From: Bacteroidota bacterium
Lineage (GTDB): Bacteria > Bacteroidota > Bacteroidia > Bacteroidales > F082
DNA length: 64,000 nt
Assembly (NCBI GenBank): GCA_018336075.1
Contig: JAGXRB010000261.1
Span: forward strand, 221 to 64,220
Direction of reading: 5' to 3'
Shown here: positions 1 to 64,000 of the stretch, one piece after another
How positions within the stretch are numbered: position 1 is the stretch's first letter
Layout: every line of letters starts with the position of its first letter
Translations under genes and position numbers: made by a program
The notes under the pieces: model-generated
What the model saw: the letters and a program-made list of their open reading frames with translations, nothing else
Databases searched by the model: none
What the model was told of the DNA's origin: nothing

Positions 1-980
1 TCGTCTCCATTGATATCAAACTTAAGCTTGGCCAGCATACCAGACTTTTCAGCATAGGTTTTCAGAGTGCGTGTAAGACCACGCCGAAAACCAGCTAAGT
101 GAGTTCCGCCTTCGTGAGTGTTGATGTTATTGACGTATGAGTGAAGGTTTTCGGAGAAGGAAACATTATATTGCATTGCAATCTCCACCGGAATATCATT
201 GCGCTCACCTTCAATTGCAATGGCAAAAGGAATAAGTTTCTCGCGGCTTTCATCAAGATATTGGATGAAATCGGGCAAACCATTCGCAGAATAAAAGACT
301 TCAGTTTTGTAGGCACCGTTGTCGTCTTTTTCCCGCTCGTCTGTAAGGTTAATCGTCAGTCCTCTGTTCAAAAATGCAAGCTCCCGCATACGTGATGCCA
401 GGATGCTGTAATCATAATCCGTTGTGATGAAAATACTTGAGTCAGGTCTAAAGGTGATTTTTGTGCCATTTTTGTCTGAATCTGCAACAGCTTTCACATC
501 ATAAAGTGGCTTGCCACAGGAATATTCCTGAACAAACATTTTACCTTCACGATAAACCTCTGCACGAAGATGAACTGAAAGCGCGTTGACGCAACTTACA
601 CCAACACCGTGTAAACCGCCTGATACTTTGTATGAACCTTTGTCAAATTTGCCGCCAGCATGAAGCACAGTCATTACAACCTCCAGTGCAGAGCGGTTTT
701 CTTTTTCATGCAGACCTGTTGGAATACCCCTTCCGTTGTCTAAAACTGAGATGGAATTGTCTTCATGAATGGTGACATCAATCAAATTGCAATAGCCACC
801 CATAGCCTCATCGATGGAATTATCCACCACTTCATAAACCAAATGATGCAAACCTCTTATGTTCACATCGCCAATGTACATCGCAGGGCGTTTGCGCACG
901 GCTTCCAAACCTTCAAGCACCTGAATGTTACTGGCATTATATTCGTTGGTATCAATAATTCTTTTTTCTGCTTCTGTCAT
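1..980 (-). CDS. gyrB: DNA gyrase subunit B, N-terminal ATPase region (3' part runs off the window)
   Basis: Absent from the ORF track because it is open at the window edge. My minus-strand translation from the ATG at 980 reads MTEAEKRIIDTNEYNASNIQVLEGLEAVRKRPAMYIGD..HHLVYEVVDNSIDEAMGGY..GGLHGVGVSCVNALS. These are GHKL ATPase motifs typical of GyrB. Confidence 0.9.
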   Translation of the reverse strand, partial: MTEAEKRIIDTNEYNASNIQVLEGLEAVRKRPAMYIGDVNIRGLHHLVYEVVDNSIDEAMGGYCNLIDVTIHEDNSISVLDNGRGIPTGLHEKENRSALEVVMTVLHAGGKFDKGSYKVSGGLHGVGVSCVNALSVHLRAEVYREGKMFVQEYSCGKPLYDVKAVADSDKNGTKITFRPDSSIFITTDYDYSILASRMRELAFLNRGLTINLTDEREKDDNGAYKTEVFYSANGLPDFIQYLDESREKLIPFAIAIEGERNDIPVEIAMQYNVSFSENLHSYVNNINTHEGGTHLAGFRRGLTRTLKTYAEKSGMLAKLKFDINGD

Positions 981-1351
981 ATCTAATCAAGTCAATATAT
1001 TTAAAATAACGTGCAAAAATACGATTTTTTCATGAATTATTTTCCTTTGATCAGATTCAATTTTCGTGATTTATTAACAATTTCTGATTAATTCAATATG
1101 TACTGGAAATTATCATGTAATATTTATGTAAAAATCTTATATTCAATAACATTAATGGGTTTCACACTTCAACTGCTAACAAATTAATAAGGTGAAATAT
1201 TAGTTTTTGGGGGAGTTATGTACAAATGTAAGTCCTTCATATGAAATCATTAGGAGCATGAATAAAAAATTAAGACCTCAATGTATCAGAAATTTTAATT
1301 CTTTTTAACACAAAGCAGATTTTTACATCGCTTATCCAGAATGATTCTAAT

Positions 1352-1359
1352 TAATTTTG
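1352..1359 (+). promoter_or_regulatory. Bacteroidota sigma-A -7 box TAATTTTG upstream of the Fe3+ ABC operon
   Basis: Exact TAnnTTTG match about 24 nt upstream of the ATG at 1383. Confidence 0.5.
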
Positions 1360-1382
1360 CCGTTGAATTATAAAACTTGCAC

Positions 1383-2402
1383 ATGCGCTATTACATTTTT
1401 CTTATTTCTTTGTTTCTACTTCTTTTTCAATCATGTTCGATTGAAAAAGATGAAGTAATTAACGTTTATTCCGGACGCCACTACAGCTCAGATGAAGAAC
1501 TTTTTAAACGTTTTTCTGATCAAACCGGCATAAAGGTTAATCTCATAAAGGCTGATAGTGACCAGCTAATCAACAGACTTACGGTAGAAGGAAAAAACTC
1601 ACCTGCCGATCTCTTTATTACGGCTGATGTAAGCAGGTTGAGTCAGGCTGCAAATCTGGGTTTGCTTCAGGCCATTCCAAATGAAGTGTTTGAGGATAAG
1701 GTGCCGTCGAATTTACGTGACCCGAATGGTATGTGGACTGGTCTAACTAAAAGAGCCAGAGTGATAGTGTATGATAAGGGTCGCGTAAAAGATGGTGAAA
1801 TAGCTAATTATGAAGATCTTACAGATGTTCGTTGGAAAAACAGAATCCTGGCACGGTCTTCACAAAGTCATTACAACCAAAGTCTGATAGCTTCAATAAT
1901 AAGCGCCCTGGGAGTTGATAAATCCAGAGATTGGGTAAGCGGAATGGTTACCAATTTTTCACAGGAACCCAAAGGAAACGATCGTGATCAAGTGAAGGCA
2001 ATTGCTGCCGGAATTGGAGATGTAGCCCTTGTAAATACCTATTACTTAGGACTTTTGTTAAACTCTTCCAATCCTGAAGAGCGGGAAGTAGCTCAACAGG
2101 TTGGAATCATTTTTCCAAATCAGGGAAATAGAGGAACGCACGTCAATGTAAGTGGAGTTGCACTGACGGCCTCTTCATCAAACAGAGAAAATGCCCTTGA
2201 ACTTGTCAAATTTCTTCTGAGTGTTGAGTCGCAGGAATATCTTTCGTCAGAAAACTTTGAATATCCCGTGAATCCGGAAGCATCATGGCCCGCGCTTTTA
2301 ACAAACTGGGGAACCTTTAAGGAAGATTCAATTAACCTGAATTCATTAAATATGTATTTACCTGAGGCCATGATGATTGCCAATCAGGCTGGCTGGAAAT
2401 AG
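1383..2402 (+). CDS. Fe3+ ABC transporter substrate-binding lipoprotein (FbpA/AfuA-like)
   Basis: Track ORF 1377-2402. I prefer the ATG at 1383, which gives MRYYIFLISLFLLLFQSCS (lipoprotein signal plus Cys). The body resembles iron(III)-binding periplasmic proteins, and a permease and an ATPase follow. Confidence 0.8.
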   Translation: MRYYIFLISLFLLLFQSCSIEKDEVINVYSGRHYSSDEELFKRFSDQTGIKVNLIKADSDQLINRLTVEGKNSPADLFITADVSRLSQAANLGLLQAIPNEVFEDKVPSNLRDPNGMWTGLTKRARVIVYDKGRVKDGEIANYEDLTDVRWKNRILARSSQSHYNQSLIASIISALGVDKSRDWVSGMVTNFSQEPKGNDRDQVKAIAAGIGDVALVNTYYLGLLLNSSNPEEREVAQQVGIIFPNQGNRGTHVNVSGVALTASSSNRENALELVKFLLSVESQEYLSSENFEYPVNPEASWPALLTNWGTFKEDSINLNSLNMYLPEAMMIANQAGWK

Positions 2403-2408
2403 AGGCCG

Positions 2409-4031
2409 ATGAAAAACATCCTTTCCAAATCGTTTTTTTCACCTTGGGTAATTTCTGTACTCATTATAACCTTGCTGATTTCCATGCCTGTTCTGGTTAT
2501 ATTTAGCGGTTTATGGCAAGATGCAGGGATTTTTTGGATGCATATTCGTACCGAACTAGTCCCCGAATACATTAAAAACACTCTGATTCTGGCAATAGGA
2601 GTTTCAACTATCAGTTTGATTTTTGGAGTTAATCTGGCTTGGTTTATCAGTAATTTTGATTTTCCGGGAAGAAACTTTTTCAGTTGGGCATTGATAATGC
2701 CTATCGCAATTCCTGCTTATATCAGTGGATTTGCATGGGCCGGTATACTTGATTACACCTCTCCGGCCTACACTTTTTTGCGAAATACTTTTGGATGGAA
2801 CACCGGACAGTTTCTGTTTTTTGACATTTTAAGTATTTCAGGTGCAATTGTGATTTTTTCTTTTGCATTGTATCCCTACATTTATCTTATCGCAAAAGCA
2901 TATTTCGACAGGCAATCTGCAACAATGTTTGAGGCAAGCGCTTCGTTAGGACGTTCAAAAATTTACACCTATTTTAATCTTGCCTTGCCGATGGCACGTC
3001 CGGCAATTGCAGCTGGACTTTCGCTTGTTTTAATGGAAATACTGAATGATTATGGACTGGTGAAATACTTTGGAGTCGACACCTTTACAACGGGCATTTT
3101 CTCAGCATGGTTTGCTTTTGGAGATAAAAGTGCTGCAATGAAACTTGCTGTTTATCTGATGGTTTTCGTTCTTTTTTTACTGATTTTTGAGAAAATGCAA
3201 CGTCGGCGAATGCGCTATTCCGGAGTTTCTGAAGGTAAATTGATGTCAAGAATTAAAGTTCCAGGATTTGGCGGTTGGCTCATTTCTTTTTTCAGTGCAA
3301 TTCCATTTTTGATAGGTTTTGCATTTCCATTTCTTCAGTTGGTTTACTGGTCTTTTGATACCTGGGAACAATTTCTTTCTCAAGGTTTTATACGTTTGTT
3401 TGCAAACAGTTTTTTACTGGCTGCAATTTCTGCACTGATTGTAATGATTTCATCTGTTTTGATAATTTATACCTTGCGCTTATATAATTCCAGACGGTTG
3501 AAGGTGGTTTCAGTAATTTCGACACTAGGTTATGCACTTCCCGGCGCTGTAGTTGCTCTTGGACTTCTTGTAATTCTAACCTGGACCGAAAACTTTTTCA
3601 TCCGGCAATGGGGCTTAAAAATTGTAATTACAGGCACCTGGTTTGGATTAATCTACGCTTATCTCGTTCGTTTTATGGCTGTTGGATACCAGAGTGTTGA
3701 AAGTGGAAGTGAGAAAATTTCAAAAAGCATCGATCAAGCGGCTTTATCACTTGGTGCAGGAAAATTCCGAAACCTATGGTTTAACAGTTTACCATTGCTT
3801 CGTGCGTCCATAGTTTCAGGATTTTTACTTGTAATGATCGATGTGCTCAAAGAGTTGCCTCTGACACTTTTGTTGAGGCCATTTAATTTTGACACACTTG
3901 CCATCAGGGCATTTGAATATGCTTCTGATGAGCGTGTTTCAGAGGCAGCGCCGGCGGCTGTCATGATTGTGTTAGCGGGCCTGGTACCGGTTTTGATCAT
4001 CAATCGTTTAATTGGGAGGAGAAAAGTATGA
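2409..4031 (+). CDS. Iron ABC transporter permease (fused double permease, FbpB-like)
   Basis: 540 aa, polytopic, with two BPD-transporter-like halves. It lies between the binding protein and the ATPase and overlaps the next gene by 4 bp. Confidence 0.85.
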   Translation: MKNILSKSFFSPWVISVLIITLLISMPVLVIFSGLWQDAGIFWMHIRTELVPEYIKNTLILAIGVSTISLIFGVNLAWFISNFDFPGRNFFSWALIMPIAIPAYISGFAWAGILDYTSPAYTFLRNTFGWNTGQFLFFDILSISGAIVIFSFALYPYIYLIAKAYFDRQSATMFEASASLGRSKIYTYFNLALPMARPAIAAGLSLVLMEILNDYGLVKYFGVDTFTTGIFSAWFAFGDKSAAMKLAVYLMVFVLFLLIFEKMQRRRMRYSGVSEGKLMSRIKVPGFGGWLISFFSAIPFLIGFAFPFLQLVYWSFDTWEQFLSQGFIRLFANSFLLAAISALIVMISSVLIIYTLRLYNSRRLKVVSVISTLGYALPGAVVALGLLVILTWTENFFIRQWGLKIVITGTWFGLIYAYLVRFMAVGYQSVESGSEKISKSIDQAALSLGAGKFRNLWFNSLPLLRASIVSGFLLVMIDVLKELPLTLLLRPFNFDTLAIRAFEYASDERVSEAAPAAVMIVLAGLVPVLIINRLIGRRKV

Positions 4032-5065
4032 TTGTTTTAGAGGCTTTCAATTTGAAGAAGAAGTATGCAGGAGAAATTGAGTTTGCTGTTAACGACTTTA
4101 ATGCGAATATATTAAAAGGTGAAATTGTTGCGCTTCTTGGTGAAAGTGGCTGTGGTAAAACAACAATCCTTCGGATGATAGCTGGTTTTGAAAAACCTGA
4201 TGATGGCTTTCTAAAACTCAAGAGTCAAAAGATTGCTTCAAAAGATTTTGTGACTGCCCCTGAAAAAAGGGGGATTGGAATTGTTTTTCAAGATTATGCG
4301 CTTTTTCCGCATAAAACAGTGAATGAAAATATTCTTTTTGGTTTATTCAGATTAAACAAGGATGAAGCACAAAAGAGATTGATTGAAATGGTAGCTCTGA
4401 CAGGGCTTAAAGGATTGGAAAAGCGTTATCCGCATGAGCTCTCAGGAGGTCAGCAGCAGCGCGTTGCTTTGGCCAGGGCATTGGCTCCTGACCCGGCAAT
4501 ATTGCTGCTCGATGAGCCTTTCAGCAATCTGGATGCGATGCGCAAAAATGAATTGAGGTTTGAGTTGCGAGACATTATCAGAAAGGCAGGAACAACTGCA
4601 ATCTTTGTAACACACGATACGCGTGATGTTTTAGCAATTGCCGACAGGGTTTTCGTTTTAAAGAAAGGTGTAACAATTCAACAGGGAACTCCGGAAGAGG
4701 TTTACAGAAAACCTGCAGATTCATATGTTGCTTCCTTTTTTGGTAAAACAAATATCATTGCAGTTGATTCAAATTCAATGTTTTTGGAAGATTGTTTCGA
4801 TCTCACTATACAAAAAACTGACCATGAAAAGAATTTGGTATCTATCAGACCAAGGGCTTTTAGGATTGCCGAAGCACATACTGAAGGTGCATTTGAGGCT
4901 AAGGTGCTGGAACAGTTGTATTTTGGAGAATTTCTCGAACTCATTTGTGAAACTTTAAAGCAACCAACAAAATTAGTTGTGCATGCAGACCCTGATTTTG
5001 TTGTCAGTTCAGGAAAAATATGGCTTTGTGTTCAAGCTGAAGATGTCACGCTTATCAAGCATTGA
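4028..5065 (+). CDS. ABC transporter ATP-binding protein (FbpC/PotA-like)
   Basis: Walker A GESGCGKTT, signature LSGGQQQRVALARAL, Walker B LLLDEP, and a C-terminal regulatory domain. Confidence 0.9.
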   Translation: MIVLEAFNLKKKYAGEIEFAVNDFNANILKGEIVALLGESGCGKTTILRMIAGFEKPDDGFLKLKSQKIASKDFVTAPEKRGIGIVFQDYALFPHKTVNENILFGLFRLNKDEAQKRLIEMVALTGLKGLEKRYPHELSGGQQQRVALARALAPDPAILLLDEPFSNLDAMRKNELRFELRDIIRKAGTTAIFVTHDTRDVLAIADRVFVLKKGVTIQQGTPEEVYRKPADSYVASFFGKTNIIAVDSNSMFLEDCFDLTIQKTDHEKNLVSIRPRAFRIAEAHTEGAFEAKVLEQLYFGEFLELICETLKQPTKLVVHADPDFVVSSGKIWLCVQAEDVTLIKH

Positions 5066-5139
5066 AGTTCATTTTTTGATGAAATTTTGACCTTTGTTTT
5101 TGCCAATTCAGGCAAAAGATTAATTTGATTTTTCCCAAA

Positions 5140-6861
5140 CTAAAACCTTAAACTCATCCCTGCAAAAAGTTGTAGCCCCTGAACAGGGTAATTATAGAAC
5201 CGCTCATAACGGTTGTGAAGGAGGTTGTTTACCTGTGCAAAAACTGTAAACTGCTCATTTATTGCATATTCAGCTCCCAGATTTATGTCTGTGATTGGTT
5301 TAAGCGTAACAAGATTCTCGATGCCATTCACATAAGAGGGTGCATAGCGCTTGTCTTCGAAAAGCAATTCCGACTTCAACCTTAGTTTTTCATCAAACTG
5401 GTATCCGGCTATGAAATGCATCTGGAAACCTGGCATATGCCATGCTTTAGTGAGGCTGTCCATCGTATATTGGTCAAAAAGTAAGCGGGTGCCAATATTA
5501 ATTTTGTCTGTCAGCTTATAAGAGGCTTCTCCGGAAAAGCGCAGTTTTTTGATATTGTCAAAAGCTACTGTCAGCGTATTTTGAAATACTGTACTCGTAT
5601 CTGTGATAAAAAATCCTGCATGATCAGTTTCTTCATAACGAAGTCCAAGATGCAAATCCAGATTTTTTATGACTCCTGTTTTAATGCCGGTTTCAAAGAT
5701 AAAGCGCGAATTGGACCACCATGCCATCTCACCTGAACGCAAAAATGGATTGATTTCAGTAATCTGGCTTAGGTTATGCCGTTCAATCTGACCATCCATC
5801 ATTGCAAAAAGCTCAACTTTTTGATCGAACATAAACAGCTTGCCGGAAAGCATGGGATAAGCAAATAGATGGGAACTGGAGTCGTTCATAAATTCGAAGC
5901 GAAAGCCTGCGCTAAATTCGTAGAAACTACCAGTTAGCTTCAAACTGGGTAACAAACCAAGCCGGAAATCATTAAATCCCGATATTGAATCTTTGTTGGA
6001 ATAGAATCCGTTTTCGATGTCTAATCCAATTGTTTGTGTACCTGAATAACGGAACAGTTCGAAATTTTTCCTTAAATCAGCATCAATTTCAAAGCTTTGT
6101 TCACTGGCTTTAAATCGATCTCTGAAATTATTATATCGAATGGAGGCTTTATGATGCAGTGCATAAAAATCTTTATAGTTGCTGTTTAACACGGTTTCTA
6201 TTCCAATGTTCTGATAATGCTGAGCAATTGAATCTTTTGTAAAATTATCATTTGGAAAGTCGTCTGGCTTGAAACCATAATAGCGATTATGATTTCGCTT
6301 ATAATATAGATTTGTTCGCAAGGTATGGTTGCTGAAACTGTGATTAAGGCCGGCAGAAAAAGTGTTTTTCATCCAGTCGGATGGCGCATAATCCTGCACA
6401 TTTGTCCATGAAGATAAATGTTGAATTCCCAAATCAAAAGATGTTTGTTTTCCAAGTTCAGAGTGGTGTTGAAAAAGAAAAATCGGACTGATATTTGAGC
6501 CTAGGCCAGCCCGCACATAGTTGTGGAAGGTGTTTTTCTTTCCTCTGATCTGCACTGTTAACGGACTGATCAGCTCTGCATCACTTTTTGTTAAAAGTAC
6601 ATTGTCAACTTTTGTAAACTTTGGTTTAAATGCCTCTATGCCTGAAGCTGGTGTTTCCGGCTTGAGATTTATTTTCTGAAACTCTTGCAGACTTGGTTGA
6701 AATGAGCCGACAACTGTTACACGTTCACTATGTGTCTGACCCATTAAGACTACCGGCATCAGGATTGCCAAACTGACAAATGCCGTCATAGAGCTTAGAA
6801 AAACTATATTGCTGTATCTTTTTATTTTGCTAAACATATCTTTAAATTGCAGATAATTCAT
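5140..6861 (-). CDS. Outer-membrane beta-barrel protein (TonB-dependent-receptor-like barrel C-terminus, no obvious plug)
   Basis: 573 aa with an N-terminal signal/TM segment, alternating aromatic beta-strand pattern and a terminal ...GMSLRF. It lies directly downstream of the TPR gene. Confidence 0.55.
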   Translation of the reverse strand: MNYLQFKDMFSKIKRYSNIVFLSSMTAFVSLAILMPVVLMGQTHSERVTVVGSFQPSLQEFQKINLKPETPASGIEAFKPKFTKVDNVLLTKSDAELISPLTVQIRGKKNTFHNYVRAGLGSNISPIFLFQHHSELGKQTSFDLGIQHLSSWTNVQDYAPSDWMKNTFSAGLNHSFSNHTLRTNLYYKRNHNRYYGFKPDDFPNDNFTKDSIAQHYQNIGIETVLNSNYKDFYALHHKASIRYNNFRDRFKASEQSFEIDADLRKNFELFRYSGTQTIGLDIENGFYSNKDSISGFNDFRLGLLPSLKLTGSFYEFSAGFRFEFMNDSSSHLFAYPMLSGKLFMFDQKVELFAMMDGQIERHNLSQITEINPFLRSGEMAWWSNSRFIFETGIKTGVIKNLDLHLGLRYEETDHAGFFITDTSTVFQNTLTVAFDNIKKLRFSGEASYKLTDKINIGTRLLFDQYTMDSLTKAWHMPGFQMHFIAGYQFDEKLRLKSELLFEDKRYAPSYVNGIENLVTLKPITDINLGAEYAINEQFTVFAQVNNLLHNRYERFYNYPVQGLQLFAGMSLRF

Positions 6862-6882
6862 TGAAATAGTATTGTTTACCTG

Positions 6883-9800
6883 TTATTTTAACATAGATAA
6901 TTTTCTGGCTGCTTCCTGTCGGAGGTCTTCGCCTTTATAGTTGTCGACAATACTCTTCAGCGTTTCTTTAGCCTGAAAAATATTGTTGTTCTTCACGTAA
7001 ATATCGGCAAGCAGAATAAAACTTTTTGCAACCCAATAGTCTTGACTGGCATATTTCTCCGCAAGGTCGAATATCTGATTTTCGGCATCATCAAGAAAAT
7101 TATTTTCAAAACTGATGCGTGCAATAAGATAGTATGCTTCGGCACCCATTGCACTGTTATTCAGCCGGTGGGTTTTCATCAATTCCTCTTTGGCATCAAG
7201 GTATCTTTTGGTTTCGAAAAGCGATTTTCCGGCAATATAATGCGCTTGCAACTGTTGCTCTGGCCTGACTTTTTCATTTGACAGAAGCTGGCGCGAAGAC
7301 TGAATTGCTTCTTCATATTTCCCCGTGAAATAGCTGCTTTTCATTTTACCCTCTAAGGCTTCCAATCTTTCATTGGGGTCATCAGAAAGGGTGTAAAGAT
7401 TTGAATAGTACCTGTATGCCTCATCATATTTTTGCCTGTCGTATTGAATACGGGCTGCGGCAAGCAATGCTTCTTCCAGATATGGATTATTGTTGACGCC
7501 AATTATATATTCCAGACTCCTGAGTGCTTCATCGGTTTTGTTATTGCTAATGTCTATCTTCGATTTGTAATGATGTGCCTGGAGGGTGAAGCCTCCATTA
7601 GGATAATTTTTCAGGTAGGAACTGAATGCCTGCGCTGCATCATTGTGACGATTTTCGTTGTAAAAATTTTCTGCCATTGTAAATGCAAGAGAATCCTGCT
7701 CCGACACACTGACTTCCCCGAATCCCATTCTTTTTGCATAAACAAAGTAGTCCTCGAGCTTATTCATTTCCATGTAAATAACTCTTAAAGTGTTTAATGC
7801 TTCTCTTGCATCGGGTGTGCCAGGATATGTTTCTGCAACTTTTTTTAGTTGGGTTATTGCCTGTTCATTTTGATTGTTGTTGAAATATATCAGCCCTGTT
7901 TTTAATAAAGCCGCACGCGCAAAAGTTGATCTGGGACGCTCACGAATAAGCTTGTCAAAATAACCAAGCGCACTTCTGTAGTCATTTGAAATCAGGCTGG
8001 TAGCGCCCATTTCGTACAAGGCGTTGTCATAATATGCAGACTTTGAATATCCTTTAACCAATTGATCGAGCGCATTTATTTTTTCATTGTGCCGGCCCAT
8101 TGCGCTGTGAGCAATGCCTTGTTGAAATAACCCATAATCAGCCTCGGCTTGTCTTGCACTCACCACTTTTCCATATGCTTCAATGGCTTTATCATACTCC
8201 TTGCTGATAAAATGGCAATCTCCTATACGCAGCCATGCATCATAAAGCAGTCGTGGTTCTTTTGATGAGGGAGCAGCAGTATATTGACGAAATGAGGACA
8301 AAGCTTGTTGATACTGTTTAAGATAATAAAAGGAATAGCCAAGATTATAGTTTGCCAAAGGTACAAGTTGGGTTTTTGAAGCCTCTCTGTGCGCCAAAAA
8401 TTGTCTGTAAAATTTTTGTGCATCAACATAATTTTTCTGTTGAAATTTTGATTCAGCAAGCCAAAACAGGGCAGGGGCAGCATAAGTAGAATTGTTGTTG
8501 TGCTGAATCCGCGAAAAGTATTCACTGGCTTTAGTGAAATTATTTTCATTAAAAAGATTAACAGCTAGAGTATACGTAAGTTGCTCATAAATAGACTGCA
8601 TCTCGGCATTTCTGTTTTTGTTCTTTTCAAGTGAAGCCAAAGCAGCATCGTAATCACGTGTTTTCAGGTAAAGTTGAACGATCAAATTTCTGGCTTCATT
8701 GATTCTTGTAGAAGATGGATTTGTTTCGATGTATTGTTCAATCAGACCAACAGATTCATTGTATGGATCAGTACCTGTTTCAAGACTTAACAACGCATAA
8801 TTGAAAAGCGCGTCTTCGCTTAAACCAGCATCATAGGTGGCTTTGTGTGCTGCAAGAAAGGCATTGCGGGCAAATGTTTTTTGGTTGGTTTCAAGATAAG
8901 TCTGCCCAAGATAATAGGATGCACTTTGGCTTAAGGCATCCTTATCATCGATAACTTGCTGAAAACTAGCAATAGCATCATTGAAATTGCTTGTTTTATA
9001 GCGACTTATGCCCATCTGATAATGATCTTCACGACTCATCTGCCGCCGATTCTGATTTTCAAACATTGCATAATAACTCAAAGATTTGATGTAGTCTTCC
9101 TTTTTGTAATAGGCATCAGCAATCATGCGTGCAATTTCACCTCTGCGCCGGTTTTCGACCAATTGCATCACTTCATCACCTTTTTCAATTACCAGGTCGT
9201 AATCTCCCTTTCGGTAATGAATCTGTAACTCATATACCGGAACGATTTTTTTGTATTGGCCATCGTTTCGAATGCGTCTGAAATGTTCTATTGCATCATC
9301 ATCATTGCCTCTTAAATACTGAATGTGTGCATAGTAATAAACCGCTCCTTGCTGATAAGGGCTCTTAATGTCTTTAATTCTGGAAAAACGCTCAAGTGCT
9401 TCATCAGGCTGATTTTGTCGGAAAAGACAAAATCCTGTTTTATAATCCAGTTCATATTTTTCAAAATCCGGCAAATCAGATGGATTAACCTTATTAAATG
9501 CTGTCAAAGCATCAGAATAGCGCTTTTGTTCAAACTGAACGCGTCCTTCAAGAAAGTAGGTTCGCGGCATCCAGCTGCTGCTTCGATTTTGACGCGAAAA
9601 TTCTTTTACTTTTTCTGAAGCATCTTTTTCACCTGACTGAACTGCACAAAGCAATTCATAATAGGTCGCATCGGCATAATAGACACTGTTTTTGTCCTTT
9701 TCTGATTTTTTAAACAACTCAAGCTTTTGCCTGGCAGCTCCGTATTGTTCTTTTTGAATAAGGTCAAGACTTTCGCGCAAAAGCAAAGGCTTTTCATCAA

Positions 9801-9888
9801 AATATTTTTGATGTTGTGCCTGCAAAAAGCTAAACGGTACTAGGGCAATCCAGAGGAAAAGATTTTTGATAAGATTTCTAAGACTCAT
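6883..9888 (-). CDS. Large tetratricopeptide-repeat (TPR) protein
   Basis: 1001 aa with a signal peptide and many Y/A/L-rich 34-aa TPR-like units throughout. Confidence 0.75.
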   Translation of the reverse strand: MSLRNLIKNLFLWIALVPFSFLQAQHQKYFDEKPLLLRESLDLIQKEQYGAARQKLELFKKSEKDKNSVYYADATYYELLCAVQSGEKDASEKVKEFSRQNRSSSWMPRTYFLEGRVQFEQKRYSDALTAFNKVNPSDLPDFEKYELDYKTGFCLFRQNQPDEALERFSRIKDIKSPYQQGAVYYYAHIQYLRGNDDDAIEHFRRIRNDGQYKKIVPVYELQIHYRKGDYDLVIEKGDEVMQLVENRRRGEIARMIADAYYKKEDYIKSLSYYAMFENQNRRQMSREDHYQMGISRYKTSNFNDAIASFQQVIDDKDALSQSASYYLGQTYLETNQKTFARNAFLAAHKATYDAGLSEDALFNYALLSLETGTDPYNESVGLIEQYIETNPSSTRINEARNLIVQLYLKTRDYDAALASLEKNKNRNAEMQSIYEQLTYTLAVNLFNENNFTKASEYFSRIQHNNNSTYAAPALFWLAESKFQQKNYVDAQKFYRQFLAHREASKTQLVPLANYNLGYSFYYLKQYQQALSSFRQYTAAPSSKEPRLLYDAWLRIGDCHFISKEYDKAIEAYGKVVSARQAEADYGLFQQGIAHSAMGRHNEKINALDQLVKGYSKSAYYDNALYEMGATSLISNDYRSALGYFDKLIRERPRSTFARAALLKTGLIYFNNNQNEQAITQLKKVAETYPGTPDAREALNTLRVIYMEMNKLEDYFVYAKRMGFGEVSVSEQDSLAFTMAENFYNENRHNDAAQAFSSYLKNYPNGGFTLQAHHYKSKIDISNNKTDEALRSLEYIIGVNNNPYLEEALLAAARIQYDRQKYDEAYRYYSNLYTLSDDPNERLEALEGKMKSSYFTGKYEEAIQSSRQLLSNEKVRPEQQLQAHYIAGKSLFETKRYLDAKEELMKTHRLNNSAMGAEAYYLIARISFENNFLDDAENQIFDLAEKYASQDYWVAKSFILLADIYVKNNNIFQAKETLKSIVDNYKGEDLRQEAARKLSMLK

Positions 9889-9983
9889 CCTGAGATATGT
9901 GTTTTTGGCAAGTGGTTAATTTTGAAGAATTAGCTTCAATATTTAGATTTTAAACTCTCAAACGAATGGATTCGAAAGATATT

Positions 9984-10022
9984 GCAAAACAATCCGGCAA
10001 CACTTAAGTTACCGGATTGTTT
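9984..10022 (-). terminator. Rho-independent terminator of rnpB
   Basis: The AAAACAATCCGG / CCGGATTGTTT stem is followed on the minus strand by a T-rich run. It starts immediately after the P1 3' strand. Confidence 0.6.
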
Positions 10023-10410
10023 GGACAGCATCATAAGCAGGATTCTGTATCAGGTTGTCATTTATCTGGGCTTTTCGTCACCGAAAAGCTCAAGCAGCCT
10101 ACCCACCGACATCGGACGAAGCAGCCCTCTTTTCCGCACAAGGCGGTTTTTGCCGGCATATTTGGCCTTGCAGCCCATAAGGTTTACCCACGCACCAGGT
10201 CGCCCTGTTGCATCGTGAGCTCTTACCTCACGTTTTCACCCTTATCCGTTCAAGGACTGGTCCCCGAACGGACGGTAATTTTCTGTGGCACTCTCTGTTG
10301 CTGTTTCGTTTCCAAAACAGCACCTTCCCGTTAGGAAGTATGGTGCTCTTTGCTGTCCCGACTTTCCTCGGCGTTTAATGAAAAACGACGCGACAACCGT
10401 TGCTATCCGC
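10019..10410 (-). ncRNA. rnpB: RNase P RNA, bacterial type A
   Basis: The minus strand contains GAGGAAAGTCGGGAC, ACAGAGAGTGCCACAGAAA, GGTAAGGGTGAAA, GGTAAGAGCTCAC, GCAAGGCCAAATA, GGTAGGCTGCTTGAGC, AGATAAATGAC and ACAGAATCCTGCTTAT. A P1 helix forms between GGATAGCA (10401-10408) and TGCTGTCC (10023-10030). Confidence 0.93.
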
Positions 10411-10412
10411 TG

Positions 10413-10420
10413 CAAAGATA
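10413..10420 (-). promoter_or_regulatory. -7 box TATCTTTG for rnpB
   Basis: The plus strand reads CAAAGATA. The box ends 5 nt upstream of the first P1 nucleotide (10408), the spacing expected for a TSS. Confidence 0.6.
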
Positions 10421-10700
10421 GTGTTTTTGCAGTCTAAGCTAATCCGTTTGCTTGTCTGAAGCTTTTTAAAGCAAGTCTTTCAATAAAGCTCACCACCTGG
10501 TGTTTGCACTATGTCTTTACTTTAAGTAATTAATTCTTTCGGCTAAACTAAGACACTCAATTTTCGAAAGCCTTAACATGCCAACTTTAAAGTGTATGAG
10601 CGCAAATCAGCGGTACAAGCATATTTAATGAAATCATAGGTTTCCTGAATTTAATTAGGGGGAGTGTTTTATCTGATCAATTTCACTTCATTTGTTTTCT

Positions 10701-10708
10701 TAATTTTG
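10701..10708 (+). promoter_or_regulatory. -7 box TAATTTTG upstream of the MATE gene
   Basis: Exact TAnnTTTG match about 43 nt upstream of the ATG at 10751. Confidence 0.45.
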
Positions 10709-10750
10709 CGGCCTTTATTAACTCCTCTGCATCTGCAACTATTTTACTGA

Positions 10751-12094
10751 ATGAAAGACTTGACGACAGGCAGCGAGGCCCGACTTATTCTTAATTTTAC
10801 TATTCCTATGCTGATTGGCAACGTTTTTCAGCAGATGTATAACATCGTTGATAGTATTGTTATTGGTAAGTATCTGGGAAATGAAGCTTTAGCTGCAGTG
10901 GGAGCAAGTTTTCCATTAATCTTTACGCTTATTTCGCTGATAATCGGACTGGCAACAGGAGGCACTATCATAATATCTCAGCATTATGGCGCAAAAAACA
11001 TGGAAAAAGTGCGTCGCACCATCGATACCATGTATATATTTCTTTTTTTCGCATCAATCCTTCTTTCTGTAATAGGAATTTGGAGCAGCGCTTATATTTT
11101 TAGGTTAATCGATTTGCCTGCCGAAGTTATTCCTCAGGCAGTGAAATACTTTAATCTCTATTCACTTGGATTTGTTTTTTTCTTTGGTTTTCAAGGTACA
11201 ACTGCCATTCTCCGTGGTATGGGTGATTCTAAAACACCCCTATATTTTCTTGTTATTTCTACGCTTGTAAACATTTTTTTAGACCTCCTTTTTGTAATTG
11301 TTTTTGGATGGGGAATTGAAGGAGTTGCAATTGCAACAATAATTTCGCAGGCAGGAGCATTTGTTACAATCATTTTCTATCTCAATAAATACAATAGCTT
11401 TTTAAAATTCAAGCCTTTGCAAATGCGGTTTGACTGGGAAATTTTCCGAAAAAGCATTCAAATTGGCTTGCCTACAGGTCTTCAACAAACCTTCGTTGCT
11501 GTTGGAATGCTCGCCTTATATAAGGTCGTTAATATGTTTGGCACAACTGTCATTGCTGCATATGCTGTTGCCATGCGCATTGATTCTTTTGCCAGTCTTC
11601 CGGCAATGAATTTTTCAGCAGCCCTTTCTTCTTTCGTAGGCCAGAATATTGGCGCAGGAAAGCTTGAACGGGTGCAAAAAGGCCTGAATGCCACGCTTTG
11701 GATGACAGCAATAATTTCTCTGGGAGTCACAGTTGTTGCCTGGCTTTTTTCAGGACCTATCATGCAACTTTTTACCAACGACCCTGGTGTAGTTGAAGCT
11801 GGAAAAGACTATCTTTTTATTGTAAGTGCCTTTTACATAGTGTTTTCAACCATGTTTGTATACAATGGTGTATTGCGTGGTGCAGGTGATACATTGATTC
11901 CGATGTTTGTTACATTGTTCTCTCTATGGATTGTCCGCATTCCCATATCCTGGTTTCTTGCACAACATATGGGGCCAAAAGGAATTTGGTGGGGCATTCC
12001 TATCGCCTGGGCAATCGGGGCATTTTTCTCTTTTCTGTATTTCCGCATGGGAAAATGGAAATCGAAAAATGTTATGGGAACAAGAACGAAATAA
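10751..12094 (+). CDS. MATE family efflux transporter
   Basis: 447 aa with 12 predicted TM segments. The N-terminus ...LILNFTIPMLIGNVFQQMYNIVDSIVIGKYLG is typical of the MatE family. Confidence 0.88.
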   Translation: MKDLTTGSEARLILNFTIPMLIGNVFQQMYNIVDSIVIGKYLGNEALAAVGASFPLIFTLISLIIGLATGGTIIISQHYGAKNMEKVRRTIDTMYIFLFFASILLSVIGIWSSAYIFRLIDLPAEVIPQAVKYFNLYSLGFVFFFGFQGTTAILRGMGDSKTPLYFLVISTLVNIFLDLLFVIVFGWGIEGVAIATIISQAGAFVTIIFYLNKYNSFLKFKPLQMRFDWEIFRKSIQIGLPTGLQQTFVAVGMLALYKVVNMFGTTVIAAYAVAMRIDSFASLPAMNFSAALSSFVGQNIGAGKLERVQKGLNATLWMTAIISLGVTVVAWLFSGPIMQLFTNDPGVVEAGKDYLFIVSAFYIVFSTMFVYNGVLRGAGDTLIPMFVTLFSLWIVRIPISWFLAQHMGPKGIWWGIPIAWAIGAFFSFLYFRMGKWKSKNVMGTRTK

Positions 12095-12148
12095 CTGTTT
12101 TTTTAAGGAAGGTTTATTAATTTTACACCGAAATTAACAAAATGAATA

Positions 12149-14269
12149 ATGAAGAAAATTAGTTTAGCATTTTTACTAATAGTGATGATGAGTTCATGTA
12201 CAACACATCAGGAAAGTATTCTGTACCCTGAAACCTTAAAAGGTGAACAGAAAGATGTCTATTTTGGAACAGAAATAGCTGATCCATACAGATGGCTTGA
12301 AGATGATAATTCAAAAGAAACAGCCGCCTGGGTTGCAGCTCAGAATGCCGTTACAAATGATTATCTGAAAAATATTCCATACCGGGAAGCACTGCGCAAC
12401 CGCCTTGAAACTATTTGGAATTTTCCAAGAACTGGCGTGCCATTTAAAAGAGGTGGAAGGTATTACTTCTTTAAAAATGATGGTTTACAAAATCAAAGCG
12501 TTCTTTTTGTTCAGGAGAATCTGGATGCAGAGCCTCAGATAATGCTTGATCCCAATACATTCTCAACAGACGGAACTATTTCGCTTGGAAATGTAAGTGC
12601 TTCACCCGATGGTAAGTATCTTGCCTATTCTATTAGTCGTGGTGGCAGCGACTGGAATGAAATCGTTGTGATGGAAATCGATAACAAAGAAATGCTTTCC
12701 GATACCATTAACTGGGTTAAATTTTCTGGCATCTCTTGGCTTGATGACGGCTTCTTTTATAGCGCCTACGATACACCGGTAGCAGGTCAGGCGCTCTCTG
12801 GAAGCAATGAATTCCACAAAGTCTTTTATCATAAACTTGGGACTTTGCAGTCTGAGGATAAAATTATTTTTCAGGATAAAACAAATCCAAAACGTAATTT
12901 TTATGCCAACGTAACTAAAGATCAGACTTTTATCATCATTAGTGAGTCGCAGTCAACAAGCGGCAATGCACTTTATGTGAAAAAAGCCAACGACCCTAAA
13001 GCAGAATTTGTGAAAATCGTTGAAGGATTTGACTATGATTATGATGTTATTGACAATTTAAACGACAACTTACTTGTAACCACAACCAATGGTGCGCCAA
13101 AAAAACAAGTTGTAATGATCGACCCAAAGAATCCATCTATGGAAAACTGGACCGTAGTCATCCCGGAAAGTGATAATGTCTTGAGTTCAGTGAGCCTTGT
13201 TGGTGACTATATTTATGCACAATACCTTGAAGATGCCAACAGTAAAGCTTACTTCTTTGATTATGAAGGAACAAAAGTTAGCACGTTGGAACTCCCTACA
13301 TTAGGAACAATCATTGGTTTCAGCGGCGAAAAAGGTGATCCGGTTGCATTTTATGGTTTCACTTCTTTCACTTTTCCATCAAGTGTTTACAAATTCGATC
13401 TGATCGATAAGAAAACTGAGTTATATGCAGGAAGTGATGTCGATTTTGATCCGCAGGCATTTGTTACAGAACAAATTTTCTTTGAAAGCAAAGATGGAAC
13501 CAAAGTGCCAATGTTTTTGACATTTAAGAAAGGCATTAAGCTCAACGGCAAAAATCCAGTTTTACTCTATGGTTATGGAGGTTTCAACATCAGTGTAACT
13601 CCTTCTTTTAGTGTCGCACGTTTGCCATTTCTGGAACAGGGCGGTATTTATGCTTCTGTGAATTTGCGTGGTGGCGGTGAGTACGGCAAAGAATGGCACG
13701 AAGCTGGACAGCAATTGAAAAGGCAAAATGTTTTCGACGACTTTATTGGCGCTGCTGAATTTCTGATCAAAGAAAAGTATACACAGCCATCTAAAATTGC
13801 TATTATGGGAGGCTCAAACGGTGGATTGCTTGTTGGTGCCTGCATGACACAACGCCCTGATCTTTTTAAGGTTGCAATACCAATCGTTGGTGTGCTTGAC
13901 ATGTTGAGATATCAGGATTTTACCATTGGTTGGGCATGGGCAGGTGACTATGGCAGAAGTGACGACAATGAAGAAATGTTTAAATATCTGCTTGGTTATT
14001 CACCGCTTCACAATATCAAAGAAGGAATAAATTATCCTGCCACACTTGCTGTTACTGCAGATCATGATGATCGTGTTGTGCCTGCACACACCTTCAAGTT
14101 TATGGCTGAACTTCAATCCAAACATAAAGGTGCAAATCCGGTAATAGCGCGCATAGAATCGCAGGCCGGACACGGTGCTGGAAAACCGACCTCAAAACTG
14201 ATTGAAGAAAGTGCTGATATTTACAGCTTTATCATGTATAACCTCGGAATGAATCCGAAGTTCAATTAG
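12149..14269 (+). CDS. Prolyl oligopeptidase (S9A serine peptidase), lipoprotein
   Basis: 706 aa with DPYRWLED near the N-terminus, GGSNGGLL around the catalytic Ser, and C-terminal D..V and GHG motifs. Signal ending in SSC. Confidence 0.9.
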   Translation: MKKISLAFLLIVMMSSCTTHQESILYPETLKGEQKDVYFGTEIADPYRWLEDDNSKETAAWVAAQNAVTNDYLKNIPYREALRNRLETIWNFPRTGVPFKRGGRYYFFKNDGLQNQSVLFVQENLDAEPQIMLDPNTFSTDGTISLGNVSASPDGKYLAYSISRGGSDWNEIVVMEIDNKEMLSDTINWVKFSGISWLDDGFFYSAYDTPVAGQALSGSNEFHKVFYHKLGTLQSEDKIIFQDKTNPKRNFYANVTKDQTFIIISESQSTSGNALYVKKANDPKAEFVKIVEGFDYDYDVIDNLNDNLLVTTTNGAPKKQVVMIDPKNPSMENWTVVIPESDNVLSSVSLVGDYIYAQYLEDANSKAYFFDYEGTKVSTLELPTLGTIIGFSGEKGDPVAFYGFTSFTFPSSVYKFDLIDKKTELYAGSDVDFDPQAFVTEQIFFESKDGTKVPMFLTFKKGIKLNGKNPVLLYGYGGFNISVTPSFSVARLPFLEQGGIYASVNLRGGGEYGKEWHEAGQQLKRQNVFDDFIGAAEFLIKEKYTQPSKIAIMGGSNGGLLVGACMTQRPDLFKVAIPIVGVLDMLRYQDFTIGWAWAGDYGRSDDNEEMFKYLLGYSPLHNIKEGINYPATLAVTADHDDRVVPAHTFKFMAELQSKHKGANPVIARIESQAGHGAGKPTSKLIEESADIYSFIMYNLGMNPKFN

Positions 14270-14293
14270 CGCAAATTTTACTTTTGACATACA

Positions 14294-14326
14294 AAAAAGA
14301 CAGTCAGCGAAAGACTGTCTTTTTTG
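14294..14326 (+). terminator. Rho-independent terminator after the prolyl oligopeptidase gene
   Basis: Hairpin GACAGTC-agcgaaa-GACTGTC followed by TTTTTTG. Confidence 0.7.
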
Positions 14327-14406
14327 CTTTTGGATACAATCGCTTGTTGTCAATATTGACAAGTATTTGCAATGAAATGATAAGTACATCAATACGCCTA
14401 ATTTCT

Positions 14407-14414
14407 TAATTTTG
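14407..14414 (+). promoter_or_regulatory. -7 box TAATTTTG only 4 nt before the ATG at 14419
   Basis: Exact TAnnTTTG match. It implies either a leaderless mRNA or use of the second ATG at 14428. Confidence 0.45.
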
Positions 14415-14418
14415 CAGC

Positions 14419-15888
14419 ATGAAAGATATGCGTTCGTTTGTCTCAGACAGAATTTTCACGACCATTGCAGCTGTATGCAATGAAATGGGTACCGATGCTT
14501 ATGTTATTGGAGGTTTTGTGCGTGATATTTTGCTTGACAGACCTTCAAAAGACATTGATATTGTTGTTGTTGGGAGTGGAATTGAGGTTGCCGCAGCAGT
14601 TGCCAAAAAGCTTGGTAAGGGGACAGAAATGAAGTTTTATGGACAATTTGGCACCGCTATGATTCGCTATCGCGACTATGAAATAGAGTTTGTGGGAGCA
14701 AGGAAGGAATCATATAAACTCTTCAGCCGTAAACCAGAAGTTGAATCAGGGACATTGAAAGATGACCAAAACCGTCGTGATTTTACAATTAACGCCCTTG
14801 CAATCAGTTTAAACAAAGATAAGTTTGGTAGTTTAATAGATCCTTTCGATGGGGTAAAAGATTTGGAGAGAAAGATCCTAAAAACGCCACTCGATCCGGA
14901 TATAACCTATTCAGACGACCCGCTTCGCATGATGAGAGCCATACGTTTTGCAACTCAGCTGGGGTTTCAAATTGAAAGTAGTTCTTTTGCTGCCATAAAC
15001 CGAAATAGAAACAGGTTGCGTATTGTTTCAGCGGAACGTATTTCTGATGAATTGAATAAAATTATAATGTCTAAAAAACCATCTGTTGGTTTTAAATTAC
15101 TGTTCGATTCTGGCTTGCTGGAAGTCTTTTTCCCTCATTTCGTCAGTTTGCAGGGAGTAGAAACGATCAATGGAAAAAGTCATAAAGATAATTTCTATCA
15201 TACACTTGAAGTGCTTGATAATCTGGCAAAAACTAGTAATAATTTGTGGTTGAGGTGGGCAGCAATATTGCATGATATTGCAAAACCAGCTACAAAAAAG
15301 TTTGAACCTCAGGTAGGCTGGACATTTCATGGCCATGAATTTCGAGGTGCCAAAATGGTTCCGGGCATTTTCAAAATGTTGAAGCTACCGATGAGTGATC
15401 CAATGAAATTTGTCCAGAAAATGGTTTTGCTGCATTTGCGACCAATAGTCTTAGCACAGGAGATTGTTACCGACTCGGCTATTCGTCGCCTTCTTTTTGA
15501 TGCAGGTGATGATATTGATTCTCTGATGCAGTTGTGTGAAGCTGATATTACTTCCAAGAATGAGTATAAAGTTAAGAAATACAGAGACAATTTTGAGTTG
15601 GTTCGCCAAAAATTGACAGAGATTGACGCTAAAGACAGCATCAGAAACTGGCAGCCACCGGTAAGTGGTGAAGTCATCATGCAAGCCTTCGGCCTGCGCC
15701 CTGGAAAAGAAGTTGGAATTATAAAAACAGCCATCCGTGAAGCTATTTTGGATGGTGTGATTGGTAATAACTTTGAAGAAGCCTATGCGCTGATGAAAAC
15801 CGCCGGAGAAAAAATTGGATTGAAGATTGTTGCCAAACCTGAACCGATCGAAGTAAAAACAAACGGGCCTGTGCCATCACAGTTATGA
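14419..15888 (+). CDS. CCA tRNA nucleotidyltransferase / poly(A) polymerase family with HD domain
   Basis: 489 aa with YVIGGFVRDILL..DIDIVV (Pol-beta nucleotidyltransferase), RDFTINAL, and an HD motif in AILHDIAKP. Confidence 0.85.
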   Translation: MKDMRSFVSDRIFTTIAAVCNEMGTDAYVIGGFVRDILLDRPSKDIDIVVVGSGIEVAAAVAKKLGKGTEMKFYGQFGTAMIRYRDYEIEFVGARKESYKLFSRKPEVESGTLKDDQNRRDFTINALAISLNKDKFGSLIDPFDGVKDLERKILKTPLDPDITYSDDPLRMMRAIRFATQLGFQIESSSFAAINRNRNRLRIVSAERISDELNKIIMSKKPSVGFKLLFDSGLLEVFFPHFVSLQGVETINGKSHKDNFYHTLEVLDNLAKTSNNLWLRWAAILHDIAKPATKKFEPQVGWTFHGHEFRGAKMVPGIFKMLKLPMSDPMKFVQKMVLLHLRPIVLAQEIVTDSAIRRLLFDAGDDIDSLMQLCEADITSKNEYKVKKYRDNFELVRQKLTEIDAKDSIRNWQPPVSGEVIMQAFGLRPGKEVGIIKTAIREAILDGVIGNNFEEAYALMKTAGEKIGLKIVAKPEPIEVKTNGPVPSQL

Positions 15889-16811
15889 CCTCCTTCAATA
15901 ATAAAAAGAAATTTTTGCTTGTCATTGCTGGACCAACAGCCTCAGGTAAAACGAATGCTGCAATTCAGCTTGCCAAACACTTTAACACAGAGATCGTTTC
16001 TGCCGATAGCCGTCAGTTTTACCGCGAAATGAACATTGGTACAGCTGTTCCTTCCAGAAGGCAGTTAGAAGAATGCAAGCATCATTTTATTCAACATATC
16101 AGTATTAAAACTAAATATGATGTTGGTGCATACGAGTTAGATGCGCTTACATTATTGGATAAACTTTTTGAAAACCATGATATAGTGGTCCTTACAGGAG
16201 GTTCTGGTCTTTTTATTGACGCAGTTTGCAGGGGTCTGGATAATTTACCTGATATCAGTCTGGAAATACGAAACAAAGTAACGGAATTGTTTGATTCAGA
16301 AGGGATATTAGGTTTGCAGGAAACATTAATTAAATTAGATCCCACATATTACGAAACTGTGGATAAACAAAATCCAAGAAGACTTCAACGTGCCCTCGAA
16401 GTTTGTTTTCAAACCGGTATACCTTATTCTTATTTTCGCAAAAGAGCAATGAAGCCGAGGAAATTTGATGTGATTTGGACCGCATTACTTGTCGACCGCA
16501 TGGATCTGATCAATAGAATCAATCATCGTGTTGAAGATATGCTGGCAGCCGGCCAGGTTGAAGAAGCAAAAAAGCTTTATCCTCATCGGCATTTAAATGC
16601 ATTAAATACGGTTGGCTATCGGGAACTGTTTGATTATTTTGAAGGTAAATGTTCAATTTCAGAAGCCATTGAAAATATTAAAGTGAATACACGGCAATAT
16701 GCCAAAAGACAAATGACGTGGTTCAGAAAGAACAAGGATTATCATTGGTTCTTTCCTTCAGATACTGATGGATTAATTAAATATGTTTCTAAGAAAATTA
16801 GTCAGGATTAA
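15885..16811 (+). CDS. miaA: tRNA dimethylallyltransferase
   Basis: 308 aa with P-loop GPTASGKT, SADSRQFYREMNIGTA, and ...NTRQYAKRQMTWFR. Overlaps the upstream gene by 4 bp. Confidence 0.92.
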   Translation: MTSFNNKKKFLLVIAGPTASGKTNAAIQLAKHFNTEIVSADSRQFYREMNIGTAVPSRRQLEECKHHFIQHISIKTKYDVGAYELDALTLLDKLFENHDIVVLTGGSGLFIDAVCRGLDNLPDISLEIRNKVTELFDSEGILGLQETLIKLDPTYYETVDKQNPRRLQRALEVCFQTGIPYSYFRKRAMKPRKFDVIWTALLVDRMDLINRINHRVEDMLAAGQVEEAKKLYPHRHLNALNTVGYRELFDYFEGKCSISEAIENIKVNTRQYAKRQMTWFRKNKDYHWFFPSDTDGLIKYVSKKISQD

Positions 16812-17175
16812 CTTGAATTGATTCTGAGGTTTCGTAGTTCGTTTTAATTAACTTGGAATGGAAAAATTGTTTGGCTGAAGGTTTTATACCGAGAGGAGAA
16901 ATGTAATAGTCCAATTATCGCTCACTCAATTGGCCTAACATTTCTAACCTTCGGCATTATTCCACGAAAGCTTTTGGGTTCATTTATAATTCACTTTGGT
17001 ATTATTTGTCTCCCATATTCTCAAACGGATTTTGAACAAATTATAGTCCAATGTATTGTTGCTGTTCGGCATTGAACAACAAACGATTGCATAAATTTTA
17101 TTTAGACTGATTCCAATATACTCCAAACTGTGAAAAATCATTGATTATTATTTGTTTAGTATCGCTTAAAAGTAG

Positions 17176-17183
17176 TAATTTTG
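17176..17183 (+). promoter_or_regulatory. -7 box TAATTTTG upstream of gdhA
   Basis: Exact TAnnTTTG match about 69 nt upstream of the ATG at 17252. Confidence 0.45.
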
Positions 17184-17251
17184 CACTGTTAAGAAAATAA
17201 CACTGTTAAAAGTTCACAGACATTGACACATAACAATTTAAACCCAAAACT

Positions 17252-18589
17252 ATGAATTTGGAAAAAATTATGAACGACCTGGAGAAAAAACATCCAGGCG
17301 AAATGGAGTACTTACAGGCTGTGCGCGAGGTACTGGAATCATTGGAGGAAGTAGTAAATCAAAACCCTCAGTTTGAAGCAAAAGGTATTATTGAACGCAT
17401 TGTCGAACCTGATCGCGTGCTTACTTTTAAAGTGCCATGGGTTGATGACAACGGAAAAGTACATGTTAATCTTGGTTATCGTGTTCAGTTCAACAATGCA
17501 ATTGGACCATACAAAGGTGGACTACGTTTTCACCCAAGTGTGAATCTGAGTATCCTTAAGTTCCTCGGATTTGAACAAATATTTAAAAACAGTCTTACTA
17601 CGCTTCCTATGGGAGGTGGTAAAGGTGGTTCAGACTTTGATCCAAAAGGTAAATCAGATGCTGAAATCATGCGTTTTTGCCAATCACTTATGTTAGAACT
17701 ATGGAGGATTATCGGTCCTGAAACTGATGTTCCTGCTGGTGATATCGGTGTTGGCGGCAAAGAGATTGGTTACATGTTTGGAATGTACAAAAAACTTACC
17801 ATGGAGCACGTAGGTGTTCTCACAGGCAAGGGACGCAATTGGGGTGGATCTTTGATTCGTCCGGAAGCTACAGGTTTTGGCGCTGTTTACTTTGCTCAGG
17901 AAATGTTGGCCACCAAAGGTCTTGATTTCACAGGTAAAAATGTTGCAGTTTCAGGCTTTGGAAATGTTGCATGGGGTGCAATCGCAAAAGTTACTGAATT
18001 AGGCGGTAAAGTTTTAACAATCTCTGGTCCTGATGGATATATTTATGATCCTGATGGTATCTCAGGTGAAAAAATCGACTATCTGCTTGAACTCAGAGCT
18101 TCAAATCAGGATATTGTAAAACCTTATTCACTTGAGTTTCAAAATGCACAATTTGTTGCTGGAAAACGCCCTTGGGAAGTGAAATGCGATGTGGCGCTGC
18201 CATGCGCAACTCAGAATGAATTGGGTAAAGCCGATGCTGAAAACCTGATTAGCAACGGAGTTATTTGTGTTGCCGAAGGTGCCAATATGCCTTCTACGCC
18301 TGAGGCTGTTGAGGTTTTCAAACATCATAAAATTCTCTTTGGACCTGGTAAAGCTGTTAATGCTGGTGGTGTTGCAACTTCAGGTCTTGAAATGTCACAG
18401 AATGCACTTAAGTATAACTGGAGTCGTGAAGAAGTTGATGCAAAATTGCACGAAATTATGCGCAACATCCATGCTTCATGCGTTAAATACGGAACCCAGG
18501 AAGATGGCTATATCGATTATGTAAAAGGTGCAAATATTGCAGGATTCCTTAAAGTTGCAAACGCAATGATAGATCAAGGTGTAATCTAG
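17252..18589 (+). CDS. gdhA: NAD(P)-specific glutamate dehydrogenase
   Basis: 445 aa with the Glu/Leu/Phe/Val dehydrogenase signature LPMGGGKGGSDFDPKGKSD and the nucleotide-binding motif GFGNVAWG. Confidence 0.93.
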   Translation: MNLEKIMNDLEKKHPGEMEYLQAVREVLESLEEVVNQNPQFEAKGIIERIVEPDRVLTFKVPWVDDNGKVHVNLGYRVQFNNAIGPYKGGLRFHPSVNLSILKFLGFEQIFKNSLTTLPMGGGKGGSDFDPKGKSDAEIMRFCQSLMLELWRIIGPETDVPAGDIGVGGKEIGYMFGMYKKLTMEHVGVLTGKGRNWGGSLIRPEATGFGAVYFAQEMLATKGLDFTGKNVAVSGFGNVAWGAIAKVTELGGKVLTISGPDGYIYDPDGISGEKIDYLLELRASNQDIVKPYSLEFQNAQFVAGKRPWEVKCDVALPCATQNELGKADAENLISNGVICVAEGANMPSTPEAVEVFKHHKILFGPGKAVNAGGVATSGLEMSQNALKYNWSREEVDAKLHEIMRNIHASCVKYGTQEDGYIDYVKGANIAGFLKVANAMIDQGVI

Positions 18590-18608
18590 ACTACATTTAA
18601 GATTATTG

Positions 18609-18646
18609 AAATAGCCGTTCTTTTTAAAGATCGGCTATTTTTTTTG
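18609..18646 (+). terminator. Rho-independent terminator after gdhA
   Basis: The AAATAGCCG ... CGGCTATTT stem is followed by a T-run. Confidence 0.65.
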
Positions 18647-18753
18647 AAGTATCATCAGTGTTAAACATGACTTCTTACCACCCTCAGTAAACTAAAAGTC
18701 TTAATCCTCTTTAAATTAATGCTTTTTTTGACTTTAGTGCCGTCTTTCCGATG

Positions 18754-18761
18754 TACCTTTG
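18754..18761 (+). promoter_or_regulatory. -7 box TACCTTTG upstream of the GH13 gene
   Basis: TAnnTTTG match about 21 nt upstream of the ATG at 18782. Confidence 0.45.
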
Positions 18762-18781
18762 CAATGATTAAAAGCAACTAA

Positions 18782-20491
18782 ATGACAAATATCTATCAAC
18801 TTTTTCCGCGTGTTTTTGGAAATAAATCCGTGCATAATGTTTATAACGGTACAATCGAATCAAATGGTTGTGGAAAGTTTAAGGATATCAATGAAAATGC
18901 CATAAATGCATTAAAGGAGCTTGGTATAACGCATATCTGGCTTACAGGAGTTTTACGTCATGCTAAACTGACAGATTATTCTCACTTTGAAATACCAACT
19001 TCGCATCCGGCCGTTGTTAAAGGCAGAGCAGGTTCCCCTTATGCCATAACGGATTATTATGATGTAGATCCAGATTTAGCCATCGATGTTCCCAACAGAC
19101 TTATTGAATTTGAACAACTTATACAGCGAATTCATTCAGCCGGACTTAAAGTTATTATCGATTTCGTACCCAATCATCTGGCACGTGAATATAAATCAAT
19201 TGCAAAACCAGCAGGAGTTTTAGATTTTGGCGAAAATGACCTTACCTGGATGTATTTTAATCCAGATAACAACTTTTATTATTTACCAGGTCAGTCTTTC
19301 ATCCCGCCGCAACGCTCTGAAGCTATTTATCATTCAGAAAAAACTTACACTGAACAACCGGCAAAAGTAACAGGAAATGATTGTTTTACAGCAACGCCGG
19401 GTATAAATGACTGGTTTGAAACAATAAAACTAAACTACGGAATCGACTTCGGCAATGCGATGGAACAATATTTTGATCCAATTCCTGATACCTGGCACAA
19501 AATGCTTCATATTCTTAAATATTGGGCAGGTAAGGGTGTCGATGGATTCAGGTCAGATATGGCTGAAATGGTTCCCGTAGCTTTCTGGCGTTGGGTGATA
19601 GCTGAACTCAAAGGTCAGTTCAACGACATATTAATGATTGCAGAAATCTATCAGGCCGGTTTGTATCATGATTTTATTAATGCCGGCTTTGATTATTTAT
19701 ATGATAAAGTTGGTCTCTACAATCGACTTACCGATGTAACACTGCATGGGCACTCCGCTGAATCCATTAGCAGTTGTTGGAAAATGACAGAAAACTTCAA
19801 TGAAAAGATGCTGCGATTCATGGAAAATCATGACGAGATTCGTTTATCTTCTCAATATTTTCTCAAGGACCCAGGAAAGGCATTGCCTGCAATTGCGGTT
19901 AGCGCATTGATGCATAATTGTGCATTTATGGTCTATAACGGACAGGAAAATGGTGAAAATGCTGAAGGAGCAACCGGTTTTAGTGGTGATGACGGGCGTA
20001 CTTCTATATTTGATTATTGTCATATGCCGCAACATCAGCGCTGGATGAATAATGCTGCTTTTGATGGTGGCCGACTGCTACTGGAACAAAAACTTTTAAG
20101 AGAAAAATATAGAAAACTTCTCAGGATTCGCATTGAACTGCCTGCATTACGAGAAGGGAAATTTTATGATCTGATGTGGGCTAATCCTTGGTACACGGAA
20201 TTCGATCCCCGCTATGTTTTTGCTTTTTTGAGATTCACCCAAAGCCAGGTATTGTTGGTTGTAGTGAACTTTAATTCATCTGAGAACAGAAAGATACGGG
20301 TAAAAATTCCAATAGATGCTATACAGAATACGCATATTGAGTCTGATAGACAAGGCCATTGGAGCGCTGTTAATCTGATGAAAAGTGAAGAAGTTATTCC
20401 TTTTCTGGTTGATGAGTTGCCAACTGTTGGGATACACATTTCAATCGGACCATTGCAAACTGGCGTTTATGAGTTATCTCAAGAGGAGTGA
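18782..20491 (+). CDS. Alpha-amylase family (GH13) glycoside hydrolase
   Basis: 569 aa with GH13 conserved regions DFVPNH, GVDGFRSDMA and FMENHDE. Confidence 0.8.
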   Translation: MTNIYQLFPRVFGNKSVHNVYNGTIESNGCGKFKDINENAINALKELGITHIWLTGVLRHAKLTDYSHFEIPTSHPAVVKGRAGSPYAITDYYDVDPDLAIDVPNRLIEFEQLIQRIHSAGLKVIIDFVPNHLAREYKSIAKPAGVLDFGENDLTWMYFNPDNNFYYLPGQSFIPPQRSEAIYHSEKTYTEQPAKVTGNDCFTATPGINDWFETIKLNYGIDFGNAMEQYFDPIPDTWHKMLHILKYWAGKGVDGFRSDMAEMVPVAFWRWVIAELKGQFNDILMIAEIYQAGLYHDFINAGFDYLYDKVGLYNRLTDVTLHGHSAESISSCWKMTENFNEKMLRFMENHDEIRLSSQYFLKDPGKALPAIAVSALMHNCAFMVYNGQENGENAEGATGFSGDDGRTSIFDYCHMPQHQRWMNNAAFDGGRLLLEQKLLREKYRKLLRIRIELPALREGKFYDLMWANPWYTEFDPRYVFAFLRFTQSQVLLVVVNFNSSENRKIRVKIPIDAIQNTHIESDRQGHWSAVNLMKSEEVIPFLVDELPTVGIHISIGPLQTGVYELSQEE

Positions 20492-20537
20492 CAGTTTGAT
20501 GTTTTTATTTTGAAAATAATGCTAAAATTCAATATCA

Positions 20538-22565
20538 ATGAGAACGAAACTATTGCCAATTGTAAAAAATGACTCATGGCTCGAGCCTGTTAGCGAAGCT
20601 GTTAATGAACGTTATGATCGTTTTATTTCAAGACTGGAACATATCAACTCCTTTTATGGAAGCTTAAATGCTTTTTCTACAGCCGACAATCTTTTTGGGT
20701 TCAATTATGATAAAAGCCGAAAAGGATGGTGGTACAGAGAGTGGGCTCCGGCAGCTTCTGCACTTTTCCTGATGGGGGATTTTAATGGTTGGGATAGAAC
20801 AGCAAATCCTTTGACCAACAATGGCCGTGGTATCTGGGAAACTTTTCTTGATGATAAGACTTATAAGAAAACATTTGTTCACAAGAGCTTATTTAAAGTA
20901 ATCGTTCATAGTCAGTTAGGTGAAACGGAGCGCATTCCGGTTTATGTAAAGCGTGTCGTTCAGGATGATAAAACCAAGGATTTCAGCGGGCAACACTGGA
21001 ATCCGTCAAAACCTTATGTGTTTAAGCACTCTTCCCCAAAACTATACAGAATGGAGCCATTGCTGATTTATGAATCGCATGTGGGTATGGCGCAGGAAAA
21101 GGCGGGACTAGGCACTTATACGGAATTTCGGGATACTATTTTGCCGGAAATTGTTAAAGCAGGCTACAATGCAGTTCAGCTTATGGCGATTGCTGAACAC
21201 CCATATTATGGATCATTTGGATATCATGTTTCAAACTTTTTTGCTCCAAGTTCACGATTTGGCACCCCTGAAGAGCTTAAGTCTTTAATTGATGAAGCGC
21301 ATCGACTCGGTCTTCTTGTGATAATGGATATAGTTCACTCGCATACGGTAAAAAATGTTCGGGAAGGTTTAAATTTGTTTGATGGAACCGACCACCAATA
21401 TACACATTCAGGCCCACGTGGTGATCACCCTTTATGGGATTCAAAACTTTTCAACTACGCTAAGGATGAGGTGCTTCAGCTTTTACTGTCAAACCTGAGA
21501 TACTGGATGGATAACTTTAATTTCGATGGTTTTCGTTTTGATGGGGTGACTTCAATGATGTACCATCATCATGGTAATGGAGTAGATTTTGACAGCCCCG
21601 AAAAGTTTTTTACTGATGGTGTCGATTATGATGCGGTGACCTATCTTCAGCTGGCAAATGAGTTGATACATTCGATAAACCCACGTGCTATCAGCATCGC
21701 CGAAGAAGTAAGCGGTATGCCAGGTTTATGCAATCCAATTGTAGATGGCGGCATCGGGTTTGATTACCGGCTTGGAATGGGTTTGCCTGATTTCTGGGTT
21801 AAACTTTTAAAAGATCAAACCGATGAGGAATGGAGCATCGATGAAATGTTTCATGTTATGACCAACCGCATGTTTGACATTAAAACCATCGCTTATGCTG
21901 AGTCGCATGATCAGGCACTTGTAGGTGACAAAACAATTGCCTTCAGGCTTATGGATAAGGATATGTATGATTCTATGGCAAAAAAATATGAAAGCCTTGT
22001 AATTGACCGCGGAATTGCACTTCATAAAATGATAAGATTGTTTACGATATCACTTGGAGGTGAGGCATGGCTCAACTTTATGGGAAACGAATTCGGACAT
22101 CCTGAATGGATCGATTTCCCCAGAGAAGGCAATGGCTGGAGTTATCAATATGCCCGCAGACAGTGGTCGCTTGCTAAAAAAGACTTTTTGAAGTATCATT
22201 GGTTGTCTGACTTTGATAAAGCCATGCTTCAATTTGTGAAGGAAAATCATGTAATGTCAGCTGCTCCTCCATGGAAATTATTTATCGATAATGAAAACAA
22301 AACCATAGTTTTTGAACGAAACAGATTGATTTTTGTTTTTAACTGGCATGCGACAAATGCATTGCCCGACTATGAAATTCCACTAAAAGAAACAGGTGAC
22401 TATAAAGTTATTATGTCAACTGACGACATTGATTTTGGCGGCTTTGACAGATTCAATAAAAAGCAGCATTATCCATCTTATTTAAATGAAGATGGAAAAG
22501 CATACATGAAAATTTACAATGTAAACAGGGCTGCTATTGTTCTGAAAAGGGTAGAGGATATTTGA
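20538..22565 (+). CDS. glgB: 1,4-alpha-glucan branching enzyme (GH13, eukaryote-like type)
   Basis: 675 aa with an N-terminal CBM48-like region (YREWAP), DIVHSH, FDGFRFDGVTSM, AEEVSG and YAESHDQ. Confidence 0.85.
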   Translation: MRTKLLPIVKNDSWLEPVSEAVNERYDRFISRLEHINSFYGSLNAFSTADNLFGFNYDKSRKGWWYREWAPAASALFLMGDFNGWDRTANPLTNNGRGIWETFLDDKTYKKTFVHKSLFKVIVHSQLGETERIPVYVKRVVQDDKTKDFSGQHWNPSKPYVFKHSSPKLYRMEPLLIYESHVGMAQEKAGLGTYTEFRDTILPEIVKAGYNAVQLMAIAEHPYYGSFGYHVSNFFAPSSRFGTPEELKSLIDEAHRLGLLVIMDIVHSHTVKNVREGLNLFDGTDHQYTHSGPRGDHPLWDSKLFNYAKDEVLQLLLSNLRYWMDNFNFDGFRFDGVTSMMYHHHGNGVDFDSPEKFFTDGVDYDAVTYLQLANELIHSINPRAISIAEEVSGMPGLCNPIVDGGIGFDYRLGMGLPDFWVKLLKDQTDEEWSIDEMFHVMTNRMFDIKTIAYAESHDQALVGDKTIAFRLMDKDMYDSMAKKYESLVIDRGIALHKMIRLFTISLGGEAWLNFMGNEFGHPEWIDFPREGNGWSYQYARRQWSLAKKDFLKYHWLSDFDKAMLQFVKENHVMSAAPPWKLFIDNENKTIVFERNRLIFVFNWHATNALPDYEIPLKETGDYKVIMSTDDIDFGGFDRFNKKQHYPSYLNEDGKAYMKIYNVNRAAIVLKRVEDI

Positions 22566-22740
22566 TTTTTTAAATATATTTGAATTAAATTCTTTCTTGT
22601 AAACACGGAAATTAAAAAAATGAATTTATCTCTTATCAGCTTTTGGTTTTTCATTTGATTAGGATTCAGTAAATTCATTGAATCACCGAAAAAACTACCT
22701 TTTTTAAGAGAAGGAAAATGATTTATTAAAACAATGTATT

Positions 22741-23778
22741 ATGAAAGCTTTAAAATTTATAGGTGTTTTATTTTTATTGTTGCTTGTTGTATTGCTTACC
22801 TTGCCTCTAATAATGCCCAACCATGCTGAAACTAGCAGCAGTATTTTTGTACAGACCAATGCACAGACTGTTTTTAGGCAAGTTAATAATCTTAAGAATT
22901 GGAGCAACTGGAGCCCTTTTGTGTTTGACAATCCATCCATGAAATCAGTATATAGTGGCCCTGAAGTTGGCGTTGGAAGCAGTCATAGCTGGAAAAGTGA
23001 GGATATGGGTGATGGAAGCATGACAATTCTGGCAAACAAGCCATATGAAAATATTCAGATTCTTTTGGATATGAAAGAAGGAGGGTTGGCTATAGACGAA
23101 TGGAGTTTTGAAGAAAAGGAAGGAGGGGTCGAAGTTACCTGGACTCTTAAGTTGTCTGACCTTAAGTATCCTTTTCACCGTTATTTTGGGTTTTTCATTG
23201 AAAGTATGATGAAACCCATGCAGGAAAAGGGTTTGGAAAAACTAAAAGAAATTTCTGAAGTCGCCCCTCAATCAATTTCAATTGAACTGATCGAACTTCA
23301 GGCTGAAGCTTCTATTACTGTTTTGGATTCAGCGATGATAAAAGATCTTAAGACGATTTCGGAAAATAATTATGCTGAACTCCAGCTTTTTATAAAAAGG
23401 GCACGCGTTCAGCCAACTGGCCCTGCCTTTGCCATGTATTATAACTGGGATGTTGATAAACCAGTTTTGATGCGCGTTGGCTTTCCAATATCTGAAGAAG
23501 TAAAAGAAAGTGGAAGGGTAGTTTTTTTTACGAGACCTGGTGGAAAGGCATTAAAAGGTGTTTATGTGGGACCTTATGAAGCTTCTGCAATTGCGCATTA
23601 CGACATCGATGCCCATATGCTGGATTTTGGATATGTCCAGTCAAAAAAGCCAATCTGGGAAGAATATATTGTTGGGCCTCTGGATGAAGCAGATCCGAAT
23701 AAATGGGTGACACATATTTTTTACTATCTCGATGAAGTTACAGAAGAAGAAGCTCCAGAAGAAGACGAAAATCAATAA
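22741..23778 (+). CDS. Membrane-anchored SRPBCC-domain plus GyrI-like (effector-binding) domain protein
   Basis: 345 aa with an N-terminal TM segment, a START/polyketide-cyclase-like segment, then a GyrI-like C-terminal half. The tail is acidic. The family call comes from pattern recall only. Confidence 0.45.
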   Translation: MKALKFIGVLFLLLLVVLLTLPLIMPNHAETSSSIFVQTNAQTVFRQVNNLKNWSNWSPFVFDNPSMKSVYSGPEVGVGSSHSWKSEDMGDGSMTILANKPYENIQILLDMKEGGLAIDEWSFEEKEGGVEVTWTLKLSDLKYPFHRYFGFFIESMMKPMQEKGLEKLKEISEVAPQSISIELIELQAEASITVLDSAMIKDLKTISENNYAELQLFIKRARVQPTGPAFAMYYNWDVDKPVLMRVGFPISEEVKESGRVVFFTRPGGKALKGVYVGPYEASAIAHYDIDAHMLDFGYVQSKKPIWEEYIVGPLDEADPNKWVTHIFYYLDEVTEEEAPEEDENQ

Positions 23779-23817
23779 AAGTATTGTGAAAGTTTGTGCG
23801 ATTTATTTGTAGCGGGT

Positions 23818-24534
23818 TCATTTTGCTTTGTGCAATCCGCATTCTTTTTGCTCTGGAAGCTCCCACCACCAGCGACCTGCTCTTAAATCCTCTCCTGACG
23901 AAACTGCCCGTGTACATGGCTGACAACCAATACTTGGAAAGCCATTATCGTGCAAAATGTTGTAAGGTATACTATTCTGTTTGATGTAATTCTTAACATC
24001 CTCCTCACTCCAACGAATGAGCGGGTTTATTTTTATCAATTGATTTACATCATCCCATTCTGCAATCTGCATATTTAATCGTGTAACAGATTGTGAATTA
24101 CGCAAGCCGGTTACCCAGGCATCCAAGCCCTGAAGCGCACGTTTAAGAGGTTCAGTTTTTCTGATTCCACAGCATCGTTTTCTGTTTTCAATACTATTGA
24201 AAAAAAGATTGATTCCTTCAGTATTTACCATCTCTTCAACTGCTGTAGCCTCTGGAAAGAAAATTTTCATTTTCATTTTGTACCGGGCATTGGTCTTGTC
24301 AATCAGGTCATAGGTTTCAGGAAATAAACGACCTGTATCTAGCGTAAAAACAGCCATTTCCGGGCAGTTTTGGGCTATCATGTGTGTAATAATCTGATCT
24401 TCCAGACCAAGACTGCTTGCAAAAGCAATCTTTGAATTGAATTCTTTGAAAGTGTATTTGAGGATTTCTTCTGCACTTAAATCAGTAAGTAAATCATTCA
24501 GTTTATTAGTAAGATCTTTCGACATAAATTTCAT
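23818..24534 (-). CDS. cysH: Phosphoadenosine phosphosulfate (PAPS) reductase
   Basis: Carries the conserved C-terminal ECGLH motif and a PP-loop-like N-terminal half. The track start at 24549 is a TTG inside the -7 box, so I prefer the ATG at 24534 (or 24525). Confidence 0.88.
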   Translation of the reverse strand: MKFMSKDLTNKLNDLLTDLSAEEILKYTFKEFNSKIAFASSLGLEDQIITHMIAQNCPEMAVFTLDTGRLFPETYDLIDKTNARYKMKMKIFFPEATAVEEMVNTEGINLFFNSIENRKRCCGIRKTEPLKRALQGLDAWVTGLRNSQSVTRLNMQIAEWDDVNQLIKINPLIRWSEEDVKNYIKQNSIPYNILHDNGFPSIGCQPCTRAVSSGEDLRAGRWWWELPEQKECGLHKAK

Positions 24535-24546
24535 TATTATTCGATG

Positions 24547-24554
24547 CAAAGATA
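24547..24554 (-). promoter_or_regulatory. -7 box TATCTTTG for cysH
   Basis: The plus strand reads CAAAGATA. This promoter is divergent from the mpl promoter in the same short intergenic region. Confidence 0.45.
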
Positions 24555-24614
24555 GTAAATGTGACCAATTGTTTTTGGTTGCAAGGATTGGTTTGCCGAT
24601 TGCATTTATCGCAC

Positions 24615-24622
24615 TATCTTTG
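24615..24622 (+). promoter_or_regulatory. -7 box TATCTTTG for the Mur-ligase gene
   Basis: TAnnTTTG match 16 nt upstream of the ATG at 24638. It supports the shorter start. Confidence 0.5.
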
Positions 24623-24637
24623 CTGAAAATCCAGATA

Positions 24638-25999
24638 ATGAAAGTTCATTTTATCGCAATTGGTGGAAGCGCAATGCATAACCTGGCCATTGCCTTGCAC
24701 CAAAAGGGCTATCAGGTCACTGGCTCAGATGACGAAATTTTTGAGCCTTCCTTTACACGTCTGAGGCAAAGAAATCTCCTTCCTGACAGTTTCGGCTGGT
24801 TTCCTGAAAAAATTTCGAATGATTTGGATGCTGTCATTTTGGGAATGCATGCCAGAGCTGACAACCCGGAGCTCATTGAAGCACAGAAAAAGAAGATAAA
24901 AATCTATTCTTATCCTGAGTTTCTTTATGAGCAATCGAAATTTAAAAAACGCATTGTAATTGGTGGAAGCCATGGAAAGACAACCATAACTTCGATGATT
25001 CTGCATGTAATGAAGCAGGCAGGAATAGATGTTGATTTTATGGTAGGTGCTCAGCTTGAAGGTTTTGAAGTGATGGTTAAGCTTTCAGAAACAACAGAAT
25101 GGATGATTATGGAAGGGGATGAGTACCTTACCTCACCCATTGATCGTGTTCCGAAGTTTTTGCATTATCATCCTCATATTGCTGTCATCAGCGGAATCGG
25201 ATGGGATCACATCAATGTTTTTCCAACTTTTGAAAATTATCTCGATCAGTTTCGTTTGTTTATTACAAGTATAGAAGAGGGTGGCTGCCTGATTTATTTT
25301 CAAGAGGATATAGAGGTAGTTGCGCTTGCAAATGAATCATCAATAAGAAAGATGCCATACATTGCACACCCTTTTGTTACCTCCGGAGGGCAAACAACTA
25401 TTACTTCATCAACAAATCTTAAATATGGTTTGAAGATTTTTGGCTCTCATAACATGGCCAACCTGAATGCTGCAAGGCTCGTTTGCAAAGAAATGGGTGT
25501 GAGCGAAGATGTTTTTTATCATGCGATATCCTCATTCTATGGAGCATCACGTCGATTGGAAACTATTGCATATAACAGCCAATCAATATTATACAGAGAT
25601 TTTGCACATGCCCCTTCAAAAGTAAAAGCGAGTACCGCAGCCCTGAGACTTCAGCATCCTGATGCCAAACTTATCGTTTGCCTTGAATTGCATACGTATA
25701 GTAGTCTGAACGAGATATTTATAGATCAGTATAAAAATGCACTCGATGAAGCGGATATTGTAGTTGTTTTTTATGATCCGCATGCTGTTGCTCTCAAACG
25801 TTTACCCCAAATGACTTTTGAGCGAATCTCAAGGGCTTTTTCACGTGAAGATTTGCTTGTTTTTGACAACAAGGAAAGGCTTAAAGATTTTCTGATTAAA
25901 GAAGCACATGGCAATTTTGCACTTGCATTAATGAGTTCAGGCAGCTTCGATGGATTGGATACAAATCAGCTGGCAATCGAAACAGGCCTTGTTAAATAA
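24638..25999 (+). CDS. mpl: Mur ligase family protein, Mpl-like (UDP-N-acetylmuramate:L-Ala-D-Glu-mDAP ligase)
   Basis: Starts MKVHFIAIGGSAMHNLAIALHQKGYQVTGSD, with a GSHGKTTITSM P-loop. The 67 aa upstream in the track ORF overlap cysH and the promoter and are not credible. Confidence 0.8.
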   Translation: MKVHFIAIGGSAMHNLAIALHQKGYQVTGSDDEIFEPSFTRLRQRNLLPDSFGWFPEKISNDLDAVILGMHARADNPELIEAQKKKIKIYSYPEFLYEQSKFKKRIVIGGSHGKTTITSMILHVMKQAGIDVDFMVGAQLEGFEVMVKLSETTEWMIMEGDEYLTSPIDRVPKFLHYHPHIAVISGIGWDHINVFPTFENYLDQFRLFITSIEEGGCLIYFQEDIEVVALANESSIRKMPYIAHPFVTSGGQTTITSSTNLKYGLKIFGSHNMANLNAARLVCKEMGVSEDVFYHAISSFYGASRRLETIAYNSQSILYRDFAHAPSKVKASTAALRLQHPDAKLIVCLELHTYSSLNEIFIDQYKNALDEADIVVVFYDPHAVALKRLPQMTFERISRAFSREDLLVFDNKERLKDFLIKEAHGNFALALMSSGSFDGLDTNQLAIETGLVK

Positions 26000-26057
26000 A
26001 AAAAATGCCGAAAGTAAAACATTACCTCCGGCATCTAACTTTTTTATTTAAAGCTTT

Positions 26058-28154
26058 TTAGCCATTCATAGATATCAGAAACTCCTGATTTGTCAAGGTG
26101 TATCTCATTTTATCTTTAAGGAATTCCATGGCTTCAATCGGAGTCATGTCAGCAAGGTGATTTCTCAAAATCCAAACGCGCTGCATGGTTTCTTTGTCTA
26201 ACAATAAGTCTTCACGGCGTGTGCTGGAAGCAACGATATCTATAGCAGGCCAGATGCGTTTATTTGACAAGCGTCTGTCGAGCTGTAGTTCCATATTGCC
26301 AGTACCTTTAAATTCTTCAAAGATAACTTCGTCCATTTTTGAGCCTGTATCGATGAGTGCAGTTGCAATAATGGTTAGTGATCCACCATTTTCTATTTTG
26401 CGTGCTGCTCCAAAAAATCTTTTTGGTTTTTGAAGGGCATTTGCTTCCACACCACCCGAAAGTACTTTTCCAGAAGCTGGAGACACTGTGTTGTAAGCTC
26501 TTGCAAGACGTGTAATTGAGTCAAGTAAAATTACCACATCGTGTCCGCATTCGGTAAGACGTTTGGCTTTTTCAAGAACGATATTTGCAATTTTCACATG
26601 TTTGTCGGCAGGCTCATCAAAAGTTGATGATATAACTTCTGCTCTGACACTTCTTGCCATATCGGTCACCTCTTCAGGACGTTCATCTATAAGCAAAACT
26701 ATCAGGTAAACTTCCGGATGATTTTTCGCAATAGCGTTGGCAACTTCTTTTAAGAGAACTGTTTTACCAGTTTTTGGTTGTGCCACAATTAATCCACGCT
26801 GACCTTTGCCAATAGGAGCAAAAAGATCCATAATGCGCGTTGACATTGTGTTTTCAGCATGTCCCGTGATATTGAATTTTTCTTCAGGAAATAGTGGAGT
26901 CAGAAAGTCAAATGGAATACGGTCCCTTACTTCTTCAGGTAATCTGCCGTTAATTAAATCCACTTTTATCAAAGGAAAGTATTTTTCACCTTCTCTTGGT
27001 GGTCTGATGGTGCCTTTGATAGTATCACCGGTTTTGAGACCAAATAACTTTATCTGCGATTGAGATACATAAATATCGTCAGGTGAGTTCAAATAATTAT
27101 AGTCAGAAGACCTCAGGAAGCCATATCCATCGGGCATGATTTCCAAAACACCTTCTGCATTTACAATGCCATCGAATTCAAATGTGTATTCTTCTCTTTT
27201 TGATTTTTGAGCAAATTCTCTATGAGGTTGTTCCCGCCTCTGAGGCTGATGTTGAGGCTGGTCTGCTTGTTTTTCTATAACAGCTTCACCTTCAGACGGT
27301 TTTTGTGCGTCGGAATTAAATCTATCCTCATTTTGTTTTACATCTTCTTTCTGATGAGGATTTCTTGTATTTTGTGGGAGGTTACCTTTTTGTGGCTGTC
27401 CGGAATTTTTTTGAGAATCATTCTCTCTTACAGGCTGACTTTCTTTTGAGTCAGATTGATTTTCCCTTTGACCCTGATTAAAACTCTGTTTTGGTAAATC
27501 TCTTCTGTTTTGGTCTTTTCTTGTCTCATCCCTGCGTGGATCTTCTCTTCTAGTCTCATCCCTGCGCGGCTCTTCTCTTCTGACATCTTCTCTTTTGACT
27601 TCAACCCTGCGTGGATCTTCCCTTCTGATATCTTCTCTTTTAGCCTCATCTCTGCGTGGCTCTTCTCTTCTTGTTTCCTCTCTTCGTTGCTCGTTTCGTT
27701 GAGGAAAATTGCTTTTTGTTTCTCCCTGACGTATTTCAGTTTTGGGTTGTTTGTCTGAATTTAACGAAGAAATGCTTTCATCTTCCAAAAGGGTCAATTT
27801 TAATGTTACAGCCTCTTTTTCTTTTGGTTTTTCGATTTCACTTTCTTGCTTCTTTTGTACTGGCGGCACTTTTAGAGCTTCAGGAAGGGGTCTTTTTTCT
27901 TCATTCTTGTCGGCAGGATTGCCGGAACGTCTGTTTTCAGGAGTTTTTTTGATTCTGGCGCGCTTATTTTGTCTGGCAATTTCTTGTTCTGCTGCTGTCG
28001 CCTCTTCCGATTGAGGCAATAATGCCTGCTGGTCAAGAATCTGATAAATTAAATCCTGTTTTAGAAGTTTTTCCACCTTGGGAACGTTCAGTTCCTTTGC
28101 AATTTCCCTTAGCTCACTTACAAGCTTACTATTAAGCTCAACAATATCATACAT
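26058..28154 (-). CDS. rho: Transcription termination factor Rho with a large N-terminal insertion domain
   Basis: 698 aa. The N-terminus has a Rho_N helix bundle and the C-terminal ~370 aa are canonical (CSD-like RNA-binding domain, Walker A PKTGKT, RecA fold). About 275 aa of R/E/D/Q/K-rich low-complexity sequence sits between them. Confidence 0.95.
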
Positions 28155-28277
28155 GCGGTAATAAATTTAATGAATTCGAAATGAAAAAACTGATTTTTAG
28201 AAAGAGCAGTGTATCCTGTCTTTCAATTAGAGAATTACAATAAAAAGTAAATGTGAGATTTCTTTGATTATGCGGAG

Positions 28278-28285
28278 CAAAGATA
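28278..28285 (-). promoter_or_regulatory. -7 box TATCTTTG upstream of rho (about 120-nt leader)
   Basis: The plus strand reads CAAAGATA. Confidence 0.4.
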
Positions 28286-28370
28286 CGTAACATTTGTTAA
28301 ACATAAAACAATAGTGTTCGAAAATAATTTTTTCTGTCATTTTTTTAATCACAACAATTATTGGAACTAT

Positions 28371-28378
28371 TATCTTTG
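28371..28378 (+). promoter_or_regulatory. -7 box TATCTTTG upstream of the DUF4293 gene
   Basis: TAnnTTTG match 30 nt upstream of the ATG at 28408. Confidence 0.45.
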
Positions 28379-28407
28379 CGGCTTCAAGCTTAAATAAAAA
28401 ATTCGTT

Positions 28408-28878
28408 ATGATTCAAAGGATTCAATCTGTTTTTCTGCTATTGACTGCGATTTTTGCTGTTTTTCAGTTTTTCTTTTCTGTTGCCTGGTTTTATGGTGAT
28501 CTCAATACAATCCAGTTTTTCGTTCATCGCATCGTTGATCATGTTCCAATGAATGAACCGCTTTTTACAGCCTATTTTTTGATTCCGATCATTCTTATTG
28601 CCTCATTTTTAGTGCTTTTGCCATTGTTGACAATTTTTAGTTATCGCAATCTCAGTAGACAATTGAAGATGATTAGGGCAATTATTTTGATGACTTTACT
28701 GCAGATTGGTTTGATGTTCTTCTTTTATGTAGATAGAATTTCGCGAATCGTTTCTGCAAGTCCGGAATATGGGTTTGGGGTATTTATTCCGCTTATAATT
28801 TTTGTTTTTGCATACCTTTCTTTAAAGGGAGTGCAGAAAGATATAAAATTGCTGCGCTCAGTCGATAGACTTCGCTAA
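28408..28878 (+). CDS. DUF4293-like small integral membrane protein
   Basis: 156 aa starting MIQRIQSVFLLL, with 4 TM segments. Confidence 0.6.
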   Translation: MIQRIQSVFLLLTAIFAVFQFFFSVAWFYGDLNTIQFFVHRIVDHVPMNEPLFTAYFLIPIILIASFLVLLPLLTIFSYRNLSRQLKMIRAIILMTLLQIGLMFFFYVDRISRIVSASPEYGFGVFIPLIIFVFAYLSLKGVQKDIKLLRSVDRLR

Positions 28879-29376
28879 GATTGTATTTCGATCAATTTCC
28901 ATGATTTCGAGATCATGGATATTGTCGTCAGTGATTTTAAACCTCATGAAGGTAATCTTATGATGAAAGCCTTGAATTCCGGCAGCCCCAGGATTTATAA
29001 ACAGAAGATTCATTGACGGATCAGGGATTACTTTCAAAATATGCGAATGACCTGCAATGAATAGTTTTGGCCTGTGAAGTTGTATAAGCTTTTTTATTCC
29101 ACCTGAGTATCTTCCAGGATAACCCCCTATATGTGTTATCATTACCTTTAAGTCTTCAATTTGAAAATGCAATGTTTCGGGGTGGATACTTCTGATTTTG
29201 TTATCGTCAATATTGCCATGCACAGCCCTGAAAGGTTTAAATGCTGCAAGCTTATCGCAGACTTCAATTGAGCCTATATCGCCGGCATGCCAAATTTCAT
29301 CACAGGGTGTAAAAAAATCAAACACCCGTGGATGAATGTATCCATGGGTGTCTGACAGCAAACCTATTGAAGTCAT
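28858..29376 (-). CDS. Metallophosphoesterase, YfcE/MJ0936 family
   Basis: 172 aa with motifs SDTHG, GDIGS, HGNID and GHSH. Confidence 0.85.
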   Translation of the reverse strand: MTSIGLLSDTHGYIHPRVFDFFTPCDEIWHAGDIGSIEVCDKLAAFKPFRAVHGNIDDNKIRSIHPETLHFQIEDLKVMITHIGGYPGRYSGGIKKLIQLHRPKLFIAGHSHILKVIPDPSMNLLFINPGAAGIQGFHHKITFMRFKITDDNIHDLEIMEIDRNTILAKSID

Positions 29377-29378
29377 TG

Positions 29379-30254
29379 CTAAAAAGTGTAACTCAAACCA
29401 ACACTCAATACTTCCTTAAATTGAGTGCGGGGACCAATTTTGCCATCTTTATCCGTGATCATAATATCATCATCATAAATAAGATGTGCTGCGATGTTCG
29501 CATTTAACCAGCTGTTTACTTTCATTGTAATATTGGCTTGCCAGTCCACATCAATGTTTTGCGGATTCTTGATGTAATCAGAAAAAAGTTCAAGTTTTGA
29601 ACCGAGCAATACATTTTTGGCAATTTCTGCAGCTACTTTAGCTGTTAGTTTAGTTCCAAGCTCAAACCGAAGATTTTCTCCCGGTTCAACACCAAATGCG
29701 CCTGCATCAGCTAGCTTTTGGTCTGCAACAATAGTTATCCTGCCAGTAACGGGTGCAAAAGTCACAGAAAAATGTTTATTTGGTATCCAATCCATACCTG
29801 CTCCAAGTGTTATATATCCTGGAGAAAACAGCCGTGATATTGGTGTGGTTGAATCTGTTTTATAATCAAAACCATCAGTAAATTGGGTTTTAAGCGAAAA
29901 TCCCAGACTATAAAATAACTTTTCAGTAGCCTTTTTACTGTAAAGCGAGTTGAATTCAAACTTATCATCAGTTTTGATTGCTTTGGCTTCACCAATGATA
30001 CTGTATCCAAGGTTCATGTCTAAAATATTATCCCATTTGTAATCATCTTTAGCATAATTGGCAGTATAGCTAAGGAGTCCAAGGGTATTTAATGCACTCT
30101 GACCACCGGCAGCCCAGTTTGATAAATGACTCTGCGAAAAGTTTAAACCTACTTTGCCGCTTCTTTTCCAGTTTGAGGAATCAGCAGTTACTTGTGAAAA
30201 AGCTAGAACTGCATTCGATAAGAAAATCAGAGAAAATAATAATTGTTTTTTCAT
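29379..30254 (-). CDS. DUF3078-like outer-membrane beta-barrel protein
   Basis: 291 aa with a signal peptide, W..SGKVGLNFSQSHLSNWAAGG, and a terminal aromatic residue (..LSYTF). Confidence 0.6.
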   Translation of the reverse strand: MKKQLLFSLIFLSNAVLAFSQVTADSSNWKRSGKVGLNFSQSHLSNWAAGGQSALNTLGLLSYTANYAKDDYKWDNILDMNLGYSIIGEAKAIKTDDKFEFNSLYSKKATEKLFYSLGFSLKTQFTDGFDYKTDSTTPISRLFSPGYITLGAGMDWIPNKHFSVTFAPVTGRITIVADQKLADAGAFGVEPGENLRFELGTKLTAKVAAEIAKNVLLGSKLELFSDYIKNPQNIDVDWQANITMKVNSWLNANIAAHLIYDDDIMITDKDGKIGPRTQFKEVLSVGLSYTF

Positions 30255-30275
30255 ATAATTTATTAAGTTTAGAGT

Positions 30276-31076
30276 TTATAATCCACTTGATTGCCTGTTT
30301 GGTATGGCATGTTGCTGATGATCCGAAATCCGGAATGTTACATTGAAACTATTATGGCTTCTAACGGCGAGTTCTTCAATTTTTCCAGGTTTCCATCTTA
30401 ATGTTTGAAGAATTCTTATGGCTTCGTTGTCGCAACCACCGCCCACACTTTGATCAATACGCAAATTTGAAACTATTCCATCTTCTTCAATCACGAAGTC
30501 AAGTTTCACTGTTCCTTGAATTCCGGCAGCATATGCAGCATCAGGATATTTCAGGCTTTTCTGAATAAAGTGGTTCAAATTTTTGTATTCGTCTTTTAGC
30601 AAAGGCTGGGGTTTTATAAAAAGCTCGGCAAATTTATATATTTTTCCAGAATTATCAAGGTTTTGCTGGTCTGATTCAATTTTGTGGTATCCTCTTGATT
30701 TAACAATCTTATTGTAATGTTTGATGTTAAATTGTATCTCGTAGGTTTGCTCTGATGCTATGGGGTTGCCGTTTTTAATGGCCGGCCTCCATAAAATTTT
30801 TCTTACAAGTCTGATGCATTCCTCATTCATTGCATCGGATTGTGGGTTGATAATTTTGAAGTCAGTTGAATTTCCATCGATATTTACCTTGAATTGCACC
30901 TTCACCTTGCCTTCTTTTTTGTTATCATAATCCTCTTTTGGATACATCATTGCCGCATCAATAAAATCATTTGTAAGCTTTTTTGAGGAAATAGGTTCAG
31001 AAGGTCTGTTTACCTGAGCCACCGAAATTCCCTGAAAGGAAGTAAGTACTATAATGAGTGCCAGAAATGCTTTCAT
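30276..31076 (-). CDS. TonB-family protein with two TonB C-terminal-like domains
   Basis: I prefer the start MKAFLALIIVLTS at 31076; the track ORF extends to 31118. There are two YP..A...G..G.V-type TonB_C modules. Confidence 0.6.
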   Translation of the reverse strand: MKAFLALIIVLTSFQGISVAQVNRPSEPISSKKLTNDFIDAAMMYPKEDYDNKKEGKVKVQFKVNIDGNSTDFKIINPQSDAMNEECIRLVRKILWRPAIKNGNPIASEQTYEIQFNIKHYNKIVKSRGYHKIESDQQNLDNSGKIYKFAELFIKPQPLLKDEYKNLNHFIQKSLKYPDAAYAAGIQGTVKLDFVIEEDGIVSNLRIDQSVGGGCDNEAIRILQTLRWKPGKIEELAVRSHNSFNVTFRISDHQQHAIPNRQSSGL

Positions 31077-31246
31077 AACTCTTGGTTTAATAATTCCCAA
31101 AAGTAAAGATACAATCAATCTGTTACTTTTTATTGAAAAAATTCGATATTACACTCTGGAACTAAATTTTGAGCAACATACCAAAGAAGTACTCTGTCCT
31201 GAAGTTTTAAGCTTATTTTTGGCAAATAATTTTAGCTTTTTTATTT

Positions 31247-32011
31247 ATGCAAACTGAAAGAGACAGGCAAGATATGATTTTTGGAACAAGGCCTTTGATT
31301 GAAGCCTTCAGGTCTGGAATGGAAATAGAAAAAATTTTGATTCAAAATGGAACAAAGTCGCCACAGATATTAGAAATCTTAACACTTGCAAAAAATCATG
31401 AGGTACCTTACCAGTTGGTTCCTATGGAAAAGTTAAACCGTTTAACAAGAAAAAACCATCAGGGTGTTGTGGCTTTTATTTCACCTGTAGTTTACCAAAA
31501 GATCGAATTCTTAATTCCGATGCTTTTTGAAGCAGGGGAGACCCCTTTTATTATCATAATGGATAAGATTACTGATGTTAGAAATTTTGGTGCCATAGCG
31601 CGTACTGCAGAAGCTTCAGGTGTTCAGGCTATTTTGATTCCAACAAGAGGTTCTGCTCTTATAACTGCCGATGCAGTTAAAACTTCTGCAGGTGCACTCA
31701 CCAGAATTAATATCTGCCGTGAAGACAACCTGAAAACCTCCATTGATTTCTTAAAGAAGAGTGGACTTAAAATTGCCGCTATAACAGAAAAGTCTGACGG
31801 CCTGCTTTGGGATGCTGATTTAAATGGCCCTGTAGCGCTTCTAATGGGATCGGAGGAAACGGGTATCTCTGAGGCTTACTTAAAAATGGCTGATTTACGT
31901 TTAAAAATCCCAATGTTGGGTAGCATCGAATCATTGAATGTTTCGGTCGCAGCAGGTATTGCCTGTTTTGAGATAATCAGACAAAGAATTGCAACAGCTA
32001 ACAATTCATAG
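31247..32011 (+). CDS. rlmB: 23S rRNA (guanosine-2'-O)-methyltransferase RlmB (SpoU/TrmH family)
   Basis: 254 aa with an N-terminal SpoU_sub_bind-like segment. The C-terminus carries DPRNFGAI-like (DVRNFGAIARTA), LLMGSEETG and SLNVS motifs. Confidence 0.85.
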   Translation: MQTERDRQDMIFGTRPLIEAFRSGMEIEKILIQNGTKSPQILEILTLAKNHEVPYQLVPMEKLNRLTRKNHQGVVAFISPVVYQKIEFLIPMLFEAGETPFIIIMDKITDVRNFGAIARTAEASGVQAILIPTRGSALITADAVKTSAGALTRINICREDNLKTSIDFLKKSGLKIAAITEKSDGLLWDADLNGPVALLMGSEETGISEAYLKMADLRLKIPMLGSIESLNVSVAAGIACFEIIRQRIATANNS

Positions 32012-32055
32012 ATTCATAAAGGTATTCTTTTCAAATATCTATAAGACAATCGTTT

Positions 32056-32089
32056 AAAAAAAAATAGTCCTGATTTTCATCAGGACTAT
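32056..32089 (-). terminator. Rho-independent terminator of rplS
   Basis: An 11-bp stem ATAGTCCTGAT/ATCAGGACTAT with loop TTTC. On the minus strand it is followed by a T8-9 run. Confidence 0.75.
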
Positions 32090-32109
32090 CAATGTCTAAA
32101 CAAAAGCTT

Positions 32110-32463
32110 TTAGCGGCGGGCTTCTTTAATTCTCGCTTTCTTACCGCGTAGGTTTCTGAGATAGAAAATTCTGGCTCTTCTAACTCTACCTAACTTATTA
32201 ACTTCAATTTCTTCGATAAAAGGTGAAGATACCGGGAAAATTCTTTCAACTCCAACGTTGTTTGAAATCTTTCTAACTGTGAAAGTTGCTGTTGGTCCAC
32301 CGCCTACACGTTGCAGGACAACGCCCTGAAATTTCTGTAAACGTTCTTTGTTTCCCTCGATGATTTTATAGGTTACCGTGATTGTGTCACCAGGCTTGAA
32401 AGTTGGCAGTTCTTTAACTGCAACCTGGTCTTCTACATACTGAATAAAGGCGTTCTTGCTCAT
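32110..32463 (-). CDS. rplS: 50S ribosomal protein L19
   Basis: 117 aa reading ...[29 protein letters not shown]....[16 protein letters not shown]. Confidence 0.95.
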
Positions 32464-32507
32464 TTTAAGATAGATATTTATTGTCGTGCAAAACTCAAAA
32501 ATGAGTG

Positions 32508-32515
32508 CAAATATA
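32508..32515 (-). promoter_or_regulatory. -7 box TATATTTG for rplS
   Basis: The plus strand reads CAAATATA, about 45 nt upstream of the start at 32463. Confidence 0.45.
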
Positions 32516-32649
32516 CAATTTTATTTGAATAAATAAACTCAAGTGTGATTTTAATAGATAAGTTAAACGTTTTTTTTATTTAAAACTGTTTTTCTTTTCT
32601 TTAGAAAACCAGTTAAAATATTGAAATGATGATAGTTGTAAATTGAATT

Positions 32650-32696
32650 AAAAAAATCATCCCCGGTGTAATAAAATACTCCGGGGATGATTTTTA
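32650..32696 (-). terminator. Hairpin terminator (bidirectional-looking) after the 912-aa T9SS gene
   Basis: ATCATCCCCGG / CCGGGGATGAT stem flanked by an A-run and a T-run. Confidence 0.65.
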
Positions 32697-32712
32697 ATTG
32701 CTTTGCTGCAAA

Positions 32713-35451
32713 TTATCTTTGAATCATTACCTTTTGTGTAGTTCTGGTTTTTCCAGAAGTGATGGTTAGGAAGTAAATCCCATTCGGTAATTCGGCAGTA
32801 TATATCGCCATTTCCTTCATCGATGCAGCGTCAATAGTTCTTGGTGCTGCTGCAAGCAGATTGAATCTGTCAGTCAGTTCAACTGTGAAGGTTTCATTTG
32901 CTAAATCATCAAATTTTATATTGACAACATCTTTGGCAGGATTTGGATAAACCGAGAAAGTTAAAGGAAGATCGCTAATGGTGAAATAGTTGTTGCTAAA
33001 ATCTTCAATTGTTCCTAAAGCTGAACTGAATACCCTGATTTTGTAATATGAACTAGTAGGATAGGCATTTAACACATTCCATATGTGGGTTGTTCCAACA
33101 ACACCAGTGGCTATAGGAAAAGTCTGTTGATGTACATTAAAGTTATCATATCTGAGCAATTCAATGTTTACAGCTTCTGGTATGTCATCGATCCATGAAA
33201 TCAAATAAGCAGTGTTTTTGTAAAGGAACTCACCACCATTTGGTTGCAGAACTTCAATTGTTCCACCTGGAGAATCAGCTAATTCAAAATTGAAATCGCT
33301 TTCACCGTAAACAGTGTTATTGTTGGTGTAAACCCTTATTTTATAATCAGTACCCAAAGGATAGGTGAGTGCAGGAATATTCCAAACCCAGGTTGTACCT
33401 TCAACACCTGATGCAAGCGTTGCATGGAATGCATTATTTTTCCACAATTGAATATTTGATGGACCAGACAAGAAATCAGGTAACCAGGAAATGACGTATG
33501 AAGATCCGCGAAGCCATTTAATGCCGCTTACATTTGGTTGCAAAACCTCAATTGTGCCACCAGTAGGGAAGTCAGCCAGTGCAAAATTGTAATCACTCTG
33601 ATCTGAAACACCGCCATTGCTTGCAACAACTCTGATTTTATAATCGGAACCCACTGCATAAGTGAATGCAGGTATATTCCAAACCCAGGTTGATCCAACT
33701 ACATTGCTGGCTAAAGTAGCATGATGTGATCCATTTTTATAAAGCTGAATGTTTACTGGTCCGGGAACATCATCAATCCATGAAATAAGATAAGAAGATC
33801 CTCTGATCCATGTTATACCATTATCCGAGGGTTGTAAAACTGTTATGTAGCTTCCGGGAAGATTGTTGACAATTGAAAAATAATTCAAACTCTGCCCAAG
33901 GATTGTTTCTGTTTCATCCCAGATATTGATCTTATAGTTAGAATTTGCTGCTGTGATTCCTGAAGGAATTGCCCAAACAAATGTCGACCCTACGACACCA
34001 GATGCAATATCCATCGTATGTTTCTTGATCCTGAAATTATCGAAATAATTAATCCTGTTCAGATAATTGTCAGCTAATTGTCCTTTGGAGTAAAACCTGA
34101 AAGAATCTGGAGCCCCAGACACTGCAATAATCTGGTCAAAGGTCTCAAAACCATCACGGCCAGTTCCAAAAACTCTTAACTGGGTTTCAGAAATAAACTC
34201 AAAGTTGAGGTTCATAGCTTGTGAAAGTGGAGCACCGTTGTTTAGAAACATTGTCGCACCATTGATTTTTATTTCACTTGTAATACCTTCTATAGATACG
34301 TGAACTAACTCGTTTGCTCCAACACCACCTGAATAAATTTTAAATCCTTTTGAACCGCTTGACCATCTAATACCCCAGTCAAAGCTGAAAGTGCTACCGA
34401 CTTCTAACGGGGTATCAAAGGTATTGTCTGCATAAATGTAATTGTTCAGATCAGAAACAGCTGAATAGGCAACGATTCCAAAAGAAGGATTGTCCATGCC
34501 ATTGATAAATGATAAAGATGGATCTCCAAGGAAAGCTTCAGCTGTTCCAGTAGGTGCATCAGAAGTTATAACCCATGGACCAAAACCGTTTCCTTCATCA
34601 GCGCCACTAATCCAGGGTGCATAATCTGAAGCATCGTCACTTGCAACCGTAAATGGAATCAAACTGTAAAGTTCAATGTTTACCGGACCGGGAACATCAT
34701 CAATCCATGAAATAAGGTAGGAAGAACCTTTTAGCCAGCTAATACCTGGAGCTGTTGGCTGCAAAACTTCAATAGTTGAATTTAAAGGCGTTATCAGAAT
34801 GGAGAATGGATTGTCACTGAGATCAAAAACACCAGGATTTGAAACGCTCGAAACTTTGATTTTGTAGTTTTCTCCGTTTGGAAATAATGCAGGAATTGAC
34901 CAGATAAAAGTTGAGTTTCCAACGTTACTAGCTATAGAAGTAGTTGTAAGCAAAATTTCATCGATTAAATCAATATTAAATAACCCGGAAGCATTGCTAT
35001 TCCAGGAAATTAGGTTGTCAGTTCCCGGAAACCAATTGATCCCTGAAGTGTTTGGCTGCTCAACATGTATGTATGAGCCGGGAAGCGATAAAACCAATGA
35101 AAAATGATTTGTACTTTCTGCGTAAAAGCTTGCATTTACTGTGCTGGTGACCCTTATTGAATAATCATTACCTTCCAGAAGAAGCGGGTCAATAAGCCAA
35201 CCGTAGGTAGAGCCTGTGGTTGAAGCAACTACTGGTGAATGGAATACTCCATTTTTGTAGAGATCAATTTTAACGGGCTGAGTAAAGTTGCTGTTCCATG
35301 ATATCAGTTTGGTTGAACCAATTTCCCAGTAGATATTAGCTTCTGAGGGCTGAAGAACCTGAACAAAGGGTTGGCTTGCCAGATTTCCATTTAATGCAAA
35401 AAGCAAAAATGTAAGAAATACATAGCTTTTGAAGTGTAATAGTTGTTTCAT
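32713..35451 (-). CDS. T9SS-secreted surface protein: six ~100-aa Ig-like repeats, a unique ~210-aa insert, and a Por C-terminal sorting domain
   Basis: 912 aa with a signal peptide and a repeated (I/V)xVxQP..x.I.W..G...LISW...PGPVNI(E/Q)L module. The C-terminus (YPNPAKDVVNIKF...GIYFLTI...KVMIQR) is a TIGR04183-type CTD. Confidence 0.75.
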   Translation of the reverse strand: MKQLLHFKSYVFLTFLLFALNGNLASQPFVQVLQPSEANIYWEIGSTKLISWNSNFTQPVKIDLYKNGVFHSPVVASTTGSTYGWLIDPLLLEGNDYSIRVTSTVNASFYAESTNHFSLVLSLPGSYIHVEQPNTSGINWFPGTDNLISWNSNASGLFNIDLIDEILLTTTSIASNVGNSTFIWSIPALFPNGENYKIKVSSVSNPGVFDLSDNPFSILITPLNSTIEVLQPTAPGISWLKGSSYLISWIDDVPGPVNIELYSLIPFTVASDDASDYAPWISGADEGNGFGPWVITSDAPTGTAEAFLGDPSLSFINGMDNPSFGIVAYSAVSDLNNYIYADNTFDTPLEVGSTFSFDWGIRWSSGSKGFKIYSGGVGANELVHVSIEGITSEIKINGATMFLNNGAPLSQAMNLNFEFISETQLRVFGTGRDGFETFDQIIAVSGAPDSFRFYSKGQLADNYLNRINYFDNFRIKKHTMDIASGVVGSTFVWAIPSGITAANSNYKINIWDETETILGQSLNYFSIVNNLPGSYITVLQPSDNGITWIRGSSYLISWIDDVPGPVNIQLYKNGSHHATLASNVVGSTWVWNIPAFTYAVGSDYKIRVVASNGGVSDQSDYNFALADFPTGGTIEVLQPNVSGIKWLRGSSYVISWLPDFLSGPSNIQLWKNNAFHATLASGVEGTTWVWNIPALTYPLGTDYKIRVYTNNNTVYGESDFNFELADSPGGTIEVLQPNGGEFLYKNTAYLISWIDDIPEAVNIELLRYDNFNVHQQTFPIATGVVGTTHIWNVLNAYPTSSYYKIRVFSSALGTIEDFSNNYFTISDLPLTFSVYPNPAKDVVNIKFDDLANETFTVELTDRFNLLAAAPRTIDAASMKEMAIYTAELPNGIYFLTITSGKTRTTQKVMIQR

Positions 35452-35496
35452 GTGTATTAGTTTAAAATTGTTTCTATTTTTATTTGCTTAGTATAT

Positions 35497-37026
35497 TTAC
35501 TTGATTATTAATTTCTTAGTTTCTGAATATGATTCGGATATGAATTGTACTAAATAAATCCCTGGAGGATAATTGAAAGTTGAAAGATCAAAAGATGATT
35601 CACCTTTAGAAATATAACCATCATATAACCTGTTGAGAATTGTGCCTGTGCTACTAATCAAATTAATTACGACTTTTTCTGGAGATACAGAACTAAAGGC
35701 AACGTTTACTTTATCCTTTGCAGGATTGGGATGCATTTTAAAATCAACAGAAATACTTTCTTGAGAATCCAAACGCACCAGCATAGATGTATAGCTTGCA
35801 GATGCTTTATAACCAACAAAATATATTGAATTTATGCTGTTGGAATAAAAAAGCTCGAGCAGCCCATCCTGGTTTTGAACCCATGTACTGCCATTCCAGC
35901 TATATAAATCAGAGGTAATTGCATTTCCGTTTTCATCGTAAGTGTAATTCAGGAGTGAATTATTTAACCATGAATTATTCACCCATGATTCGAGTAGCGA
36001 AGTTGCCACACCGCCATAATTATTGTATGAAAATTGTCCTTTCTCCTGATTTACCCATTGATTTGATACCCAAGCCTGACCAATAGCTGTTTGAACAAAA
36101 CCCAAAGCATCATAACTGTAAGCATATTTTTCTGCAAATACCCAATTGTTATTTTGCCAGAATTGTCCTATGTATTCAACGGGTTTGTTGGACATATTGT
36201 AAATATATGACTCCTTGTAAAAATTTGTCCAGCTATCATTAACCCAACTTTGTATGGTTAAATTTAGCAGATTTCGATTTGCATCGTAAACATAAGCATA
36301 CTGTTGATCATTGATCCATAAACTGTTAGCCCAAATTTGACGTGTTCCGGAAATCAAATTGCTGGTTTGGTCGTAAAAATAAAGCTCATAAGCTTGATTC
36401 GTCCAACTGCCAGAAATCCATTTTTCTGTCAAGAAGGCCACTCTGTTGCCATTGATGTCAAAGGAGTTTGTTACTTTGTCTGAATTCACCCAAACAGATC
36501 CATTCCATAACTGTGATATATAAGTCAAAATATTTCCGTTTGCGTTATGTGTAAAAGTGGATTTGGCTGTGTTTTGCCAATTACCGTTTTGCCAAACCTG
36601 CCAGGTAGAAGTGGTTTTACGTCCAAAACTATCATAGGTGCTCATTTCGATGGCCGAGTTTGTCCACTGATTGTTTTGAAGCGACTGTGTTAAGGTAGAT
36701 AAGTGATTTCCTTGCTGCGAATAGAAATAAATATAACGTTTGGGATTTTGTCCAACTGAGTAAATCATTATCGAATCTGGAAAATGATAAATATTCCTTT
36801 GCCCGACAGATTTTGGTTGAAGATTGGCAAGTCTTCTTATATCTAATTTGATTTTTAAACTTGAATTCTGATTTGAAAGTGATGATGTAAGCTCTGCGTT
36901 GTAGTAAATTTCATTGTTTGAATGAAACGAAATATCTTTGTTAGGAACAAAATTTGAAGCTTCTGACGATAAGTTCAGAATTAAAATAAGACTAAAAAAT
37001 GTAAAAAATACTTTGTTCACCTTCAC
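35497..37026 (-). CDS. T9SS-secreted protein with about ten tandem 29-aa W-x4-W-x-N...Y-x-Y-D-x-N-G-N repeats
   Basis: 509 aa with a signal peptide and a 29-residue periodicity I aligned by hand. The C-terminus (HPNPAKDKVNVAF...GIYLVQF...KKLIIK) is a Por CTD. Confidence 0.7.
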   Translation of the reverse strand: MKVNKVFFTFFSLILILNLSSEASNFVPNKDISFHSNNEIYYNAELTSSLSNQNSSLKIKLDIRRLANLQPKSVGQRNIYHFPDSIMIYSVGQNPKRYIYFYSQQGNHLSTLTQSLQNNQWTNSAIEMSTYDSFGRKTTSTWQVWQNGNWQNTAKSTFTHNANGNILTYISQLWNGSVWVNSDKVTNSFDINGNRVAFLTEKWISGSWTNQAYELYFYDQTSNLISGTRQIWANSLWINDQQYAYVYDANRNLLNLTIQSWVNDSWTNFYKESYIYNMSNKPVEYIGQFWQNNNWVFAEKYAYSYDALGFVQTAIGQAWVSNQWVNQEKGQFSYNNYGGVATSLLESWVNNSWLNNSLLNYTYDENGNAITSDLYSWNGSTWVQNQDGLLELFYSNSINSIYFVGYKASASYTSMLVRLDSQESISVDFKMHPNPAKDKVNVAFSSVSPEKVVINLISSTGTILNRLYDGYISKGESSFDLSTFNYPPGIYLVQFISESYSETKKLIIK

Positions 37027-37166
37027 TGTTATTTATATTTATCAAACCCTTAATCAGGTACTCTAATGCTAGTTAGAGTTGTGCTTAGCAAATATTGTAC
37101 CGTCTTTGCTATAATCCTCCAAACAAATAAAATAGGTAAGCTACTGTATTGAGTATTCAGAGATCA

Positions 37167-37205
37167 AAATTCCCAAAATAGGACAGAAAATTCCCAAATT
37201 GAAAA
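37167..37205. promoter_or_regulatory. Pair of TTCCCAAA(A/T)T motifs 21 bp apart upstream of the 509-aa gene
   Basis: AAAATTCCCAAAATAGGAC and AAAATTCCCAAATTGAAAA. A homologous pair lies at 41894-41930. Confidence 0.3.
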
Positions 37206-37436
37206 ACTGTGCTTAATAGTTGAAGATTTCTCGTGAAGTTTCCTGATTACACATACCGGGAAAATCTAAAGTCAATATATCCAATGAATTATAAAATTAC
37301 TTCTTGTGAAGATGGGCTAATTATGTGTGTCAAAATTGGAAGGATGACAAGATTTGGATAATTCTTTGGTTATTGCTTGAACTTCAGACTTGAAAAATGA
37401 GACCGATGGATTCTGGAAAGTGCTTGGAATGTGCGC

Positions 37437-37475
37437 AAAATAAAACGGCTCCTTTGCCATTGAGCAAAGGAGCCG
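37437..37475 (-). terminator. Rho-independent terminator after the 719-aa T9SS gene
   Basis: A 12-bp stem CGGCTCCTTTGC/GCAAAGGAGCCG, followed on the minus strand by TTTTATTTT. Confidence 0.75.
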
Positions 37476-37498
37476 AAGTAATTATTCAATGAAAACGA

Positions 37499-39658
37499 CT
37501 AATGCTGAATTATTATCTTCTGGGTATTTTTGGTTTTATCGGATGAAATAGTCAGGAAATAAACGCCATTTGGCAAGTCAGCTGTAGAGATTCTGTATTC
37601 CTTCAATGATTCAGCATTAACAGTTCTTGTTAGCATTGGTAAATTTAGCCTGTTAAATAGTTGAACTGTATATGTTTCGTTAGCTTTTTCGTCAAATTTA
37701 ACAGTGAAATAATCATTGGCCGGATTTGGATAAATAGTGAAAGTAAGCGGAAGGTCGGTGATGGTGAAGTAGTTGCTACTTAAATCTTGAATTGTCCCGG
37801 ATACTGAACTAAATACTCTGATTTTGTATTTTGAACTAGTTGGATAGGTACTCAGTACATTCCAGACAGTAGTAGTTCCGACAACACCCGATTCTATAGT
37901 AAAAGTCTGTGTATGAACATTAAAGTCGTCGTATCTGTATAATTCGATATTTACTGGTTCAAGAACATTATCAATCCATGAAATAAGGTAAGGAATTCCT
38001 TTGTATAGTGTTTCGCCACCATTTGGTTGATGGATATCAATTGTGCCACCTTCGGTGTCAACAAGAGAGAAATGGTTTGCGCTAGAACCCACTATTGTAT
38101 TGTTGCTTCCCCAAACGTTTATCTTGTATTGTGTTCCAAGAGGGAAAGTTGTTTCGGGTATCGGCCAAACCCACGTTGAACCTTCAGCTCCAGTTTTAAT
38201 CATATGAAAAGTTGGAGTTGTAACACCGTAATTGGCTAATTCAATATTAAACGGACCCGGAATAGTTGGGTTCCATGATATTAGATGAGAAGTACCTCTA
38301 AGCCATTTGATATTAGCAACGCTTGGCTGAAGAACTTCAATAGAACCTCCTGCTGGAAAGTCAGCTAATGCGAAGTTGTGTGTACTTGAGCCTACAATTG
38401 TATTATTTGAACCCCATACATTTATCTTGTATTGTGTCCCAGTTGGGAAAGTGTTTTCTGGAATTGACCAAACCCATGTTGAACCTTCAGCTCCAGTTTT
38501 AATCATATTAAAAGTAGGAGTTGTAACACCATAATTGGCTAATTCGATATTAAATGGTCCAGGGATTGTCGGGTTCCAAGAAATAAGTTGAGATGTTCCT
38601 CTTAACCATGTAATTCCTTGTTCACTTGGTTGCATTACAGTAATGGTTCCACCTACCGGATAATCTGCAAGTGCAAAATAGTTTTGACTTGAACCGTGAA
38701 TAGTGTTGCCATTTCCCCAAACAATAATTTTATACTTACTTCCAGTTGGGAAAGTGTTTTCTGGAATCGACCATACCCATGTTGAACCTTCAGCTCCGGT
38801 TTTAATCATGTGATAAGTATGATTGTTAGGATTAGGATCATTCATATTAGCTAACTCAATATTAAAAGGACCAGGAACAGTTGGATTCCAAGAAATGAGA
38901 TAAGAAGATCCTCTTAACCATGATATATTTAATGCGCTTGGCTGCAGAACGTTAATTGAACCTCCAGGTGCATGAGCAGCAATAGTAAATTCGTTGACAC
39001 TTTGACTAACAAGCGAATTGTTAGCACCTCCCCAAACATTGATTTTATATTGACTGCCAACTTGTAGATCTGAAGGTATAGACCAAGCCCATGTAGAACC
39101 AGTTACATTGCTTGCCAGTGTTGTGAAAGTTGGAGTTGTAACACCATAATTTGCCAATTCAATAAGGAAAGGTCCGGAGACATTGTGTGTCCATGAAATT
39201 AAATTTGTTGTTCCTCTAACCCAGGTGATGTTAGGAAGACTGGGTTGCTCAACCTTAATAAAGGATTCTGCAGCATTTAGTTTAATTTTAAAAAAGTTAT
39301 TGCTGGCATCAAAAAGGGTAGTATTTACTGTACTCCAAATATTAATTTTGAAATTATTTCCTTCAGGCACAGTATTTGGAATTGTCCAACTATATGTTGA
39401 ACCCTGAACTGATGGGGCAATTGTTGTAAAAGTTGGAGTTGTAACACCGTAATTAGCTAATTCAATTAATACGGGTTGTGTAAGATTGTCAGTCCAGGAA
39501 ATCAAGTAAGTTTGTCCGATAATCCATTCTATTCCTGCCTCGCTCGGTTGAATCACTTGAATATAAGGTGTCGGATGCTGAGCAAGAACATTCATGTTGA
39601 TTGTAATAAGTATTACAGCAATGAATGAAATAATCTTAAGGTGTAATAAATGTTTCAT
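37499..39658 (-). CDS. T9SS-secreted surface protein with six Ig-like repeats plus Por CTD (paralog of 32713-35451)
   Basis: 719 aa with the same repeat module. The last ~180 aa are roughly two-thirds identical by eye to those of the 912-aa protein. Confidence 0.75.
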   Translation of the reverse strand: MKHLLHLKIISFIAVILITINMNVLAQHPTPYIQVIQPSEAGIEWIIGQTYLISWTDNLTQPVLIELANYGVTTPTFTTIAPSVQGSTYSWTIPNTVPEGNNFKINIWSTVNTTLFDASNNFFKIKLNAAESFIKVEQPSLPNITWVRGTTNLISWTHNVSGPFLIELANYGVTTPTFTTLASNVTGSTWAWSIPSDLQVGSQYKINVWGGANNSLVSQSVNEFTIAAHAPGGSINVLQPSALNISWLRGSSYLISWNPTVPGPFNIELANMNDPNPNNHTYHMIKTGAEGSTWVWSIPENTFPTGSKYKIIVWGNGNTIHGSSQNYFALADYPVGGTITVMQPSEQGITWLRGTSQLISWNPTIPGPFNIELANYGVTTPTFNMIKTGAEGSTWVWSIPENTFPTGTQYKINVWGSNNTIVGSSTHNFALADFPAGGSIEVLQPSVANIKWLRGTSHLISWNPTIPGPFNIELANYGVTTPTFHMIKTGAEGSTWVWPIPETTFPLGTQYKINVWGSNNTIVGSSANHFSLVDTEGGTIDIHQPNGGETLYKGIPYLISWIDNVLEPVNIELYRYDDFNVHTQTFTIESGVVGTTTVWNVLSTYPTSSKYKIRVFSSVSGTIQDLSSNYFTITDLPLTFTIYPNPANDYFTVKFDEKANETYTVQLFNRLNLPMLTRTVNAESLKEYRISTADLPNGVYFLTISSDKTKNTQKIIIQH

Positions 39659-39698
39659 AATAATAGAGTTTAAATTGTTTTAATATTCAGAATTTTGT

Positions 39699-41189
39699 TT
39701 ATTTCGTTATCAGTAATTTTTCATGTTTTGTTTGTTTTCCTGCTGCTAAGCGAACGATATAAATCCCAGAAGGTAGATTATTGACAGCTACGACAATATT
39801 TTTTTTACCTTTATTCATCTTGTTTTTATAAACTTCAAGCACTTTAATACCTGTGTTGTTATAAATATTTATTTCTGTTTCAGCGTCATCCGATAACTCA
39901 AAATGAAGGAGAACTATATCATTTGCAGGATTCGGGCTTAATGTTAAATTAAGTTTTTTGTCCAAAATTATATCTTGAAATCCTACCTGTATTGAGGTAT
40001 ATTTTGCCATCGCCTTATAGCCAAATACATCCATTGAATTGATGCTGAAGGAATAATATACATTAATGACTCCATCCTGATTCTGAATCCATGAATTTCC
40101 GTCCCAGTGGTAGAGGTCACAACCCAAAGCGTTTCCATTTTCATCATAACTGTTATTACTCAAGTTTACATTTATCCAATTGTTGGATAGCCACAACTCA
40201 CGAAGTGAGGATTGAATTCCTCCAAAATTATTATGTCCGTACTGACCTCTTTCAAAAAAGGCCCATTGGTTGTTTTCCCAAAGCTCACCAACAGCCATTG
40301 TTACAAAGCCAAGAATGTTATAGGTATAAGTGTATCTTTCGCTAAATGTCCAGACAGAACCATTCCACAATTGCCCGGTTATTTGAATGGGTTGATAGGA
40401 GGTGTTGTATATGTATGTTTCTTTATAAAAAAACGTCCAGCCACCATCGGACCAATTTTCAATGATGCTGGTAAGCATGCTGTTGTTGGCATCGTAAGTC
40501 CATGTGTATTGCTGATCGTTAAACCAGTTGTCATTTATCCAAACCTGACGCGATCCTGTAAGCCTGTTGTTGCTTGAGTCATAATTGTATAATTCAAAAG
40601 AAACATTTGTCCAGCTGCTTGATATCCATGTTTCCTTCAATATTGCAACTGTGTTTCCACTTACGTCATAAGAATTTGTTGTTTTATTGTTGTTGACCCA
40701 AGAGGAACCGTTCCAGACTTGACTCGTAAAGGTCAAAATCTTTCTGTTGGCGGTATATGTATAGATGGATTTGGTGGTGTTGACCCAACCACCGTTTTGC
40801 CAATTTTGCCATGTAGATGTGAGTAGGTTGCCAAATTCATCATATGTACAATTCTCATAAGATTGATGAGCCCATTCATTATTTTTAAATTCTTTTATAA
40901 AAGTTATCAGCCGTTCACCTTTTTCTGAATATAAATATTTGTAAAGACGAGGATATTGACTAACCGAATAAACTATAACTGTATCTGGAAAATAATTCAG
41001 GTTTCTTTCGGACTGTTCAATTGGTTGCAGATGTTTTAATCGGTCAATATCTAATCTTATTTTGTAATTCAAAGGCTGTTCCTTTTCCGGAAAGCTTGAA
41101 GATATGTCTAGATTAGTTTGACCTACTGAGATGTAAGCAATGAAAAAGTAAAACAATATTGAAAACATTATGGTGGAAATCTTTCTCAT
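39699..41189 (-). CDS. T9SS-secreted 29-aa W/YD-like repeat protein (paralog of 35497-37026)
   Basis: 496 aa with the same W..(G/N)..W.N...Y.YD..GN periodicity and a Por CTD (SPNPANDIVLLHF...GIYIVRL...KLLITK). Confidence 0.7.
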   Translation of the reverse strand: MRKISTIMFSILFYFFIAYISVGQTNLDISSSFPEKEQPLNYKIRLDIDRLKHLQPIEQSERNLNYFPDTVIVYSVSQYPRLYKYLYSEKGERLITFIKEFKNNEWAHQSYENCTYDEFGNLLTSTWQNWQNGGWVNTTKSIYTYTANRKILTFTSQVWNGSSWVNNNKTTNSYDVSGNTVAILKETWISSSWTNVSFELYNYDSSNNRLTGSRQVWINDNWFNDQQYTWTYDANNSMLTSIIENWSDGGWTFFYKETYIYNTSYQPIQITGQLWNGSVWTFSERYTYTYNILGFVTMAVGELWENNQWAFFERGQYGHNNFGGIQSSLRELWLSNNWINVNLSNNSYDENGNALGCDLYHWDGNSWIQNQDGVINVYYSFSINSMDVFGYKAMAKYTSIQVGFQDIILDKKLNLTLSPNPANDIVLLHFELSDDAETEINIYNNTGIKVLEVYKNKMNKGKKNIVVAVNNLPSGIYIVRLAAGKQTKHEKLLITK

Positions 41190-41893
41190 CTGTATCGATT
41201 GACTTTTAATCGTTAAATACTGTTAACAAGATGTTAATCATCAAACATTATACCATCTAATCAGTCAATTAGCTGGAACCCAATGCCAGTATGGAAAAAA
41301 TTATTTTTTGATATAAATATTCTGATAATCTTTTTCCAAAAGTAAGAAGAGTGATTTTTTGTTATAAAAATCCATTTTTTAGGTCTTATAAAAACTTCAA
41401 ATTGTAAATAAGTAAAATAAGTACTGAAAATAAGGCAATTATAAATTTATAAGAATAATTCCTGAAGTCTTTTTTTGAAAAGTGTTCAATTGGAGAATGC
41501 ATTTTGAATCAGAATTGATTTTCGGAAATTCTTTTTTTTGATAAAAAGCAGATAGGTCATCACCTCGTTTAGAAAATCAAATATCTCATGTTTCGTGAAA
41601 TGGTCTTTGATCAGGAATTAAAATTCAGGAGTTTGAAACCTATCAAATCCGATGGTCTAACTTGTAAATGCATATTCGTAAATAATTATATATCAAATAT
41701 ATATGCATTTTTTTTGAATCAACGAGCATATAGATGTTCATTCAAAAGACTTGATTTATTCAATTATTTAAAGCCAATCAGGCAAGTGTAGACTTTAATG
41801 ATTTTAAATGTTTTGAATAATTTTTACTCTTTTTCGGGTGTTTTAGAGTATGGAGGACTGAAGAGTGCCTGAATATAGAATGCCTATTCGGTA

Positions 41894-41930
41894 TTTTCCC
41901 GAAATGGGAATAAATTTTCCCAAAATGGGA
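41894..41930. promoter_or_regulatory. Pair of TTCCC-N5-GGGA(A/C) inverted-repeat motifs 21 bp apart
   Basis: TTTTCCCGAAATGGGAA and TTTTCCCAAAATGGGAC. The pair lies at the distal end of the 800-bp intergenic region upstream of the 496-aa gene. Confidence 0.3.
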
Positions 41931-41995
41931 CTTGATGCTAGCCTTTTGATTTTCTTAATCTAAAATGCTTTGAAGCCTGCGAATTGTTTTTTAAG

Positions 41996-42589
41996 TTATT
42001 GGGCAGACATTGCAGTAATTTTCTTGTGAATATCAATCACTTGTGGAATCAAATGTGTTTTGCCATCATTAACTATTACAAAGTCAGCCAAATGAATTTT
42101 TTGAGATTCAGGCCATTGGTTTTGCATCCGCTTTCTAATTAGTTCTGGTTCGCTTTTATCTCTTGCGATCAATCTTTTAAAGCGTAATGCTTCAGGCGCT
42201 GAAACAAAAATTATCTTTTGAAAATCTTTGTTATAGCCGGTTTCAAAAAGAATAGCTGCTTCATACAATGTGTAGAAATCCTTGTTTTTCATTTCAAGCC
42301 ATTGAGTATACCTTTCTCTGACAGCCGGATGAATGATCCTGTTCACAAAACTCAGGTCTTCATTGTTGGTAAAGATTTTTTCCGCAAGAAGTGATGTTAC
42401 CAAATTATCGTGCTCATCGAATAATTCTTCACCAAAATGTGATTTTATTGTTTTTTTGATGTTGGCATTCGAATATAGTTTTCTGGCTTCATTATCTGCA
42501 TAAAAAACAGAAACGCTCAATCGATCAAATATTGAACATATCAAGCTTTTGCCACTCCCTATGTTGCCTGTAATGCCAACCTTAATCAT
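41996..42589 (-). CDS. coaE: Dephospho-CoA kinase
   Basis: 197 aa starting MIKVGITGNIGSGKS (P-loop), with typical CoaE length. Confidence 0.9.
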   Translation of the reverse strand: MIKVGITGNIGSGKSLICSIFDRLSVSVFYADNEARKLYSNANIKKTIKSHFGEELFDEHDNLVTSLLAEKIFTNNEDLSFVNRIIHPAVRERYTQWLEMKNKDFYTLYEAAILFETGYNKDFQKIIFVSAPEALRFKRLIARDKSEPELIRKRMQNQWPESQKIHLADFVIVNDGKTHLIPQVIDIHKKITAMSAQ

Positions 42590-43563
42590 TTCTTTAAAAT
42601 CAAGTATTCAACACGTTCAGGTGAAACACGGTTTATTTGTACTTCAACCGGCATTTTCATTACACGTATGTTCAAGAATTGCTTTCGGTCGAAAAGACCG
42701 TTTGTGTCAATTTCAGCGATAAATTCTTCTGTGTTGATCTTGTCAAAGTCCTTTGTTGCAACATTATAGAAAATTTCAACATGATCCGGAAAGACTTTCA
42801 ACAGTGGCTTAGCCGGTTTTTGAACACGAATTTTGACTTTAGATTCTGTGAATTTCTCTACATTTACCTCATAGTCAATGTATTTATTTAGAGGTCTGAA
42901 CTTATTTTCATCGAAAACAATTTTAGCCGTACCCGAAAAACTCTCCAATATTCCTTTCTTTTCAATAAGTTCTGTTGTAACAAATGTAAGCGTATCAAGG
43001 ATATGTTTGGGTGCAAAGACTTCCACAGTTTCGGGATTTAGTTTTATGTCGCCATATTGCCCAAATTGGTCTTTAAAATGAAAATCGTGAGCAAGTGAAA
43101 CAGGAATTATTGCACTGAATATAGGTTCGACATTAAAATTTATTTCATTTTCGCTAAAACTGATATCATTCTCACTTATTCCAAAATCAGCAGTTATAAA
43201 TTCTTTGATATTCAGTGTGTTAATATAATAAGTATGTTGATTTTGCTTTCTGAAAGGAACAGTAGAAAGCGGTATTTTTATCTCAACAGGTTTTTTGCTG
43301 AAATAACTAATCTTAATCAGTTGAAATCCTTTTGCATTAATAATGGCTTTCAGGCTATGAGTTGAAGCTTCATCACTGATCCAAATATCAGCAGGTGGGT
43401 CGACGATTTTCAGTTGAACATCGAAGCCAAGCGTGTAGAAAGAAGACAACTTAATAAGAAGCCAAAGCAATGAAGAAAATAACAGAAAAAGAAAAAATAC
43501 AACAAGACGCTTCCTTTTTTTGATATTTACCTGCAGTGTACTTGACTTGTGAATTCCTACCAT
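42586..43563 (-). CDS. YbbR-like domain (CdaR-family) membrane-anchored protein
   Basis: 325 aa with an N-terminal TM segment and repeated beta-rich YbbR-like modules. Overlaps coaE by 4 bp. The call comes from pattern recall only. Confidence 0.5.
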   Translation of the reverse strand: MVGIHKSSTLQVNIKKRKRLVVFFLFLLFSSLLWLLIKLSSFYTLGFDVQLKIVDPPADIWISDEASTHSLKAIINAKGFQLIKISYFSKKPVEIKIPLSTVPFRKQNQHTYYINTLNIKEFITADFGISENDISFSENEINFNVEPIFSAIIPVSLAHDFHFKDQFGQYGDIKLNPETVEVFAPKHILDTLTFVTTELIEKKGILESFSGTAKIVFDENKFRPLNKYIDYEVNVEKFTESKVKIRVQKPAKPLLKVFPDHVEIFYNVATKDFDKINTEEFIAEIDTNGLFDRKQFLNIRVMKMPVEVQINRVSPERVEYLILKK

Positions 43564-43575
43564 ATTAAAAGAGAA

Positions 43576-43602
43576 TAAAAAAGCCGGAATAAATTCCGGC
43601 TT
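43576..43602 (-). terminator. Hairpin terminator/attenuator after yajC
   Basis: AAGCCGGAAT / ATTCCGGCTT stem, followed on the minus strand by TTTTTTATT. Confidence 0.6.
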
Positions 43603-43607
43603 AAGTT

Positions 43608-43934
43608 TTATTTAGCCAGTCCAACCTGAGCACTATCAGAAATAATAGCACTCTTTTCCAGGAGAAGTTTATTTCCGCCCTCAACATCGAGCAGAACGGT
43701 TGTTTCTTTCACTTCAGCAATTCTTCCATGGATGCCTCCGATAGTGATGACTTTATCACCTTTTTTTAAGGCTTCACGAAAAACGCGTTGATCCTTTGCT
43801 TTTTTCATTTGCGGACGAATGAAAAAGAAATAGAATACCACCATAATCAATACAAGTGGTAAAAATGAAAGCAGGCCTCCGCTTTCTTGCCCTTCAGCAG
43901 GCGGAGAAAAAAGTAAAATGTTTAAAATATCCAT
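43608..43934 (-). CDS. yajC: Preprotein translocase subunit YajC
   Basis: 108 aa with one TM segment, reading FFFIRPQMKKAKDQRVFREALKKGDKVITIGGIHGRI. Confidence 0.9.
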   Translation of the reverse strand: MDILNILLFSPPAEGQESGGLLSFLPLVLIMVVFYFFFIRPQMKKAKDQRVFREALKKGDKVITIGGIHGRIAEVKETTVLLDVEGGNKLLLEKSAIISDSAQVGLAK

Positions 43935-43945
43935 AATATGTTTAA

Positions 43946-44404
43946 TTAATAAGATTCTGTTGTAACTACTTGAGCTTTAACTCTTAATGTTGTCATTTGC
44001 GGGATTCCGTTTGTGAGAACTGTAATCGTTTTATTTTGAATTCCGCGTTGCCCATTTGAATCGAAAGTGATCTCTACTTTGCCCTCCTGACCTGGTTTTA
44101 CAGGATCTCTGGTATATTTGCTTGCAGTACACCCACAGCTTGCGCTTACTTTACTTATAAGTAGGTCAGACGAACCTGTGTTTGTAAACTTAAAAACATG
44201 AATGACCTGTTCTCCTTGAATGAGACGGCCAAAATCATGTTCAACTTTATTAAATGTAATTTGAGGCACATCAGTACTTTGGATGCCTGATGCTGACTTT
44301 GGATTATTGACAAGGTTGGCAGGAATGCTTTTTTGTTCACTCTGGCAAGAAAAAAACAGTGTCAAAGCAAAAAAAGCTATAAATCGGATCATTTTTTTAT
44401 TCAT
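43946..44404 (-). CDS. DUF1573 domain lipoprotein
   Basis: 152 aa with a signal ending FFSC and ...ITFNKVEHDFGRL.QGE...HVFKFTNTGSSDLLISKV.ASCGCT. Confidence 0.75.
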   Translation of the reverse strand: MNKKMIRFIAFFALTLFFSCQSEQKSIPANLVNNPKSASGIQSTDVPQITFNKVEHDFGRLIQGEQVIHVFKFTNTGSSDLLISKVSASCGCTASKYTRDPVKPGQEGKVEITFDSNGQRGIQNKTITVLTNGIPQMTTLRVKAQVVTTESY

Positions 44405-44446
44405 ATGGCAAAACTATGATTTTATTTGTCAGGTTTAAAAAATTAA

Positions 44447-45637
44447 TCAATTACTGCTACCCATGATTGTAACCGAGCCTCTGTAAACTTCATTGCTTTT
44501 AAAACCTTCGCATTGAAGAACGTAAAAATATACGCCATCTTTCAGGCCATCTCCACCCCAGTCATTATTATAATTGCTGGATTCATATACCTTTCTTCCC
44601 TGACGGTTAAAGATAACCAAAGTAGTTCTTTTGTAGTAGGCCGACAGCGGTTTGATTCCACCTGATGTTGAAACTGCTTTCAGATCAACACCTGGTTCAC
44701 CATCACTTGCAGGAGCTTCGGTTATGATAAAAACATCATTTATATTATCTCCATTGGGAGTAATGATGTTTGGTATCTGAAGTTTTATGGGCAATACTTT
44801 TACTTCTTTGAAATAAACTGTGTCACAACCTTGCTGATTGTATACAGTCAGATATGCCTGGTAATCGCCTACTTCAGTATACACATGAACCGGTGCGTCA
44901 ATAACTGATCTGGGACTATTATCACCAAACTCCCAAAAATGACTTACGATTTGAACGGTGTCGATGGATAGATTCTCAAATTCAAAGGTAACGTATGGGT
45001 TTTGAATATAGGCTGTGTCTGGCGTTGTTGATATTTCAACGGTGGCATTGGAGAAGGCTTTTGTATAAACAGAATCGCTATTGGAGCAACCATTAACATC
45101 AGTTACATTGATGAAATACTTCTGATGCGCTTTAAGACCAATTGCAAGCGAAGGGTTTGAAGGAGCAATCTGCGTAGGCCTTACATTCCATTCGTAAATA
45201 TATGGTCCTGACTCGCCCAATGCAGTAGCTTTTATCATAGCAGTATTTCCGTTATCATTATCACCATTGGTGCAGGTAAGCTGCATCTGTTCAAACGAAA
45301 TTTTAAAGGATGGGTACACTTCAATGACAAAAGGAGCGCTATAACATGCTTCACCCGTAATAGTATCGGTAACAGTAACTGTGAAAGTTGTAGTTTCGGC
45401 GGCTTTATATTTTATGAATGAAGTTGTTTCGCCTCCGGGGCTCCATAAGTACACATTATTTTCCCCTTTGGCAACTGATAAAGTTACTGTTTGACCATGG
45501 CAGACTGGGATATCACTATCAACTGTAATTAAACAATCAATTTGTGAATGAGCCAATCCGGGAATGGCAAATACAGTGATAAATACCAGTTTTATAAATT
45601 TTGACATGAAAGTCTGTCTTTTAGAAATATTTCTCAT
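44447..45637 (-). CDS. Gliding-motility-associated / T9SS type-B C-terminal domain protein with a PKD-like domain
   Basis: 396 aa. The C-terminus PNIITPNGDNINDVFII....GVYFYVL is the CHU_C type-B sorting domain. The likely true start is MSKFIKLVF. Confidence 0.75.
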   Translation of the reverse strand: MRNISKRQTFMSKFIKLVFITVFAIPGLAHSQIDCLITVDSDIPVCHGQTVTLSVAKGENNVYLWSPGGETTSFIKYKAAETTTFTVTVTDTITGEACYSAPFVIEVYPSFKISFEQMQLTCTNGDNDNGNTAMIKATALGESGPYIYEWNVRPTQIAPSNPSLAIGLKAHQKYFINVTDVNGCSNSDSVYTKAFSNATVEISTTPDTAYIQNPYVTFEFENLSIDTVQIVSHFWEFGDNSPRSVIDAPVHVYTEVGDYQAYLTVYNQQGCDTVYFKEVKVLPIKLQIPNIITPNGDNINDVFIITEAPASDGEPGVDLKAVSTSGGIKPLSAYYKRTTLVIFNRQGRKVYESSNYNNDWGGDGLKDGVYFYVLQCEGFKSNEVYRGSVTIMGSSN

Positions 45638-45705
45638 TCGAAAATAACGCTGTAAATGACAACTTAAGTGTGCAAAAATAACAAAAAATGTCTTGTGTGA
45701 TTTTA

Positions 45706-46068
45706 TCAGAATGAACCTTGTCCAAGCATAACCAAAGTGCAGTCTGAAACTACTTCAATTCCCAGCTCTTTGGCTTTGGAAGCAAGGCCGCTGTTTTCGG
45801 TGCCAGGATTGAAAATAATTCTTTTTGGCTTTAATTCAAGGATTGACTTTTCAATTGGTTTCTGATTTCCCTGATTGATGTAAAGTGTTATCGTGTCAAT
45901 GTTTTCAATACCTTCAAATCCAATTTGAATTGGAATGCCTGCTGCAAAATCTTCTCTGCTCCCAATTGCAAAAACCTCATGATTGTTTTGAAGCAGTTTC
46001 TTAATTGCCATATGCGAAAACCGATGTGGTTTTGGGCTGGCTCCAATAACTAAAACACGCTTTTTCAT
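45706..46068 (-). CDS. CoA-binding domain protein
   Basis: 120 aa with a Rossmann-like start MKKRVLVIGASPKPHRFSHMA..., like the YccU/CoA_binding_2 family. Confidence 0.65.
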   Translation of the reverse strand: MKKRVLVIGASPKPHRFSHMAIKKLLQNNHEVFAIGSREDFAAGIPIQIGFEGIENIDTITLYINQGNQKPIEKSILELKPKRIIFNPGTENSGLASKAKELGIEVVSDCTLVMLGQGSF

Positions 46069-46271
46069 TTTATTTTGGTTTCAAAAATACTCAGTCTAAA
46101 AACAACCGGTAACCAGAGTTTAAAATATGCCAGAAACTTAATTCTTAACTGGTAAAACGTAATTCCGGGCGTTAAAAGATATTTAGGTAATAGACTTAAA
46201 AAATTCTAATACAATGATACTGAAAAATTTCGAATTTATGGTTAGCCTTTAGCCAATCAGATAAAGCATTT

Positions 46272-47348
46272 TTACTGTTTATAAACAAATGCGTTAATGT
46301 TCATGCCAGCACCAACTGATGCAAAAATTACAACATCACCCTCATTAATCTGATGACCTTCGAGTTGATTTTTCAGAATCATATCATACAATGTGGGAAC
46401 TGTTGCGACAGAGCTGTTGCCCAGTGTTTGAATGTTCATCGGCATTTTCTCAGCTGTGCTCACTTTCACTTTATAGAGCTTGTAAAAACGCTGAACTATC
46501 GCTTCATCCATCTTTTCATTGGCCTGATGGATTAATACTTTTTTTATTTCTTCGATGTCAATGCCTGATCGATCCATTGCAACTTTCATTGCTGAAGGCA
46601 CTTGAGTGAGCGAATATTCATAAATTTTACGGCCATTCATTTTGATATAACCGATCTTTGGATCACTGTCAGGAAAATTTGATTTGCCATGATACAGGTA
46701 TCCAACTTCTTCTTCGGTATGTGAAACGCTTGCATACGATAGCAATCCTTTTTTCTCATCGGATTCAATGCCTTCAACAATTGTAGCGCCGGCTCCATCG
46801 CTAAAAATCATCGTATCTCTGTCATAAACATCAACTACCCGTGAAAGTGTTTCACTTCCAATAACAAGACAACGTTTGGCCATGCCGGATTGAATAAAAG
46901 CATGGGATTGTATGACTCCCTGAATCCAGCCAGGACAGCCAAAGACAATGTCATAAGCTACACAAGATGGGTTTTTAATTCCAAGCAAATGTTTCACTCT
47001 TGATGCTATGCTTGGCACAATATCAGTTTGAATGCTGTCTTTTGTTACGTTTCCAAAATTATGAGCAACGATAATCTGGTCAATAGTTTCGCGATCAATA
47101 CCTGCATCCAGAATTGCTTTCTCAGCTGCTATACCAGCAATATCTGAATTGTTTATGTCTTCATCTACCCACCTTCTTTCATAAATTCCTGTAATATCCC
47201 GAAATTTTCTGGTTACTTCTTCCCCGGGGCTATCAATCAGGCTGTGATCCTTTTCGAAAAATATCTGTTTTAAAAAATCTGAATTGCTGATGACACGTGA
47301 TGGGATAAAACTTCCAGTCCCCGTAATGACAGTGTTGATGTACTTCAT
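46272..47348 (-). CDS. 3-oxoacyl-ACP synthase III family (FabH-like KAS III)
   Basis: 358 aa with an active-site Cys context (FGCPGW), then HQAN and GNSS(V)A motifs. Confidence 0.8.
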   Translation of the reverse strand: MKYINTVITGTGSFIPSRVISNSDFLKQIFFEKDHSLIDSPGEEVTRKFRDITGIYERRWVDEDINNSDIAGIAAEKAILDAGIDRETIDQIIVAHNFGNVTKDSIQTDIVPSIASRVKHLLGIKNPSCVAYDIVFGCPGWIQGVIQSHAFIQSGMAKRCLVIGSETLSRVVDVYDRDTMIFSDGAGATIVEGIESDEKKGLLSYASVSHTEEEVGYLYHGKSNFPDSDPKIGYIKMNGRKIYEYSLTQVPSAMKVAMDRSGIDIEEIKKVLIHQANEKMDEAIVQRFYKLYKVKVSTAEKMPMNIQTLGNSSVATVPTLYDMILKNQLEGHQINEGDVVIFASVGAGMNINAFVYKQ

Positions 47349-47614
47349 TTTTTACAAGTTATTAATAATAAATGAGTTATAGTTTATATTATAGCAATTT
47401 TATAATCAAAAAGTATACAAAATAGTCGCCAAAGGTAAAGTTTTTTGACTTTCGGAGGTGCATTTGGTTTTTGGGAGCTCAATTTCATTGATGCCAGGGC
47501 AATTTTTTATGGCTTTCTTAACAGGATAATTGAAGCACGAAATATTTGAAAGGTTATTTTTGCAAAAATTATCAGCTTTATGAAATGTCAAGGCAATTAA
47601 AGTAATTTAAGTAC

Positions 47615-47622
47615 TAATTTTG
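47615..47622 (+). promoter_or_regulatory. -7 box TAATTTTG upstream of the 1215-aa gene
   Basis: Exact TAnnTTTG match about 37 nt upstream of the ATG at 47659. Confidence 0.45.
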
Positions 47623-47658
47623 CTTGATTAAAATAGGTGTTATATAAAAAATAAATTG

Positions 47659-50600
47659 ATGTATAAATTCAATCATCTCAGAATTGCATTGCTGTTCGCA
47701 TACATTTTAGTGTTTTTCAATCCGTTTTTGGCATTAAGTCAAACAAATGATACAGCAGTTAACCCCTATTGGGTTGAAATGATGCAAAATGAAAAAGTTA
47801 ATTTTTTTCAGACTCAACGTGCTTTTGAAACCTATTGGGAAGGAAGGGAAGTAACAAAAGGAAGTGGGTTTAAGCCTTTCAAAAGGTGGGAATACATGAT
47901 GAGTCAGCGCGTTTCTCCGGATGGAACCAGGCCTTCGCCCGACAGAGAAATTTTGGCCTATAATGATTTCTTGCAAAAATATGGTAAGACACGCAATCTT
48001 AATGGAGACTGGACTGCTCTCGGACCATTCACTGTGCCCTCAGGCTACAACGGTTATCGTGGTTTGGGTCGTCTTAATGCGATCGCTTTTCATCCGTCAA
48101 ATCCTGATATCATCTATGTTGGTGCACCATCAGGGGGATTGTGGGTTTCCTATGATCATGGAACGAATTGGATCGTATTAACAGATCATCTTCCAACATT
48201 GGGTATCTCATCGATTATCATCGACTATAATAATCCTTCTGTTCTATACATCGGTACCGGTGACAGGGATGCCGGCGATGCTCCCGGACTTGGGGTCTGG
48301 CGAAGTATTGATGGAGGCATTTCCTGGGAGCCCTGGAGCAATGGAATGGGAAATGTGACTGTTGGCAGAATGGTTCAACATCCTGTCAATTCAGAAATCA
48401 TGCTGGCGGCTACCAACGCAGGTGTTTTTCGTACAAATAATGGTGGTTTAAGTTGGATGTTGTCTCGTAACGGAAATTTCAAGGAAATTGTTTTGAAACC
48501 TGATAATCCGGATGTTGTTTATGCTGCAATTGGTGGTACATTCTATAAATCCATTGATAACGGAATCAGTTTTTCGGCTGTTTCTAATGGACTTCCTGGC
48601 GGCAGCAGAGGAGTGATAGGTGTTTCTGCTGCTAATCCTGAAATAGTATACTTTCTACTTACTAATTCTGACTCTTTTAAAGGTATTTACAGGTCTGAAA
48701 ACGCAGGTGAAAGTTTTACATTGCGATCAAACTCACCCAATATAATGGCTTGGGATTGCAATGGCGGAAGTGGTGGACAAGCCTGGTATGACCTTGATAT
48801 GGCCGTTGATCCTGCAAATGCTGATGTAATATACGGTGGTGGAGTCAATTGTTTTAAATCATCCAACGGTGGATTGAGTTGGGCGATACGCTCACATTGG
48901 TATGGTGCATGTGGCGTTCAATCTGTTCATGCTGATTTGCATGTTCTGGAATATTCTCCTATAAATAACAGACTTTATGCTGGAAATGATGGGGGTCTTT
49001 ATTGGTCAGATAATGGTGGAGTTAACTGGACTGAAATTTCAAACGGACTGGTTATAAGTCAGGCCTACAAAATAGGTCAAAGTGCAACAAACAAAGATTT
49101 TGTTATTAACGGCTACCAGGACAATGGAACTTCCGTAATCAATGAATCAAACTGGGTTGCTGTAGGAGGAGGTGATGGAATGGAATGTGCCTACGACCCT
49201 TTTGATGCGCGATATAGTTATTACACCTTATACTATGGAGATGTTTTCCGGAATTTTAACAACAATTCCAATGGTAAAATTGCTGGCTCACAAACAAATG
49301 GCATCACAGAAAGTGGTGGTTGGGTTACACCATTTATCATCGATCATAATGATGGGAATGTTATGTTTATTGGTTTTAAAAATATTTGGCGCAGCACAAA
49401 TATTAAAGCTTCACCAGTTGGAAATGTTCAATGGGAGAAAGTTAGCACTATGAATACAAGCAATTTCAATGTTTTAGCCCAGTCTTATGCAAATACAAAT
49501 ATCATTTATGCTGCCAGCGGAAACAAGCTTTATTTTTCAGAAAACGTAAAAGATCTGTCAGTAAACTGGATTAACAGAACTGGAAATCTTCCGGCTGTTA
49601 ATAATATTACAGCCATAGAAACGCATCCAACAGATGAAAATGTTGTTTATATAGCACAACAAACCAGGATTTTTAAATCAATTGACAAAGGCGTTTCGTG
49701 GCAAGAGATCACAGCAAACCTTTCAGGTATCCAGATAAATTCAATCGCTTATTACAAAAACAGCAACGAAGGGCTTTATCTGGGAACAGATATTGCTGTT
49801 TTTTACCGTGATAATTCAATGAGCGACTGGATATTGTTTAACAATGGATTGCCGGCAAGTGTAAAAGTGACTGAGGTAGAAATCTTTTATGATCCCTTAA
49901 GTCCGGAAGGTGATTTGATCAGAGCAGGTACCTATGGCAGAGGCCTTTGGAGTTCTCCGCCCTATCTTTCAACTTTGGCAGCCGCATTCTCATCGTCTTT
50001 AGTAACTGTGACAGCTGGATGTACAGTTGATTTTTATGATGAAACATTGGGCATTCCGCAGGAGTGGACATGGACTTTTGAAGGCGGCAATCCAGCCTTC
50101 TCAAATGAAAGATTCCCTACCGGAATTTTGTATGAAAATGAGGGTGTTTTTGATGTACACCTTATAGTGACAAACGCGCTCGGAAGTGACACCTTGGTTT
50201 GTTCAGATTGTATTACTGTCACAGCTGCTGCAGCTCCTGTAGCTAATTTTGAAGCATCAAAACTGATTGGTTGCGCAGGAATGGTAGTTGAGTTGCAGGA
50301 TTTATCAGAAAATTGTCCTTCAACATGGAACTGGGAATTTATTCCTGCTGATGTAAGTTTTTTGAATGAAACAAGTTCATACTCTAAAAACCCGGTCGTA
50401 CAATTCAATCAGAATACAGCATATAGTGTAAAACTCACTGTTTCTAATCATGTTGGCGATGCCTCAAAAGAGATGAATGATTACATTCTTGTAGGCGGAT
50501 ATTCAATGCCTTACGAACAAAGTTTTGATGTGCTCACATTTGGTGAAATTGGATGGGAAGTTGAAAATCCGGATGGTTTGAAAACATGGGAAATACAAAC

Positions 50601-51303
50601 ACTTGGTAATGGTAGTCGAACTGCCTGGATGAATTTCTTCAGTTATAATTACCTTTTTAGAACAGACTATCTGATAAGTCCACCTTTAAATCTTGAAGGA
50701 ATGCAGAATGCATATATAAGTTTTGATTATGCCTATGCCCAAAAAAATAACAGGAAAGATTCATTGAGAGTCAGCGTTTCAACTGATTGTGGCATCACCT
50801 GGGAAAGGGTTTATTCAAATGGTCCTAACGGTCAGGGTATATTTGAAACCACATTTCCGACTACACTTTCATTTGTGCCGCAACAAATAGAAGATTGGTG
50901 CAGTGCCGGAACCTACGGAGCTCCTTGCCCGATTATAGATATCAGCCAGTATGCAGGTATCTCTGGTTTGAAAATTCGTTTTGAAGCCTATAATCATTTT
51001 GGAAACAATCTCTATTTGTCAAATATGCATGTTTCTCAACTTCTCGGAATCTTCCCTGAAGAGAAAACCTCTAGTGAGATGCAATTGTATCCAAATCCAG
51101 CAAGCTCGAATATCATAATCCGTGTACCGGATCAAGCTGTAGGCAGTGAAATTGTTTTTCGAGATATTCAAGGAATTATCCTTAAACGCTTTATTGTTAA
51201 TGCTTCTGAAACTGAAATCAGTACTGAAGGGTTTGTAAAAGGAATGTATTTTGTTGAAGTCAAACACAAATCTATAGCTCCAAAGAAGTTGATTATTCAT
51301 TAA
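47659..51303 (+). CDS. Large T9SS-secreted protein: BNR/sortilin-Vps10-like beta-propeller, two PKD-like domains, a jelly-roll module and a Por CTD
   Basis: About 1214 aa. It has multiple S.D.G.(S/T)W BNR-like motifs, PKD-like segments (..F.D.S.G.P..W.W.F.GG.P..S....P...Y...G.F.V.L.V.N..G) and a C-terminal YPNPASSNIIIRV...GMYFVEV...KKLIIH. Confidence 0.7.
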   Translation: MYKFNHLRIALLFAYILVFFNPFLALSQTNDTAVNPYWVEMMQNEKVNFFQTQRAFETYWEGREVTKGSGFKPFKRWEYMMSQRVSPDGTRPSPDREILAYNDFLQKYGKTRNLNGDWTALGPFTVPSGYNGYRGLGRLNAIAFHPSNPDIIYVGAPSGGLWVSYDHGTNWIVLTDHLPTLGISSIIIDYNNPSVLYIGTGDRDAGDAPGLGVWRSIDGGISWEPWSNGMGNVTVGRMVQHPVNSEIMLAATNAGVFRTNNGGLSWMLSRNGNFKEIVLKPDNPDVVYAAIGGTFYKSIDNGISFSAVSNGLPGGSRGVIGVSAANPEIVYFLLTNSDSFKGIYRSENAGESFTLRSNSPNIMAWDCNGGSGGQAWYDLDMAVDPANADVIYGGGVNCFKSSNGGLSWAIRSHWYGACGVQSVHADLHVLEYSPINNRLYAGNDGGLYWSDNGGVNWTEISNGLVISQAYKIGQSATNKDFVINGYQDNGTSVINESNWVAVGGGDGMECAYDPFDARYSYYTLYYGDVFRNFNNNSNGKIAGSQTNGITESGGWVTPFIIDHNDGNVMFIGFKNIWRSTNIKASPVGNVQWEKVSTMNTSNFNVLAQSYANTNIIYAASGNKLYFSENVKDLSVNWINRTGNLPAVNNITAIETHPTDENVVYIAQQTRIFKSIDKGVSWQEITANLSGIQINSIAYYKNSNEGLYLGTDIAVFYRDNSMSDWILFNNGLPASVKVTEVEIFYDPLSPEGDLIRAGTYGRGLWSSPPYLSTLAAAFSSSLVTVTAGCTVDFYDETLGIPQEWTWTFEGGNPAFSNERFPTGILYENEGVFDVHLIVTNALGSDTLVCSDCITVTAAAAPVANFEASKLIGCAGMVVELQDLSENCPSTWNWEFIPADVSFLNETSSYSKNPVVQFNQNTAYSVKLTVSNHVGDASKEMNDYILVGGYSMPYEQSFDVLTFGEIGWEVENPDGLKTWEIQTLGNGSRTAWMNFFSYNYLFRTDYLISPPLNLEGMQNAYISFDYAYAQKNNRKDSLRVSVSTDCGITWERVYSNGPNGQGIFETTFPTTLSFVPQQIEDWCSAGTYGAPCPIIDISQYAGISGLKIRFEAYNHFGNNLYLSNMHVSQLLGIFPEEKTSSEMQLYPNPASSNIIIRVPDQAVGSEIVFRDIQGIILKRFIVNASETEISTEGFVKGMYFVEVKHKSIAPKKLIIH

Positions 51304-51448
51304 AAATTAAAGGAAATCGACTTTTTTTAAAAAGGATTTTCCTGTAATTGAGTCCTGATTTATTTATTCTTTTCAAATGAACTCACGTGAAAAGCTGTTC
51401 ATGTGGTAAAACAATTGATAGCTTTTACCCGTCCTTTTAAACTAATGC

Positions 51449-51456
51449 TATATTTG
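51449..51456 (+). promoter_or_regulatory. -7 box TATATTTG upstream of the 968-aa gene
   Basis: TAnnTTTG match 24 nt upstream of the ATG at 51480. Confidence 0.45.
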
Positions 51457-51479
51457 CACTTTACATAAAGTTATAATAC

Positions 51480-54386
51480 ATGAAACTACGTTACCTTGTT
51501 CTGTTGGCAATCTTGCTGATCAAACAAATTTCTGTAATATCGCAAGAGGCTCAGCAAAAGCATCATAGAGGAGTTGCGGAAGCTTTTTCCGAAATTGAAT
51601 TCAAGGAAATAATTGCTGAAGAAGAAAGAAGTGGCGCGTATGAGCTTATGCGACTCAGAAAACCAAATCCGGTAATTTACAAGCCGGTTTTTGAAGTTGA
51701 GCCCGAAAAAATTCTCTATACAGGCTCCCAGCCTTCAGGTCAAAATAATACACAAATGATGAAAGAAGTCTCGCCTGCTCCTGATACAACTTTCATGGGA
51801 CTATACGATACTGGTAATTCTATTCCACCAGACGTGAATGGAGCTCCAGGACCTGATCATTTGATGGTTACGTTGAACACTCAGGTTAGAATTCAACACC
51901 GTGATGGAACAGAAATATCAACAGTTTCATTAGGTGTTTTCTGGGCGAGTTTGCCCGGTAGCGGAACTTTTGATCCAAAAATTCAATACGATTTTGAAGA
52001 TGACAGATGGGTTTTTGTGACTTGTGCCGGAAGCCAGCCAGGCAGCTCCCGGATTTATATGGGAGTTTCTGCAACCTCAGATCCAACCGGAACATGGTAC
52101 TTGTATTCATATATAGCAGACCCAGACAATATTGTTTGGTTTGATTATCCGAGCATGGGCTTCAATAAAAACTGGATTGTTGTTTCGGGTAATATGTTTG
52201 GTGGTGGTTTTTACAGTACCGTTTATGTATTCGATAAGCATGCAATGTATAACGGAGAAGCAACTCCTCAATTTGATCGCTTTACTACAACTCAGGGTTT
52301 TACACTTGTTCCTGCTGTTACATACGACGCTCAGGAAGAAAATGTTTATCTGATTTCTTCTGCTGATGGCAATCAGGGGGGCACGGGATATATCAGCTTG
52401 TTCAAAGTTAGTGGCGAAATCAATAATCCTGTGTTTTCCTTAACGGGCCATATAGGCATCCCACAGCCATGGGCTGGTTATGTCGGCAATAATGGCGACT
52501 TTTTGCCTCAGCTCGGCTCAAATGAAAAAATCAACGCAGTTGACCACAGAATGGAAAATGTTGTTTTTCGCAACAACAAGCTATGGGCAACACATCATGT
52601 TTTTCTGCCTGCAAACAATCCTCAAAGAGCTGCAATACAATGGTGGAATATCACTCCGACCGGCGAAATTATTCAACATGGACGGGTCGATGATCCAACA
52701 GGAGAGATGTCGTATGCATTTGCATCACTTGCCTTGAATCAATTTGAAGATATGTTAATCGGATTTAATATTTTCTCTGCCAACCAGTATGCAAGTGGTG
52801 GATATGCTTATCGTGCTCATTTTGACCCTCCTAACACTACGCGCGCCCCTTTTCAGTATATAGATGGTTTAGCACCTTACTACAAAACTTTTGGCAGTGG
52901 CCGAAATCGTTGGGGCGATTATTCAGCAACCATGCTTGATCCTGTTAACAGCGTTGATTTTTGGACCATTCAACAGTATGCAGAACTTCCTTCATCTGGT
53001 GACCGATGGGGAACATGGTGGGCCTATTTGCGTATTCCATTTGAGCCGGTTGCAGATTTTGCTGTAAACGAGACTTTGATACCTCTCGGAGAAAGCATCA
53101 ATTTTTCTGACAAGTCAATTGGAATCCCACAGGAATGGAGCTGGGTTTTTGAGGGCGGTACTCCGGATCAATCAACAGCGCAAAATCCGGCTGGAATTAC
53201 ATTTAACAATGAAGGTGTTTTCAATGTCAGTTTAACTGTTACGAATCAGTTTGGAACCAATACTGTCACCAAAAATTCTTTTATAACTGTAAGTTCAACC
53301 TTATTGCCTGAAGTTGCGTTTGTCGCAGACAGAAATTTGATTTGTACTGGTGAGCAGGTTAGTTTGTTTGACCAATCTCTTTATATGCCACGAGAGTGGG
53401 AGTGGGAGATTATTCCTTCTACCATATCATTTGTAAATGGTACTGACGCATTTTCCCAAAATCCACAGGTTGTTTTTCACGAGTACGGTGATTATACCGT
53501 TAAACTAACTACAGCTAATCTTAATGGAGAGGCTGATTTGACTGAATTTAATTTCATAAGAGTAGGAGGGAAAGATGTTCCTTTTGTTGAATATTTTGAG
53601 TCTGAATCTTTCAATGAAAATTATTGGACCATCGTAAATCCGGATAATAAAATGACATGGGAACTGACTCAGGTTGGTGGTTTGAATGAAACTACTGTCG
53701 CAGCTCAACTTGATTTCATGACCTATGTTGGTTCTGTTGGACAACGAGACCGTTTGATTACACCACCATTTGATTTAAGAGGTTATAGTCAGATGCAGCT
53801 TACTTTTAAACATGCACATGCGCGCAGAAGAACTGATGTTTCTGATTCATTAATTGTTTATATTTCAGACAACTGCGGTCAGTCCTGGACGCGTCTTTAT
53901 CAGAATGCTGATAATGGAAGCGGAAATTTTGCTACCCATCCATTGGTTGAAGGATTCCTTCCGGAAGTCCCAACAGACTGGTGTGGTGGAGGTTATGGTG
54001 CTGACTGTATCACTTTGGATATTAGTCCCTGGGCTGGTCAAACAGAAGTTAAGATCGCTTTTGAGTCTTTTAGTTTCAGAGGTAACCCACTCTATATCAC
54101 AGGAATCAGGGTAGGACCTACTGTTGGTTTGCAGACAAATGTCAATGAAAGATCAGCCTTTATCCTTTACCCTAATCCTGGCAAAGGTAAATTCACAGTT
54201 CGTTATTCTGAAATGATGAGATTCTCTGAAATTCGGTTATTCAATCTTTCGGGACAGGAAATAGCAATGTTTAGAAATGTCAATACCGGAGATGAAATAA
54301 ATCTGGAGAATCTGGCTTCAGGAGTGTATTTTATTCAGGCAAGGGCAGGAAGCAGCCCAGAATGGACTAAGCTGATAGTTGAATAG
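51480..54386 (+). CDS. Large T9SS-secreted protein: unknown N-terminal domain, two PKD-like domains, a jelly-roll module and a Por CTD
   Basis: 968 aa. The C-terminal ~450 aa are collinear with the C-terminal part of the 1215-aa neighbour. It ends YPNPGKGKFTVRY...GVYFIQA...KLIVE. Confidence 0.7.
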   Translation: MKLRYLVLLAILLIKQISVISQEAQQKHHRGVAEAFSEIEFKEIIAEEERSGAYELMRLRKPNPVIYKPVFEVEPEKILYTGSQPSGQNNTQMMKEVSPAPDTTFMGLYDTGNSIPPDVNGAPGPDHLMVTLNTQVRIQHRDGTEISTVSLGVFWASLPGSGTFDPKIQYDFEDDRWVFVTCAGSQPGSSRIYMGVSATSDPTGTWYLYSYIADPDNIVWFDYPSMGFNKNWIVVSGNMFGGGFYSTVYVFDKHAMYNGEATPQFDRFTTTQGFTLVPAVTYDAQEENVYLISSADGNQGGTGYISLFKVSGEINNPVFSLTGHIGIPQPWAGYVGNNGDFLPQLGSNEKINAVDHRMENVVFRNNKLWATHHVFLPANNPQRAAIQWWNITPTGEIIQHGRVDDPTGEMSYAFASLALNQFEDMLIGFNIFSANQYASGGYAYRAHFDPPNTTRAPFQYIDGLAPYYKTFGSGRNRWGDYSATMLDPVNSVDFWTIQQYAELPSSGDRWGTWWAYLRIPFEPVADFAVNETLIPLGESINFSDKSIGIPQEWSWVFEGGTPDQSTAQNPAGITFNNEGVFNVSLTVTNQFGTNTVTKNSFITVSSTLLPEVAFVADRNLICTGEQVSLFDQSLYMPREWEWEIIPSTISFVNGTDAFSQNPQVVFHEYGDYTVKLTTANLNGEADLTEFNFIRVGGKDVPFVEYFESESFNENYWTIVNPDNKMTWELTQVGGLNETTVAAQLDFMTYVGSVGQRDRLITPPFDLRGYSQMQLTFKHAHARRRTDVSDSLIVYISDNCGQSWTRLYQNADNGSGNFATHPLVEGFLPEVPTDWCGGGYGADCITLDISPWAGQTEVKIAFESFSFRGNPLYITGIRVGPTVGLQTNVNERSAFILYPNPGKGKFTVRYSEMMRFSEIRLFNLSGQEIAMFRNVNTGDEINLENLASGVYFIQARAGSSPEWTKLIVE

Positions 54387-54468
54387 TTGACAGCCAGAAA
54401 TTTCTGGACGCTGCAATATTTTTGCTGTAAAAACTTGAATAAAATGCGTTAGTGTTTTGATGACAAAA

Positions 54469-55605
54469 CTACTTTTGTGTTATTGGTTTGCTGAAAATCC
54501 TGTATTTTTTGTGTACACTTCCATTATAACGCTCACATTCAGCGCGCATTATAGTATTTTTTTCCAAAATAAGATGACTGTCGATATTCTGTAATCCTTT
54601 ATTGACAGCAGTTTTCAGTAACTGCACGCCAAGAATTACATCCAGTCCTTTTCCGCGCCATTTAGGGTCTACCGCTCCCAGCAATAATGTGAGCAGTTTT
54701 GTTGTTTTTCCAGCATTTAGGATATGAAACCAACCGAAAGGAAATAATCTGCCTTTTGCTTTTCTGATACCATCACTTAATTCAGGCATACTGATTACAA
54801 ATGCAATAACTTTTTCGTTTTTATCCGTTATTACTTTAACAAAATGTGGATTTAAAATAGGCAAATATCTTTTGGCATATGATACTACTTCCTTCTCTTC
54901 CAGGGGAATAAAGCCATAAATATGTTTATAGGCTTCATTGATCAACTGAAAAATTGGCACAACCCAGGGCTTAAGTTCTTTTCTCTTCGTGAATTCTCTG
55001 ATGATAATATCCGGATGTCTAACGGCTCGCTGGTAAATGCTGTCGAGGAATGATGGGATTACTTCAGGTATTTGAATCAGGTAGGATACAAGATCTACCT
55101 CTTTCGTAAAACCAAGCCGCTCAATAAATAATGGCATCCAGGGATAATTGTAGTTTGTAGCGATAACAACTTTCTCATCGAAGCCCTCAATTAGCATACC
55201 CTGCGGCTCTTTATCCGAAAACCCCAACGGACCAACAAGTTTTTCCATTCCCTTGTTTTTTGCCCATTGATCAACTTCGTCAATCAGAACTTTTGCAATT
55301 TCAATATCTTCGTAGCAATCCAAGAAGCAAAATCTTGCATTTTTTTCTTTATGAACTTCGTTATATCTTTTGTTGATGATTCCCATAATTCTGCCAACAG
55401 CTTTGTTGTCCTGATATGCGAGAAGCATAAGTGTGTCAGAAGTTAGAAATGAGTCGTTCTTCTTTTCGTCAAAGAAGACTTTATCATCAAAATATAAAGG
55501 GTGAACCCACTGCTTATGGTTAGCATGAATTTTTTCCGGCAGAAAAATAAATTGTCGAAGCTGTTTGGATGTTTCAACTCTTTTGACAAGTAGATTTTCT
55601 CTCAT
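54469..55605 (-). CDS. Hypothetical protein, possibly a GNAT-fold acyltransferase
   Basis: 378 aa. A C-terminal segment ..LLGAVDPKWRGKGLDVIL.. resembles the GNAT acetyl-CoA-binding motif (Q/R-x-x-G-x-G/A). This is a weak call. Confidence 0.35.
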   Translation of the reverse strand: MRENLLVKRVETSKQLRQFIFLPEKIHANHKQWVHPLYFDDKVFFDEKKNDSFLTSDTLMLLAYQDNKAVGRIMGIINKRYNEVHKEKNARFCFLDCYEDIEIAKVLIDEVDQWAKNKGMEKLVGPLGFSDKEPQGMLIEGFDEKVVIATNYNYPWMPLFIERLGFTKEVDLVSYLIQIPEVIPSFLDSIYQRAVRHPDIIIREFTKRKELKPWVVPIFQLINEAYKHIYGFIPLEEKEVVSYAKRYLPILNPHFVKVITDKNEKVIAFVISMPELSDGIRKAKGRLFPFGWFHILNAGKTTKLLTLLLGAVDPKWRGKGLDVILGVQLLKTAVNKGLQNIDSHLILEKNTIMRAECERYNGSVHKKYRIFSKPITQK

Positions 55606-55716
55606 ATTAAGTTAATATTAAGTTCAAATGTAGTTCATTTTAGAATTGCATGAAAATTCAATGAAAAGAATCGGTTATTGGTTGTTCAGAATATGAATAT
55701 ACATTTGAAAGTAATA

Positions 55717-55750
55717 TAAAAAAAACGCGCATTTCAATTTGAAATGCGCG
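55717..55750 (-). terminator. Stranded original terminator of tRNA-Arg (now separated from the tRNA by the island)
   Basis: A 12-bp palindrome CGCGCATTTCAA-t-TTGAAATGCGCG. On the minus strand it is followed by T8-9 and lies about 20 nt downstream of the attL tRNA-3'-end copy. Confidence 0.65.
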
Positions 55751-55768
55751 CATGTCTTGATTTTGAGA

Positions 55769-55782
55769 AGTGATCCGGACAG
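55769..55782. repeat. attL core: 14-bp direct repeat AGTGATCCGGACAG (displaced copy of the tRNA-Arg 3' end)
   Basis: Identical to 63758-63771. Confidence 0.85.
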
Positions 55783-55885
55783 TATCATAATAAATACACT
55801 TAACTTATTGATATACTGTTATTTTAGAAAAAAGTGGTATCACAAATGAACTTCGCAACATTTCTATAAATGACAGTATCACAAT
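55781..55885 (+). promoter_or_regulatory. Left-end cluster of putative integrase arm-type sites (GTATCA(C/T)AA)
   Basis: AGTATCATAA at 55781-55790, GGTATCACAAA at 55836-55846 and AGTATCACAAT at 55875-55885. All share one orientation with the right-end copies. Confidence 0.5.
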
Positions 55886-55902
55886 AGATTACACATAATT
55901 TC

Positions 55903-56397
55903 TTAAACTTTTGCAGTATCGCATAAATTGGCCTTATTCAAGGCATATTTAAGACTATTTGTCAAGTTTAAAATTGTTGCTGACTGCGATTTCAGTAATT
56001 CAATCAGTTCTTTTTCTCGTTCCGTCCAATTTTCATCTAGTTCCGATGAAAATACATTATTTGGAATGTCGGCTGAAATATGCAACCTCTTGTTCATTAG
56101 TGCATCAAATTGGTCAGGCATTTTATAGCCTTCCACGTCAATTTTATTCATTAGTTCATACTCCCTGATGTATGCCTGTATAACTTGTTCGGCTGCTGTC
56201 TCCTTCGTTTCGGCATAGAATTCATGAATTAATAAAGTTAATTCACAAAAGTGTGATCTGTTTTTTGAATCTGCAAGCATTTGCAATAATAGTGACATAG
56301 GTAACTTTACAAGTTCTTCCTTTGCTTTTTCAGGCTCCAGATTTAAATCCAGATTCCAGAATTGATCATACGCTTGATCTAATTTCGATTTTTCCAT
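55903..56397 (-). CDS. Hypothetical protein (island cargo, next to the array)
   Basis: 164-aa ORF, helical and acidic, with no family I recognise. A possible -7 box (plus strand CAAATGTA) lies at 56545-56552. Confidence 0.5.
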   Translation of the reverse strand: MEKSKLDQAYDQFWNLDLNLEPEKAKEELVKLPMSLLLQMLADSKNRSHFCELTLLIHEFYAETKETAAEQVIQAYIREYELMNKIDVEGYKMPDQFDALMNKRLHISADIPNNVFSSELDENWTEREKELIELLKSQSATILNLTNSLKYALNKANLCDTAKV

Positions 56398-56617
56398 GAT
56401 GTTTAGGTATTTGATAAAAGAAAATGCAGACCATCACCGCGTAACATTCTAGCAAGCATGAATGATGTAGTACTTTCAACTAATTGTGGTCTGCAAAGGT
56501 TTATCTTAACCATGCTTTTAGAAATATTAAAATGTTACGCACTGCAAATGTAAAAATATTCTTATTGCATTGTCAAGAAAAAAATGTGATACAAAAAAAG
56601 GTCTCCCTCTCGGAGGA

Positions 56618-57049
56618 GTTGTGCATGGCCTTAATTTTGGTGCAAGGCTCAACATGAAACTATAAAGGTTACGAGAGAATTTTGTTGTGCATGGCCTTAA
56701 TTTTGGTGCAAGGCTCAACAACCAGTCGAAATTTCGACCCGTTAACTTTGTTGTGCATGGCCTTAATTTTGGTGCAAGGCTCAACTAATTGGATGCTTCC
56801 TCGTGAGGAAGCAATGTTGTGCATGGCCTCAATTTTACTGTAAGGCTCAACACTGAGCCGAAATTTCGTCCCAGTAACATTGTTGTGCATGGTCTCAATT
56901 TTGCTGCAAGGCTCAATATATGTCCCTGAGTCGAGAATAAGGGAACTGTTGTGCATGGCCTCAATTTTGGTGCAAGGCTCAACATAAAGTCTCCCTCAAC
57001 TGAGGAGGACTTTGTTGTGCATGGCCTCAATATAGGTAAAGGAAATTTT
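56618..57049 (+). CRISPR. Cas-less CRISPR-like array: six good 36-bp repeats plus one half-degenerate repeat, with six 30-bp spacers
   Basis: Repeats of consensus GTTGTGCATGGCCTTAATTTTGGTGCAAGGCTCAAC start at 56618, 56684, 56750, 56816, 56882, 56948 and 57014, an exact 66-bp period. R1 to R3 are identical, R6 has 1 change, and R4 and R5 have 4 each. R7 matches only the first ~18 nt. Further decayed copies lie near 57060 and 57150. I infer the orientation from decay at the high-coordinate end. Confidence 0.65.
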
Positions 57050-57182
57050 TCCTAGACCTGTTTTACATGGCCATAATTCAAAGTCAATATGAGAAATCTA
57101 GCTCGAGTAAATGAATTGTAAATTTTGTGATGTGTAGCATCATTTCATTTAGAAAGGCTCTTACATGGCTTTATTTTAAGGC

Positions 57183-57214
57183 AAAAAAAAATCCGCTGAA
57201 ATTAATCAGCGGAT
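57183..57214 (-). terminator. Rho-independent terminator of the capsid operon
   Basis: ATCCGCTGA-aatta-TCAGCGGAT stem, followed on the minus strand by T8-9. It lies about 70 nt after the capsid stop. Confidence 0.75.
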
Positions 57215-57283
57215 CTTCTCACTTACCAAACGAGAAACTATAATTATCCCTAATTATAAAAAATGAAACAATGAAAAATCTCT

Positions 57284-58678
57284 TTATGCTGTATCTGGTT
57301 TCATGCCAGTAATTTTGGCGAAGTGACCCGGTTTCATCAATCCAATATCACCACGCCAAATGACGCGGATATATGTCTGATTCCGTTCAAATGCTTCACC
57401 TGATACACTGGATGCTTCCAATGTAACTGATTGACGTAAACCGATAACCACCTGTGAAAAATCCCCGATAATTCCGGAGCTTTCATTTTCTCCAACTCCC
57501 TGATTGGTCGGGAATGCTGTTGAATGTGTAAAGTTTACATCTTTCAAAAGTTCTGGCTTTGGAACAAATCCAAGATCGGTTGCCTGTGTCTGCAAAATAG
57601 CGAAATCACGCGGACTTAATGCCAGTAAATTTGCTGTTCCGCTGTTGTTGGCTACCTTTGTCCATGCAGAAACAACAGGTCTGTATGTGATGTAATCTGT
57701 TGAAAAATCTGTCATGGAGACTGATTCAACGCCCACCTGATTCATTATTCCTTTGGGCTCTGTTGTGCCTTGTCCCCAGATTGACAATCTGTCAAGCTCT
57801 GCGGCCAATGCTGCTGAAATCGCTGTATCAATCGCATTGGCTGCGTTTGGCGAATCTTGCAAAAGTTCATTGGAAATTTTAAGTAAACCACCAATTGTAA
57901 ACGAATTGAGCTCAACTCCATCAAATGTCATTCCATTATCACTGAACGCATCATTTTCGGCTTTTATCTCAATTGTTGGGTCTGTTGCAACTCTCGCTAG
58001 TGTGAGCTCTTTACCTTCCATGATAACCAATTGTGCACCACCACCAAATACAACTGATTTCGCACGACTTTTGTCAATCACTTGCGGAAACAATCTAACT
58101 GGAACCAATGTCCCGGTGCTAGTGGTGCTTAGTGCGGCTCTGGTCTCTGGTTCCACGCCTGCCCAATCTCCGGTAACAATACCGCGAATGATTTTCCCAA
58201 GTGTGCCGGAATTCGTTTTTTTATGTAAATCGCTGAAGTTATGCGAACGTTCCAAAACTTGTACAGGTTTTCCGGTTCTCCGGTCAATCCATTGTGATTC
58301 AGTTTCTGGATTTTTACCACCATATTGAGCTATAAAACTTTTTCCGGCCATTTCTAGTGCTCGTCTTTCGTCTTCTTCTAGCTCTTTAACTTTTATTGTC
58401 AGGTGATCGAATTCAGATTTCAGTCTGTCATATTCGACTGTTTCAGAATCTGTAAAATTACGTTTTTCTGCTTTTCGCTTTTGAATTAACAGATCCATTC
58501 TATCCCATGTTTGCGCCCTCAATTGCTTTGCTTCGTCTGAAGTTTCAATGTTAGCAATTATAGCGGGCACAATCAGTGCAAGTGATGTCAATGCTGAACC
58601 TTCAGCAAAAAAAGCGGCTGCCATTACTACCAAAAGTAGTGTTGCAAGTCCTAAAATGATTCTAAATGAAGTTTTCAT
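57284..58678 (-). CDS. Phage major capsid protein, HK97 family, with an N-terminal hydrophobic segment and a coiled-coil (scaffold-like) region
   Basis: ..KISNELLQDS.., ..AAELDRLSIWGQGTTEPKGI.. and the N-terminal ..NFTDSETVEYDRLKSEFDHLTIKVKELEE.. are hallmark HK97-MCP patterns. The track ORF starts at 58804 but overlaps the upstream gene, so I prefer the ATG at 58678 (MKTSFRII..). Confidence 0.85.
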   Translation of the reverse strand: MKTSFRIILGLATLLLVVMAAAFFAEGSALTSLALIVPAIIANIETSDEAKQLRAQTWDRMDLLIQKRKAEKRNFTDSETVEYDRLKSEFDHLTIKVKELEEDERRALEMAGKSFIAQYGGKNPETESQWIDRRTGKPVQVLERSHNFSDLHKKTNSGTLGKIIRGIVTGDWAGVEPETRAALSTTSTGTLVPVRLFPQVIDKSRAKSVVFGGGAQLVIMEGKELTLARVATDPTIEIKAENDAFSDNGMTFDGVELNSFTIGGLLKISNELLQDSPNAANAIDTAISAALAAELDRLSIWGQGTTEPKGIMNQVGVESVSMTDFSTDYITYRPVVSAWTKVANNSGTANLLALSPRDFAILQTQATDLGFVPKPELLKDVNFTHSTAFPTNQGVGENESSGIIGDFSQVVIGLRQSVTLEASSVSGEAFERNQTYIRVIWRGDIGLMKPGHFAKITGMKPDTA

Positions 58679-58697
58679 TTTCTTAGATTTAATTGAT

Positions 58698-59117
58698 TTA
58701 AAACTGGTTAACATATATTTGACGGAATAAATCTCCGGGAATGCGCACAATGTTTTTGATATTTTCAGTGTTGGGTTCCCCTGCGAAGACTGTTGTGTCT
58801 TCAAAAAATAGTCTGACTGAATCGAAAGTTATATCAACCCACAATAATTTGCGGATGTCGGTTTCTGGATTGCCGTCCGGCCTGTGACTTCTCAAATGTT
58901 GGGTGAGTGTGTCAAGAATCTCAATTGTTTCAAATCGCAACCCCTTTTTCATTTCGCTTTCACTACCGATGGGAGCGATGGCCGAGAAATACAATAAAGC
59001 TGCTGTATTGTAAGCACTGCTTTTTGATTTTGCAATCAGATCAATTTTTGATAGGAACGCCTGAACCTGATCAACACTTTCAAAGTGATTTTTCAGTAGG
59101 ATGATATTTTTTTCCAT
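58698..59117 (-). CDS. Hypothetical protein (first gene of the capsid operon)
   Basis: ORF 58698-59135. The -7 box overlaps the first codons, so I prefer the start MEKNIILL at 59117. No recognisable family. Confidence 0.5.
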   Translation of the reverse strand: MEKNIILLKNHFESVDQVQAFLSKIDLIAKSKSSAYNTAALLYFSAIAPIGSESEMKKGLRFETIEILDTLTQHLRSHRPDGNPETDIRKLLWVDITFDSVRLFFEDTTVFAGEPNTENIKNIVRIPGDLFRQIYVNQF

Positions 59118-59132
59118 GACTTCAATTTTTGG

Positions 59133-59140
59133 CAAAGCTA
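59133..59140 (-). promoter_or_regulatory. -7 box TAGCTTTG for the 145-aa/capsid operon
   Basis: The plus strand reads CAAAGCTA. Confidence 0.4.
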
Positions 59141-59180
59141 TGTCAGGAAAAAAAAAGTAGGTATAACAATGTTATACTTT

Positions 59181-59609
59181 TTAGGCTAAATTTTTTAATT
59201 CATAACTGTGTCGACTATTCCAACTGATATAATCAGTGTATTTACTTTTTTTGAAATGCAATCTATAAATGCTATCCAGATAGTAGAATGCATCAACTTT
59301 TTTCATTCCTTTTTCACGGAGCAAATTGATATAAGTTCCCCAGTTCAATGAGCTTTCATTTAATGAAATTAAAATATCCGGGACATATGTTTCTCCGGCT
59401 TCTTTTAAATTTTGTAGTTCTGATAAAACTTCCTCTTCTGCTTCTGATAAATTACTCAAAATTGCATATGCGTACACATGGCTAGGCGAACGCTTAGTGC
59501 TGGAAAGGTTGTCAGGATTGACCCTCCCCCCCCTTATTGGGCTCTTTTTAGCTTTTAATGTGCTGTCTTTCAATTTCTTAGGTGCTTTTGTTTGTATGTT
59601 TGTTTCCAT
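59181..59609 (-). CDS. Hypothetical basic protein containing a G8 homopolymer tract
   Basis: 142-aa ORF with a K/R-rich N-terminus. A C8 run on the plus strand at 59526-59533 lies in codons for ..IRGGRV... Confidence 0.5.
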   Translation of the reverse strand: METNIQTKAPKKLKDSTLKAKKSPIRGGRVNPDNLSSTKRSPSHVYAYAILSNLSEAEEEVLSELQNLKEAGETYVPDILISLNESSLNWGTYINLLREKGMKKVDAFYYLDSIYRLHFKKSKYTDYISWNSRHSYELKNLA

Positions 59610-59668
59610 TGTCTTGTTAATAGGTTGATTTATAATAATTTGGCAATTTTTTATTCTATGAACTAATG

Positions 59669-60622
59669 TTATGATAGGTTATGAACTTCAAGTAAATTCG
59701 ATAAAACTGATTCTATTTTGGAGCTTTTAAGATACTCGTCTTCTGAATGAGTTAAATATAGTTTAGTGATGTTCGGGCTGGTATGCCGGAGAAACAACTG
59801 GACTTTAAAAATGTCATTTGTGGCTTTCAGTGCTGCGATTGCTGCGCCATGTCTTAAGCTGTGCGCACTTATTTTTGGATGCTTCAATCCTGCTGACTTC
59901 AATCTGTTGTTAACTATGTTCCCAATCTCTGGTGCTGACAATGCTTTTGCTTCTCCGTCCCTTATCCAATGACTTCTAAACAATGGCTCCGATGGGTTCA
60001 ATGTTTCATCTTTGCCAATTGTTAAACGCCTGGTCTCAATCAATTCTTTCAACGCCTGGTCAATGCTATCGGATATGGTGACGGCCTCCTTCACTTGCTG
60101 ACCTTTGCCGAGTATGTAAAGTAATGGCCGGCCTGACCTGTCAGTCTGAAAATCTGAAATCCTTAACCTTGAAACTTCAATGGCTCGTAATCCATTTTCA
60201 AACATCAATTGAATAATAACTTTATCTCTGGTTCCGGCAAATGTACTTCCATCAATTGACCTGATTAGCTGTGATACTTCTTCTGGTTTCAATGGGAGTT
60301 TGCTATATTGCTTTGGAATTTTGACGGGCCGGATGCCTGCTGTGATGTTTTTATAAATGTCATTCGCTTCCGTCCATTTGTAAAATCCTTTCACTCCCGA
60401 CAAATAACTATTGGCGGTGTAAATGCTTTTTTTGCTGATAAGAAATTCTTTAAATCTAATGATGTCGCGTTCGTTCGGAGTGCTGGCTGGCCGTCCAACA
60501 ATCACCAGATATTTGAAAAATTGGTGTAATGCATTCTCAATTGCCTTGCGGCTTTTGTCGTTAATGTCCTTTTGATCTGTGAAATCAGAAATTAACTGTG
60601 TGATCGTTCGGGCTGAATTCAT
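59669..60622 (-). CDS. Tyrosine recombinase, XerC/XerD-like (phage integrase family)
   Basis: 317 aa with an N-terminal SAM-like domain. The catalytic region reads ..GLRAIEVSRL.. (Arg I), ..HSLRHGAAIA.. (H-x-x-R) and ..LRHTSPNITKLYL (His/Tyr). Confidence 0.85.
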   Translation of the reverse strand: MNSARTITQLISDFTDQKDINDKSRKAIENALHQFFKYLVIVGRPASTPNERDIIRFKEFLISKKSIYTANSYLSGVKGFYKWTEANDIYKNITAGIRPVKIPKQYSKLPLKPEEVSQLIRSIDGSTFAGTRDKVIIQLMFENGLRAIEVSRLRISDFQTDRSGRPLLYILGKGQQVKEAVTISDSIDQALKELIETRRLTIGKDETLNPSEPLFRSHWIRDGEAKALSAPEIGNIVNNRLKSAGLKHPKISAHSLRHGAAIAALKATNDIFKVQLFLRHTSPNITKLYLTHSEDEYLKSSKIESVLSNLLEVHNLS

Positions 60623-61185
60623 TGTGTTAATGCTTTGGTGTTATCATAAGAAGTTGTCAAAAGTTTTATGTTCGTATCTGGATAGTATTTTTCTGAATTC
60701 AATTTCTTGAATTTTTCTTCAAAATCGATTTTGGAAAAATAAATATCAGAACGATTACAATATCTTTCCAAATAATCAAATACTTCATCAAGTGGATTTA
60801 CTAAACCTGCAAATTTTCTGTGCGTTTTTTTTCTTTCAAATGGTTTTACCATGTCATTAAACCATTTAAGATTGATCTGTTGTCCATAAAGTTTTTCATC
60901 AAAATTATGTTGGCCATTTATTACTTTCAGTAATGCCTTCTCATAATTATCAACTGTGATATGTCCAATTGTTTTTTTCAGGTTTGATAAGAAAAAACTT
61001 CTTGCTGGAAAATCTTTTGTGTCGGTCGGAATGTTTGATGCTCCCCAGCCCATTAAAATTGCTGTTTTTGAAATCATTTTTGCAAAATCTCCGTTTGAAA
61101 TTTCGGCAATTGTGGTCGGAAAAATTATTTTTCCCGGAATGCTTTTAATAGGCCACTCAATGTAAGGTTTAATTTCTTGTTCCAT
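60619..61185 (-). CDS. Hypothetical protein
   Basis: 188-aa ORF that overlaps the recombinase gene by 4 bp (translational coupling). No recognisable family. Confidence 0.5.
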   Translation of the reverse strand: MEQEIKPYIEWPIKSIPGKIIFPTTIAEISNGDFAKMISKTAILMGWGASNIPTDTKDFPARSFFLSNLKKTIGHITVDNYEKALLKVINGQHNFDEKLYGQQINLKWFNDMVKPFERKKTHRKFAGLVNPLDEVFDYLERYCNRSDIYFSKIDFEEKFKKLNSEKYYPDTNIKLLTTSYDNTKALTQ

Positions 61186-61196
61186 ATTGAAAGAAT

Positions 61197-61913
61197 TTAA
61201 AATGATTTTGAAAATTCTTCTTGCGCTTTATGATTAGCTTCCTGTTTCGATTTTGCCGCGATGTATGAATTTTTTGGAGTAGTAAGGCTTTTAGTATAGT
61301 TTTCGATTTTATTTTTATCTGTAAACCATATTTTTCTCATTTTAAGTTTCCAGTTTTTAACTGGATTATCTTTACTATCAATCCAATTACGATCGTTATA
61401 CCAATCATAAGCGATTTTTGCAGCTTCTTCATGATATCCATTATCAAGAAAAAATTTAATAACTTCAGAAAATTGCGGAGCTACTAGAATAGAATTATTA
61501 TTACTTGTATCATTCAAAATACTTGTACTATTATCCTCGAAGTTTTTTTCTATACCCCCCCCGAAATTTTTTTCTATACCCCCCTCGAAGTTTTTTTCTA
61601 TACCCCTCCCGAAGTTTTTTTCTATACCCCCCTCAGTTAAATAGATATTTCTTCTTGCGATTACCTTGCTGTTGTTCTGATATTCATTTTCTGTTTCGAT
61701 GTAACCATACTTCACTAATTGAGCTATCCAGTTAGTGATGCTTCGCTCGCTTACGTTGTAAAGTTTTGCGAAATACTTATTTGATGCAAAACACCTTTTT
61801 TCTTTATTTGATAGTGCTGTGATCTCTCCGTAAAAAAGTTTGACGTTCGGAGTTAAATTTTCATCATAGCGAACTTTTGCCGGGATGATGGCATAATAAT
61901 TTGGACTTTCCAT
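61197..61913 (-). CDS. HTH-domain replication-organiser-like protein (DnaD/phage Rep N-terminal type) with an internal GGIEKNF x4 repeat
   Basis: The N-terminus YYAIIPAKVRYDENLTPNVKLFYGEITALSNKEKRCFASNKYFAKLYNVSERSITNWIAQLVKYGYI resembles winged-HTH phage/plasmid replication proteins. The functional assignment is inferential. Confidence 0.55.
   Translation of the reverse strand: MESPNYYAIIPAKVRYDENLTPNVKLFYGEITALSNKEKRCFASNKYFAKLYNVSERSITNWIAQLVKYGYIETENEYQNNSKVIARRNIYLTEGGIEKNFGRGIEKNFEGGIEKNFGGGIEKNFEDNSTSILNDTSNNNSILVAPQFSEVIKFFLDNGYHEEAAKIAYDWYNDRNWIDSKDNPVKNWKLKMRKIWFTDKNKIENYTKSLTTPKNSYIAAKSKQEANHKAQEEFSKSF
61537..61632. repeat. Four tandem 24-bp direct repeats (candidate iterons/origin) inside the rep-like gene
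   Basis: The four 24-bp units are 61537-61560, 61561-61584, 61585-61608 and 61609-61632. Consensus (T/C)CGAAGTTTTTTTCTATACCCCCC, with 1 to 2 changes per unit. Confidence 0.8.
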
Positions 61914-61980
61914 ATCTTTGATTTTTGATTTTTGAATTATACCCGATGCATGACTAAATGCACCGGGTTTTTTATTCTCC

Positions 61981-62160
61981 TTAAAGCAAGTTCATCTTTT
62001 CTGCTTTCTTTTTCCAGAAACGTTCTCTGATTGCTTTTACCTTTTCAGGATTTTTTTCACGCCATTCTTTATTGTACGCACGTTGTACTTTTTTTACCAA
62101 CGCATCAATGGTTTCAGCGTCCATCTCTTTTTTCTTCTTGAATTTCTTAAAAATGTCCAT
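61981..62160 (-). CDS. Small basic hypothetical protein (59 aa; below the ORF-track cutoff)
   Basis: My translation reads MDIFKKFKKKKEMDAETIDALVKKVQRAYNKEWREKNPEKVKAIRERFWKKKAEKMNLL. It sits at the head of the rep operon. Whether it is coding is uncertain. Confidence 0.35.
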   Translation of the reverse strand: MDIFKKFKKKKEMDAETIDALVKKVQRAYNKEWREKNPEKVKAIRERFWKKKAEKMNLL

Positions 62161-62347
62161 CTTATTAGGTTTTTTGGGTTAATAAATCAATGTAAGAGTA
62201 AACAATCGTTTTTGTTTTGTCAAGGTGACAATGTCCGGAATCGTATACATTTATTTTGTTCTAACTCAATACTGATAAGGCTTTCAGCGTTGTTGAAAAG
62301 TGTTGATAACTTTTGTTTTGTCCCCTCGAAAATGGCAATTTTGGAGC

Positions 62348-62385
62348 AAAAAAAAATCCCATTGGGACGCCAATGGGATTTTTTA
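62348..62385 (-). terminator. Rho-independent terminator after the integrase gene
   Basis: AATCCCATTGG-gacg-CCAATGGGATT stem, with a T-run on the minus strand (A9 on the plus strand). Confidence 0.75.
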
Positions 62386-62409
62386 AACTTAGTTAAATTC
62401 TGAGTGAGC

Positions 62410-63558
62410 TCAGATTTTTGTAATACCCAATCGGTCGTAATCGTTGCTTATTTTTGAAGATAACATTTGAGCATATATCCGGGTCGTTTTTACACTGGCA
62501 TGGCCTAGTGTATGACTTACCGTCTCCAATGGCAATCCAGCGTTTAGCATTTGAGTTGCGAATGTGTGCCTTGCAAGGTGCGTTGTCAATGTTTTTGGGA
62601 TGTCGCAAATGATTTCAAGCTCCTTTAGAAAGGCATTCATTTTTTGATTAGAAATTATGTTAAAGACCTTTGAATTGTTGTCCCTGTACTTTTCAATAAT
62701 TTGCAGTGCTTCTTCCAGAAGTGGAACCATTGTTTTTTCTTGCGTTTTTTCTCGTGATCTTATAATGAAAGGTCTGCCGTCAATATTTCTTATTTCATCT
62801 CTTTTCAAGTTTAACAAATCACCGAAAGCCAATCCGCTGTTAATTTGAAATATGAACATGTCGCGGACTTGCTCCAGTCTTTGAATTCCTTTGTAATCTC
62901 GTAAACGTTGGATTTCATCAACTGTTAGAAAATCAATGTTACTTTTTGCTTTTGGTAGCTTAAAATTGTCATAAGGTGTTTTTTTAATCATATCAGTATT
63001 AACAGCCCTGCGCAAATATTTTATAAGTACCTTATGATTTTTCAGCGTTGTACTTGCTTTCATTGTCTTTAATAAATGAGAATGAAATCGATGTAAGTAG
63101 TTAAGGTTGAAATCTTGAATTTTTACATGCTTGTCGAATGCTTCAAAATTATTCAAAACAGAGTTAACAGCTCTTATCTGTCCGGCTCCTAGCGTTGGTT
63201 TATCAATCTCAAATTGCTGTCTCATATATTCGGCCAATGATGTGTTACGGCCTAGCTGGTCTCCGTCCATAAATAATTTTAAACTTTCCGGAGACGGTGT
63301 TATCTGGTAGCGGAAACAATCCAGATTGAATTCTTCAATTTTTCGGAGCTCTGCTTCAATCATAAAATTGTATTGAATAGCTCTGTTGTGTTGACGTGTA
63401 ACGCGTTTTTTCTTATCGTCCCAGTGCTCTTTTTCTATTTTAAATGGGAGGTTTCTCCATATCCTGGTATTACGATCAAAATAGATTTCAATACTAACCG
63501 GAGCAGATTTTCCGCTGATTGCTGTTTTTTTTCTGTCATAAATTACTTTACTTTCCAT
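62410..63558 (-). CDS. int: Site-specific tyrosine integrase (Bacteroidota type with an N-terminal arm-binding domain)
   Basis: The C-terminus reads ..HLARHTFATQMLNAGLPLETVSHTLGHASVKTTRIYA (H-x-x-R ... H ... Y). The track ORF starts at 63591. I prefer MESKVIYDRKK at 63558 because a -7 box lies at 63579-63586. Confidence 0.9.
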   Translation of the reverse strand: MESKVIYDRKKTAISGKSAPVSIEIYFDRNTRIWRNLPFKIEKEHWDDKKKRVTRQHNRAIQYNFMIEAELRKIEEFNLDCFRYQITPSPESLKLFMDGDQLGRNTSLAEYMRQQFEIDKPTLGAGQIRAVNSVLNNFEAFDKHVKIQDFNLNYLHRFHSHLLKTMKASTTLKNHKVLIKYLRRAVNTDMIKKTPYDNFKLPKAKSNIDFLTVDEIQRLRDYKGIQRLEQVRDMFIFQINSGLAFGDLLNLKRDEIRNIDGRPFIIRSREKTQEKTMVPLLEEALQIIEKYRDNNSKVFNIISNQKMNAFLKELEIICDIPKTLTTHLARHTFATQMLNAGLPLETVSHTLGHASVKTTRIYAQMLSSKISNDYDRLGITKI

Positions 63559-63571
63559 GCTTTTATTGTTT

Positions 63572-63625
63572 GGTATCACAAAACTAGTCAAAATTAAAGA
63601 AAAGTATCACAAAAAGTATCACAAA
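63572..63625 (+). promoter_or_regulatory. Right-end cluster of putative arm-type sites (GTATCACAAA x3) overlapping the integrase promoter
   Basis: GGTATCACAAA at 63572-63582, AGTATCACAAA at 63603-63613 and AGTATCACAAA at 63615-63625. A -7 box (plus strand CAAAACTA, i.e. TAGTTTTG) lies at 63579-63586. Confidence 0.5.
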
Positions 63626-63729
63626 TTTTACAAATTGGTTTGTTTTTTTTCAGGTTACACCATAATGTAAAATAACACTAGAAGTGGTGTTTTGTAGTAC
63701 GGGCGCGGGTTTCAGTAAATTTTAGGCAT

Positions 63730-63753
63730 AAAAAAACCCCTCGTGTGAGGGGT
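63730..63753 (-). terminator. Island-borne terminator now serving tRNA-Arg
   Basis: ACCCCTC-gtgt-GAGGGGT stem, followed on the minus strand by T7. It begins about 7 nt after the tRNA 3' end and lies inside the element. Confidence 0.65.
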
Positions 63754-63757
63754 TGTC

Positions 63758-63771
63758 AGTGATCCGGACAG
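63758..63771. repeat. attR core: 14-bp direct repeat AGTGATCCGGACAG overlapping the tRNA-Arg 3' end
   Basis: Identical to 55769-55782. Confidence 0.85.
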
Positions 63772-63833
63772 GATTCGAACCTGTGGCCCGCAGCTTAGAA
63801 GGCTGCTGCTCTATCCAACTGAGCTACCGGACC
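63760..63833 (-). tRNA. tRNA-Arg (anticodon UCU)
   Basis: I folded the 74-nt cloverleaf by hand. Acceptor GGTCCGG/CCGGATC, D arm GCTC..GAGC, anticodon arm GCAGC-CTTCTAA-GCTGC, T arm ACAGG-TTCGAAT-CCTGT, discriminator A. CCA is not encoded. Confidence 0.92.
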
Positions 63834-63861
63834 AGATCGCCAATACTTAAATTTGCGGCTG

Positions 63862-63869
63862 CAAAGGTA
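63862..63869 (-). promoter_or_regulatory. -7 box TACCTTTG for tRNA-Arg
   Basis: The plus strand reads CAAAGGTA, about 29 nt upstream of the mature 5' end. Confidence 0.45.
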
Positions 63870-63910
63870 GTAAAATTGTGCACCTATGCAAACATTCTTT
63901 TGAATGAAAC

Positions 63911-63938
63911 AAAAAAAAGGCGGTAAAAACCGCCTTTT
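63911..63938 (-). terminator. Rho-independent terminator of the gene entering from the right edge
   Basis: GGCGGT-aaaa-ACCGCC stem, followed on the minus strand by T8. Confidence 0.65.
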
Positions 63939-63956
63939 ATGAGTATCTGTTATCGC

Positions 63957-64000
63957 TTAGTAACGGTTTCTGTAACCGCCACCGCCGCCGCTGCCGCCTT
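63957..64000 (-). CDS. C-terminal end of a glycine-rich-tailed protein (possibly an RRM-type RNA-binding protein); the 5' part is outside the window
   Basis: The minus-strand translation ends ...GGSGGGGGYRNRY*, with the stop at 63957-63959. Only 14 codons are visible. Confidence 0.3.
   Translation of the reverse strand, partial: GGSGGGGGYRNRY

What the first reader, a model, noticed from the sequence alone, without database searches (positions are those of the whole stretch)
55769..63771. An 8.0-kb integrative element in the 3' end of tRNA-Arg(UCU) with satellite-like gene content
AGTGATCCGGACAG occurs at 55769-55782 and again at 63758-63771. The right copy forms the 3' end of the intact tRNA. 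A tyrosine integrase lies immediately inside attR, and every ORF between the repeats is on the minus strand. The content is an integrase, a 59-aa basic ORF, an HTH Rep-like gene with iterons, a 188-aa unknown, a XerD-like recombinase, three further unknowns (142, 145 and 164 aa), one HK97 capsid gene and a CRISPR-like array. There is no terminase, portal, protease, tail or lysis gene. This is too small and incomplete for a phage, but it is organised in intact operons with promoters and terminators. It therefore looks more like a helper-dependent satellite (PICI/P4-like logic) than random prophage debris. Such satellites are poorly described in Bacteroidota.
Basis: partly seen in the sequence, partly recalled or inferred. 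Interest (0 to 1): 0.65.

Follow-up and report, generated by a model that had tools for sequence, protein, structure and literature searches.

The report
Capsid-carrying integrative element in tRNA-Arg
An 8-kb mobile element sits in a tRNA gene of an uncultured Bacteroidales bacterium; it has its own integrase, replication gene and one phage capsid gene but no other virion genes, so it probably borrows the rest of a virus particle from a helper phage, and this copy also carries a small CRISPR-like array of the RNA-targeting (Cas13b) type.

Summary
A 14-bp direct repeat (55769-55782 and 63758-63771) brackets 8.0 kb at the 3' end of tRNA-Arg(UCU).

It is not prophage debris. At least seven related copies exist in metagenomes. 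One of them (L005) lies in the same tRNA of a related Bacteroidales genome, has its own 15-bp att repeat and the same gene order, and its proteins are only 30-53% identical (ORF188 78%).

No terminase, portal, protease, tail or lysis gene was detected. The only virion gene is an HK97 capsid gene with a scaffold-like delta domain. Helper-dependent encapsidation is therefore the best reading, but it is inferred: no helper phage, excised circle or empty site was found.

The element fails the tested definitions of PICI, cfPICI and P4-like satellites. The closest analogues are the capsid homologue Ccm of SaPIbov5 and the capsid-only pCD630 plasmids.

The array matches all four published Cas13b array traits: 36-nt repeat, GUUG/CAAC ends, U-rich loop and 30-nt spacers. 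However, no cas gene lies in the window, no target was found, and four of six spacers are hairpins. Its role is unresolved.

I rate it a new variant of a known kind, of moderate to high interest.

The parts
55725..55751 (-). Chromosomal terminator just outside attL. In an empty site it would directly follow the tRNA.
   Evidence: 12-bp stem followed by a T-run. Conserved next to the L005 att site.
55769..55782 (.). attL core, a 14-bp direct repeat.
   Evidence: The same core (CTGTCCGGATCACT) lies within the 15-bp att repeat of L005.
55781..55884 (+). Three copies of AGTATCACAA (at most 1 mismatch). Candidate arm-type integrase sites on the left arm.
   Evidence: The integrase has an Arm-DNA-bind_5 domain. 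That these are binding sites is inferred.
55903..56397 (-). ORF164, acidic, no family match. Accessory gene.
   Evidence: 36% identical to the 107-aa ORF of L005. dN/dS 0.20.
56547..56576 (-). Promoter-like site for ORF164 (TTGACA ... TACATTTG), followed by a conserved 5' leader (56418-56553).
   Evidence: The same arrangement occurs in L005.
56595..56618 (-). Hairpin plus T7 (terminator-like on the minus strand), abutting the first repeat. It resembles spacer 6.
56618..57049 (+). CRISPR-like array. Six 36-nt repeats (GTTGTGCATGGCCTTAATTTTGGTGCAAGGCTCAAC) start at 56618, 56684, 56750, 56816, 56882 and 56948. A degenerate seventh starts at 57014. There are six 30-nt spacers.
   Evidence: The traits match the Cas13b array description. 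The strand is inferred from the U-rich loop, the degenerate right-end repeat and the left-end unit polymorphism.
57187..57215 (-). Intrinsic terminator after the capsid gene.
   Evidence: Read from the sequence: GATCCGCTGATTAATTTCAGCGGATC followed by T9 on the minus strand.
57284..58678 (-). HK97-type major capsid protein, 464 aa. It has an N-terminal hydrophobic stretch (about residues 5-45), then a coiled-coil delta domain, then the shell domain.
58698..59117 (-). ORF139, a family-specific protein directly upstream of the capsid gene. Confident AlphaFold2 model with no known fold match.
   Evidence: A promoter-like TAGCTTTG starts at 59140 and runs down to 59133 on the minus strand.
59181..59609 (-). 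ORF142: basic, disordered N-terminus and a helical C-terminal half. Family-specific.
59669..60622 (-). Second tyrosine recombinase (Xer-like), with all catalytic motifs present.
   Evidence: The motifs were read from the translation. It is syntenic with the capsid module in L005, L088, L090 and L093.
60619..61185 (-). ORF188, whose stop codon overlaps the start codon of the second recombinase. An orphan family.
61197..61913 (-). Replication initiator (HTH_36; lambda-O / DnaD-like), with four 24-bp iterons at 61535-61634 inside the gene.
61981..62160 (-). 59-aa basic protein (phrog_14214). Possibly a regulator or excision factor.
   Evidence: The function is inferred only.
62351..62384 (.). Perfect 15-bp inverted repeat. 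Terminator-like, placed after the integrase gene.
62410..63558 (-). Tyrosine integrase, 382 aa.
63572..63624 (+). Three copies of AGTATCACAA. Candidate arm-type sites on the right arm.
63735..63754 (-). Terminator carried by the element, directly after the restored tRNA 3' end.
   Evidence: L005 has an equivalent hairpin.
63758..63771 (.). attR core, overlapping the tRNA 3' end.
63759..63833 (-). tRNA-Arg(UCU), intact.
   Evidence: (71.2 bits).

Best explanation
This is a member of a small, undescribed family of about 8-kb integrative elements of Bacteroidales.

Shown:
- The element lies in the 3' end of tRNA-Arg(UCU), between 14-bp att cores.
- It carries a tyrosine integrase with an arm-binding domain.
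- It carries a lambda-O/DnaD-like initiator whose iterons lie inside its own gene.
- It carries a second Xer-like recombinase.
- It carries one HK97 capsid gene with a delta domain and no other recognisable virion gene.

Inferred (how it works):
1. After induction the element excises and replicates from its own origin.
2. Its capsid protein assembles with, or in place of, a helper phage's capsid protein. It uses the helper's portal, protease, terminase and tail, which would make particles able to carry 8 kb. This resembles the capsid homologue Ccm of SaPIbov5.
3. The second recombinase most plausibly resolves or circularises multimeric or terminally redundant DNA.

This copy alone has gained a mini CRISPR array of Cas13b (VI-B) type between the capsid terminator and the ORF164 promoter. 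The array would need a host Cas13b. Whether it guides interference or acts as a decoy is open.
For: Boundaries:
- The att cores and the tRNA are confirmed.
- Six of the nine AGTATCACAA-like sites in the 64-kb window lie within 190 bp of the two ends, all in one orientation.
- The element supplies a replacement terminator for the tRNA.

A real, evolving family:
- L005 has the same tRNA, its own 15-bp att repeat and the same flanking gene (flanks 87-90% nt identical).
- L005 has the same gene order. Protein identities are: integrase 44%, ORF59 44%, ORF188 78%, second recombinase 46%, ORF142 30%, ORF139 46%, capsid 53%, ORF164 36%.
- The L005 Rep is a non-homologous protein with the same function.
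- L088/L089, L090, L092 and L093 share the block second recombinase - ORF142 - ORF139 - capsid.
- dN/dS is 0.27 for the capsid gene, 0.32 for the second recombinase and 0.20 for ORF164.

Incomplete as a virus:
- No terminase, portal, protease, tail or lysis family matched.
- The capsid protein matches the whole TIGR01554 model, delta domain included. In HK97 and phi12, by established knowledge and PMC8569155, that domain is removed by a phage protease, and the element has none.

Precedents:
- Ccm is a satellite-encoded HK97 capsid homologue with a delta domain. It cannot assemble alone.
- The 7.9-kb pCD630 plasmids carry a capsid gene but no terminase or portal. Their capsid protein is the best plasmid match to this one (29% identity; tblastn E 9e-24; pairwise BLASTP E 7e-37).
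- A plasmid that the authors assign to the plasmid classes described by Smits 2018 and Roseboom 2023 was found inducible and particle-protected.

Array:
- 36-nt repeats, GUUG/CAAC ends, a U-rich loop, 30-nt spacers and a 66-nt unit match the Cas13b array description.
- The terminal repeat is degenerate.
- The ENA copy lacks exactly the two left-end units while the 9200 nt of left flank compared are identical.
Against: - No helper phage was identified.
- There is no evidence of excision or of packaged copies. The capsid gene, ORF188, the second recombinase and the repeat have no relative in IMG/VR.
- No empty attB was found.
- No small terminase, pac/cos site, repressor or anti-repressor was recognised.
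- ORF139 folds confidently but matches nothing in PDB or BFVD, and the ORF142 model is unusable. So the proteins next to the capsid gene give no mechanistic support.
- The capsid protein has a conserved N-terminal hydrophobic stretch, which is not expected for a shell protein.
- For the array: no cas gene lies in the 64-kb window. The repeat is absent from all three collections scanned. No protospacer was found. Four of six spacers are significant hairpins.
Confidence: 0.55

Rival explanations
1. An integrative, plasmid-like replicon whose capsid gene is not used for its own transfer. The capsid protein would interfere with infecting phages, for example by poisoning capsid assembly. Alternatively, its membrane-anchored delta domain would be released by a phage protease. 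On this reading the element is a small defence island that spreads by other means.
For: - Rep with iterons plus a Xer-like resolvase is a plasmid-type maintenance set.
- The capsid N-terminus is hydrophobic in the window protein and four of its five closest relatives (the fifth, P0004, lacks the stretch), and in none of the distant phage capsid proteins.
- The pCD630 authors report poor expression of the phage genes.
- No packaging gene or site was found.
Against: - No match to any PADLOC defence model.
- Interference and piracy go together in known satellites.
- The whole capsid shell domain is conserved under purifying selection (dN/dS 0.27).
- No alternative transfer function such as a relaxase was detected.
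Confidence: 0.2
2. A decaying remnant of a larger prophage that happens to retain an integrase and a capsid gene.
For: HK97 capsid genes normally sit in full head modules. More distant relatives do: L006 has tail genes, and L091 has a protease and a portal.
Against: - The same 8-kb architecture, with precise att ends, recurs at 30-53% protein identity.
- No ORF is a fragment of a larger phage family.
- dN/dS is below 1.
- Promoter-like and terminator-like sites bracket the operons.
Confidence: 0.04
3. The array is an RNA decoy (a Racr-like anti-CRISPR) or a regulatory crRNA-like set, not a set of targeting guides. Repeat mimics joined to self-folded, non-targeting 'spacers' would load the host Cas13b and titrate it. 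That would protect the element and/or its helper.
For: - Four of six spacers fold with z of -2.9 to -3.7; 0-4 of 200 shuffles do as well.
- Spacers 2 and 4 differ at 8 positions, 6 of them in three symmetric pairs, two of which are compensatory (P about 0.01).
- No target was found anywhere.
- The first repeat is predicted to fold on its own, not with the leader.
- A non-targeting Cas13b crRNA over-expressed in trans raised plaque counts about 1000-fold (PMC13187072).
- Racrs and viral crRNA-like RNAs are known.
Against: - Known Racrs are mostly single repeat units.
- The host's CRISPR type is unknown.
- The unit gain or loss at one end also fits ordinary adaptation or deletion.
- Missing targets are common for environmental spacers.
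Confidence: 0.2
4. The array is not CRISPR-related. It would be a structured tandem repeat with a DNA-level role, for example a site array for the second recombinase, a packaging site or an origin.
For: - The repeat was found nowhere else.
- No Rfam CRISPR-DR family matched.
- On the minus strand the array is bracketed by terminators.
- The unit number varies between assemblies.
Against: - All four specific VI-B traits are met at once, in a Bacteroidota host.
- The last repeat is degenerate, which is typical of CRISPR arrays.
- The array is absent from L005, L088 and L090, whose copies cover this position. It therefore cannot be a core cis-site of the family.
Confidence: 0.12

Closest known systems
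cos-type SaPIs (SaPIbov5) and their capsid homologue Ccm
   Same: An integrative satellite whose only shell gene is an HK97 capsid homologue with a delta domain. All other virion parts come from the helper (PMC8569155).
   Different: No sequence relationship was tested or seen beyond the shared fold family. Here there is no recognisable Stl-type repressor, cos site, HNH or small terminase. The host phylum differs, the element is smaller (8 kb versus a size I recall as about 14 kb), and it has an extra Xer-like recombinase and a hydrophobic capsid N-terminus.
pCD630-family plasmids of Clostridioides difficile
   Same: About 7.9-kb replicons with a single HK97 capsid gene and no terminase or portal. 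Their capsid protein is the closest plasmid-borne relative (29% identity). The authors of PMC10993401 assign a particle-protected plasmid to the same plasmid classes.
   Different: They are circular plasmids with a helicase replication module and an HNH endonuclease. They have no integrase and no tRNA site. No other listed gene function is shared (only the capsid proteins were compared directly).
Capsid-forming PICIs (cfPICI)
   Same: Satellites that encode their own capsid protein and lack tail and lysis genes.
   Different: cfPICIs have 11 core components, including head-tail adaptor and connector, a large terminase and a small terminase, and they are told apart by a portal component. None of these is present here.
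Marine VEIMEs (virion-encapsidated integrative mobile elements)
   Same: Small (from under 5 to 16.8 kb) integrase-bearing elements, found in several phyla including Flavobacteria.
   Different: VEIMEs encode no major capsid gene and are packaged as concatemers in full-size helper capsids.
NBU-type integrative mobilisable elements of Bacteroidota (from my own knowledge)
   Same: About 10 kb, with a Bacteroidota-type tyrosine integrase and integration into the 3' end of a tRNA gene through a short identical core.
   Different: NBUs carry a relaxase and oriT and move by conjugation. Here no relaxase is detectable and a capsid gene is present.
Viral CRISPR mini-arrays and RNA anti-CRISPRs (Racr)
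   Same: A CRISPR array without cas genes, carried by a mobile element that depends on the host's effector.
   Different: The described cases are in viruses and plasmids. The review notes that plasmids carry every type except VI and does not mention satellites. This array is of VI-B type, has six spacers, and its spacers are structured.

Membership tests
tRNA-integrating tyrosine-recombinase genomic island | A direct repeat duplicating the tRNA 3' end at both borders, with the integrase next to the tRNA | tested here: met
   The same holds in L005.
tRNA-integrating tyrosine-recombinase genomic island | Empty attB in related genomes, or a circular attP junction | tested here: inconclusive
   The predicted empty-site pattern was not found in JGI metagenomes. 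The nearest GTDB genome (L008) has unrelated DNA at this position. No reads were available.
PICI (as used by SatelliteFinder, PMC10085698) | Small terminase homologue (one of the PICI core components) | tested here: not met
   No match in Pfam, PHROGs or NCBIfam.
PICI (as used by SatelliteFinder, PMC10085698) | Integrase plus a replication module; no tail or holin | tested here: met
   The Rep is of lambda-O/DnaD type, not a primase.
PICI (as used by SatelliteFinder, PMC10085698) | AlpA/Stl/MerR-type regulator | tested here: not met
   No match. The 59-aa ORF matches only phrog_14214, of unknown function.
cfPICI | Capsid gene | tested here: met
   PF05065 and TIGR01554.
cfPICI | Portal, head-tail adaptor and connector, large and small terminase; prohead protease | tested here: not met
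   None detected.
P4-like satellites | Psu, Delta, Sid, alpha, epsilon and AlpA, as named | tested here: not met
   No match for any of them in Pfam, PHROGs or NCBIfam; only an integrase is shared. SatelliteFinder's own profiles were not run.
Ccm-type capsid redirection (works-like test) | Satellite-encoded HK97 capsid homologue with a delta domain, and no other head gene | tested here: met
Ccm-type capsid redirection (works-like test) | A helper phage with a related capsid protein; mixed small capsids | not testable with these tools
   No helper is known. The nearest cultured-phage capsid protein is 25.5% identical, from a Burkholderia phage.
Type VI-B (Cas13b) CRISPR array | 36-nt repeat with 5'-GUUG and CAAC-3' ends and a U-rich open loop | tested here: met
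   compared with the descriptions.
Type VI-B (Cas13b) CRISPR array | 30-nt spacers, 66-nt unit | tested here: met
   All six spacers are 30 nt and the period is exactly 66.
Type VI-B (Cas13b) CRISPR array | cas13b (with or without csx27/csx28) adjacent to the array or elsewhere in the genome | tested here: not met
   Not met within the window. The only ORFs of at least 1000 aa are a 1215-aa gene called as a Por_Secre_tail secreted protein and an unannotated 1001-aa ORF at 6883-9888; window ORFs outside the element were not scanned for cas families. The rest of the genome could not be searched.
Type VI-B (Cas13b) CRISPR array | Spacers matching phage or mobile-element transcripts | tested here: not met
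Racr / solitary repeat unit | The repeat is identical to that of the host's own CRISPR-Cas system | not testable with these tools
   The host genome lies outside the window, and the repeat is absent from the GTDB representatives.
NBU-type mobilisable element | Relaxase (Mob) and oriT | tested here: not met
   No relaxase family matched.
pCD630-family plasmids | Helicase-containing replication module | tested here: not met
   No helicase in the element. pCD630 gene list.

The most novel reading that the evidence does not exclude
A previously unseen class of minimal 'capsid-only' satellites of Bacteroidales. Two features would set it apart. First, the capsid protein carries a membrane-anchoring N-terminus in front of its scaffold domain. 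Second, one member has armed itself with an array of Cas13b repeat mimics joined to self-folded, non-targeting spacers. That would be an RNA anti-CRISPR against a type VI system, carried by a satellite to protect itself and its helper.
Probability: 0.15. Interest if true: 0.85.

Novelty: new variant of a known kind. Interest (0 to 1): 0.6.

Why it matters
- The SatelliteFinder survey found most satellites in Proteobacteria and Firmicutes and does not mention Bacteroidota at all. A defined satellite-like family in Bacteroidales, with clear ends and a conserved gene order, would give a starting point for finding helpers and measuring satellite-driven gene flow in that phylum.
- An element with only a capsid gene sits between classical satellites, which have no capsid gene, and capsid-forming PICIs, which have a full head module. 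Together with pCD630 it suggests that 'capsid-only' small replicons recur across phyla.
- A Cas13b-type array on such an element, with hairpin spacers, makes a concrete question testable: do mobile elements use or disarm RNA-targeting CRISPR systems through RNA alone?

Tried and rejected
Searches that found nothing:
- The repeat was scanned in IMG/VR, in the GTDB genomes and, as a periodic pattern, in JGI metagenomes. All gave zero matches.
- The predicted empty attB was scanned in JGI metagenomes, with zero matches.
- A search for the flanking gene in GTDB genomes found the nearest relative, L008 (85% aa). Homology stops about 77 bp before the gene start, and there is no tRNA, so L008 is neither an empty nor an occupied site.
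- Close relatives of the capsid gene, ORF188 and the second recombinase were sought in IMG/VR. None was found.
- Spacers were compared with the window, all fetched loci, INPHARED, PLSDB and IMG/VR. Matches were at chance level only.
- Rfam at E <= 1 found only the tRNA and sub-threshold noise.
- PADLOC gave no credible defence hit.

Structure work:
- ORF139 gave a good model (pLDDT 88) but no match in PDB or BFVD; the best E-values were 0.76 and 0.33.
- The ORF142 model was too poor to search (pLDDT 53), and its profile hit nothing in PDB sequences.

Ideas considered and dropped:
- Integron attC reading of the repeat ends. GCTCAAC fits RYYYAAC, but GTTGTGC does not fit GTTRRRY, and the 'cassettes' would be only 22 bp.
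- Protein-coding reading of the array. Only three short overlapping ORFs in different frames cross it.
- Charybdis elements. They are unrelated.
- Two Cas13b repeat sequences recalled from memory could not be verified in the paper library. I did not use them as evidence.

Full report
OBSERVATION

The 14-mer AGTGATCCGGACAG occurs exactly twice in the 64-kb window, at 55769-55782 and 63758-63771. None of 100 dinucleotide-preserving shuffles gave two matches. ARAGORN and Rfam find a single tRNA-Arg(TCT) on the minus strand at 63759/63760-63833. The right-hand copy is therefore the last 13 nt of the tRNA plus one base.

All nine real genes between the repeats are on the minus strand. Pfam, PHROGs and NCBIfam identify them as follows.
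- A tyrosine integrase with Arm-DNA-bind_5, SAM_5 and catalytic domains.
- A 59-aa basic protein (phrog_14214, function unknown).
- An HTH_36 / lambda-O / DnaD-like replication initiator. Four 24-bp iterons lie inside its own coding sequence (61535-61634).
- ORF188, with no family match.
- A Xer-like second recombinase.
- ORF142, ORF145 and ORF164, with no family match.
- An HK97 major capsid protein (PF05065 5e-24). TIGR01554 matches at 2.8e-33 over model positions 2-384 of 385, which includes the N-terminal delta domain.

Nothing matches a terminase, portal, prohead protease, tail or lysis family.

Gene calls on public copies of the same DNA correct three starts. The capsid gene is 57284-58678 (464 aa), ORF145 is 139 aa (58698-59117), and the integrase is 382 aa (62410-63558).

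ENDS AND REGULATORY ANATOMY

The motif AGTATCACAA (at most one mismatch) occurs nine times in the window. Six of these lie in two clusters, 55781-55884 and 63572-63624, all in one orientation. Together with the integrase's arm-binding domain, this is what arm-type sites on both arms of an att site look like. That they are binding sites is inference.

A hairpin with a T-run follows the restored tRNA end inside the element (63754-63735). A second one lies just outside attL (55751-55725).

Motifs of the Bacteroidota -7 promoter type (TAnnTTTG; consensus from my own knowledge) lie on the minus strand upstream of the integrase, of ORF139 and the capsid gene, of ORF164 and of the tRNA. Terminator-like hairpins follow the integrase and the capsid gene.

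IT IS A FAMILY, NOT DEBRIS

The capsid protein has only ten relatives at E <= 1e-5 among 5.8 billion clustered proteins. ORF188 and ORF142 each have one cluster besides the window's own. ORF139 has six representatives among 1.84 billion.

The contexts of these relatives are informative.

L005 is an 8.7-kb contig of NCBI assembly GCA_036681025.1. It carries tRNA-Arg(TCT), a 15-bp att repeat (CCTGTCCGGATCACT at 148 and 7832) that contains the same core, and the same flanking chromosomal gene. Its flanks are 87-90% identical in nucleotides to the window's. It has the same gene order. Protein identities to the window are: integrase 44%, ORF59 44%, ORF188 78%, second recombinase 46%, ORF142 30%, ORF139 46%, capsid 53%, ORF164 36%.

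The L005 Rep is not homologous by BLAST, but it is again a replication initiator by PHROGs. This is a swap between modules of the same function.

L088/L089, L090, L092 and L093 are shorter contigs. They show the same block: second recombinase - about 140 aa - about 145 aa - capsid - small ORF.

dN/dS between the window and L005 is 0.27 for the capsid gene, 0.32 for the second recombinase, 0.20 for ORF164 and 0.55-0.59 for ORF142 and ORF188. Synonymous sites are saturated for the integrase, ORF59 and ORF139.

The ORF188 tract has dS of only 0.25, against 0.72 for the host flank and more than 1.2 for its neighbours. It was therefore exchanged recently between elements.

The relative sits in the same tRNA with att repeats, and the unknown ORFs are full-length, conserved proteins rather than fragments.

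More distant capsid relatives sit in ordinary phage contexts. L006 has tail genes, and L091 has an S78 protease and a portal. L007 is another small island with an integrase and a capsid gene.

WHAT WAS NOT FOUND

There is no close relative of the capsid gene, ORF188, the second recombinase or the repeat in IMG/VR. No empty attB was found in JGI metagenomes. The nearest GTDB genome (L008, a Bacteroidales MAG; flank gene 85% aa) has unrelated DNA where the tRNA should be. Excision, packaging and a helper are therefore not shown.

MECHANISM

The element can integrate, and it can very probably replicate, because it has an initiator with internal iterons. Its one virion gene needs partners. An HK97-type protein with a delta domain depends on a portal, a maturation protease and a terminase, and the element has none of these.

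The best-supported reading is helper-dependent encapsidation. The satellite's capsid protein would build or redirect shells suited to 8 kb.

The closest documented mechanism is Ccm of SaPIbov5. Ccm is a satellite-encoded homologue (24% identical) of the helper's capsid protein. It has its own delta domain, is cleaved, occupies the pentamers of T=4 shells, and cannot assemble alone (PMC8569155).

A second parallel comes from Clostridioides difficile. The best plasmid-borne match to this capsid protein is that of the 7.9-kb pCD630 family (29% identity; tblastn E 9e-24, pairwise BLASTP E 7e-37). This is a better match than any cultured phage in INPHARED (25.5% identity, E 3e-14).

Those plasmids also have a capsid gene but no terminase or portal (10.1101/198473). 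A plasmid that the authors assign to the plasmid classes described by Smits 2018 and Roseboom 2023 was recovered as an inducible, particle-protected element (PMC10993401).

The second recombinase is conserved alongside the capsid module. I infer that it resolves or circularises multimeric or terminally redundant DNA.

ORF139 gives a confident AlphaFold2 model (pLDDT 88, pTM 0.85), but no PDB or BFVD match. The ORF142 model is unusable. These two proteins therefore remain unassigned.

One oddity bears on the mechanism. The capsid proteins of this family have a conserved hydrophobic N-terminus, seen in the window protein and four of its five closest relatives (the fifth, P0004, lacks it). The Kyte-Doolittle 19-residue maximum is 2.73 at residues 7-25. 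The stretch is absent from the distant phage relatives.

THE ARRAY

Six 36-nt repeats (GTTGTGCATGGCCTTAATTTTGGTGCAAGGCTCAAC) and a degenerate seventh alternate with six spacers of exactly 30 nt.

On the + strand the repeat has 5'-GUUG and CAAC-3' ends that pair, and a U-rich loop. Smargon et al. describe Cas13b arrays in exactly these terms: 36 nt, GUUG/CAAC, poly-U in the open loop, 30-nt spacers and a 66-nt crRNA (10.1101/092577). A later study repeats the description for other Bacteroidetes systems.

The array is an insertion. L005 has capsid gene - terminator - TTGACA...TACATTTG promoter - last ORF. The window has the array, and a second hairpin with T7, between the capsid terminator and the same promoter. 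No other family member has the repeat.

The ENA assembly of the same element lacks exactly the two left-hand units, while the 9200 nt of left flank compared are identical. That is either loss or polarised gain of units at the putative leader end.

Several things argue against a plain guide array.
- No cas gene lies in the window.
- The repeat occurs nowhere else.
- No target was found.
- Four of six spacers fold far better than shuffled versions (z of -2.9 to -3.7).
- Spacers 2 and 4 are 22/30 identical. Six of their eight differences fall in three symmetric pairs, and two of these pairs are compensatory (P about 0.01).
- The sequence just before repeat 1 resembles spacer 6.

A non-targeting Cas13b crRNA expressed in trans can titrate Cas13b and raise plaque counts about 1000-fold (PMC13187072). 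RNA anti-CRISPRs and viral mini-arrays are known. A decoy role is therefore plausible but untested.

COMPARISON AND NOVELTY

The element fails the tested component definitions of PICI, cfPICI and P4-like satellites. It differs from marine VEIMEs, which lack capsid genes. It differs from NBU-type elements, which have a relaxase (own knowledge).

It works most like a Ccm-type satellite and most resembles pCD630 in content, but it belongs to neither group.

The SatelliteFinder survey never mentions Bacteroidota. A review of CRISPR on mobile elements mentions neither satellites nor type VI on such elements.

I rate it a new variant of a known kind, with interest 0.6.

My confidence levels are:
- about 0.95 that it is an active-type integrative element family;
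- about 0.55 that it is a helper-dependent satellite;
- about 0.65 that the array derives from a VI-B CRISPR system.

Noticed in passing
window 57284-58678 (capsid protein residues about 5-45): The capsid proteins of this family carry a conserved hydrophobic, signal-peptide-like or transmembrane-like N-terminus in front of the coiled-coil delta domain. It is seen in the window protein and four of its five closest relatives. Distant phage relatives lack it.
   Followed up: partly
window 56618-56749, compared with L001: The ENA assembly of the same element lacks exactly repeat1-spacer1-repeat2-spacer2, while the 9200 nt of left flank compared are identical. This is either a unit gain/loss polymorphism or an assembly collapse at the three identical repeats.
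   Followed up: partly
window 56720-56749 and 56852-56881: Spacers 2 and 4 are 22/30 identical. Their differences fall mostly in symmetric, partly compensatory positions of a hairpin.
   Followed up: yes
window 60580-61254, compared with L005 3093-3776: An 83% nucleotide-identity tract covers ORF188 and its edges, inside otherwise highly diverged elements. Its dS is 0.25, against 0.72 for the host flank. This points to recent recombination between elements in different hosts.
   Followed up: partly
L005 3734-4674: The second recombinase of L005 is called as a 31-aa piece plus a 275-aa piece. This is either a frameshift, a pseudogene or an assembly error at its N-terminus.
   Followed up: no
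L005 1729-2120: A 159-bp tandem repeat (2.5 copies, 89% matches) lies upstream of the different Rep gene of L005. It probably represents that element's iterons or origin, and it overlaps a called 137-aa ORF.
   Followed up: no
L007 2071-8056: A distant, high-GC locus holds a Xer-like integrase, a primase-like protein, a 24%-identical HK97 capsid gene and otherwise unannotated small ORFs. A tRNA-Asn lies 3.5 kb further on. It may be another lineage of capsid-only islands. No att repeat was found.
   Followed up: partly
window 56632, 56698, 56764 (+ strand): Repeats 1-3 each contain TAATTTTG, which fits the Bacteroidota -7 promoter motif TAnnTTTG. Repeats 4-7 have CAATTTTG or further changes.
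   Followed up: no
window 57063-57090 and 57158-57185: Further decayed repeat-like stretches (TTTTACATGGCCATAATTC... and CTCTTACATGGCTTTATTTTAAGGC) lie between the array and the capsid terminator. The array may once have been longer.
   Followed up: no
window 47656-54386: Two very large secreted proteins (1215 and 968 aa) with PKD/BNR domains and type-IX secretion (Por_Secre_tail) C-termini flank the island region. This is ordinary Bacteroidota chromosome.
   Followed up: no

Follow-up and report, generated by a model that had tools for sequence, protein, structure and literature searches.

CRISPR-mediated conflict between sibling elements has so far been described in archaeal viruses and in some plasmids and phages. 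In type VI-B systems, Cas13b processes pre-crRNA into 66-nt spacer-repeat units. Phage satellites (PICIs and capsid-forming PICIs) are elements of ~8 kb that integrate at tRNA genes and carry an integrase, a replication initiator with iterons and part of the virion genes; both their induction and their packaging depend on a helper phage. The mini-arrays of archaeal viruses, which lack cas genes, hold spacers against sibling viruses, their targets lie near mini-arrays, and the carrier's own orthologous loci are mutated or deleted (PMC6858448). Type VI-B arrays are characterized by a 36-nt repeat with GUUG and CAAC ends, a U-rich loop and 30-nt spacers, and, according to the abstract of the same study, targeting by Cas13b has requirements as to RNA secondary structure (Smargon et al., bioRxiv 10.1101/092577). 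Such arrays can gain spacers in trans through the Cas1 of type II-C systems (Hoikkala et al. 2021, PMC8092290).

Here we analyse a CRISPR array with VI-B-style repeats that resides in a small integrated element of a Bacteroidota bacterium, known from a metagenome-assembled genome. The window, that is, the whole 64-kb stretch of DNA analysed, contains an 8.0-kb element (55769-63774) integrated in tRNA-Arg. The tRNA-Arg(tct) gene occupies 63759..63833 on the minus strand and supplies the proximal att core with its 3′ end (63758-63774), whereas the distal core, ATACTGTCCGGATCACT in minus-strand reading (55769..55785), matches the 3′ end of the tRNA at 16 of 17 positions. The window contains no third match, and none is expected by chance; the two cores enclose the array, as expected of cas-less arrays in mobile elements (Medvedeva et al. 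2019). All genes of the element named here are on the minus strand: an integrase with an Arm-DNA-binding domain (62410..63591), a replication initiator with an HTH_36 domain (61197..61913) and four 24-bp iterons inside its gene (61538-61632), and a second, XerC/D-like tyrosine recombinase (59669..60622). The sole recognisable virion gene encodes an HK97-fold major capsid protein (57284..58678; 464 aa as called in public assemblies; PF05065, E = 5e-24; TIGR01554, E = 4.6e-33; PHROG 10). It is followed by an intrinsic-terminator-like hairpin, ATCCGCTGA / TCAGCGGAT plus T9 (57182..57214, minus strand), which was read from the sequence and is not in the terminator-scan list. The last gene of the element, an ORF of 164 aa (55903..56397), is kept in siblings with or without an array. 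It has no match in Pfam, NCBIfam, PHROG or PADLOC, its homologues share 79% (L012), 36-37% (L006) and 29-30% (L015) amino acid identity, and its AlphaFold model is all-helical, with a confidence (pLDDT 57.6) too low for a fold search.

With its integrase, iteron-bearing initiator gene, second recombinase and HK97 capsid protein, the element is satellite-like. Its small size, att sites, integrase, replication module and incomplete virion set are those of a PICI-like element. It differs from PICI-like satellites in that none of the known satellite-family markers was detected in it, and in that its family is absent from species-representative genomes, where the capsid profile found no relative, and from IMG/VR, where the profile retrieved two distant contigs only (the one checked, L010, has no tandem array). 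Capsid homologues in sibling elements are 43-53% identical. Remoter ones (L016, L017) belong to phage-like contigs with tail or portal genes rather than to siblings, and for both the 164-aa protein and the capsid, further homologues sit at contig ends where the array region is missing. Four sibling loci span the array region.

The array occupies 56618..57049 on the plus strand, with its leader on the left and its degenerate end on the right, and is presumably transcribed in that sense. It consists of six full 36-nt repeats, R1 to R6 (starting at 56618, 56684, 56750, 56816, 56882 and 56948), and a truncated one, R7′ (57014), which alternate at a 66-nt spacing with six spacers of exactly 30 nt each: S1 (56654..56683), S2 (56720..56749), S3 (56786..56815), S4 (56852..56881), S5 (56918..56947) and S6 (56984..57013). 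All six spacers end with T and five start with A. The consensus repeat is GTTGTGCATGGCCTTAATTTTGGTGCAAGGCTCAAC; R1, R2 and R3 are identical, and the consensus is matched at 32/36 positions by R4 and by R5, at 35/36 by R6 and at 23/36 by R7′. Repeats degrade rightward from R4 to R7′, and two more decayed relics lie past R7′ on the plus strand, one (57060..57095) with 20/36 positions of the repeat, where 0.016% of background positions have at least 20, and the other (57158..57193) with 19/36 (0.08% of background). The first-pass annotation had read the region as a CRISPR array; that identity is upheld here, together with the coordinates and sequences it gave, and to it we add the context of a satellite-like element without cas genes.

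With regard to type, the array resembles those of type VI-B in its six full 36-nt repeats, in its six 30-nt spacers and in its repeat ends, GTTG...AATTTTGG...CAAC, which RNAfold pairs with each other (GUUG with CAAC), leaving a U-rich open loop, UUAAUUUU, unpaired. Also in common are the lack of adjacent cas1 and cas2 and a composite, degenerate distal repeat region, which recalls the long repeat described for VI-B arrays (Smargon et al., bioRxiv 10.1101/092577). The array differs from them in being located on a mobile element, in having hairpin spacers and in lacking cas13b, csx27 and csx28 within 64 kb. Where cas13b with csx27 or csx28 would be expected next to the array, its neighbours are the capsid gene and the 164-aa ORF. 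No cas or defence genes were found among the ORFs scanned over the 64-kb window, and no anti-repeat, cas9 or cas1 was seen in it. The repeat by itself may also be compatible with membership in type II-C. The VI-B array of Flavobacterium columnare (PMC8092290) is likewise a Bacteroidota array without adaptation genes; it has 36-bp repeats beginning with GTTGT and gains spacers at the leader end, and many of its acquired spacers need no complementarity to mRNA. In contrast to the array studied here, a bias towards hairpins is not reported there.

Recent change in the array is indicated by contig L001 (ENA ERZ27300255), which aligns to the window with 0 mismatches over 10,751 + 7,215 nt, the sole difference being that R-S1-R-S2 is missing beside the leader. 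Logan contigs of SRR6212587 break exactly within R1 and R3. Since L001 is 100% identical over 18 kb but lacks this block, the array was altered very recently. Variation beside the leader, together with decayed repeats at the far end, follows the polarity of CRISPR, and we conclude that this is a genuine and recently changing CRISPR array.

The first-pass annotation had further described the spacers as self-complementary hairpins. Folding with RNAfold against 200 dinucleotide shuffles per spacer, a check it had proposed, bears this out for four of the six, namely S2 (-6.2 kcal/mol, z = -2.94), S3 (-11.2 kcal/mol, z = -3.67), S4 (-5.5 kcal/mol, z = -2.98) and S6 (-12.8 kcal/mol, z = -3.23), whereas S1 (z = +0.39) and S5 (z = -0.97) are ordinary. 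Compared with ~9,000 natural, GC-matched 30-mers of the same window, S3 and S6 are both extreme (empirical p = 0.0022 and 0.0016, respectively) and S2, S4 and S5 are weaker (0.058, 0.12 and 0.076); the Fisher combination is 4.7e-5. S2 contains the perfect 14-bp palindrome GTCGAAATTTCGAC, as had been noted, and its 7-bp inverted-repeat arms are attained by 1.1% of the background 30-mers. S3 has perfect arms of 9 bp around a 2-nt centre, and arms of at least 8 bp occur in just 0.24% of the background. The pairing of S6 at 11 of 12 positions, between AAA/TTT flanks, is likewise confirmed. S5 has a weak, non-significant 5-bp stem with a 12-nt loop, and S1 forms no hairpin. The hairpins persist when the whole array transcript is folded.

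Spacers of a CRISPR array are expected to be mutually unrelated and to have foreign protospacers. Here, S2 and S4, which we assign to hairpin family A, agree in register at 22/30 positions (other spacer pairs at 5 to 12 of 30), and no protospacers were found in the collections searched. The compensatory double changes pointed out in the first-pass annotation are real: pairs A2-T23 and C3-G22 of S2 become C2-G23 and T3-A22 in S4. Homology of these two spacers would follow if spacer-repeat units had been duplicated in tandem and then diverged, or if the locus were not CRISPR at all and represented, for example, sites for a second tyrosine recombinase. The element does encode a second recombinase, Tandem Repeats Finder detects a period of 132 bp (80% matches), the repeat forms an imperfect palindrome around an A/T centre, and the repeat of the sibling L013 is inverted relative to that of the window. 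However, S3 and S5, partners at the 132-bp period, match at just 7/30 positions, and the period comes from the repeats and S2/S4 alone. Moreover, S2, with its eight differences from S4, lies in the sole 132-bp block that differs from L001; if that block was gained, these differences are not drift after duplication. A non-CRISPR origin is opposed by four hallmarks of CRISPR: units of exactly 36 + 30 nt, end motifs of the VI-B type, repeats that decay along a gradient, and variation at the leader end. Either version of this explanation appears extremely improbable, and unit duplication in the simple form suggested earlier fails.

Family-A hairpins recur in three sibling elements, always in the array or array-relic region. 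In L013, a 30-mer abutting a repeat is identical to S2 at 20/30 positions in register, a 17-nt exact match spanning the spacer-repeat junction, and the repeat itself matches the first 30 nt of the window repeat at 22/30 positions (counted from the sequence). In L007, positions 3739-3768 share 20/30 positions with S4, with an alignment score of 15 that was matched by 0/300 control sets. As these L007 and L013 members were picked by spacer similarity, their identity is biased, but their compensatory changes are not. In the alignment of S2, S4, L013 and L007, 90.6% of cells pair and both sides change in 5/8 pairs, compared with 25-50% pairing and 0-1 doubly changed pairs in slid controls. A covariance model built from the four sequences independently finds a hairpin at the leader-repeat junction of L012 (25.3 bits, E = 9e-5) and a second hairpin in L007 (E = 0.01), with no comparable match elsewhere in 111 kb. 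A trailer hairpin of the window, AGGTAAAGGAAATTTTTCCTAGACCT (57034..57059, plus strand), which overlaps the 3′ half of R7′, has the architecture of family A (an outer stem, a 2x2 internal loop and an inner stem with an A/T-rich loop) and is still present in the fold of the whole array transcript. A 37-nt trailer block is kept in L007 and L009 (81% identity, E about 1e-5).

Across the four sibling loci compared, matches to the spacers are just 63-67% identical, as against ~100% for spacers of the kind described by Medvedeva et al. (2019), so the actual donor is not among the siblings sampled. The sibling family-A copies lie on the gene-sense strand and have the sense of the presumed crRNA; consequently, guides made from S2 and S4 could pair with sibling mRNAs only in their palindromic part. 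S3 has no sibling match, and S1 and S5 have no significant one. A genome-wide, REP-like origin of the palindromes was considered and dropped, because elsewhere in the window the core palindrome shows no enrichment.

A second family, B, comprises S6 and the leader-end hairpin S0 (56599..56617), which abuts R1. The minus strand of S0 is a hairpin followed by T7 and is terminator-like (terminator-scan hit 56618-56603), and S6 is likewise predicted to be terminator-like on the minus strand. In both, a stem-loop precedes a T-run on the gene-sense strand, and the scan predicts five terminators in the region where 1.0 is expected. The 30 nt 5′ of R1 have a folding z of 0.04 against shuffles. The resemblance of S6 to the sequence upstream of R1, which the first-pass annotation had remarked on, holds up, with a local alignment score of 12, which 1% of 300 random control sets attain; the two are out of register, and their alignment needs both substitutions and indels. 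Between close siblings, S0 is the most variable local segment: it is 63% identical to its counterpart in L012, with four indel positions, while the flanking segments are 91-100% identical, and the L012 S0 belongs to family A. Next to S0 lies a promoter-like site, TTGACA-18-TACATT (56547..56576, minus strand), and the arrangement TTGAC...TACATTTG is also found in L006, L007 and L012. The site would drive the 164-aa gene together with a conserved structured 5′ leader RNA (56398..56545, minus strand), located upstream of that gene and antisense to the CRISPR leader. This RNA is identical in L012 at 148/148 nt, the adjoining 164-aa gene having 85% nucleotide identity, and RNAalifold on four elements gives 29 pairs, 7 of them with compensatory changes. 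Rfam searches over the array region returned only sub-threshold chance matches and no convincing family for the 5′ leader RNA. Two further candidates were dropped after inspection by eye: a decayed repeat hidden in the leader, with identity not above chance, and promoters inside the repeats, whose TAATTTTG box has no correctly spaced upstream element.

BLAST searches with the six spacers and the whole array against INPHARED phages and PLSDB plasmids, up to E = 1 to 10, returned nothing, as did exact-pattern scans of IMG/VR with the S2/S4 consensus, S3, S6 and the conserved trailer block. No phage protospacers were thus detected in 50,697 phage records or IMG/VR, and no self-targets with up to 11 mismatches in the window. 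The search of phages and mobile elements called for earlier therefore yielded no protospacers in unrelated phage coding regions among the collections searched. Used as a degenerate pattern, the repeat had no match in species-representative genomes or IMG/VR; the one match of a looser pattern in JGI metagenomes lies within an unrelated coding region and was discarded as chance. Literature searches on palindromic or self-complementary spacers and on satellite-borne or orphan Cas13b arrays found nothing relevant, and no CRISPR array on a satellite.

These searches bear on the possibility that the hairpins come from a third party, such as a helper phage or another shared enemy, whose terminators or packaging palindromes were hit repeatedly, while the arrays of siblings faced diverged versions of the same enemy. 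S2 and S4 do look as if one site had been sampled twice in the same register, from variant copies, and S6 has the textbook shape of a bidirectional terminator. The public collections searched do not contain even the element family, and an enemy of this kind may therefore be unsampled. On the other hand, no match at all was obtained in the phage records or IMG/VR, and the S0 hairpins of L012 and of the window lie at the leader junction, not between repeats, and yet belong to the same hairpin families. Why the hits should be restricted to hairpins would also stay unexplained. We give a third-party source only a slim chance.

In our view, there is about an even chance that the locus is a cas-less array of a mobile element, with VI-B-style repeats, whose hairpin spacers originated in sibling elements, from terminator-like hairpins that are hypervariable. 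Of the three origins suggested in the first-pass annotation, a single family of palindromic targets comes closest to this and fits best, except that at least two families are involved (A with S2 and S4, B with S6) and that S3 has no relative; relatives of both families adjoin the array site in sibling copies of the carrier. Under the sibling-hairpin reading, the hairpin spacers would not be chance pieces of invaders; S2, S4 and S6 would be 30-nt versions of two stem-loop families situated beside the array or its relic, the leader-repeat junction (S0) being the clearest position of the source hairpins. On the gene-sense strand, S0, a hairpin with a T-run just upstream of a conserved promoter, has the look of a terminator or insulator. 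Such hairpins would change fast in sequence while keeping their pairing, and spacers taken from different sibling alleles would for this reason be self-complementary, related to one another and compensatorily changed. As to its use, the element may borrow adaptation and effector proteins of the host, possibly Cas13b with adaptation in trans, against siblings that compete with it for one att site and one helper. Self-targeting would be avoided only if spacers came from stretches in which self and sibling differ, and the hypervariable hairpins are such stretches. Such avoidance is consistent with the altered state of S0 relative to S6 and with the absence of family-A hairpins from the window element outside its array.

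Several observations are difficult to accommodate in the sibling-hairpin reading. Every sibling family-A copy adjoins a repeat or a repeat-like hairpin, and the copies could themselves be present or former spacers, in which case the true source would lie elsewhere. There is no near-exact protospacer, S3, a strong hairpin, has no relative, and S1 and S5 have no significant sibling match. The sibling copies share the sense of the crRNA. In the Cas13b study, structured targets are reportedly disfavoured, so hairpin guides and targets would be expected to work poorly. Finally, no cas13b, cas9 or cas1 is visible in the window.

Some of the same observations point to a different role, for the inter-repeat segments may be functional structured RNAs, as the first-pass annotation had also suggested. 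Hairpin-repeat units could act as decoy guides that titrate host Cas13b, in the manner of an RNA anti-CRISPR, or might, as terminators or insulators, separate the capsid operon from the promoter downstream of it; selection acting on the array itself would then maintain their pairing. RNA anti-CRISPRs, which Camara-Wilpert and colleagues reportedly described in 2023, are said to be phage-borne solitary repeats or mini-arrays that sequester Cas proteins. The present locus is similar in having cas-less repeat units on a mobile element, which might load host Cas proteins unproductively, and different in being a full, polarised array of six units with turnover and decayed relics. Such functional modules would explain why family-A hairpins, with their 5/8 covarying pairs, always have a repeat or a repeat-like hairpin beside them in four elements with capsids just 46-53% identical, why the trailer hairpin has the same architecture and is kept in L007 and L009, why the hairpins survive in the whole-transcript fold and why S0 and S6 are terminator-like. 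Sibling copies in the spacer sense are not complementary to the guides, and self-folded guides would be expected to target poorly, since the study of Cas13b, whose abstract names structure requirements, reportedly finds structured targets disfavoured. Nevertheless, S1 and S5 have no hairpins, the spacing between stem and repeat ranges from 0 to 6 nt, and a purely structural module has no need of 8/30 differences between S2 and S4 within one array. Contigs that are identical except at the leader end, and old repeats that have decayed, are what ordinary spacer turnover would look like, and one hairpin without a full repeat seems to suffice for the close sibling L012. Functional modules are an unlikely alternative.

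The position of the hairpins at junctions could also reflect the way in which spacers are captured. An adaptation integrase that nicks the junction of leader and repeat, or that works on DNA ends or on DNA folded back on itself, would favour the final 30 nt of a sibling leader, which happen to form a hairpin, without any selection for targeting. S2 and the junction sequence of L013 have the same register relative to the repeat, with the 17 nt identical across the junction, S6 is similar to the leader end of its own array, and the S0 of L012 falls in family A. The shared terminal T of the spacers and the initial A of five suggest end rules, and targets of archaeal mini-arrays are also near arrays for reasons left unexplained. 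Yet S6 and S0 are out of register and need indels to be aligned, the L007 copy has no abutting canonical repeat, S1, S3 and S5 have no leader-like source, and no such route appears in the papers cited here. We regard a capture bias of this kind as very unlikely. A broader proposition, that the hairpins are integral to the logic of the array, either because (i) spacers are made from the terminal 30 nt of sibling leaders through integrase nicking or because (ii) self-folded hairpin-repeat RNAs load host Cas13b with inert guides, seems distinctly unlikely. Should it hold, route (i) would be a previously undescribed array-to-array biogenesis of spacers and route (ii) an RNA decoy still evolving by CRISPR adaptation; in either case, this would be the first VI-B-type array on a satellite whose spacers follow a non-canonical logic.

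To return to the sibling-hairpin reading, its closest parallel is provided by the mini-arrays of SPV1 and SPV2, portogloboviruses of Sulfolobales (Medvedeva et al. 2019). Like them, the present array is intergenic in a small mobile genome without cas genes, shows turnover of spacers between near-identical genomes, has sibling-related spacers close to the array and is accompanied by an altered orthologous locus of the carrier (here S6 versus S0). Unlike them, it is found in a bacterial host (Bacteroidota), on an integrative, satellite-like carrier with a capsid gene only and not on a virus, has six spacers instead of one or two and repeats in the style of RNA-targeting VI-B systems, and its sibling matches are 63-67% rather than 100% identical, the related sequences being covarying hairpins.

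Derivation from siblings would explain spacers that are self-complementary and covary, with structure and compensatory substitutions inherited from structured, fast-evolving targets, and covariation within a CRISPR array does not by itself prove that the spacers are functional RNAs. The array-flanking hairpins of sibling elements are a place to seek missing protospacers, and the locus, with an 8-kb element and six spacers, is a small, tractable system for testing hairpin guides with Cas13b. If the sibling-hairpin reading is correct, CRISPR conflict among siblings would extend to satellite-like elements of bacteria, fought with a VI-B-style array that is wholly dependent on host proteins.

The array occupies positions 56618-57049 and consists of a 36-nt repeat (GTTGTGCATGGCCTTAATTTTGGTGCAAGGCTCAAC) in six full copies (R1 to R6) and a truncated one (R7'), with a period of exactly 66 nt and six spacers (S1 to S6) of 30 nt each. 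R1, R2 and R3 are identical in sequence, and R4, R5, R6 and R7' keep 32/36, 32/36, 35/36 and 23/36 consensus positions; two decayed copies at 57060 (20/36 identity) and 57158 (19/36) are both rare against the window background. In the folded repeat GUUG pairs with CAAC and the U-rich loop is open, and published type VI-B (Cas13b) arrays combine such a repeat fold with 30-nt spacers (bioRxiv 10.1101/092577). From sequence we only infer a type VI-B array, because F. columnare-type II-C repeats are likewise 36 bp long and start with GTTGT (PMC8092290); a non-CRISPR tandem repeat is unlikely. The spacers (56654-57013) end in T in 6/6 cases and begin with A in 5/6, so the unit could be read as a 38-nt repeat with 28-nt spacers; alternatively, the shared bases may reflect a motif or ruler used in acquisition. 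In Bacteroidota, the -7 promoter consensus is TAnnTTTG, and TAATTTTG, found in the three newest repeats, R1 to R3 (56632-56639, 56698-56705 and 56764-56771), and replaced by CAATTTTG in the older ones, is compatible with it. Because no TTG was seen upstream at the correct spacing in R1 to R3, TAATTTTG is probably merely the U-rich loop of the repeat. By eye, no Bacteroidota-type promoter was evident on the array strand, and the promoter scan of the region covered sigma-70-like sites only.

An integrated element carries the array. Its core of 17 nt, located at the tRNA-Arg(tct) 3' end (63758-63774), is repeated with one mismatch at 55769-55785, with no third copy in the window. Within the resulting 8.0-kb unit all genes between the att cores lie on the minus strand and the array on the plus strand. 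The series opens with an integrase that has an arm-binding domain and with a small ORF; the replication initiator follows, then a 188-aa ORF, another recombinase, XerC/D-like (59669-60622), a pair of small ORFs and the HK97-fold major capsid protein (57284-58804). Beyond these come the array, a conserved structured 5' leader RNA (56398-56545, minus strand) and a 164-aa ORF. The replication-initiator gene contains four 24-bp tandem units (CGAAGTTTTTTTCTATACCCCCCC, 61538-61632), probably the iterons of the element's origin. The element is satellite-like, the capsid being its sole recognisable virion gene. The capsid family consensus begins with about 25 hydrophobic residues (MKT.RILFGLF.LL..ALAASFF), followed by a coiled-coil-like segment and the HK97 domain; this N-terminus is atypical for a major capsid protein. 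It may represent a scaffold (delta) domain, or the start may have been mis-called. No match to cas or known defence families was obtained for the window's scanned ORFs, among them every one around the array. Flanking genes with T9SS-sorting domains and the names in public sources point to a Bacteroidota metagenome-assembled genome. Two chromosomal genes carry in-frame tandem repeats, namely, that of Rho termination factor (26058-28154; 30- and 45-bp units at 27514-27692) and that of a T9SS-sorted Kre9/KNH-domain protein (37499-39658; a 303-bp unit repeated 2.6 times at 38142-38922). A sub-threshold match to the Rfam trpB motif at 55715-55822 (32.9 bits versus a gathering score of 59) covers the att core copy and a strong host terminator (55725-55751), whose hairpin most likely produced it by chance.

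The first-pass annotation had described the spacers as hairpins. Compared with dinucleotide shuffles, this holds for S2, S3, S4 and S6 (z = -2.94, -3.67, -2.98 and -3.23), whereas S1 (+0.39) and S5 (-0.97) are ordinary. Against about 9,000 GC-matched natural 30-mers of the window, extreme values remain for S3 and S6 alone (p = 0.0022 and 0.0016), with p = 0.058, 0.12 and 0.076 for S2, S4 and S5; Fisher's method combines these to 4.7e-5, and to 5.9e-5 when S4 is omitted. The perfect arms of S2 (7 bp) are reached by 1.1% of background 30-mers; those of S3 measure 9 bp, and only 0.24% of the background has arms of at least 8 bp. In the fold of the entire array transcript the spacer hairpins are kept as separate stems. 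The proposed relatedness of S2 and S4 was confirmed, as they agree at 22/30 positions in register, with both compensatory pairs present, compared to 5-12/30 for all remaining spacer pairs.

Growth of the array by unit duplication had also been suggested previously. A contig from a separate assembly (L001, ENA ERZ27300255) agrees with the window at every position for 10,751 nt on its left side and 7,215 nt on its right, and lacks exactly 132 bp, the leader-adjacent R-S1-R-S2; in a third data set, contig breaks fall within R1 and R3. The array has thus changed very recently, and be it by gain or by loss, this is how a live array behaves. Since these 132 bp are all that separates the two contigs, S2 cannot have been copied recently from S4 in situ and then have drifted by eight substitutions, and simple unit duplication is unlikely.

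No protospacers were found in 50,697 phage records, IMG/VR, plasmids or the window itself. The informative matches come from sibling elements, in the same intergenic region between the capsid and 164-aa genes, and none in any of these collections, siblings included, is a near-exact donor. In L013 (capsid identity 48-50%), a 30-mer matching S2 at 20/30 positions directly adjoins a repeat with 22/30 identity to that of the window, the spacer-repeat junction being the same across 17 nt (TGCACAACAAAGTTAAC, displayed strand). Compared with the window, this unit of repeat and S2-like 30-mer (L013 1691-1750, cf. window 56720-56785) is inverted with respect to the capsid gene, and an R7'-like block 88 nt away retains the window orientation; given the second XerC/D-like recombinase encoded by the family, inversion of the array module is conceivable. 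In L007, a 30-mer matches S4 at 20/30 positions, with a local-alignment score of 15 equalled in 0/300 random control sets. Aligned in register, these four sequences (family A) share one hairpin with 90.6% of cells paired and both sides changed in 5/8 pairs, whereas shifting the 3' partners by 1-3 columns gives 25-50% pairing and double changes in 0-1 pairs. A covariance model built from the four and searched over 111 kb independently detected a hairpin in L012, a close sibling (25.3 bits, E = 9e-5), at the position of S0, the 30 nt upstream of R1, and a second one in L007 (E = 0.01); the best match elsewhere scored 17.6 bits. S6 and S0 form a second family (p = 0.01), which bears out the likeness noticed in the first-pass annotation. 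On the gene-sense strand, the terminator scan lists the two as terminator-like, and S0 is followed by T7 and the conserved promoter TTGACA-18-TACATT. Locally, the window and L012 diverge most in S0 (63% identity with indels), compared to 148/148 for the leader RNA and 91% for the promoter region.

Sibling L006, whose capsid is 53% identical, shares the gene order and att site but has no array; its conserved promoter comes directly after the capsid terminator. L012 apparently has S0 alone, then a truncated R7'-like repeat, and L007 and L009 keep the R7'-plus-trailer block (81% over 37 nt) and a hairpin-rich relic. Because L012, L007 and L009 retain repeat remnants, the array at this site seems, judging from these sequences, to be ancestral to the element family and differentially retained. 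L007 (3583-3905) and L009 (3119-3239) have an additional 74-aa ORF behind the capsid gene, then a hairpin-rich stretch with ATCCATTTTTGGAT twice about 170 nt apart, a perfect 20-nt palindrome (TCAGCCGAATATTCGGCTGA) and the conserved block. Perhaps this stretch is what is left of a decayed array, or else a composite structure resembling a long repeat. The structured RNA that separates the conserved promoter from the 164-aa gene (window 56398-56545, L012 70-256, L006 7215-7405, L007 3795-3976) is identical in L012 although the gene has only 85% nucleotide identity. RNAalifold gives 29 pairs with compensatory changes in 7, and no Rfam family matched; a role as regulatory 5' leader or as a small RNA of the element family is conceivable.

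In the small number of loci compared, all family-A copies of siblings lie within array or array-relic regions, beside repeats or repeat-like U-loop hairpins, and might themselves be spacers or ex-spacers. Their sense is that of the presumed crRNA, and they are therefore not complementary to sibling mRNAs. Structured targets are reportedly disfavoured by Cas13b. Because of this location and sense, the missing near-exact donor, S3 having no relative found, no effector seen in the window, no evident Bacteroidota-type array promoter, and secondary-structure requirements reported for Cas13b targeting (bioRxiv 10.1101/092577), three alternatives are kept: the hairpin-repeat units may serve as functional RNA modules (Cas13b decoys or terminators), capture may be biased at leader-repeat junctions, or the spacers may derive from a shared, unsampled enemy.

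A cas-less array on a mobile element, aimed at relatives, is already known. The closest precedent is the cas-less mini-arrays of archaeal portogloboviruses, whose close relatives hold spacers against each other, with targets close to the mini-arrays for reasons left unexplained and the carrier's orthologous loci mutated or deleted (PMC6858448). Moreover, VI-B arrays have been shown experimentally to acquire spacers without local cas1 or cas2 (PMC8092290). In the literature searched, we found no case in which VI-B-style repeats occur on a satellite-like bacterial carrier that encodes a capsid, together with spacers that are covarying hairpins akin to the siblings' array-flanking stem-loops.

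On the simplest reading, the spacers are genuine and were sourced from hypervariable but structure-conserved hairpins beside the array site of siblings. Pairing in the source hairpins would be under selection, e.g. as a terminator or insulator ahead of the downstream promoter, and the spacers would inherit self-complementarity and compensatory changes from them. Hairpins would serve as spacer sources because they are among the few segments differing between near-identical siblings, so that hairpin spacers may separate sibling from self.

Follow-up and report, generated by a model that had tools for sequence, protein, structure and literature searches.

A Cas-less CRISPR array carried on a capsid-encoding, phage-satellite-like island at a tRNA-Arg gene of a Bacteroidota bacterium

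The window analyzed here, the whole stretch of 64,000 nucleotides from a Bacteroidota bacterium, contains an island bounded by a 14-bp direct repeat and integrated at a tRNA-Arg gene (Table 1). Every gene of the island is encoded on the minus strand, and their order from the tRNA is the integrase, a 59-aa ORF, the replication initiator, a 188-aa protein, an Xer-like recombinase, a 142-aa and a 139-aa protein, and a capsid protein. Beyond the capsid gene lie a terminator, a CRISPR array, a second terminator (T2) with a conserved promoter, and finally the 5' UTR and coding region of a 164-aa gene. An earlier note on this DNA placed the array inside an att-bounded integrative element, which the 14-bp core at both ends and the capsid gene bear out; it also placed the array next to attL, and this was incorrect, as the 164-aa gene together with its promoter and 5' UTR intervenes.

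Table 1. Features of the island and of the array that it carries. Positions are those of the window; T2, second terminator; R and sp, repeats and spacers of the array.
Feature	Position	Strand	Remarks
Island	55769-63771		~8.0 kb; bounded by 14-bp direct repeat; integrated at tRNA-Arg
attL	55769-55782	plus	Exact copy of 14-bp core AGTGATCCGGACAG
164-aa island gene	55903-56397	minus	
Structured 5' UTR of 164-aa gene	56398-56545	minus	Conserved
Leader-side flank	56440-56617	.	Adjoins the array end where units vary
Promoter-like site, TTGACA-N18-TACATTTG	56576 to 56547	minus	Points away from array; conserved in L006 and L112
Terminator-like site T2 (intrinsic)	56618-56590	minus	Hairpin 56603-56618 plus T7 run; directly after R1
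CRISPR array	56618-57031	plus (strand on which the repeat is written)	Geometry, spacer matches, assembly difference
Repeats R1-R6 (36 bp each)	starts 56618, 56684, 56750, 56816, 56882, 56948		0, 0, 0, 3, 3 and 0 mismatches to consensus GTTGTGCATGGCCTYAATTTTGGTGCAAGGCTCAAC
Spacers sp1-sp6 (exactly 30 bp each)	starts 56654, 56720, 56786, 56852, 56918, 56984		
Truncated repeat R7	57014-57031		Only first 18 nt of repeat kept
26-bp palindrome AGGTCTAGGAAAAATTTCCTTTACCT	57034-57059	minus	In 'spacer slot' between R7 and remnant repeat
Decayed repeat remnant	57060-57095	plus	~20/36 identity by eye; 13-nt match 57066-57078
Promoter-like site	57122 to 57095	minus	With T2, brackets the array
Weaker repeat remnant	near 57157-57186		Off the 66-bp period
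Terminator-like hairpin ATCCGCTGA/TCAGCGGAT plus T9 run	57186-57215	minus	Just 3' of capsid gene; read by eye
HK97-fold major capsid protein, 464 aa	57284-58678	minus	Pfam PF05065 5e-24; PHROG 10 major head protein 1e-39
139-aa protein	58698-59117	minus	Gene order with the 142-aa protein kept in L006, L009 and L011
142-aa protein	59181-59609	minus	As above
Second tyrosine recombinase, Xer-like, 317 aa	59669-60622	minus	PF00589 8.5e-20; PHROG 1 integrase 6.5e-32
188-aa protein	60619-61185	minus	Conserved in L006
Replication initiator, 238 aa	61197-61913	minus	PHROG replication initiation families 1e-22
Five 24-bp iterons	61511-61654		Internal origin inside rep gene
59-aa ORF		minus	Between integrase and replication initiator
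Integrase with arm-DNA-binding domain, tyrosine recombinase, 382 aa	62410-63558	minus	PF00589, PF13102, PF17293
attR	63758-63771		14-bp core AGTGATCCGGACAG in 3' end of tRNA-Arg(TCT)
tRNA-Arg(TCT)	63758-63833	minus	3' end contains attR

The capsid protein has a hydrophobic N-terminal segment and is identical to MBS4061160.1, from a 557-kb contig of a 'Bacteroidetes bacterium' MAG; it shares at most 29% identity with the capsid of any cultured phage, and the few homologues that it has come from short contigs. The 139-aa and 142-aa proteins have no match in Pfam, PHROG or PADLOC, no terminase, portal or tail genes were found on the island with Pfam and PHROG, and no island protein matches a PADLOC defence system. 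The island family is also absent from the viral contig collection. With its small size, its att sites, an integrase and a replication module of its own, and without most of the virion genes, the island resembles a phage satellite; its mobility, its dependence on a helper and its packaging we infer from sequence.

A sister island, L006, encodes a capsid protein with 53% identity and keeps the gene order; it occupies the orthologous site of the chromosome, beside the same neighbor, and an identical att core bounds it on both sides. Its capsid terminator runs directly to the promoter, with no array between them, and the array thus occupies a variable cargo slot. In another relative, L112, the 164-aa protein is 79% identical and the promoter and UTR match over ~150 nt, and just a half repeat is left. 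In the 5' UTR that precedes the 164-aa coding region, 9 of 26 predicted pairs have compensatory changes among only three sequences, and this UTR shows only weak direct similarity to the array repeat.

The array has a period of exactly 66 bp, with six 36-bp repeats, four of which are without mismatches to the consensus, and a seventh that is truncated (Table 1). These coordinates, together with the lack of any match to the repeat consensus in 100 shuffles, confirm the earlier description of six repeats, a half-degenerate seventh and 30-bp spacers; the repeat sequence, its GTTG/CAAC ends and its U-rich loop had likewise been given correctly. The repeats have a polarity, in that position 15 is T in R1-R3, which are all three identical, and C in R4-R7, and because of this polarity the leader is assigned to the 56618 side. 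The repeat consists of two direct halves of ~18 nt each, and folds as an imperfect hairpin with GUUG/CAAC closing and a U-rich loop at -9 kcal/mol (RNAfold), an energy not better than that of shuffles (z = -0.8). Several of the spacers are self-complementary: relative to background 30-mers on the minus strand, sp2, sp3, sp4 and sp6 rank no higher than the 1.4th percentile, and sp3 and sp6 are at the 0.1-0.2 percentile on both strands. There is no hairpin in sp1. The T2 hairpin that adjoins R1 is similar to sp6, which is unexpected for random protospacers. No second CRISPR-like array was found within the window, and Rfam, with its CRISPR-DR families included, matched no family. A tandem repeat within a protein-coding gene was considered and rejected, as the array is crossed by just three short overlapping ORFs in different frames; replication iterons were rejected as the nature of the array as well, the island iterons being a separate 24-bp array inside rep.

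On the trailer side the repeats are decayed. Two remnants are present, as had been claimed, and both lie off the 66-bp period (Table 1). The terminator-like hairpin beyond them, just 3' of the capsid gene, is not listed by the terminator scan. The 26-bp palindrome beside R7 matches the phage rha sites described below at 21 of 30 positions, where the best background score in 63 kb is 20, and a 24-nt pattern of it occurs in the array-less sister islands L009-L011 with no mismatches at its 22 specified positions. L009 also carries AAAGTAGGTCAGCCGAATATTCGGCTGAGC (positions 3716-3745 of L009), which scores 21/30 against the rha sites in the same orientation, and the T2 hairpin of L112, GCCGAAAATTCGGC, scores 20/30. 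The 26-bp palindrome and its likenesses in L009 and L112 may be ancestral trailer-end spacers common to the island family, or may be binding sites.

No cas genes are present in the window or in the 4.7 kb past its right end, and cas9, cas13b, csx27 and csx28 in particular are missing from the window, confirming the absence of cas genes noted before; the large ORFs elsewhere in the window encode T9SS cargo, a TPR protein, Rho, GlgB, a MurC-like protein and transporters. Nor do the 64 kb contain a tracrRNA-like anti-repeat: away from the array the strongest duplex, which falls in RNase P RNA or murC, has -35 kcal/mol, compared with -69 kcal/mol for a perfect one. A strict repeat pattern has no matches in viral contigs or in a JGI metagenome scan, and a 21-mer of the repeat has five single coding-region matches, about the number expected by chance, in the GTDB genomes, among which the host genome is not included. 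An 11-mer occurring twice at CRISPR spacing identifies 83 loci in metagenomes, none related beyond the seed, and PLSDB, INPHARED and the full texts of papers give chance matches only. Because the repeat is unmatched in the viral, genome, metagenome, PLSDB and INPHARED collections, no cognate Cas locus is identified.

The array had been described as having repeats in the style of type VI-B (Cas13b) systems. The generic features hold, since VI-B arrays of Bacteroidota have 36-nt repeats with GUUG/CAAC ends and poly-U, along with 30-nt spacers (bioRxiv 10.1101/092577), and this array has the same repeat length, ends, U run in the loop and spacer length; some II-C arrays have these features too (PMC8092290). 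The assignment to VI-B itself is not established. Identity to the PspCas13b repeat is 19/36, a value equaled by 11% of shuffles with fixed ends, and the VI-B effector and accessory genes cas13b, csx27 and csx28 are absent from the 64 kb. Many VI-B arrays have a hairpin formed by the leader and first repeat (PMC13187072), whereas none is predicted here, with only 2 nt of R1 pairing with the leader, which is not above what scrambled leaders give. The plus strand, unlike that of VI-B arrays, is also without a clear promoter, a scan for promoter-like sites revealing no convincing plus-strand promoter in the leader.

The direction of transcription bears on the same question. If the plus strand is read, sp2 and sp4 crRNAs would be antisense to rha mRNA, and sp6 would be followed by the truncated repeat. 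If instead the minus strand is read, the promoter-like site upstream and terminator T2 bracket the array, each unit is transcribed towards the leader, and the truncated repeat is met first, which would avert an extraneous crRNA. In R1-R3 as read on the plus strand, TAATTTTG fits the Bacteroidetes -7 consensus, TAnnTTTG.

A type II-C array of Flavobacterium columnare provides a second point of comparison, having 36-bp repeats, 30-bp spacers, the motif N5-TAAA, and the PAM side facing the leader (PMC8092290). The array described here is like it in repeat and spacer sizes, in the candidate N5-TAAA-like flank of the nearest phage homologues (see below), on the side that faces the leader, and, if the minus strand is transcribed, in units that run towards the leader as far as a terminator. 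It differs in the absence of cas9, cas1, cas2 and an anti-repeat from the window, in its location on a mobile island, and in the minus-strand repeat, which here is without a -7 box. In its arrangement of promoter and terminator, and in the flank of its protospacers, the array appears to suit type II-C no less well than VI-B. The adaptation module is likely of II-C type; for the effector we regard II-C and VI-B as about equally likely, each falling somewhat short of an even chance.

Matching the spacers to phage and host sequences had been proposed as a check, and it succeeded for two of the six. The spacers sp2 and sp4 are identical to each other at 22 of 30 positions, in register, and a degenerate pattern of the two matched one viral contig (L013/L014), in a gene with a 4e-42 match to PHROG 63, 'anti-repressor Ant'. 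Against Rha-family genes of viral or metagenomic contigs, sp2 matches at 26/30 in L014, 26/30 in L117 and 25/30 in L118, and sp4 agrees with both L020 and L022 at 24/30, including an unbroken run of 18 bases; all of these matches share one codon offset in rha/ant. L020, L022, L117 and L118 were retrieved by protein homology and not by spacer DNA, with L117 and L118 chosen purely for their peptide, and 360 shuffled spacers compared with 344 kb of independent loci gave a maximum of 22/30. The match of sp2 to coding sequence covers all 30 nt, non-palindromic flanks included, and its reverse complement encodes KVNGSKFRLV, which is close to the consensus of the Rha family (PF09669; 889 proteins returned by a profile search) and is 9/10 identical to many Rha proteins (KVNGSNFRLV, KVNESKFRLV, KVNGSKFGLV). 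The differences between sp2 and sp4 fall at variable residues of the family. These comparisons indicate that sp2 and sp4 derive from one conserved site in phage rha/ant antirepressor genes.

The rha site that these spacers match is palindromic in its own right, with arms that co-vary among homologues (AGGGAAAATTTTCCCT, AAGGAAAATTTTCCTT, CCGAAATTTCGG). We considered whether the likeness of sp2 and sp4 reflects compensatory changes in a hairpin and rejected this, the palindrome corresponding to the rha codons for S/T-K-F-R. In the gene sense, the flank after the protospacer reads N5-TAAA in L020, N5-CAAA in L118, N5-CAAG in L117 and N5-TCTC in L014, as taken from four distinct nearest homologues, none of which is the true protospacer; this flank faces the leader. 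The remaining four spacers, sp1, sp3, sp5 and sp6, have no exact cores in the viral contigs, and in INPHARED only matches with E >= 0.6, to phages of unrelated hosts. Matches of sp1 and sp3 in L025 (22/30) are treated as chance, because they equal the null maximum and there are stops in every frame inspected.

The array differs between assemblies. In L007, which an ENA assembly provides for this organism, the sequence agrees with the window without a mismatch over 7,251 and 9,466 nt (16.7 kb) and is short of exactly 132 bp, corresponding to R1-sp1-R2-sp2, or two repeat-spacer units; L113, from a JGI assembly, contains all six units. The two extra units are new sequence that is not copied from other units, and the variable units are at the end with identical repeats, opposite the truncated R7. 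Together with the repeat polarity, this difference is consistent with the pattern expected from acquisition at the leader end, and the outcome of a deletion from R1 to R3 would be indistinguishable. Comparing spacer sets between related genomes had also been proposed, an identical set, together with the lack of any effector gene or matching repeat in the genome and its relatives, being taken to indicate a structural tandem repeat; the sets differ, with two units fewer in L007. Because sp2 and sp4 appear to be of phage origin, and because near-identical genomes differ in whole units, we conclude that this is a genuine CRISPR array and not a structural tandem repeat.

The explanation that we favor, with a probability of about 0.7, is that the orphan Cas-less array is accessory cargo of the tRNA-Arg capsid island, working via Cas proteins of the host. 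Cas1-Cas2 of the host, probably of type II-C, would insert spacers in trans at the 56618 end, and a host effector would process and use the transcripts, Cas9 (II-C) if the minus strand is transcribed and Cas13b (VI-B) if the plus strand is. The crRNAs would target phages encoding Rha/Ant, plus other targets. The island would then carry an immune memory that travels with it, directed at phages that endanger the host or that compete with or help the island, and crRNAs that protect the host would therefore protect the island too. The suggestion that the element borrows a host-encoded effector had been made before, and it gains from the phage-matching spacers, which such an idea requires. Weighing against the favored explanation are the lack of a cas gene, an anti-repeat or a defence protein in the window, the unmatched repeat and the four unmatched spacers, the self-complementarity of four of the six spacers, the likeness of the sequence beside R1 to sp6, the missing plus-strand promoter and leader hairpin, and the chance that the two-unit difference arose by deletion.

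An unlikely alternative is that the array is a fossil, acquired with the island or built in an earlier host and now idle, the difference between assemblies being a deletion between R1 and R3. The 64 kb without a cas gene, the failure to match the repeat elsewhere in the collections searched, the decayed trailer side and the resemblance of L112 to a collapsed array with a half repeat left would all be in keeping with this, and the identity of R1, R2 and R3 would ease deletion by recombination. However, six repeats are intact and three of them identical, and the two-unit difference stands beside zero SNPs in 16.7 kb; furthermore, sp2 represents a variant form of the site targeted by sp4, suggesting re-acquisition in an arms race. 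The absence of the repeat elsewhere says little, given that the host genome is missing from the collections searched.

It is very improbable that the locus is not a CRISPR array at all and is composed of tandem hairpin or palindrome modules, either binding sites that mimic rha or terminator-like hairpins, with size changes driven by recombination. This has some appeal in that sp2, sp3, sp4 and sp6 fold far above background 30-mers, the rha target site is a conserved palindrome, the T2 hairpin is similar to sp6, and the 26-bp palindrome, the L009 site at 3716-3745 and the L112 hairpin score 20-21/30 against the rha sites. It does not account for sp1, which has no hairpin, for the two extra units that bring new sequence, or for the match of sp2 to coding sequence over 30 nt encoding a near-consensus peptide, and Cas1-Cas2 integration has as its signature just such an exact 36/30 geometry, in which the repeat at the leader end is duplicated.

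The other proposal of the earlier note, an RNA anti-CRISPR decoy in which repeat units made by the island would titrate the effector of the host, in the manner of Racrs, and so shield the island or a helper phage, we consider very unlikely: the array is carried by a mobile element, Racrs are repeat mimics on mobile elements without cas genes that occur as solitary units or very short arrays (PMC10651486), and surplus over-expressed crRNA can sequester Cas13b (PMC13187072), but a decoy requires none of the six full units, the two phage-derived spacers and the end-specific unit change seen here. The likeness to Racrs thus extends to repeat-like RNA genes on a mobile element with no cas genes; unlike them, this locus has six full units whose spacers are 30 nt long and in two cases apparently phage-derived, and its unit number varies.

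Orphan and mini arrays on viruses, prophages (PMC11656645) and plasmids (PMC9071438) are well known, and the array shares with them the lack of cas genes, a mobile carrier, a presumed reliance on host Cas proteins, and spacers against other mobile elements. It is unlike those described earlier in being on an ~8-kb capsid island in a Bacteroidota MAG, with six units, and in apparently growing. VI-B loci are without cas1 and cas2 (bioRxiv 10.1101/092577), and in F. columnare a Cas-less VI-B array is filled in trans by Cas1-Cas2 of the II-C locus (Hoikkala et al., PMC8092290).

Satellites with defence cargo include PICI, P4 and the marine VEIMEs, and some VEIMEs are reported to carry CRISPR-Cas genes and most are without a capsid gene (bioRxiv 10.1101/2022.07.26.501625). 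The island is like these elements in being small, with an integrase by a tRNA att site, an initiator with iterons, a capsid-related gene and an accessory slot. It differs in that its cargo is an array alone, and in that a helper phage, induction and packaging are putative for it.

A broader and rather doubtful reading is that the capsid mini-island family has a lasting partnership with arrays aimed at the rha/ant palindromic site. It is suggested by the target of sp2 and sp4, the 26-bp palindrome in the trailer slot, and the similar palindromes in L009 and L112. These palindromes would be fossil or live spacers against the rha/ant site, and a host effector, possibly Cas13b acting on rha mRNA, would sense, restrain or exclude helper or rival phages. 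The array itself may even have arisen de novo on the backbone of the island, starting with the 18-nt half repeat.

With respect to novelty, a Bacteroidota satellite-like element carrying such an array had been put forward as new, and this holds for the carrier, a capsid island of Bacteroidota, and not for Cas-less arrays on mobile elements, which were already known (PMC11656645, PMC9071438). What is new is the carrier, the evidence that an array without cas genes is still changing, and the choice of an antirepressor as target. If the favored explanation of the array as island cargo served by host Cas proteins is confirmed, a minimal satellite-like island would carry adaptive immune memory without the immune machinery, with host Cas1-Cas2 updating an array that moves with the island. 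Strains with a Cas system in common could then exchange sets of spacers by horizontal transfer, and the satellite would have a programmable means of acting on phages. It would also be a natural case in Bacteroidota of array extension in trans, for which there is experimental proof in few systems, such as the filling of a VI-B array by II-C in F. columnare. The palindromic target in rha/ant and the related palindromes in sister islands bear on how satellites and phages interact in Bacteroidota.

The 36-bp repeat of the CRISPR array (window 56618-56653) is built from two direct halves of ~18 nt each, GTTGTGCATGGCCTCAAT and TTTGGTGCAAGGCTCAAC, and one such half makes up the truncated final repeat, R7, as well as the single copy present in L112, a relative. 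Four of the six spacers (56654-57013) form strong hairpins, and spacer 6 is resembled by the hairpin of the terminator adjoining the first repeat, R1 (56590-56618; GTCTCCCTC...GAGGAGGA); neither would be expected if protospacers were sampled at random.

Features of the island, an ~8-kb integrative element at tRNA-Arg, and of related sequences
Feature	Sequence	Position	Description
26-bp palindrome	Window	57034-57059	AGGTCTAGGAAAAATTTCCTTTACCT; kept in islands with and without an array
Palindrome sites	L009	3583-3608, 3661-3691, 3716-3745	
Slot following palindrome in sister islands	L009; L011	3608-3800; 3143-3239	74-aa ORF and highly structured region of ~190 nt
Conserved structured element	Window	56398-56545, minus strand	Between conserved promoter and 164-aa island gene
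Counterparts of structured element	L006; L009; L112	7228-7402; 3812-3975; 100-255	
Repeated motifs containing GTATCAC	Window	55778-55795, 55872-55889, 63595-63629	Just inside both island ends
Five 24-bp iterons	Window	61511-61654	CGAAGTTTTTTTCTATACCCCCCC; within rep gene

The 26-bp palindrome consists of AAAATT flanked by 10-bp inverted arms, a form like that of a tyrosine-recombinase core site and also like that of the palindrome within phage rha antirepressor genes; the array-less sister island L009 carries two additional degenerate copies. The structured region in the sister-island slot contains two copies of ATCCATTTTTGGATTG together with several palindromes, has no match in Rfam, and may be either what is left of a decayed array built on another repeat or else a non-coding RNA.

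The rha reading frame of L014, a 68-kb viral contig with a match to spacer 2, has an in-frame TAG at ~9970-10000, upstream of MEPSWEKV (HKHVM*AIRIM), at a position occupied by K, E or Q in homologues. Either this is a pseudogene or the phage recodes TAG.

The structured element before the 164-aa gene lies downstream of a conserved promoter, TTGACA-N18-TACATTTG, and shows compensatory changes at 9 of 26 predicted pairs, as judged from three sequences only. The window and L112 match over ~150 nt of promoter and UTR, even though the proteins encoded downstream are 79% identical. The element may act in regulation as a 5' UTR, or it may be a small RNA.

The integrase probably binds the GTATCAC motifs as arm-type sites, and the iterons are the probable origin of replication of the island. 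Tandem repeats also occur elsewhere in the window, with 2.6 copies of a 303-bp unit within a gene for a T9SS-sorted protein (38142-38922), and 30/45-bp units in the rho insertion region (27514-27692). At its N-terminus, the HK97-type capsid protein of the island has a hydrophobic segment resembling a signal or TM sequence (58600-58678; MKTSFRIILGLATLLLVVMAAAFFA) that is kept in the homologues P0002-P0006, an unusual start for a major capsid protein.
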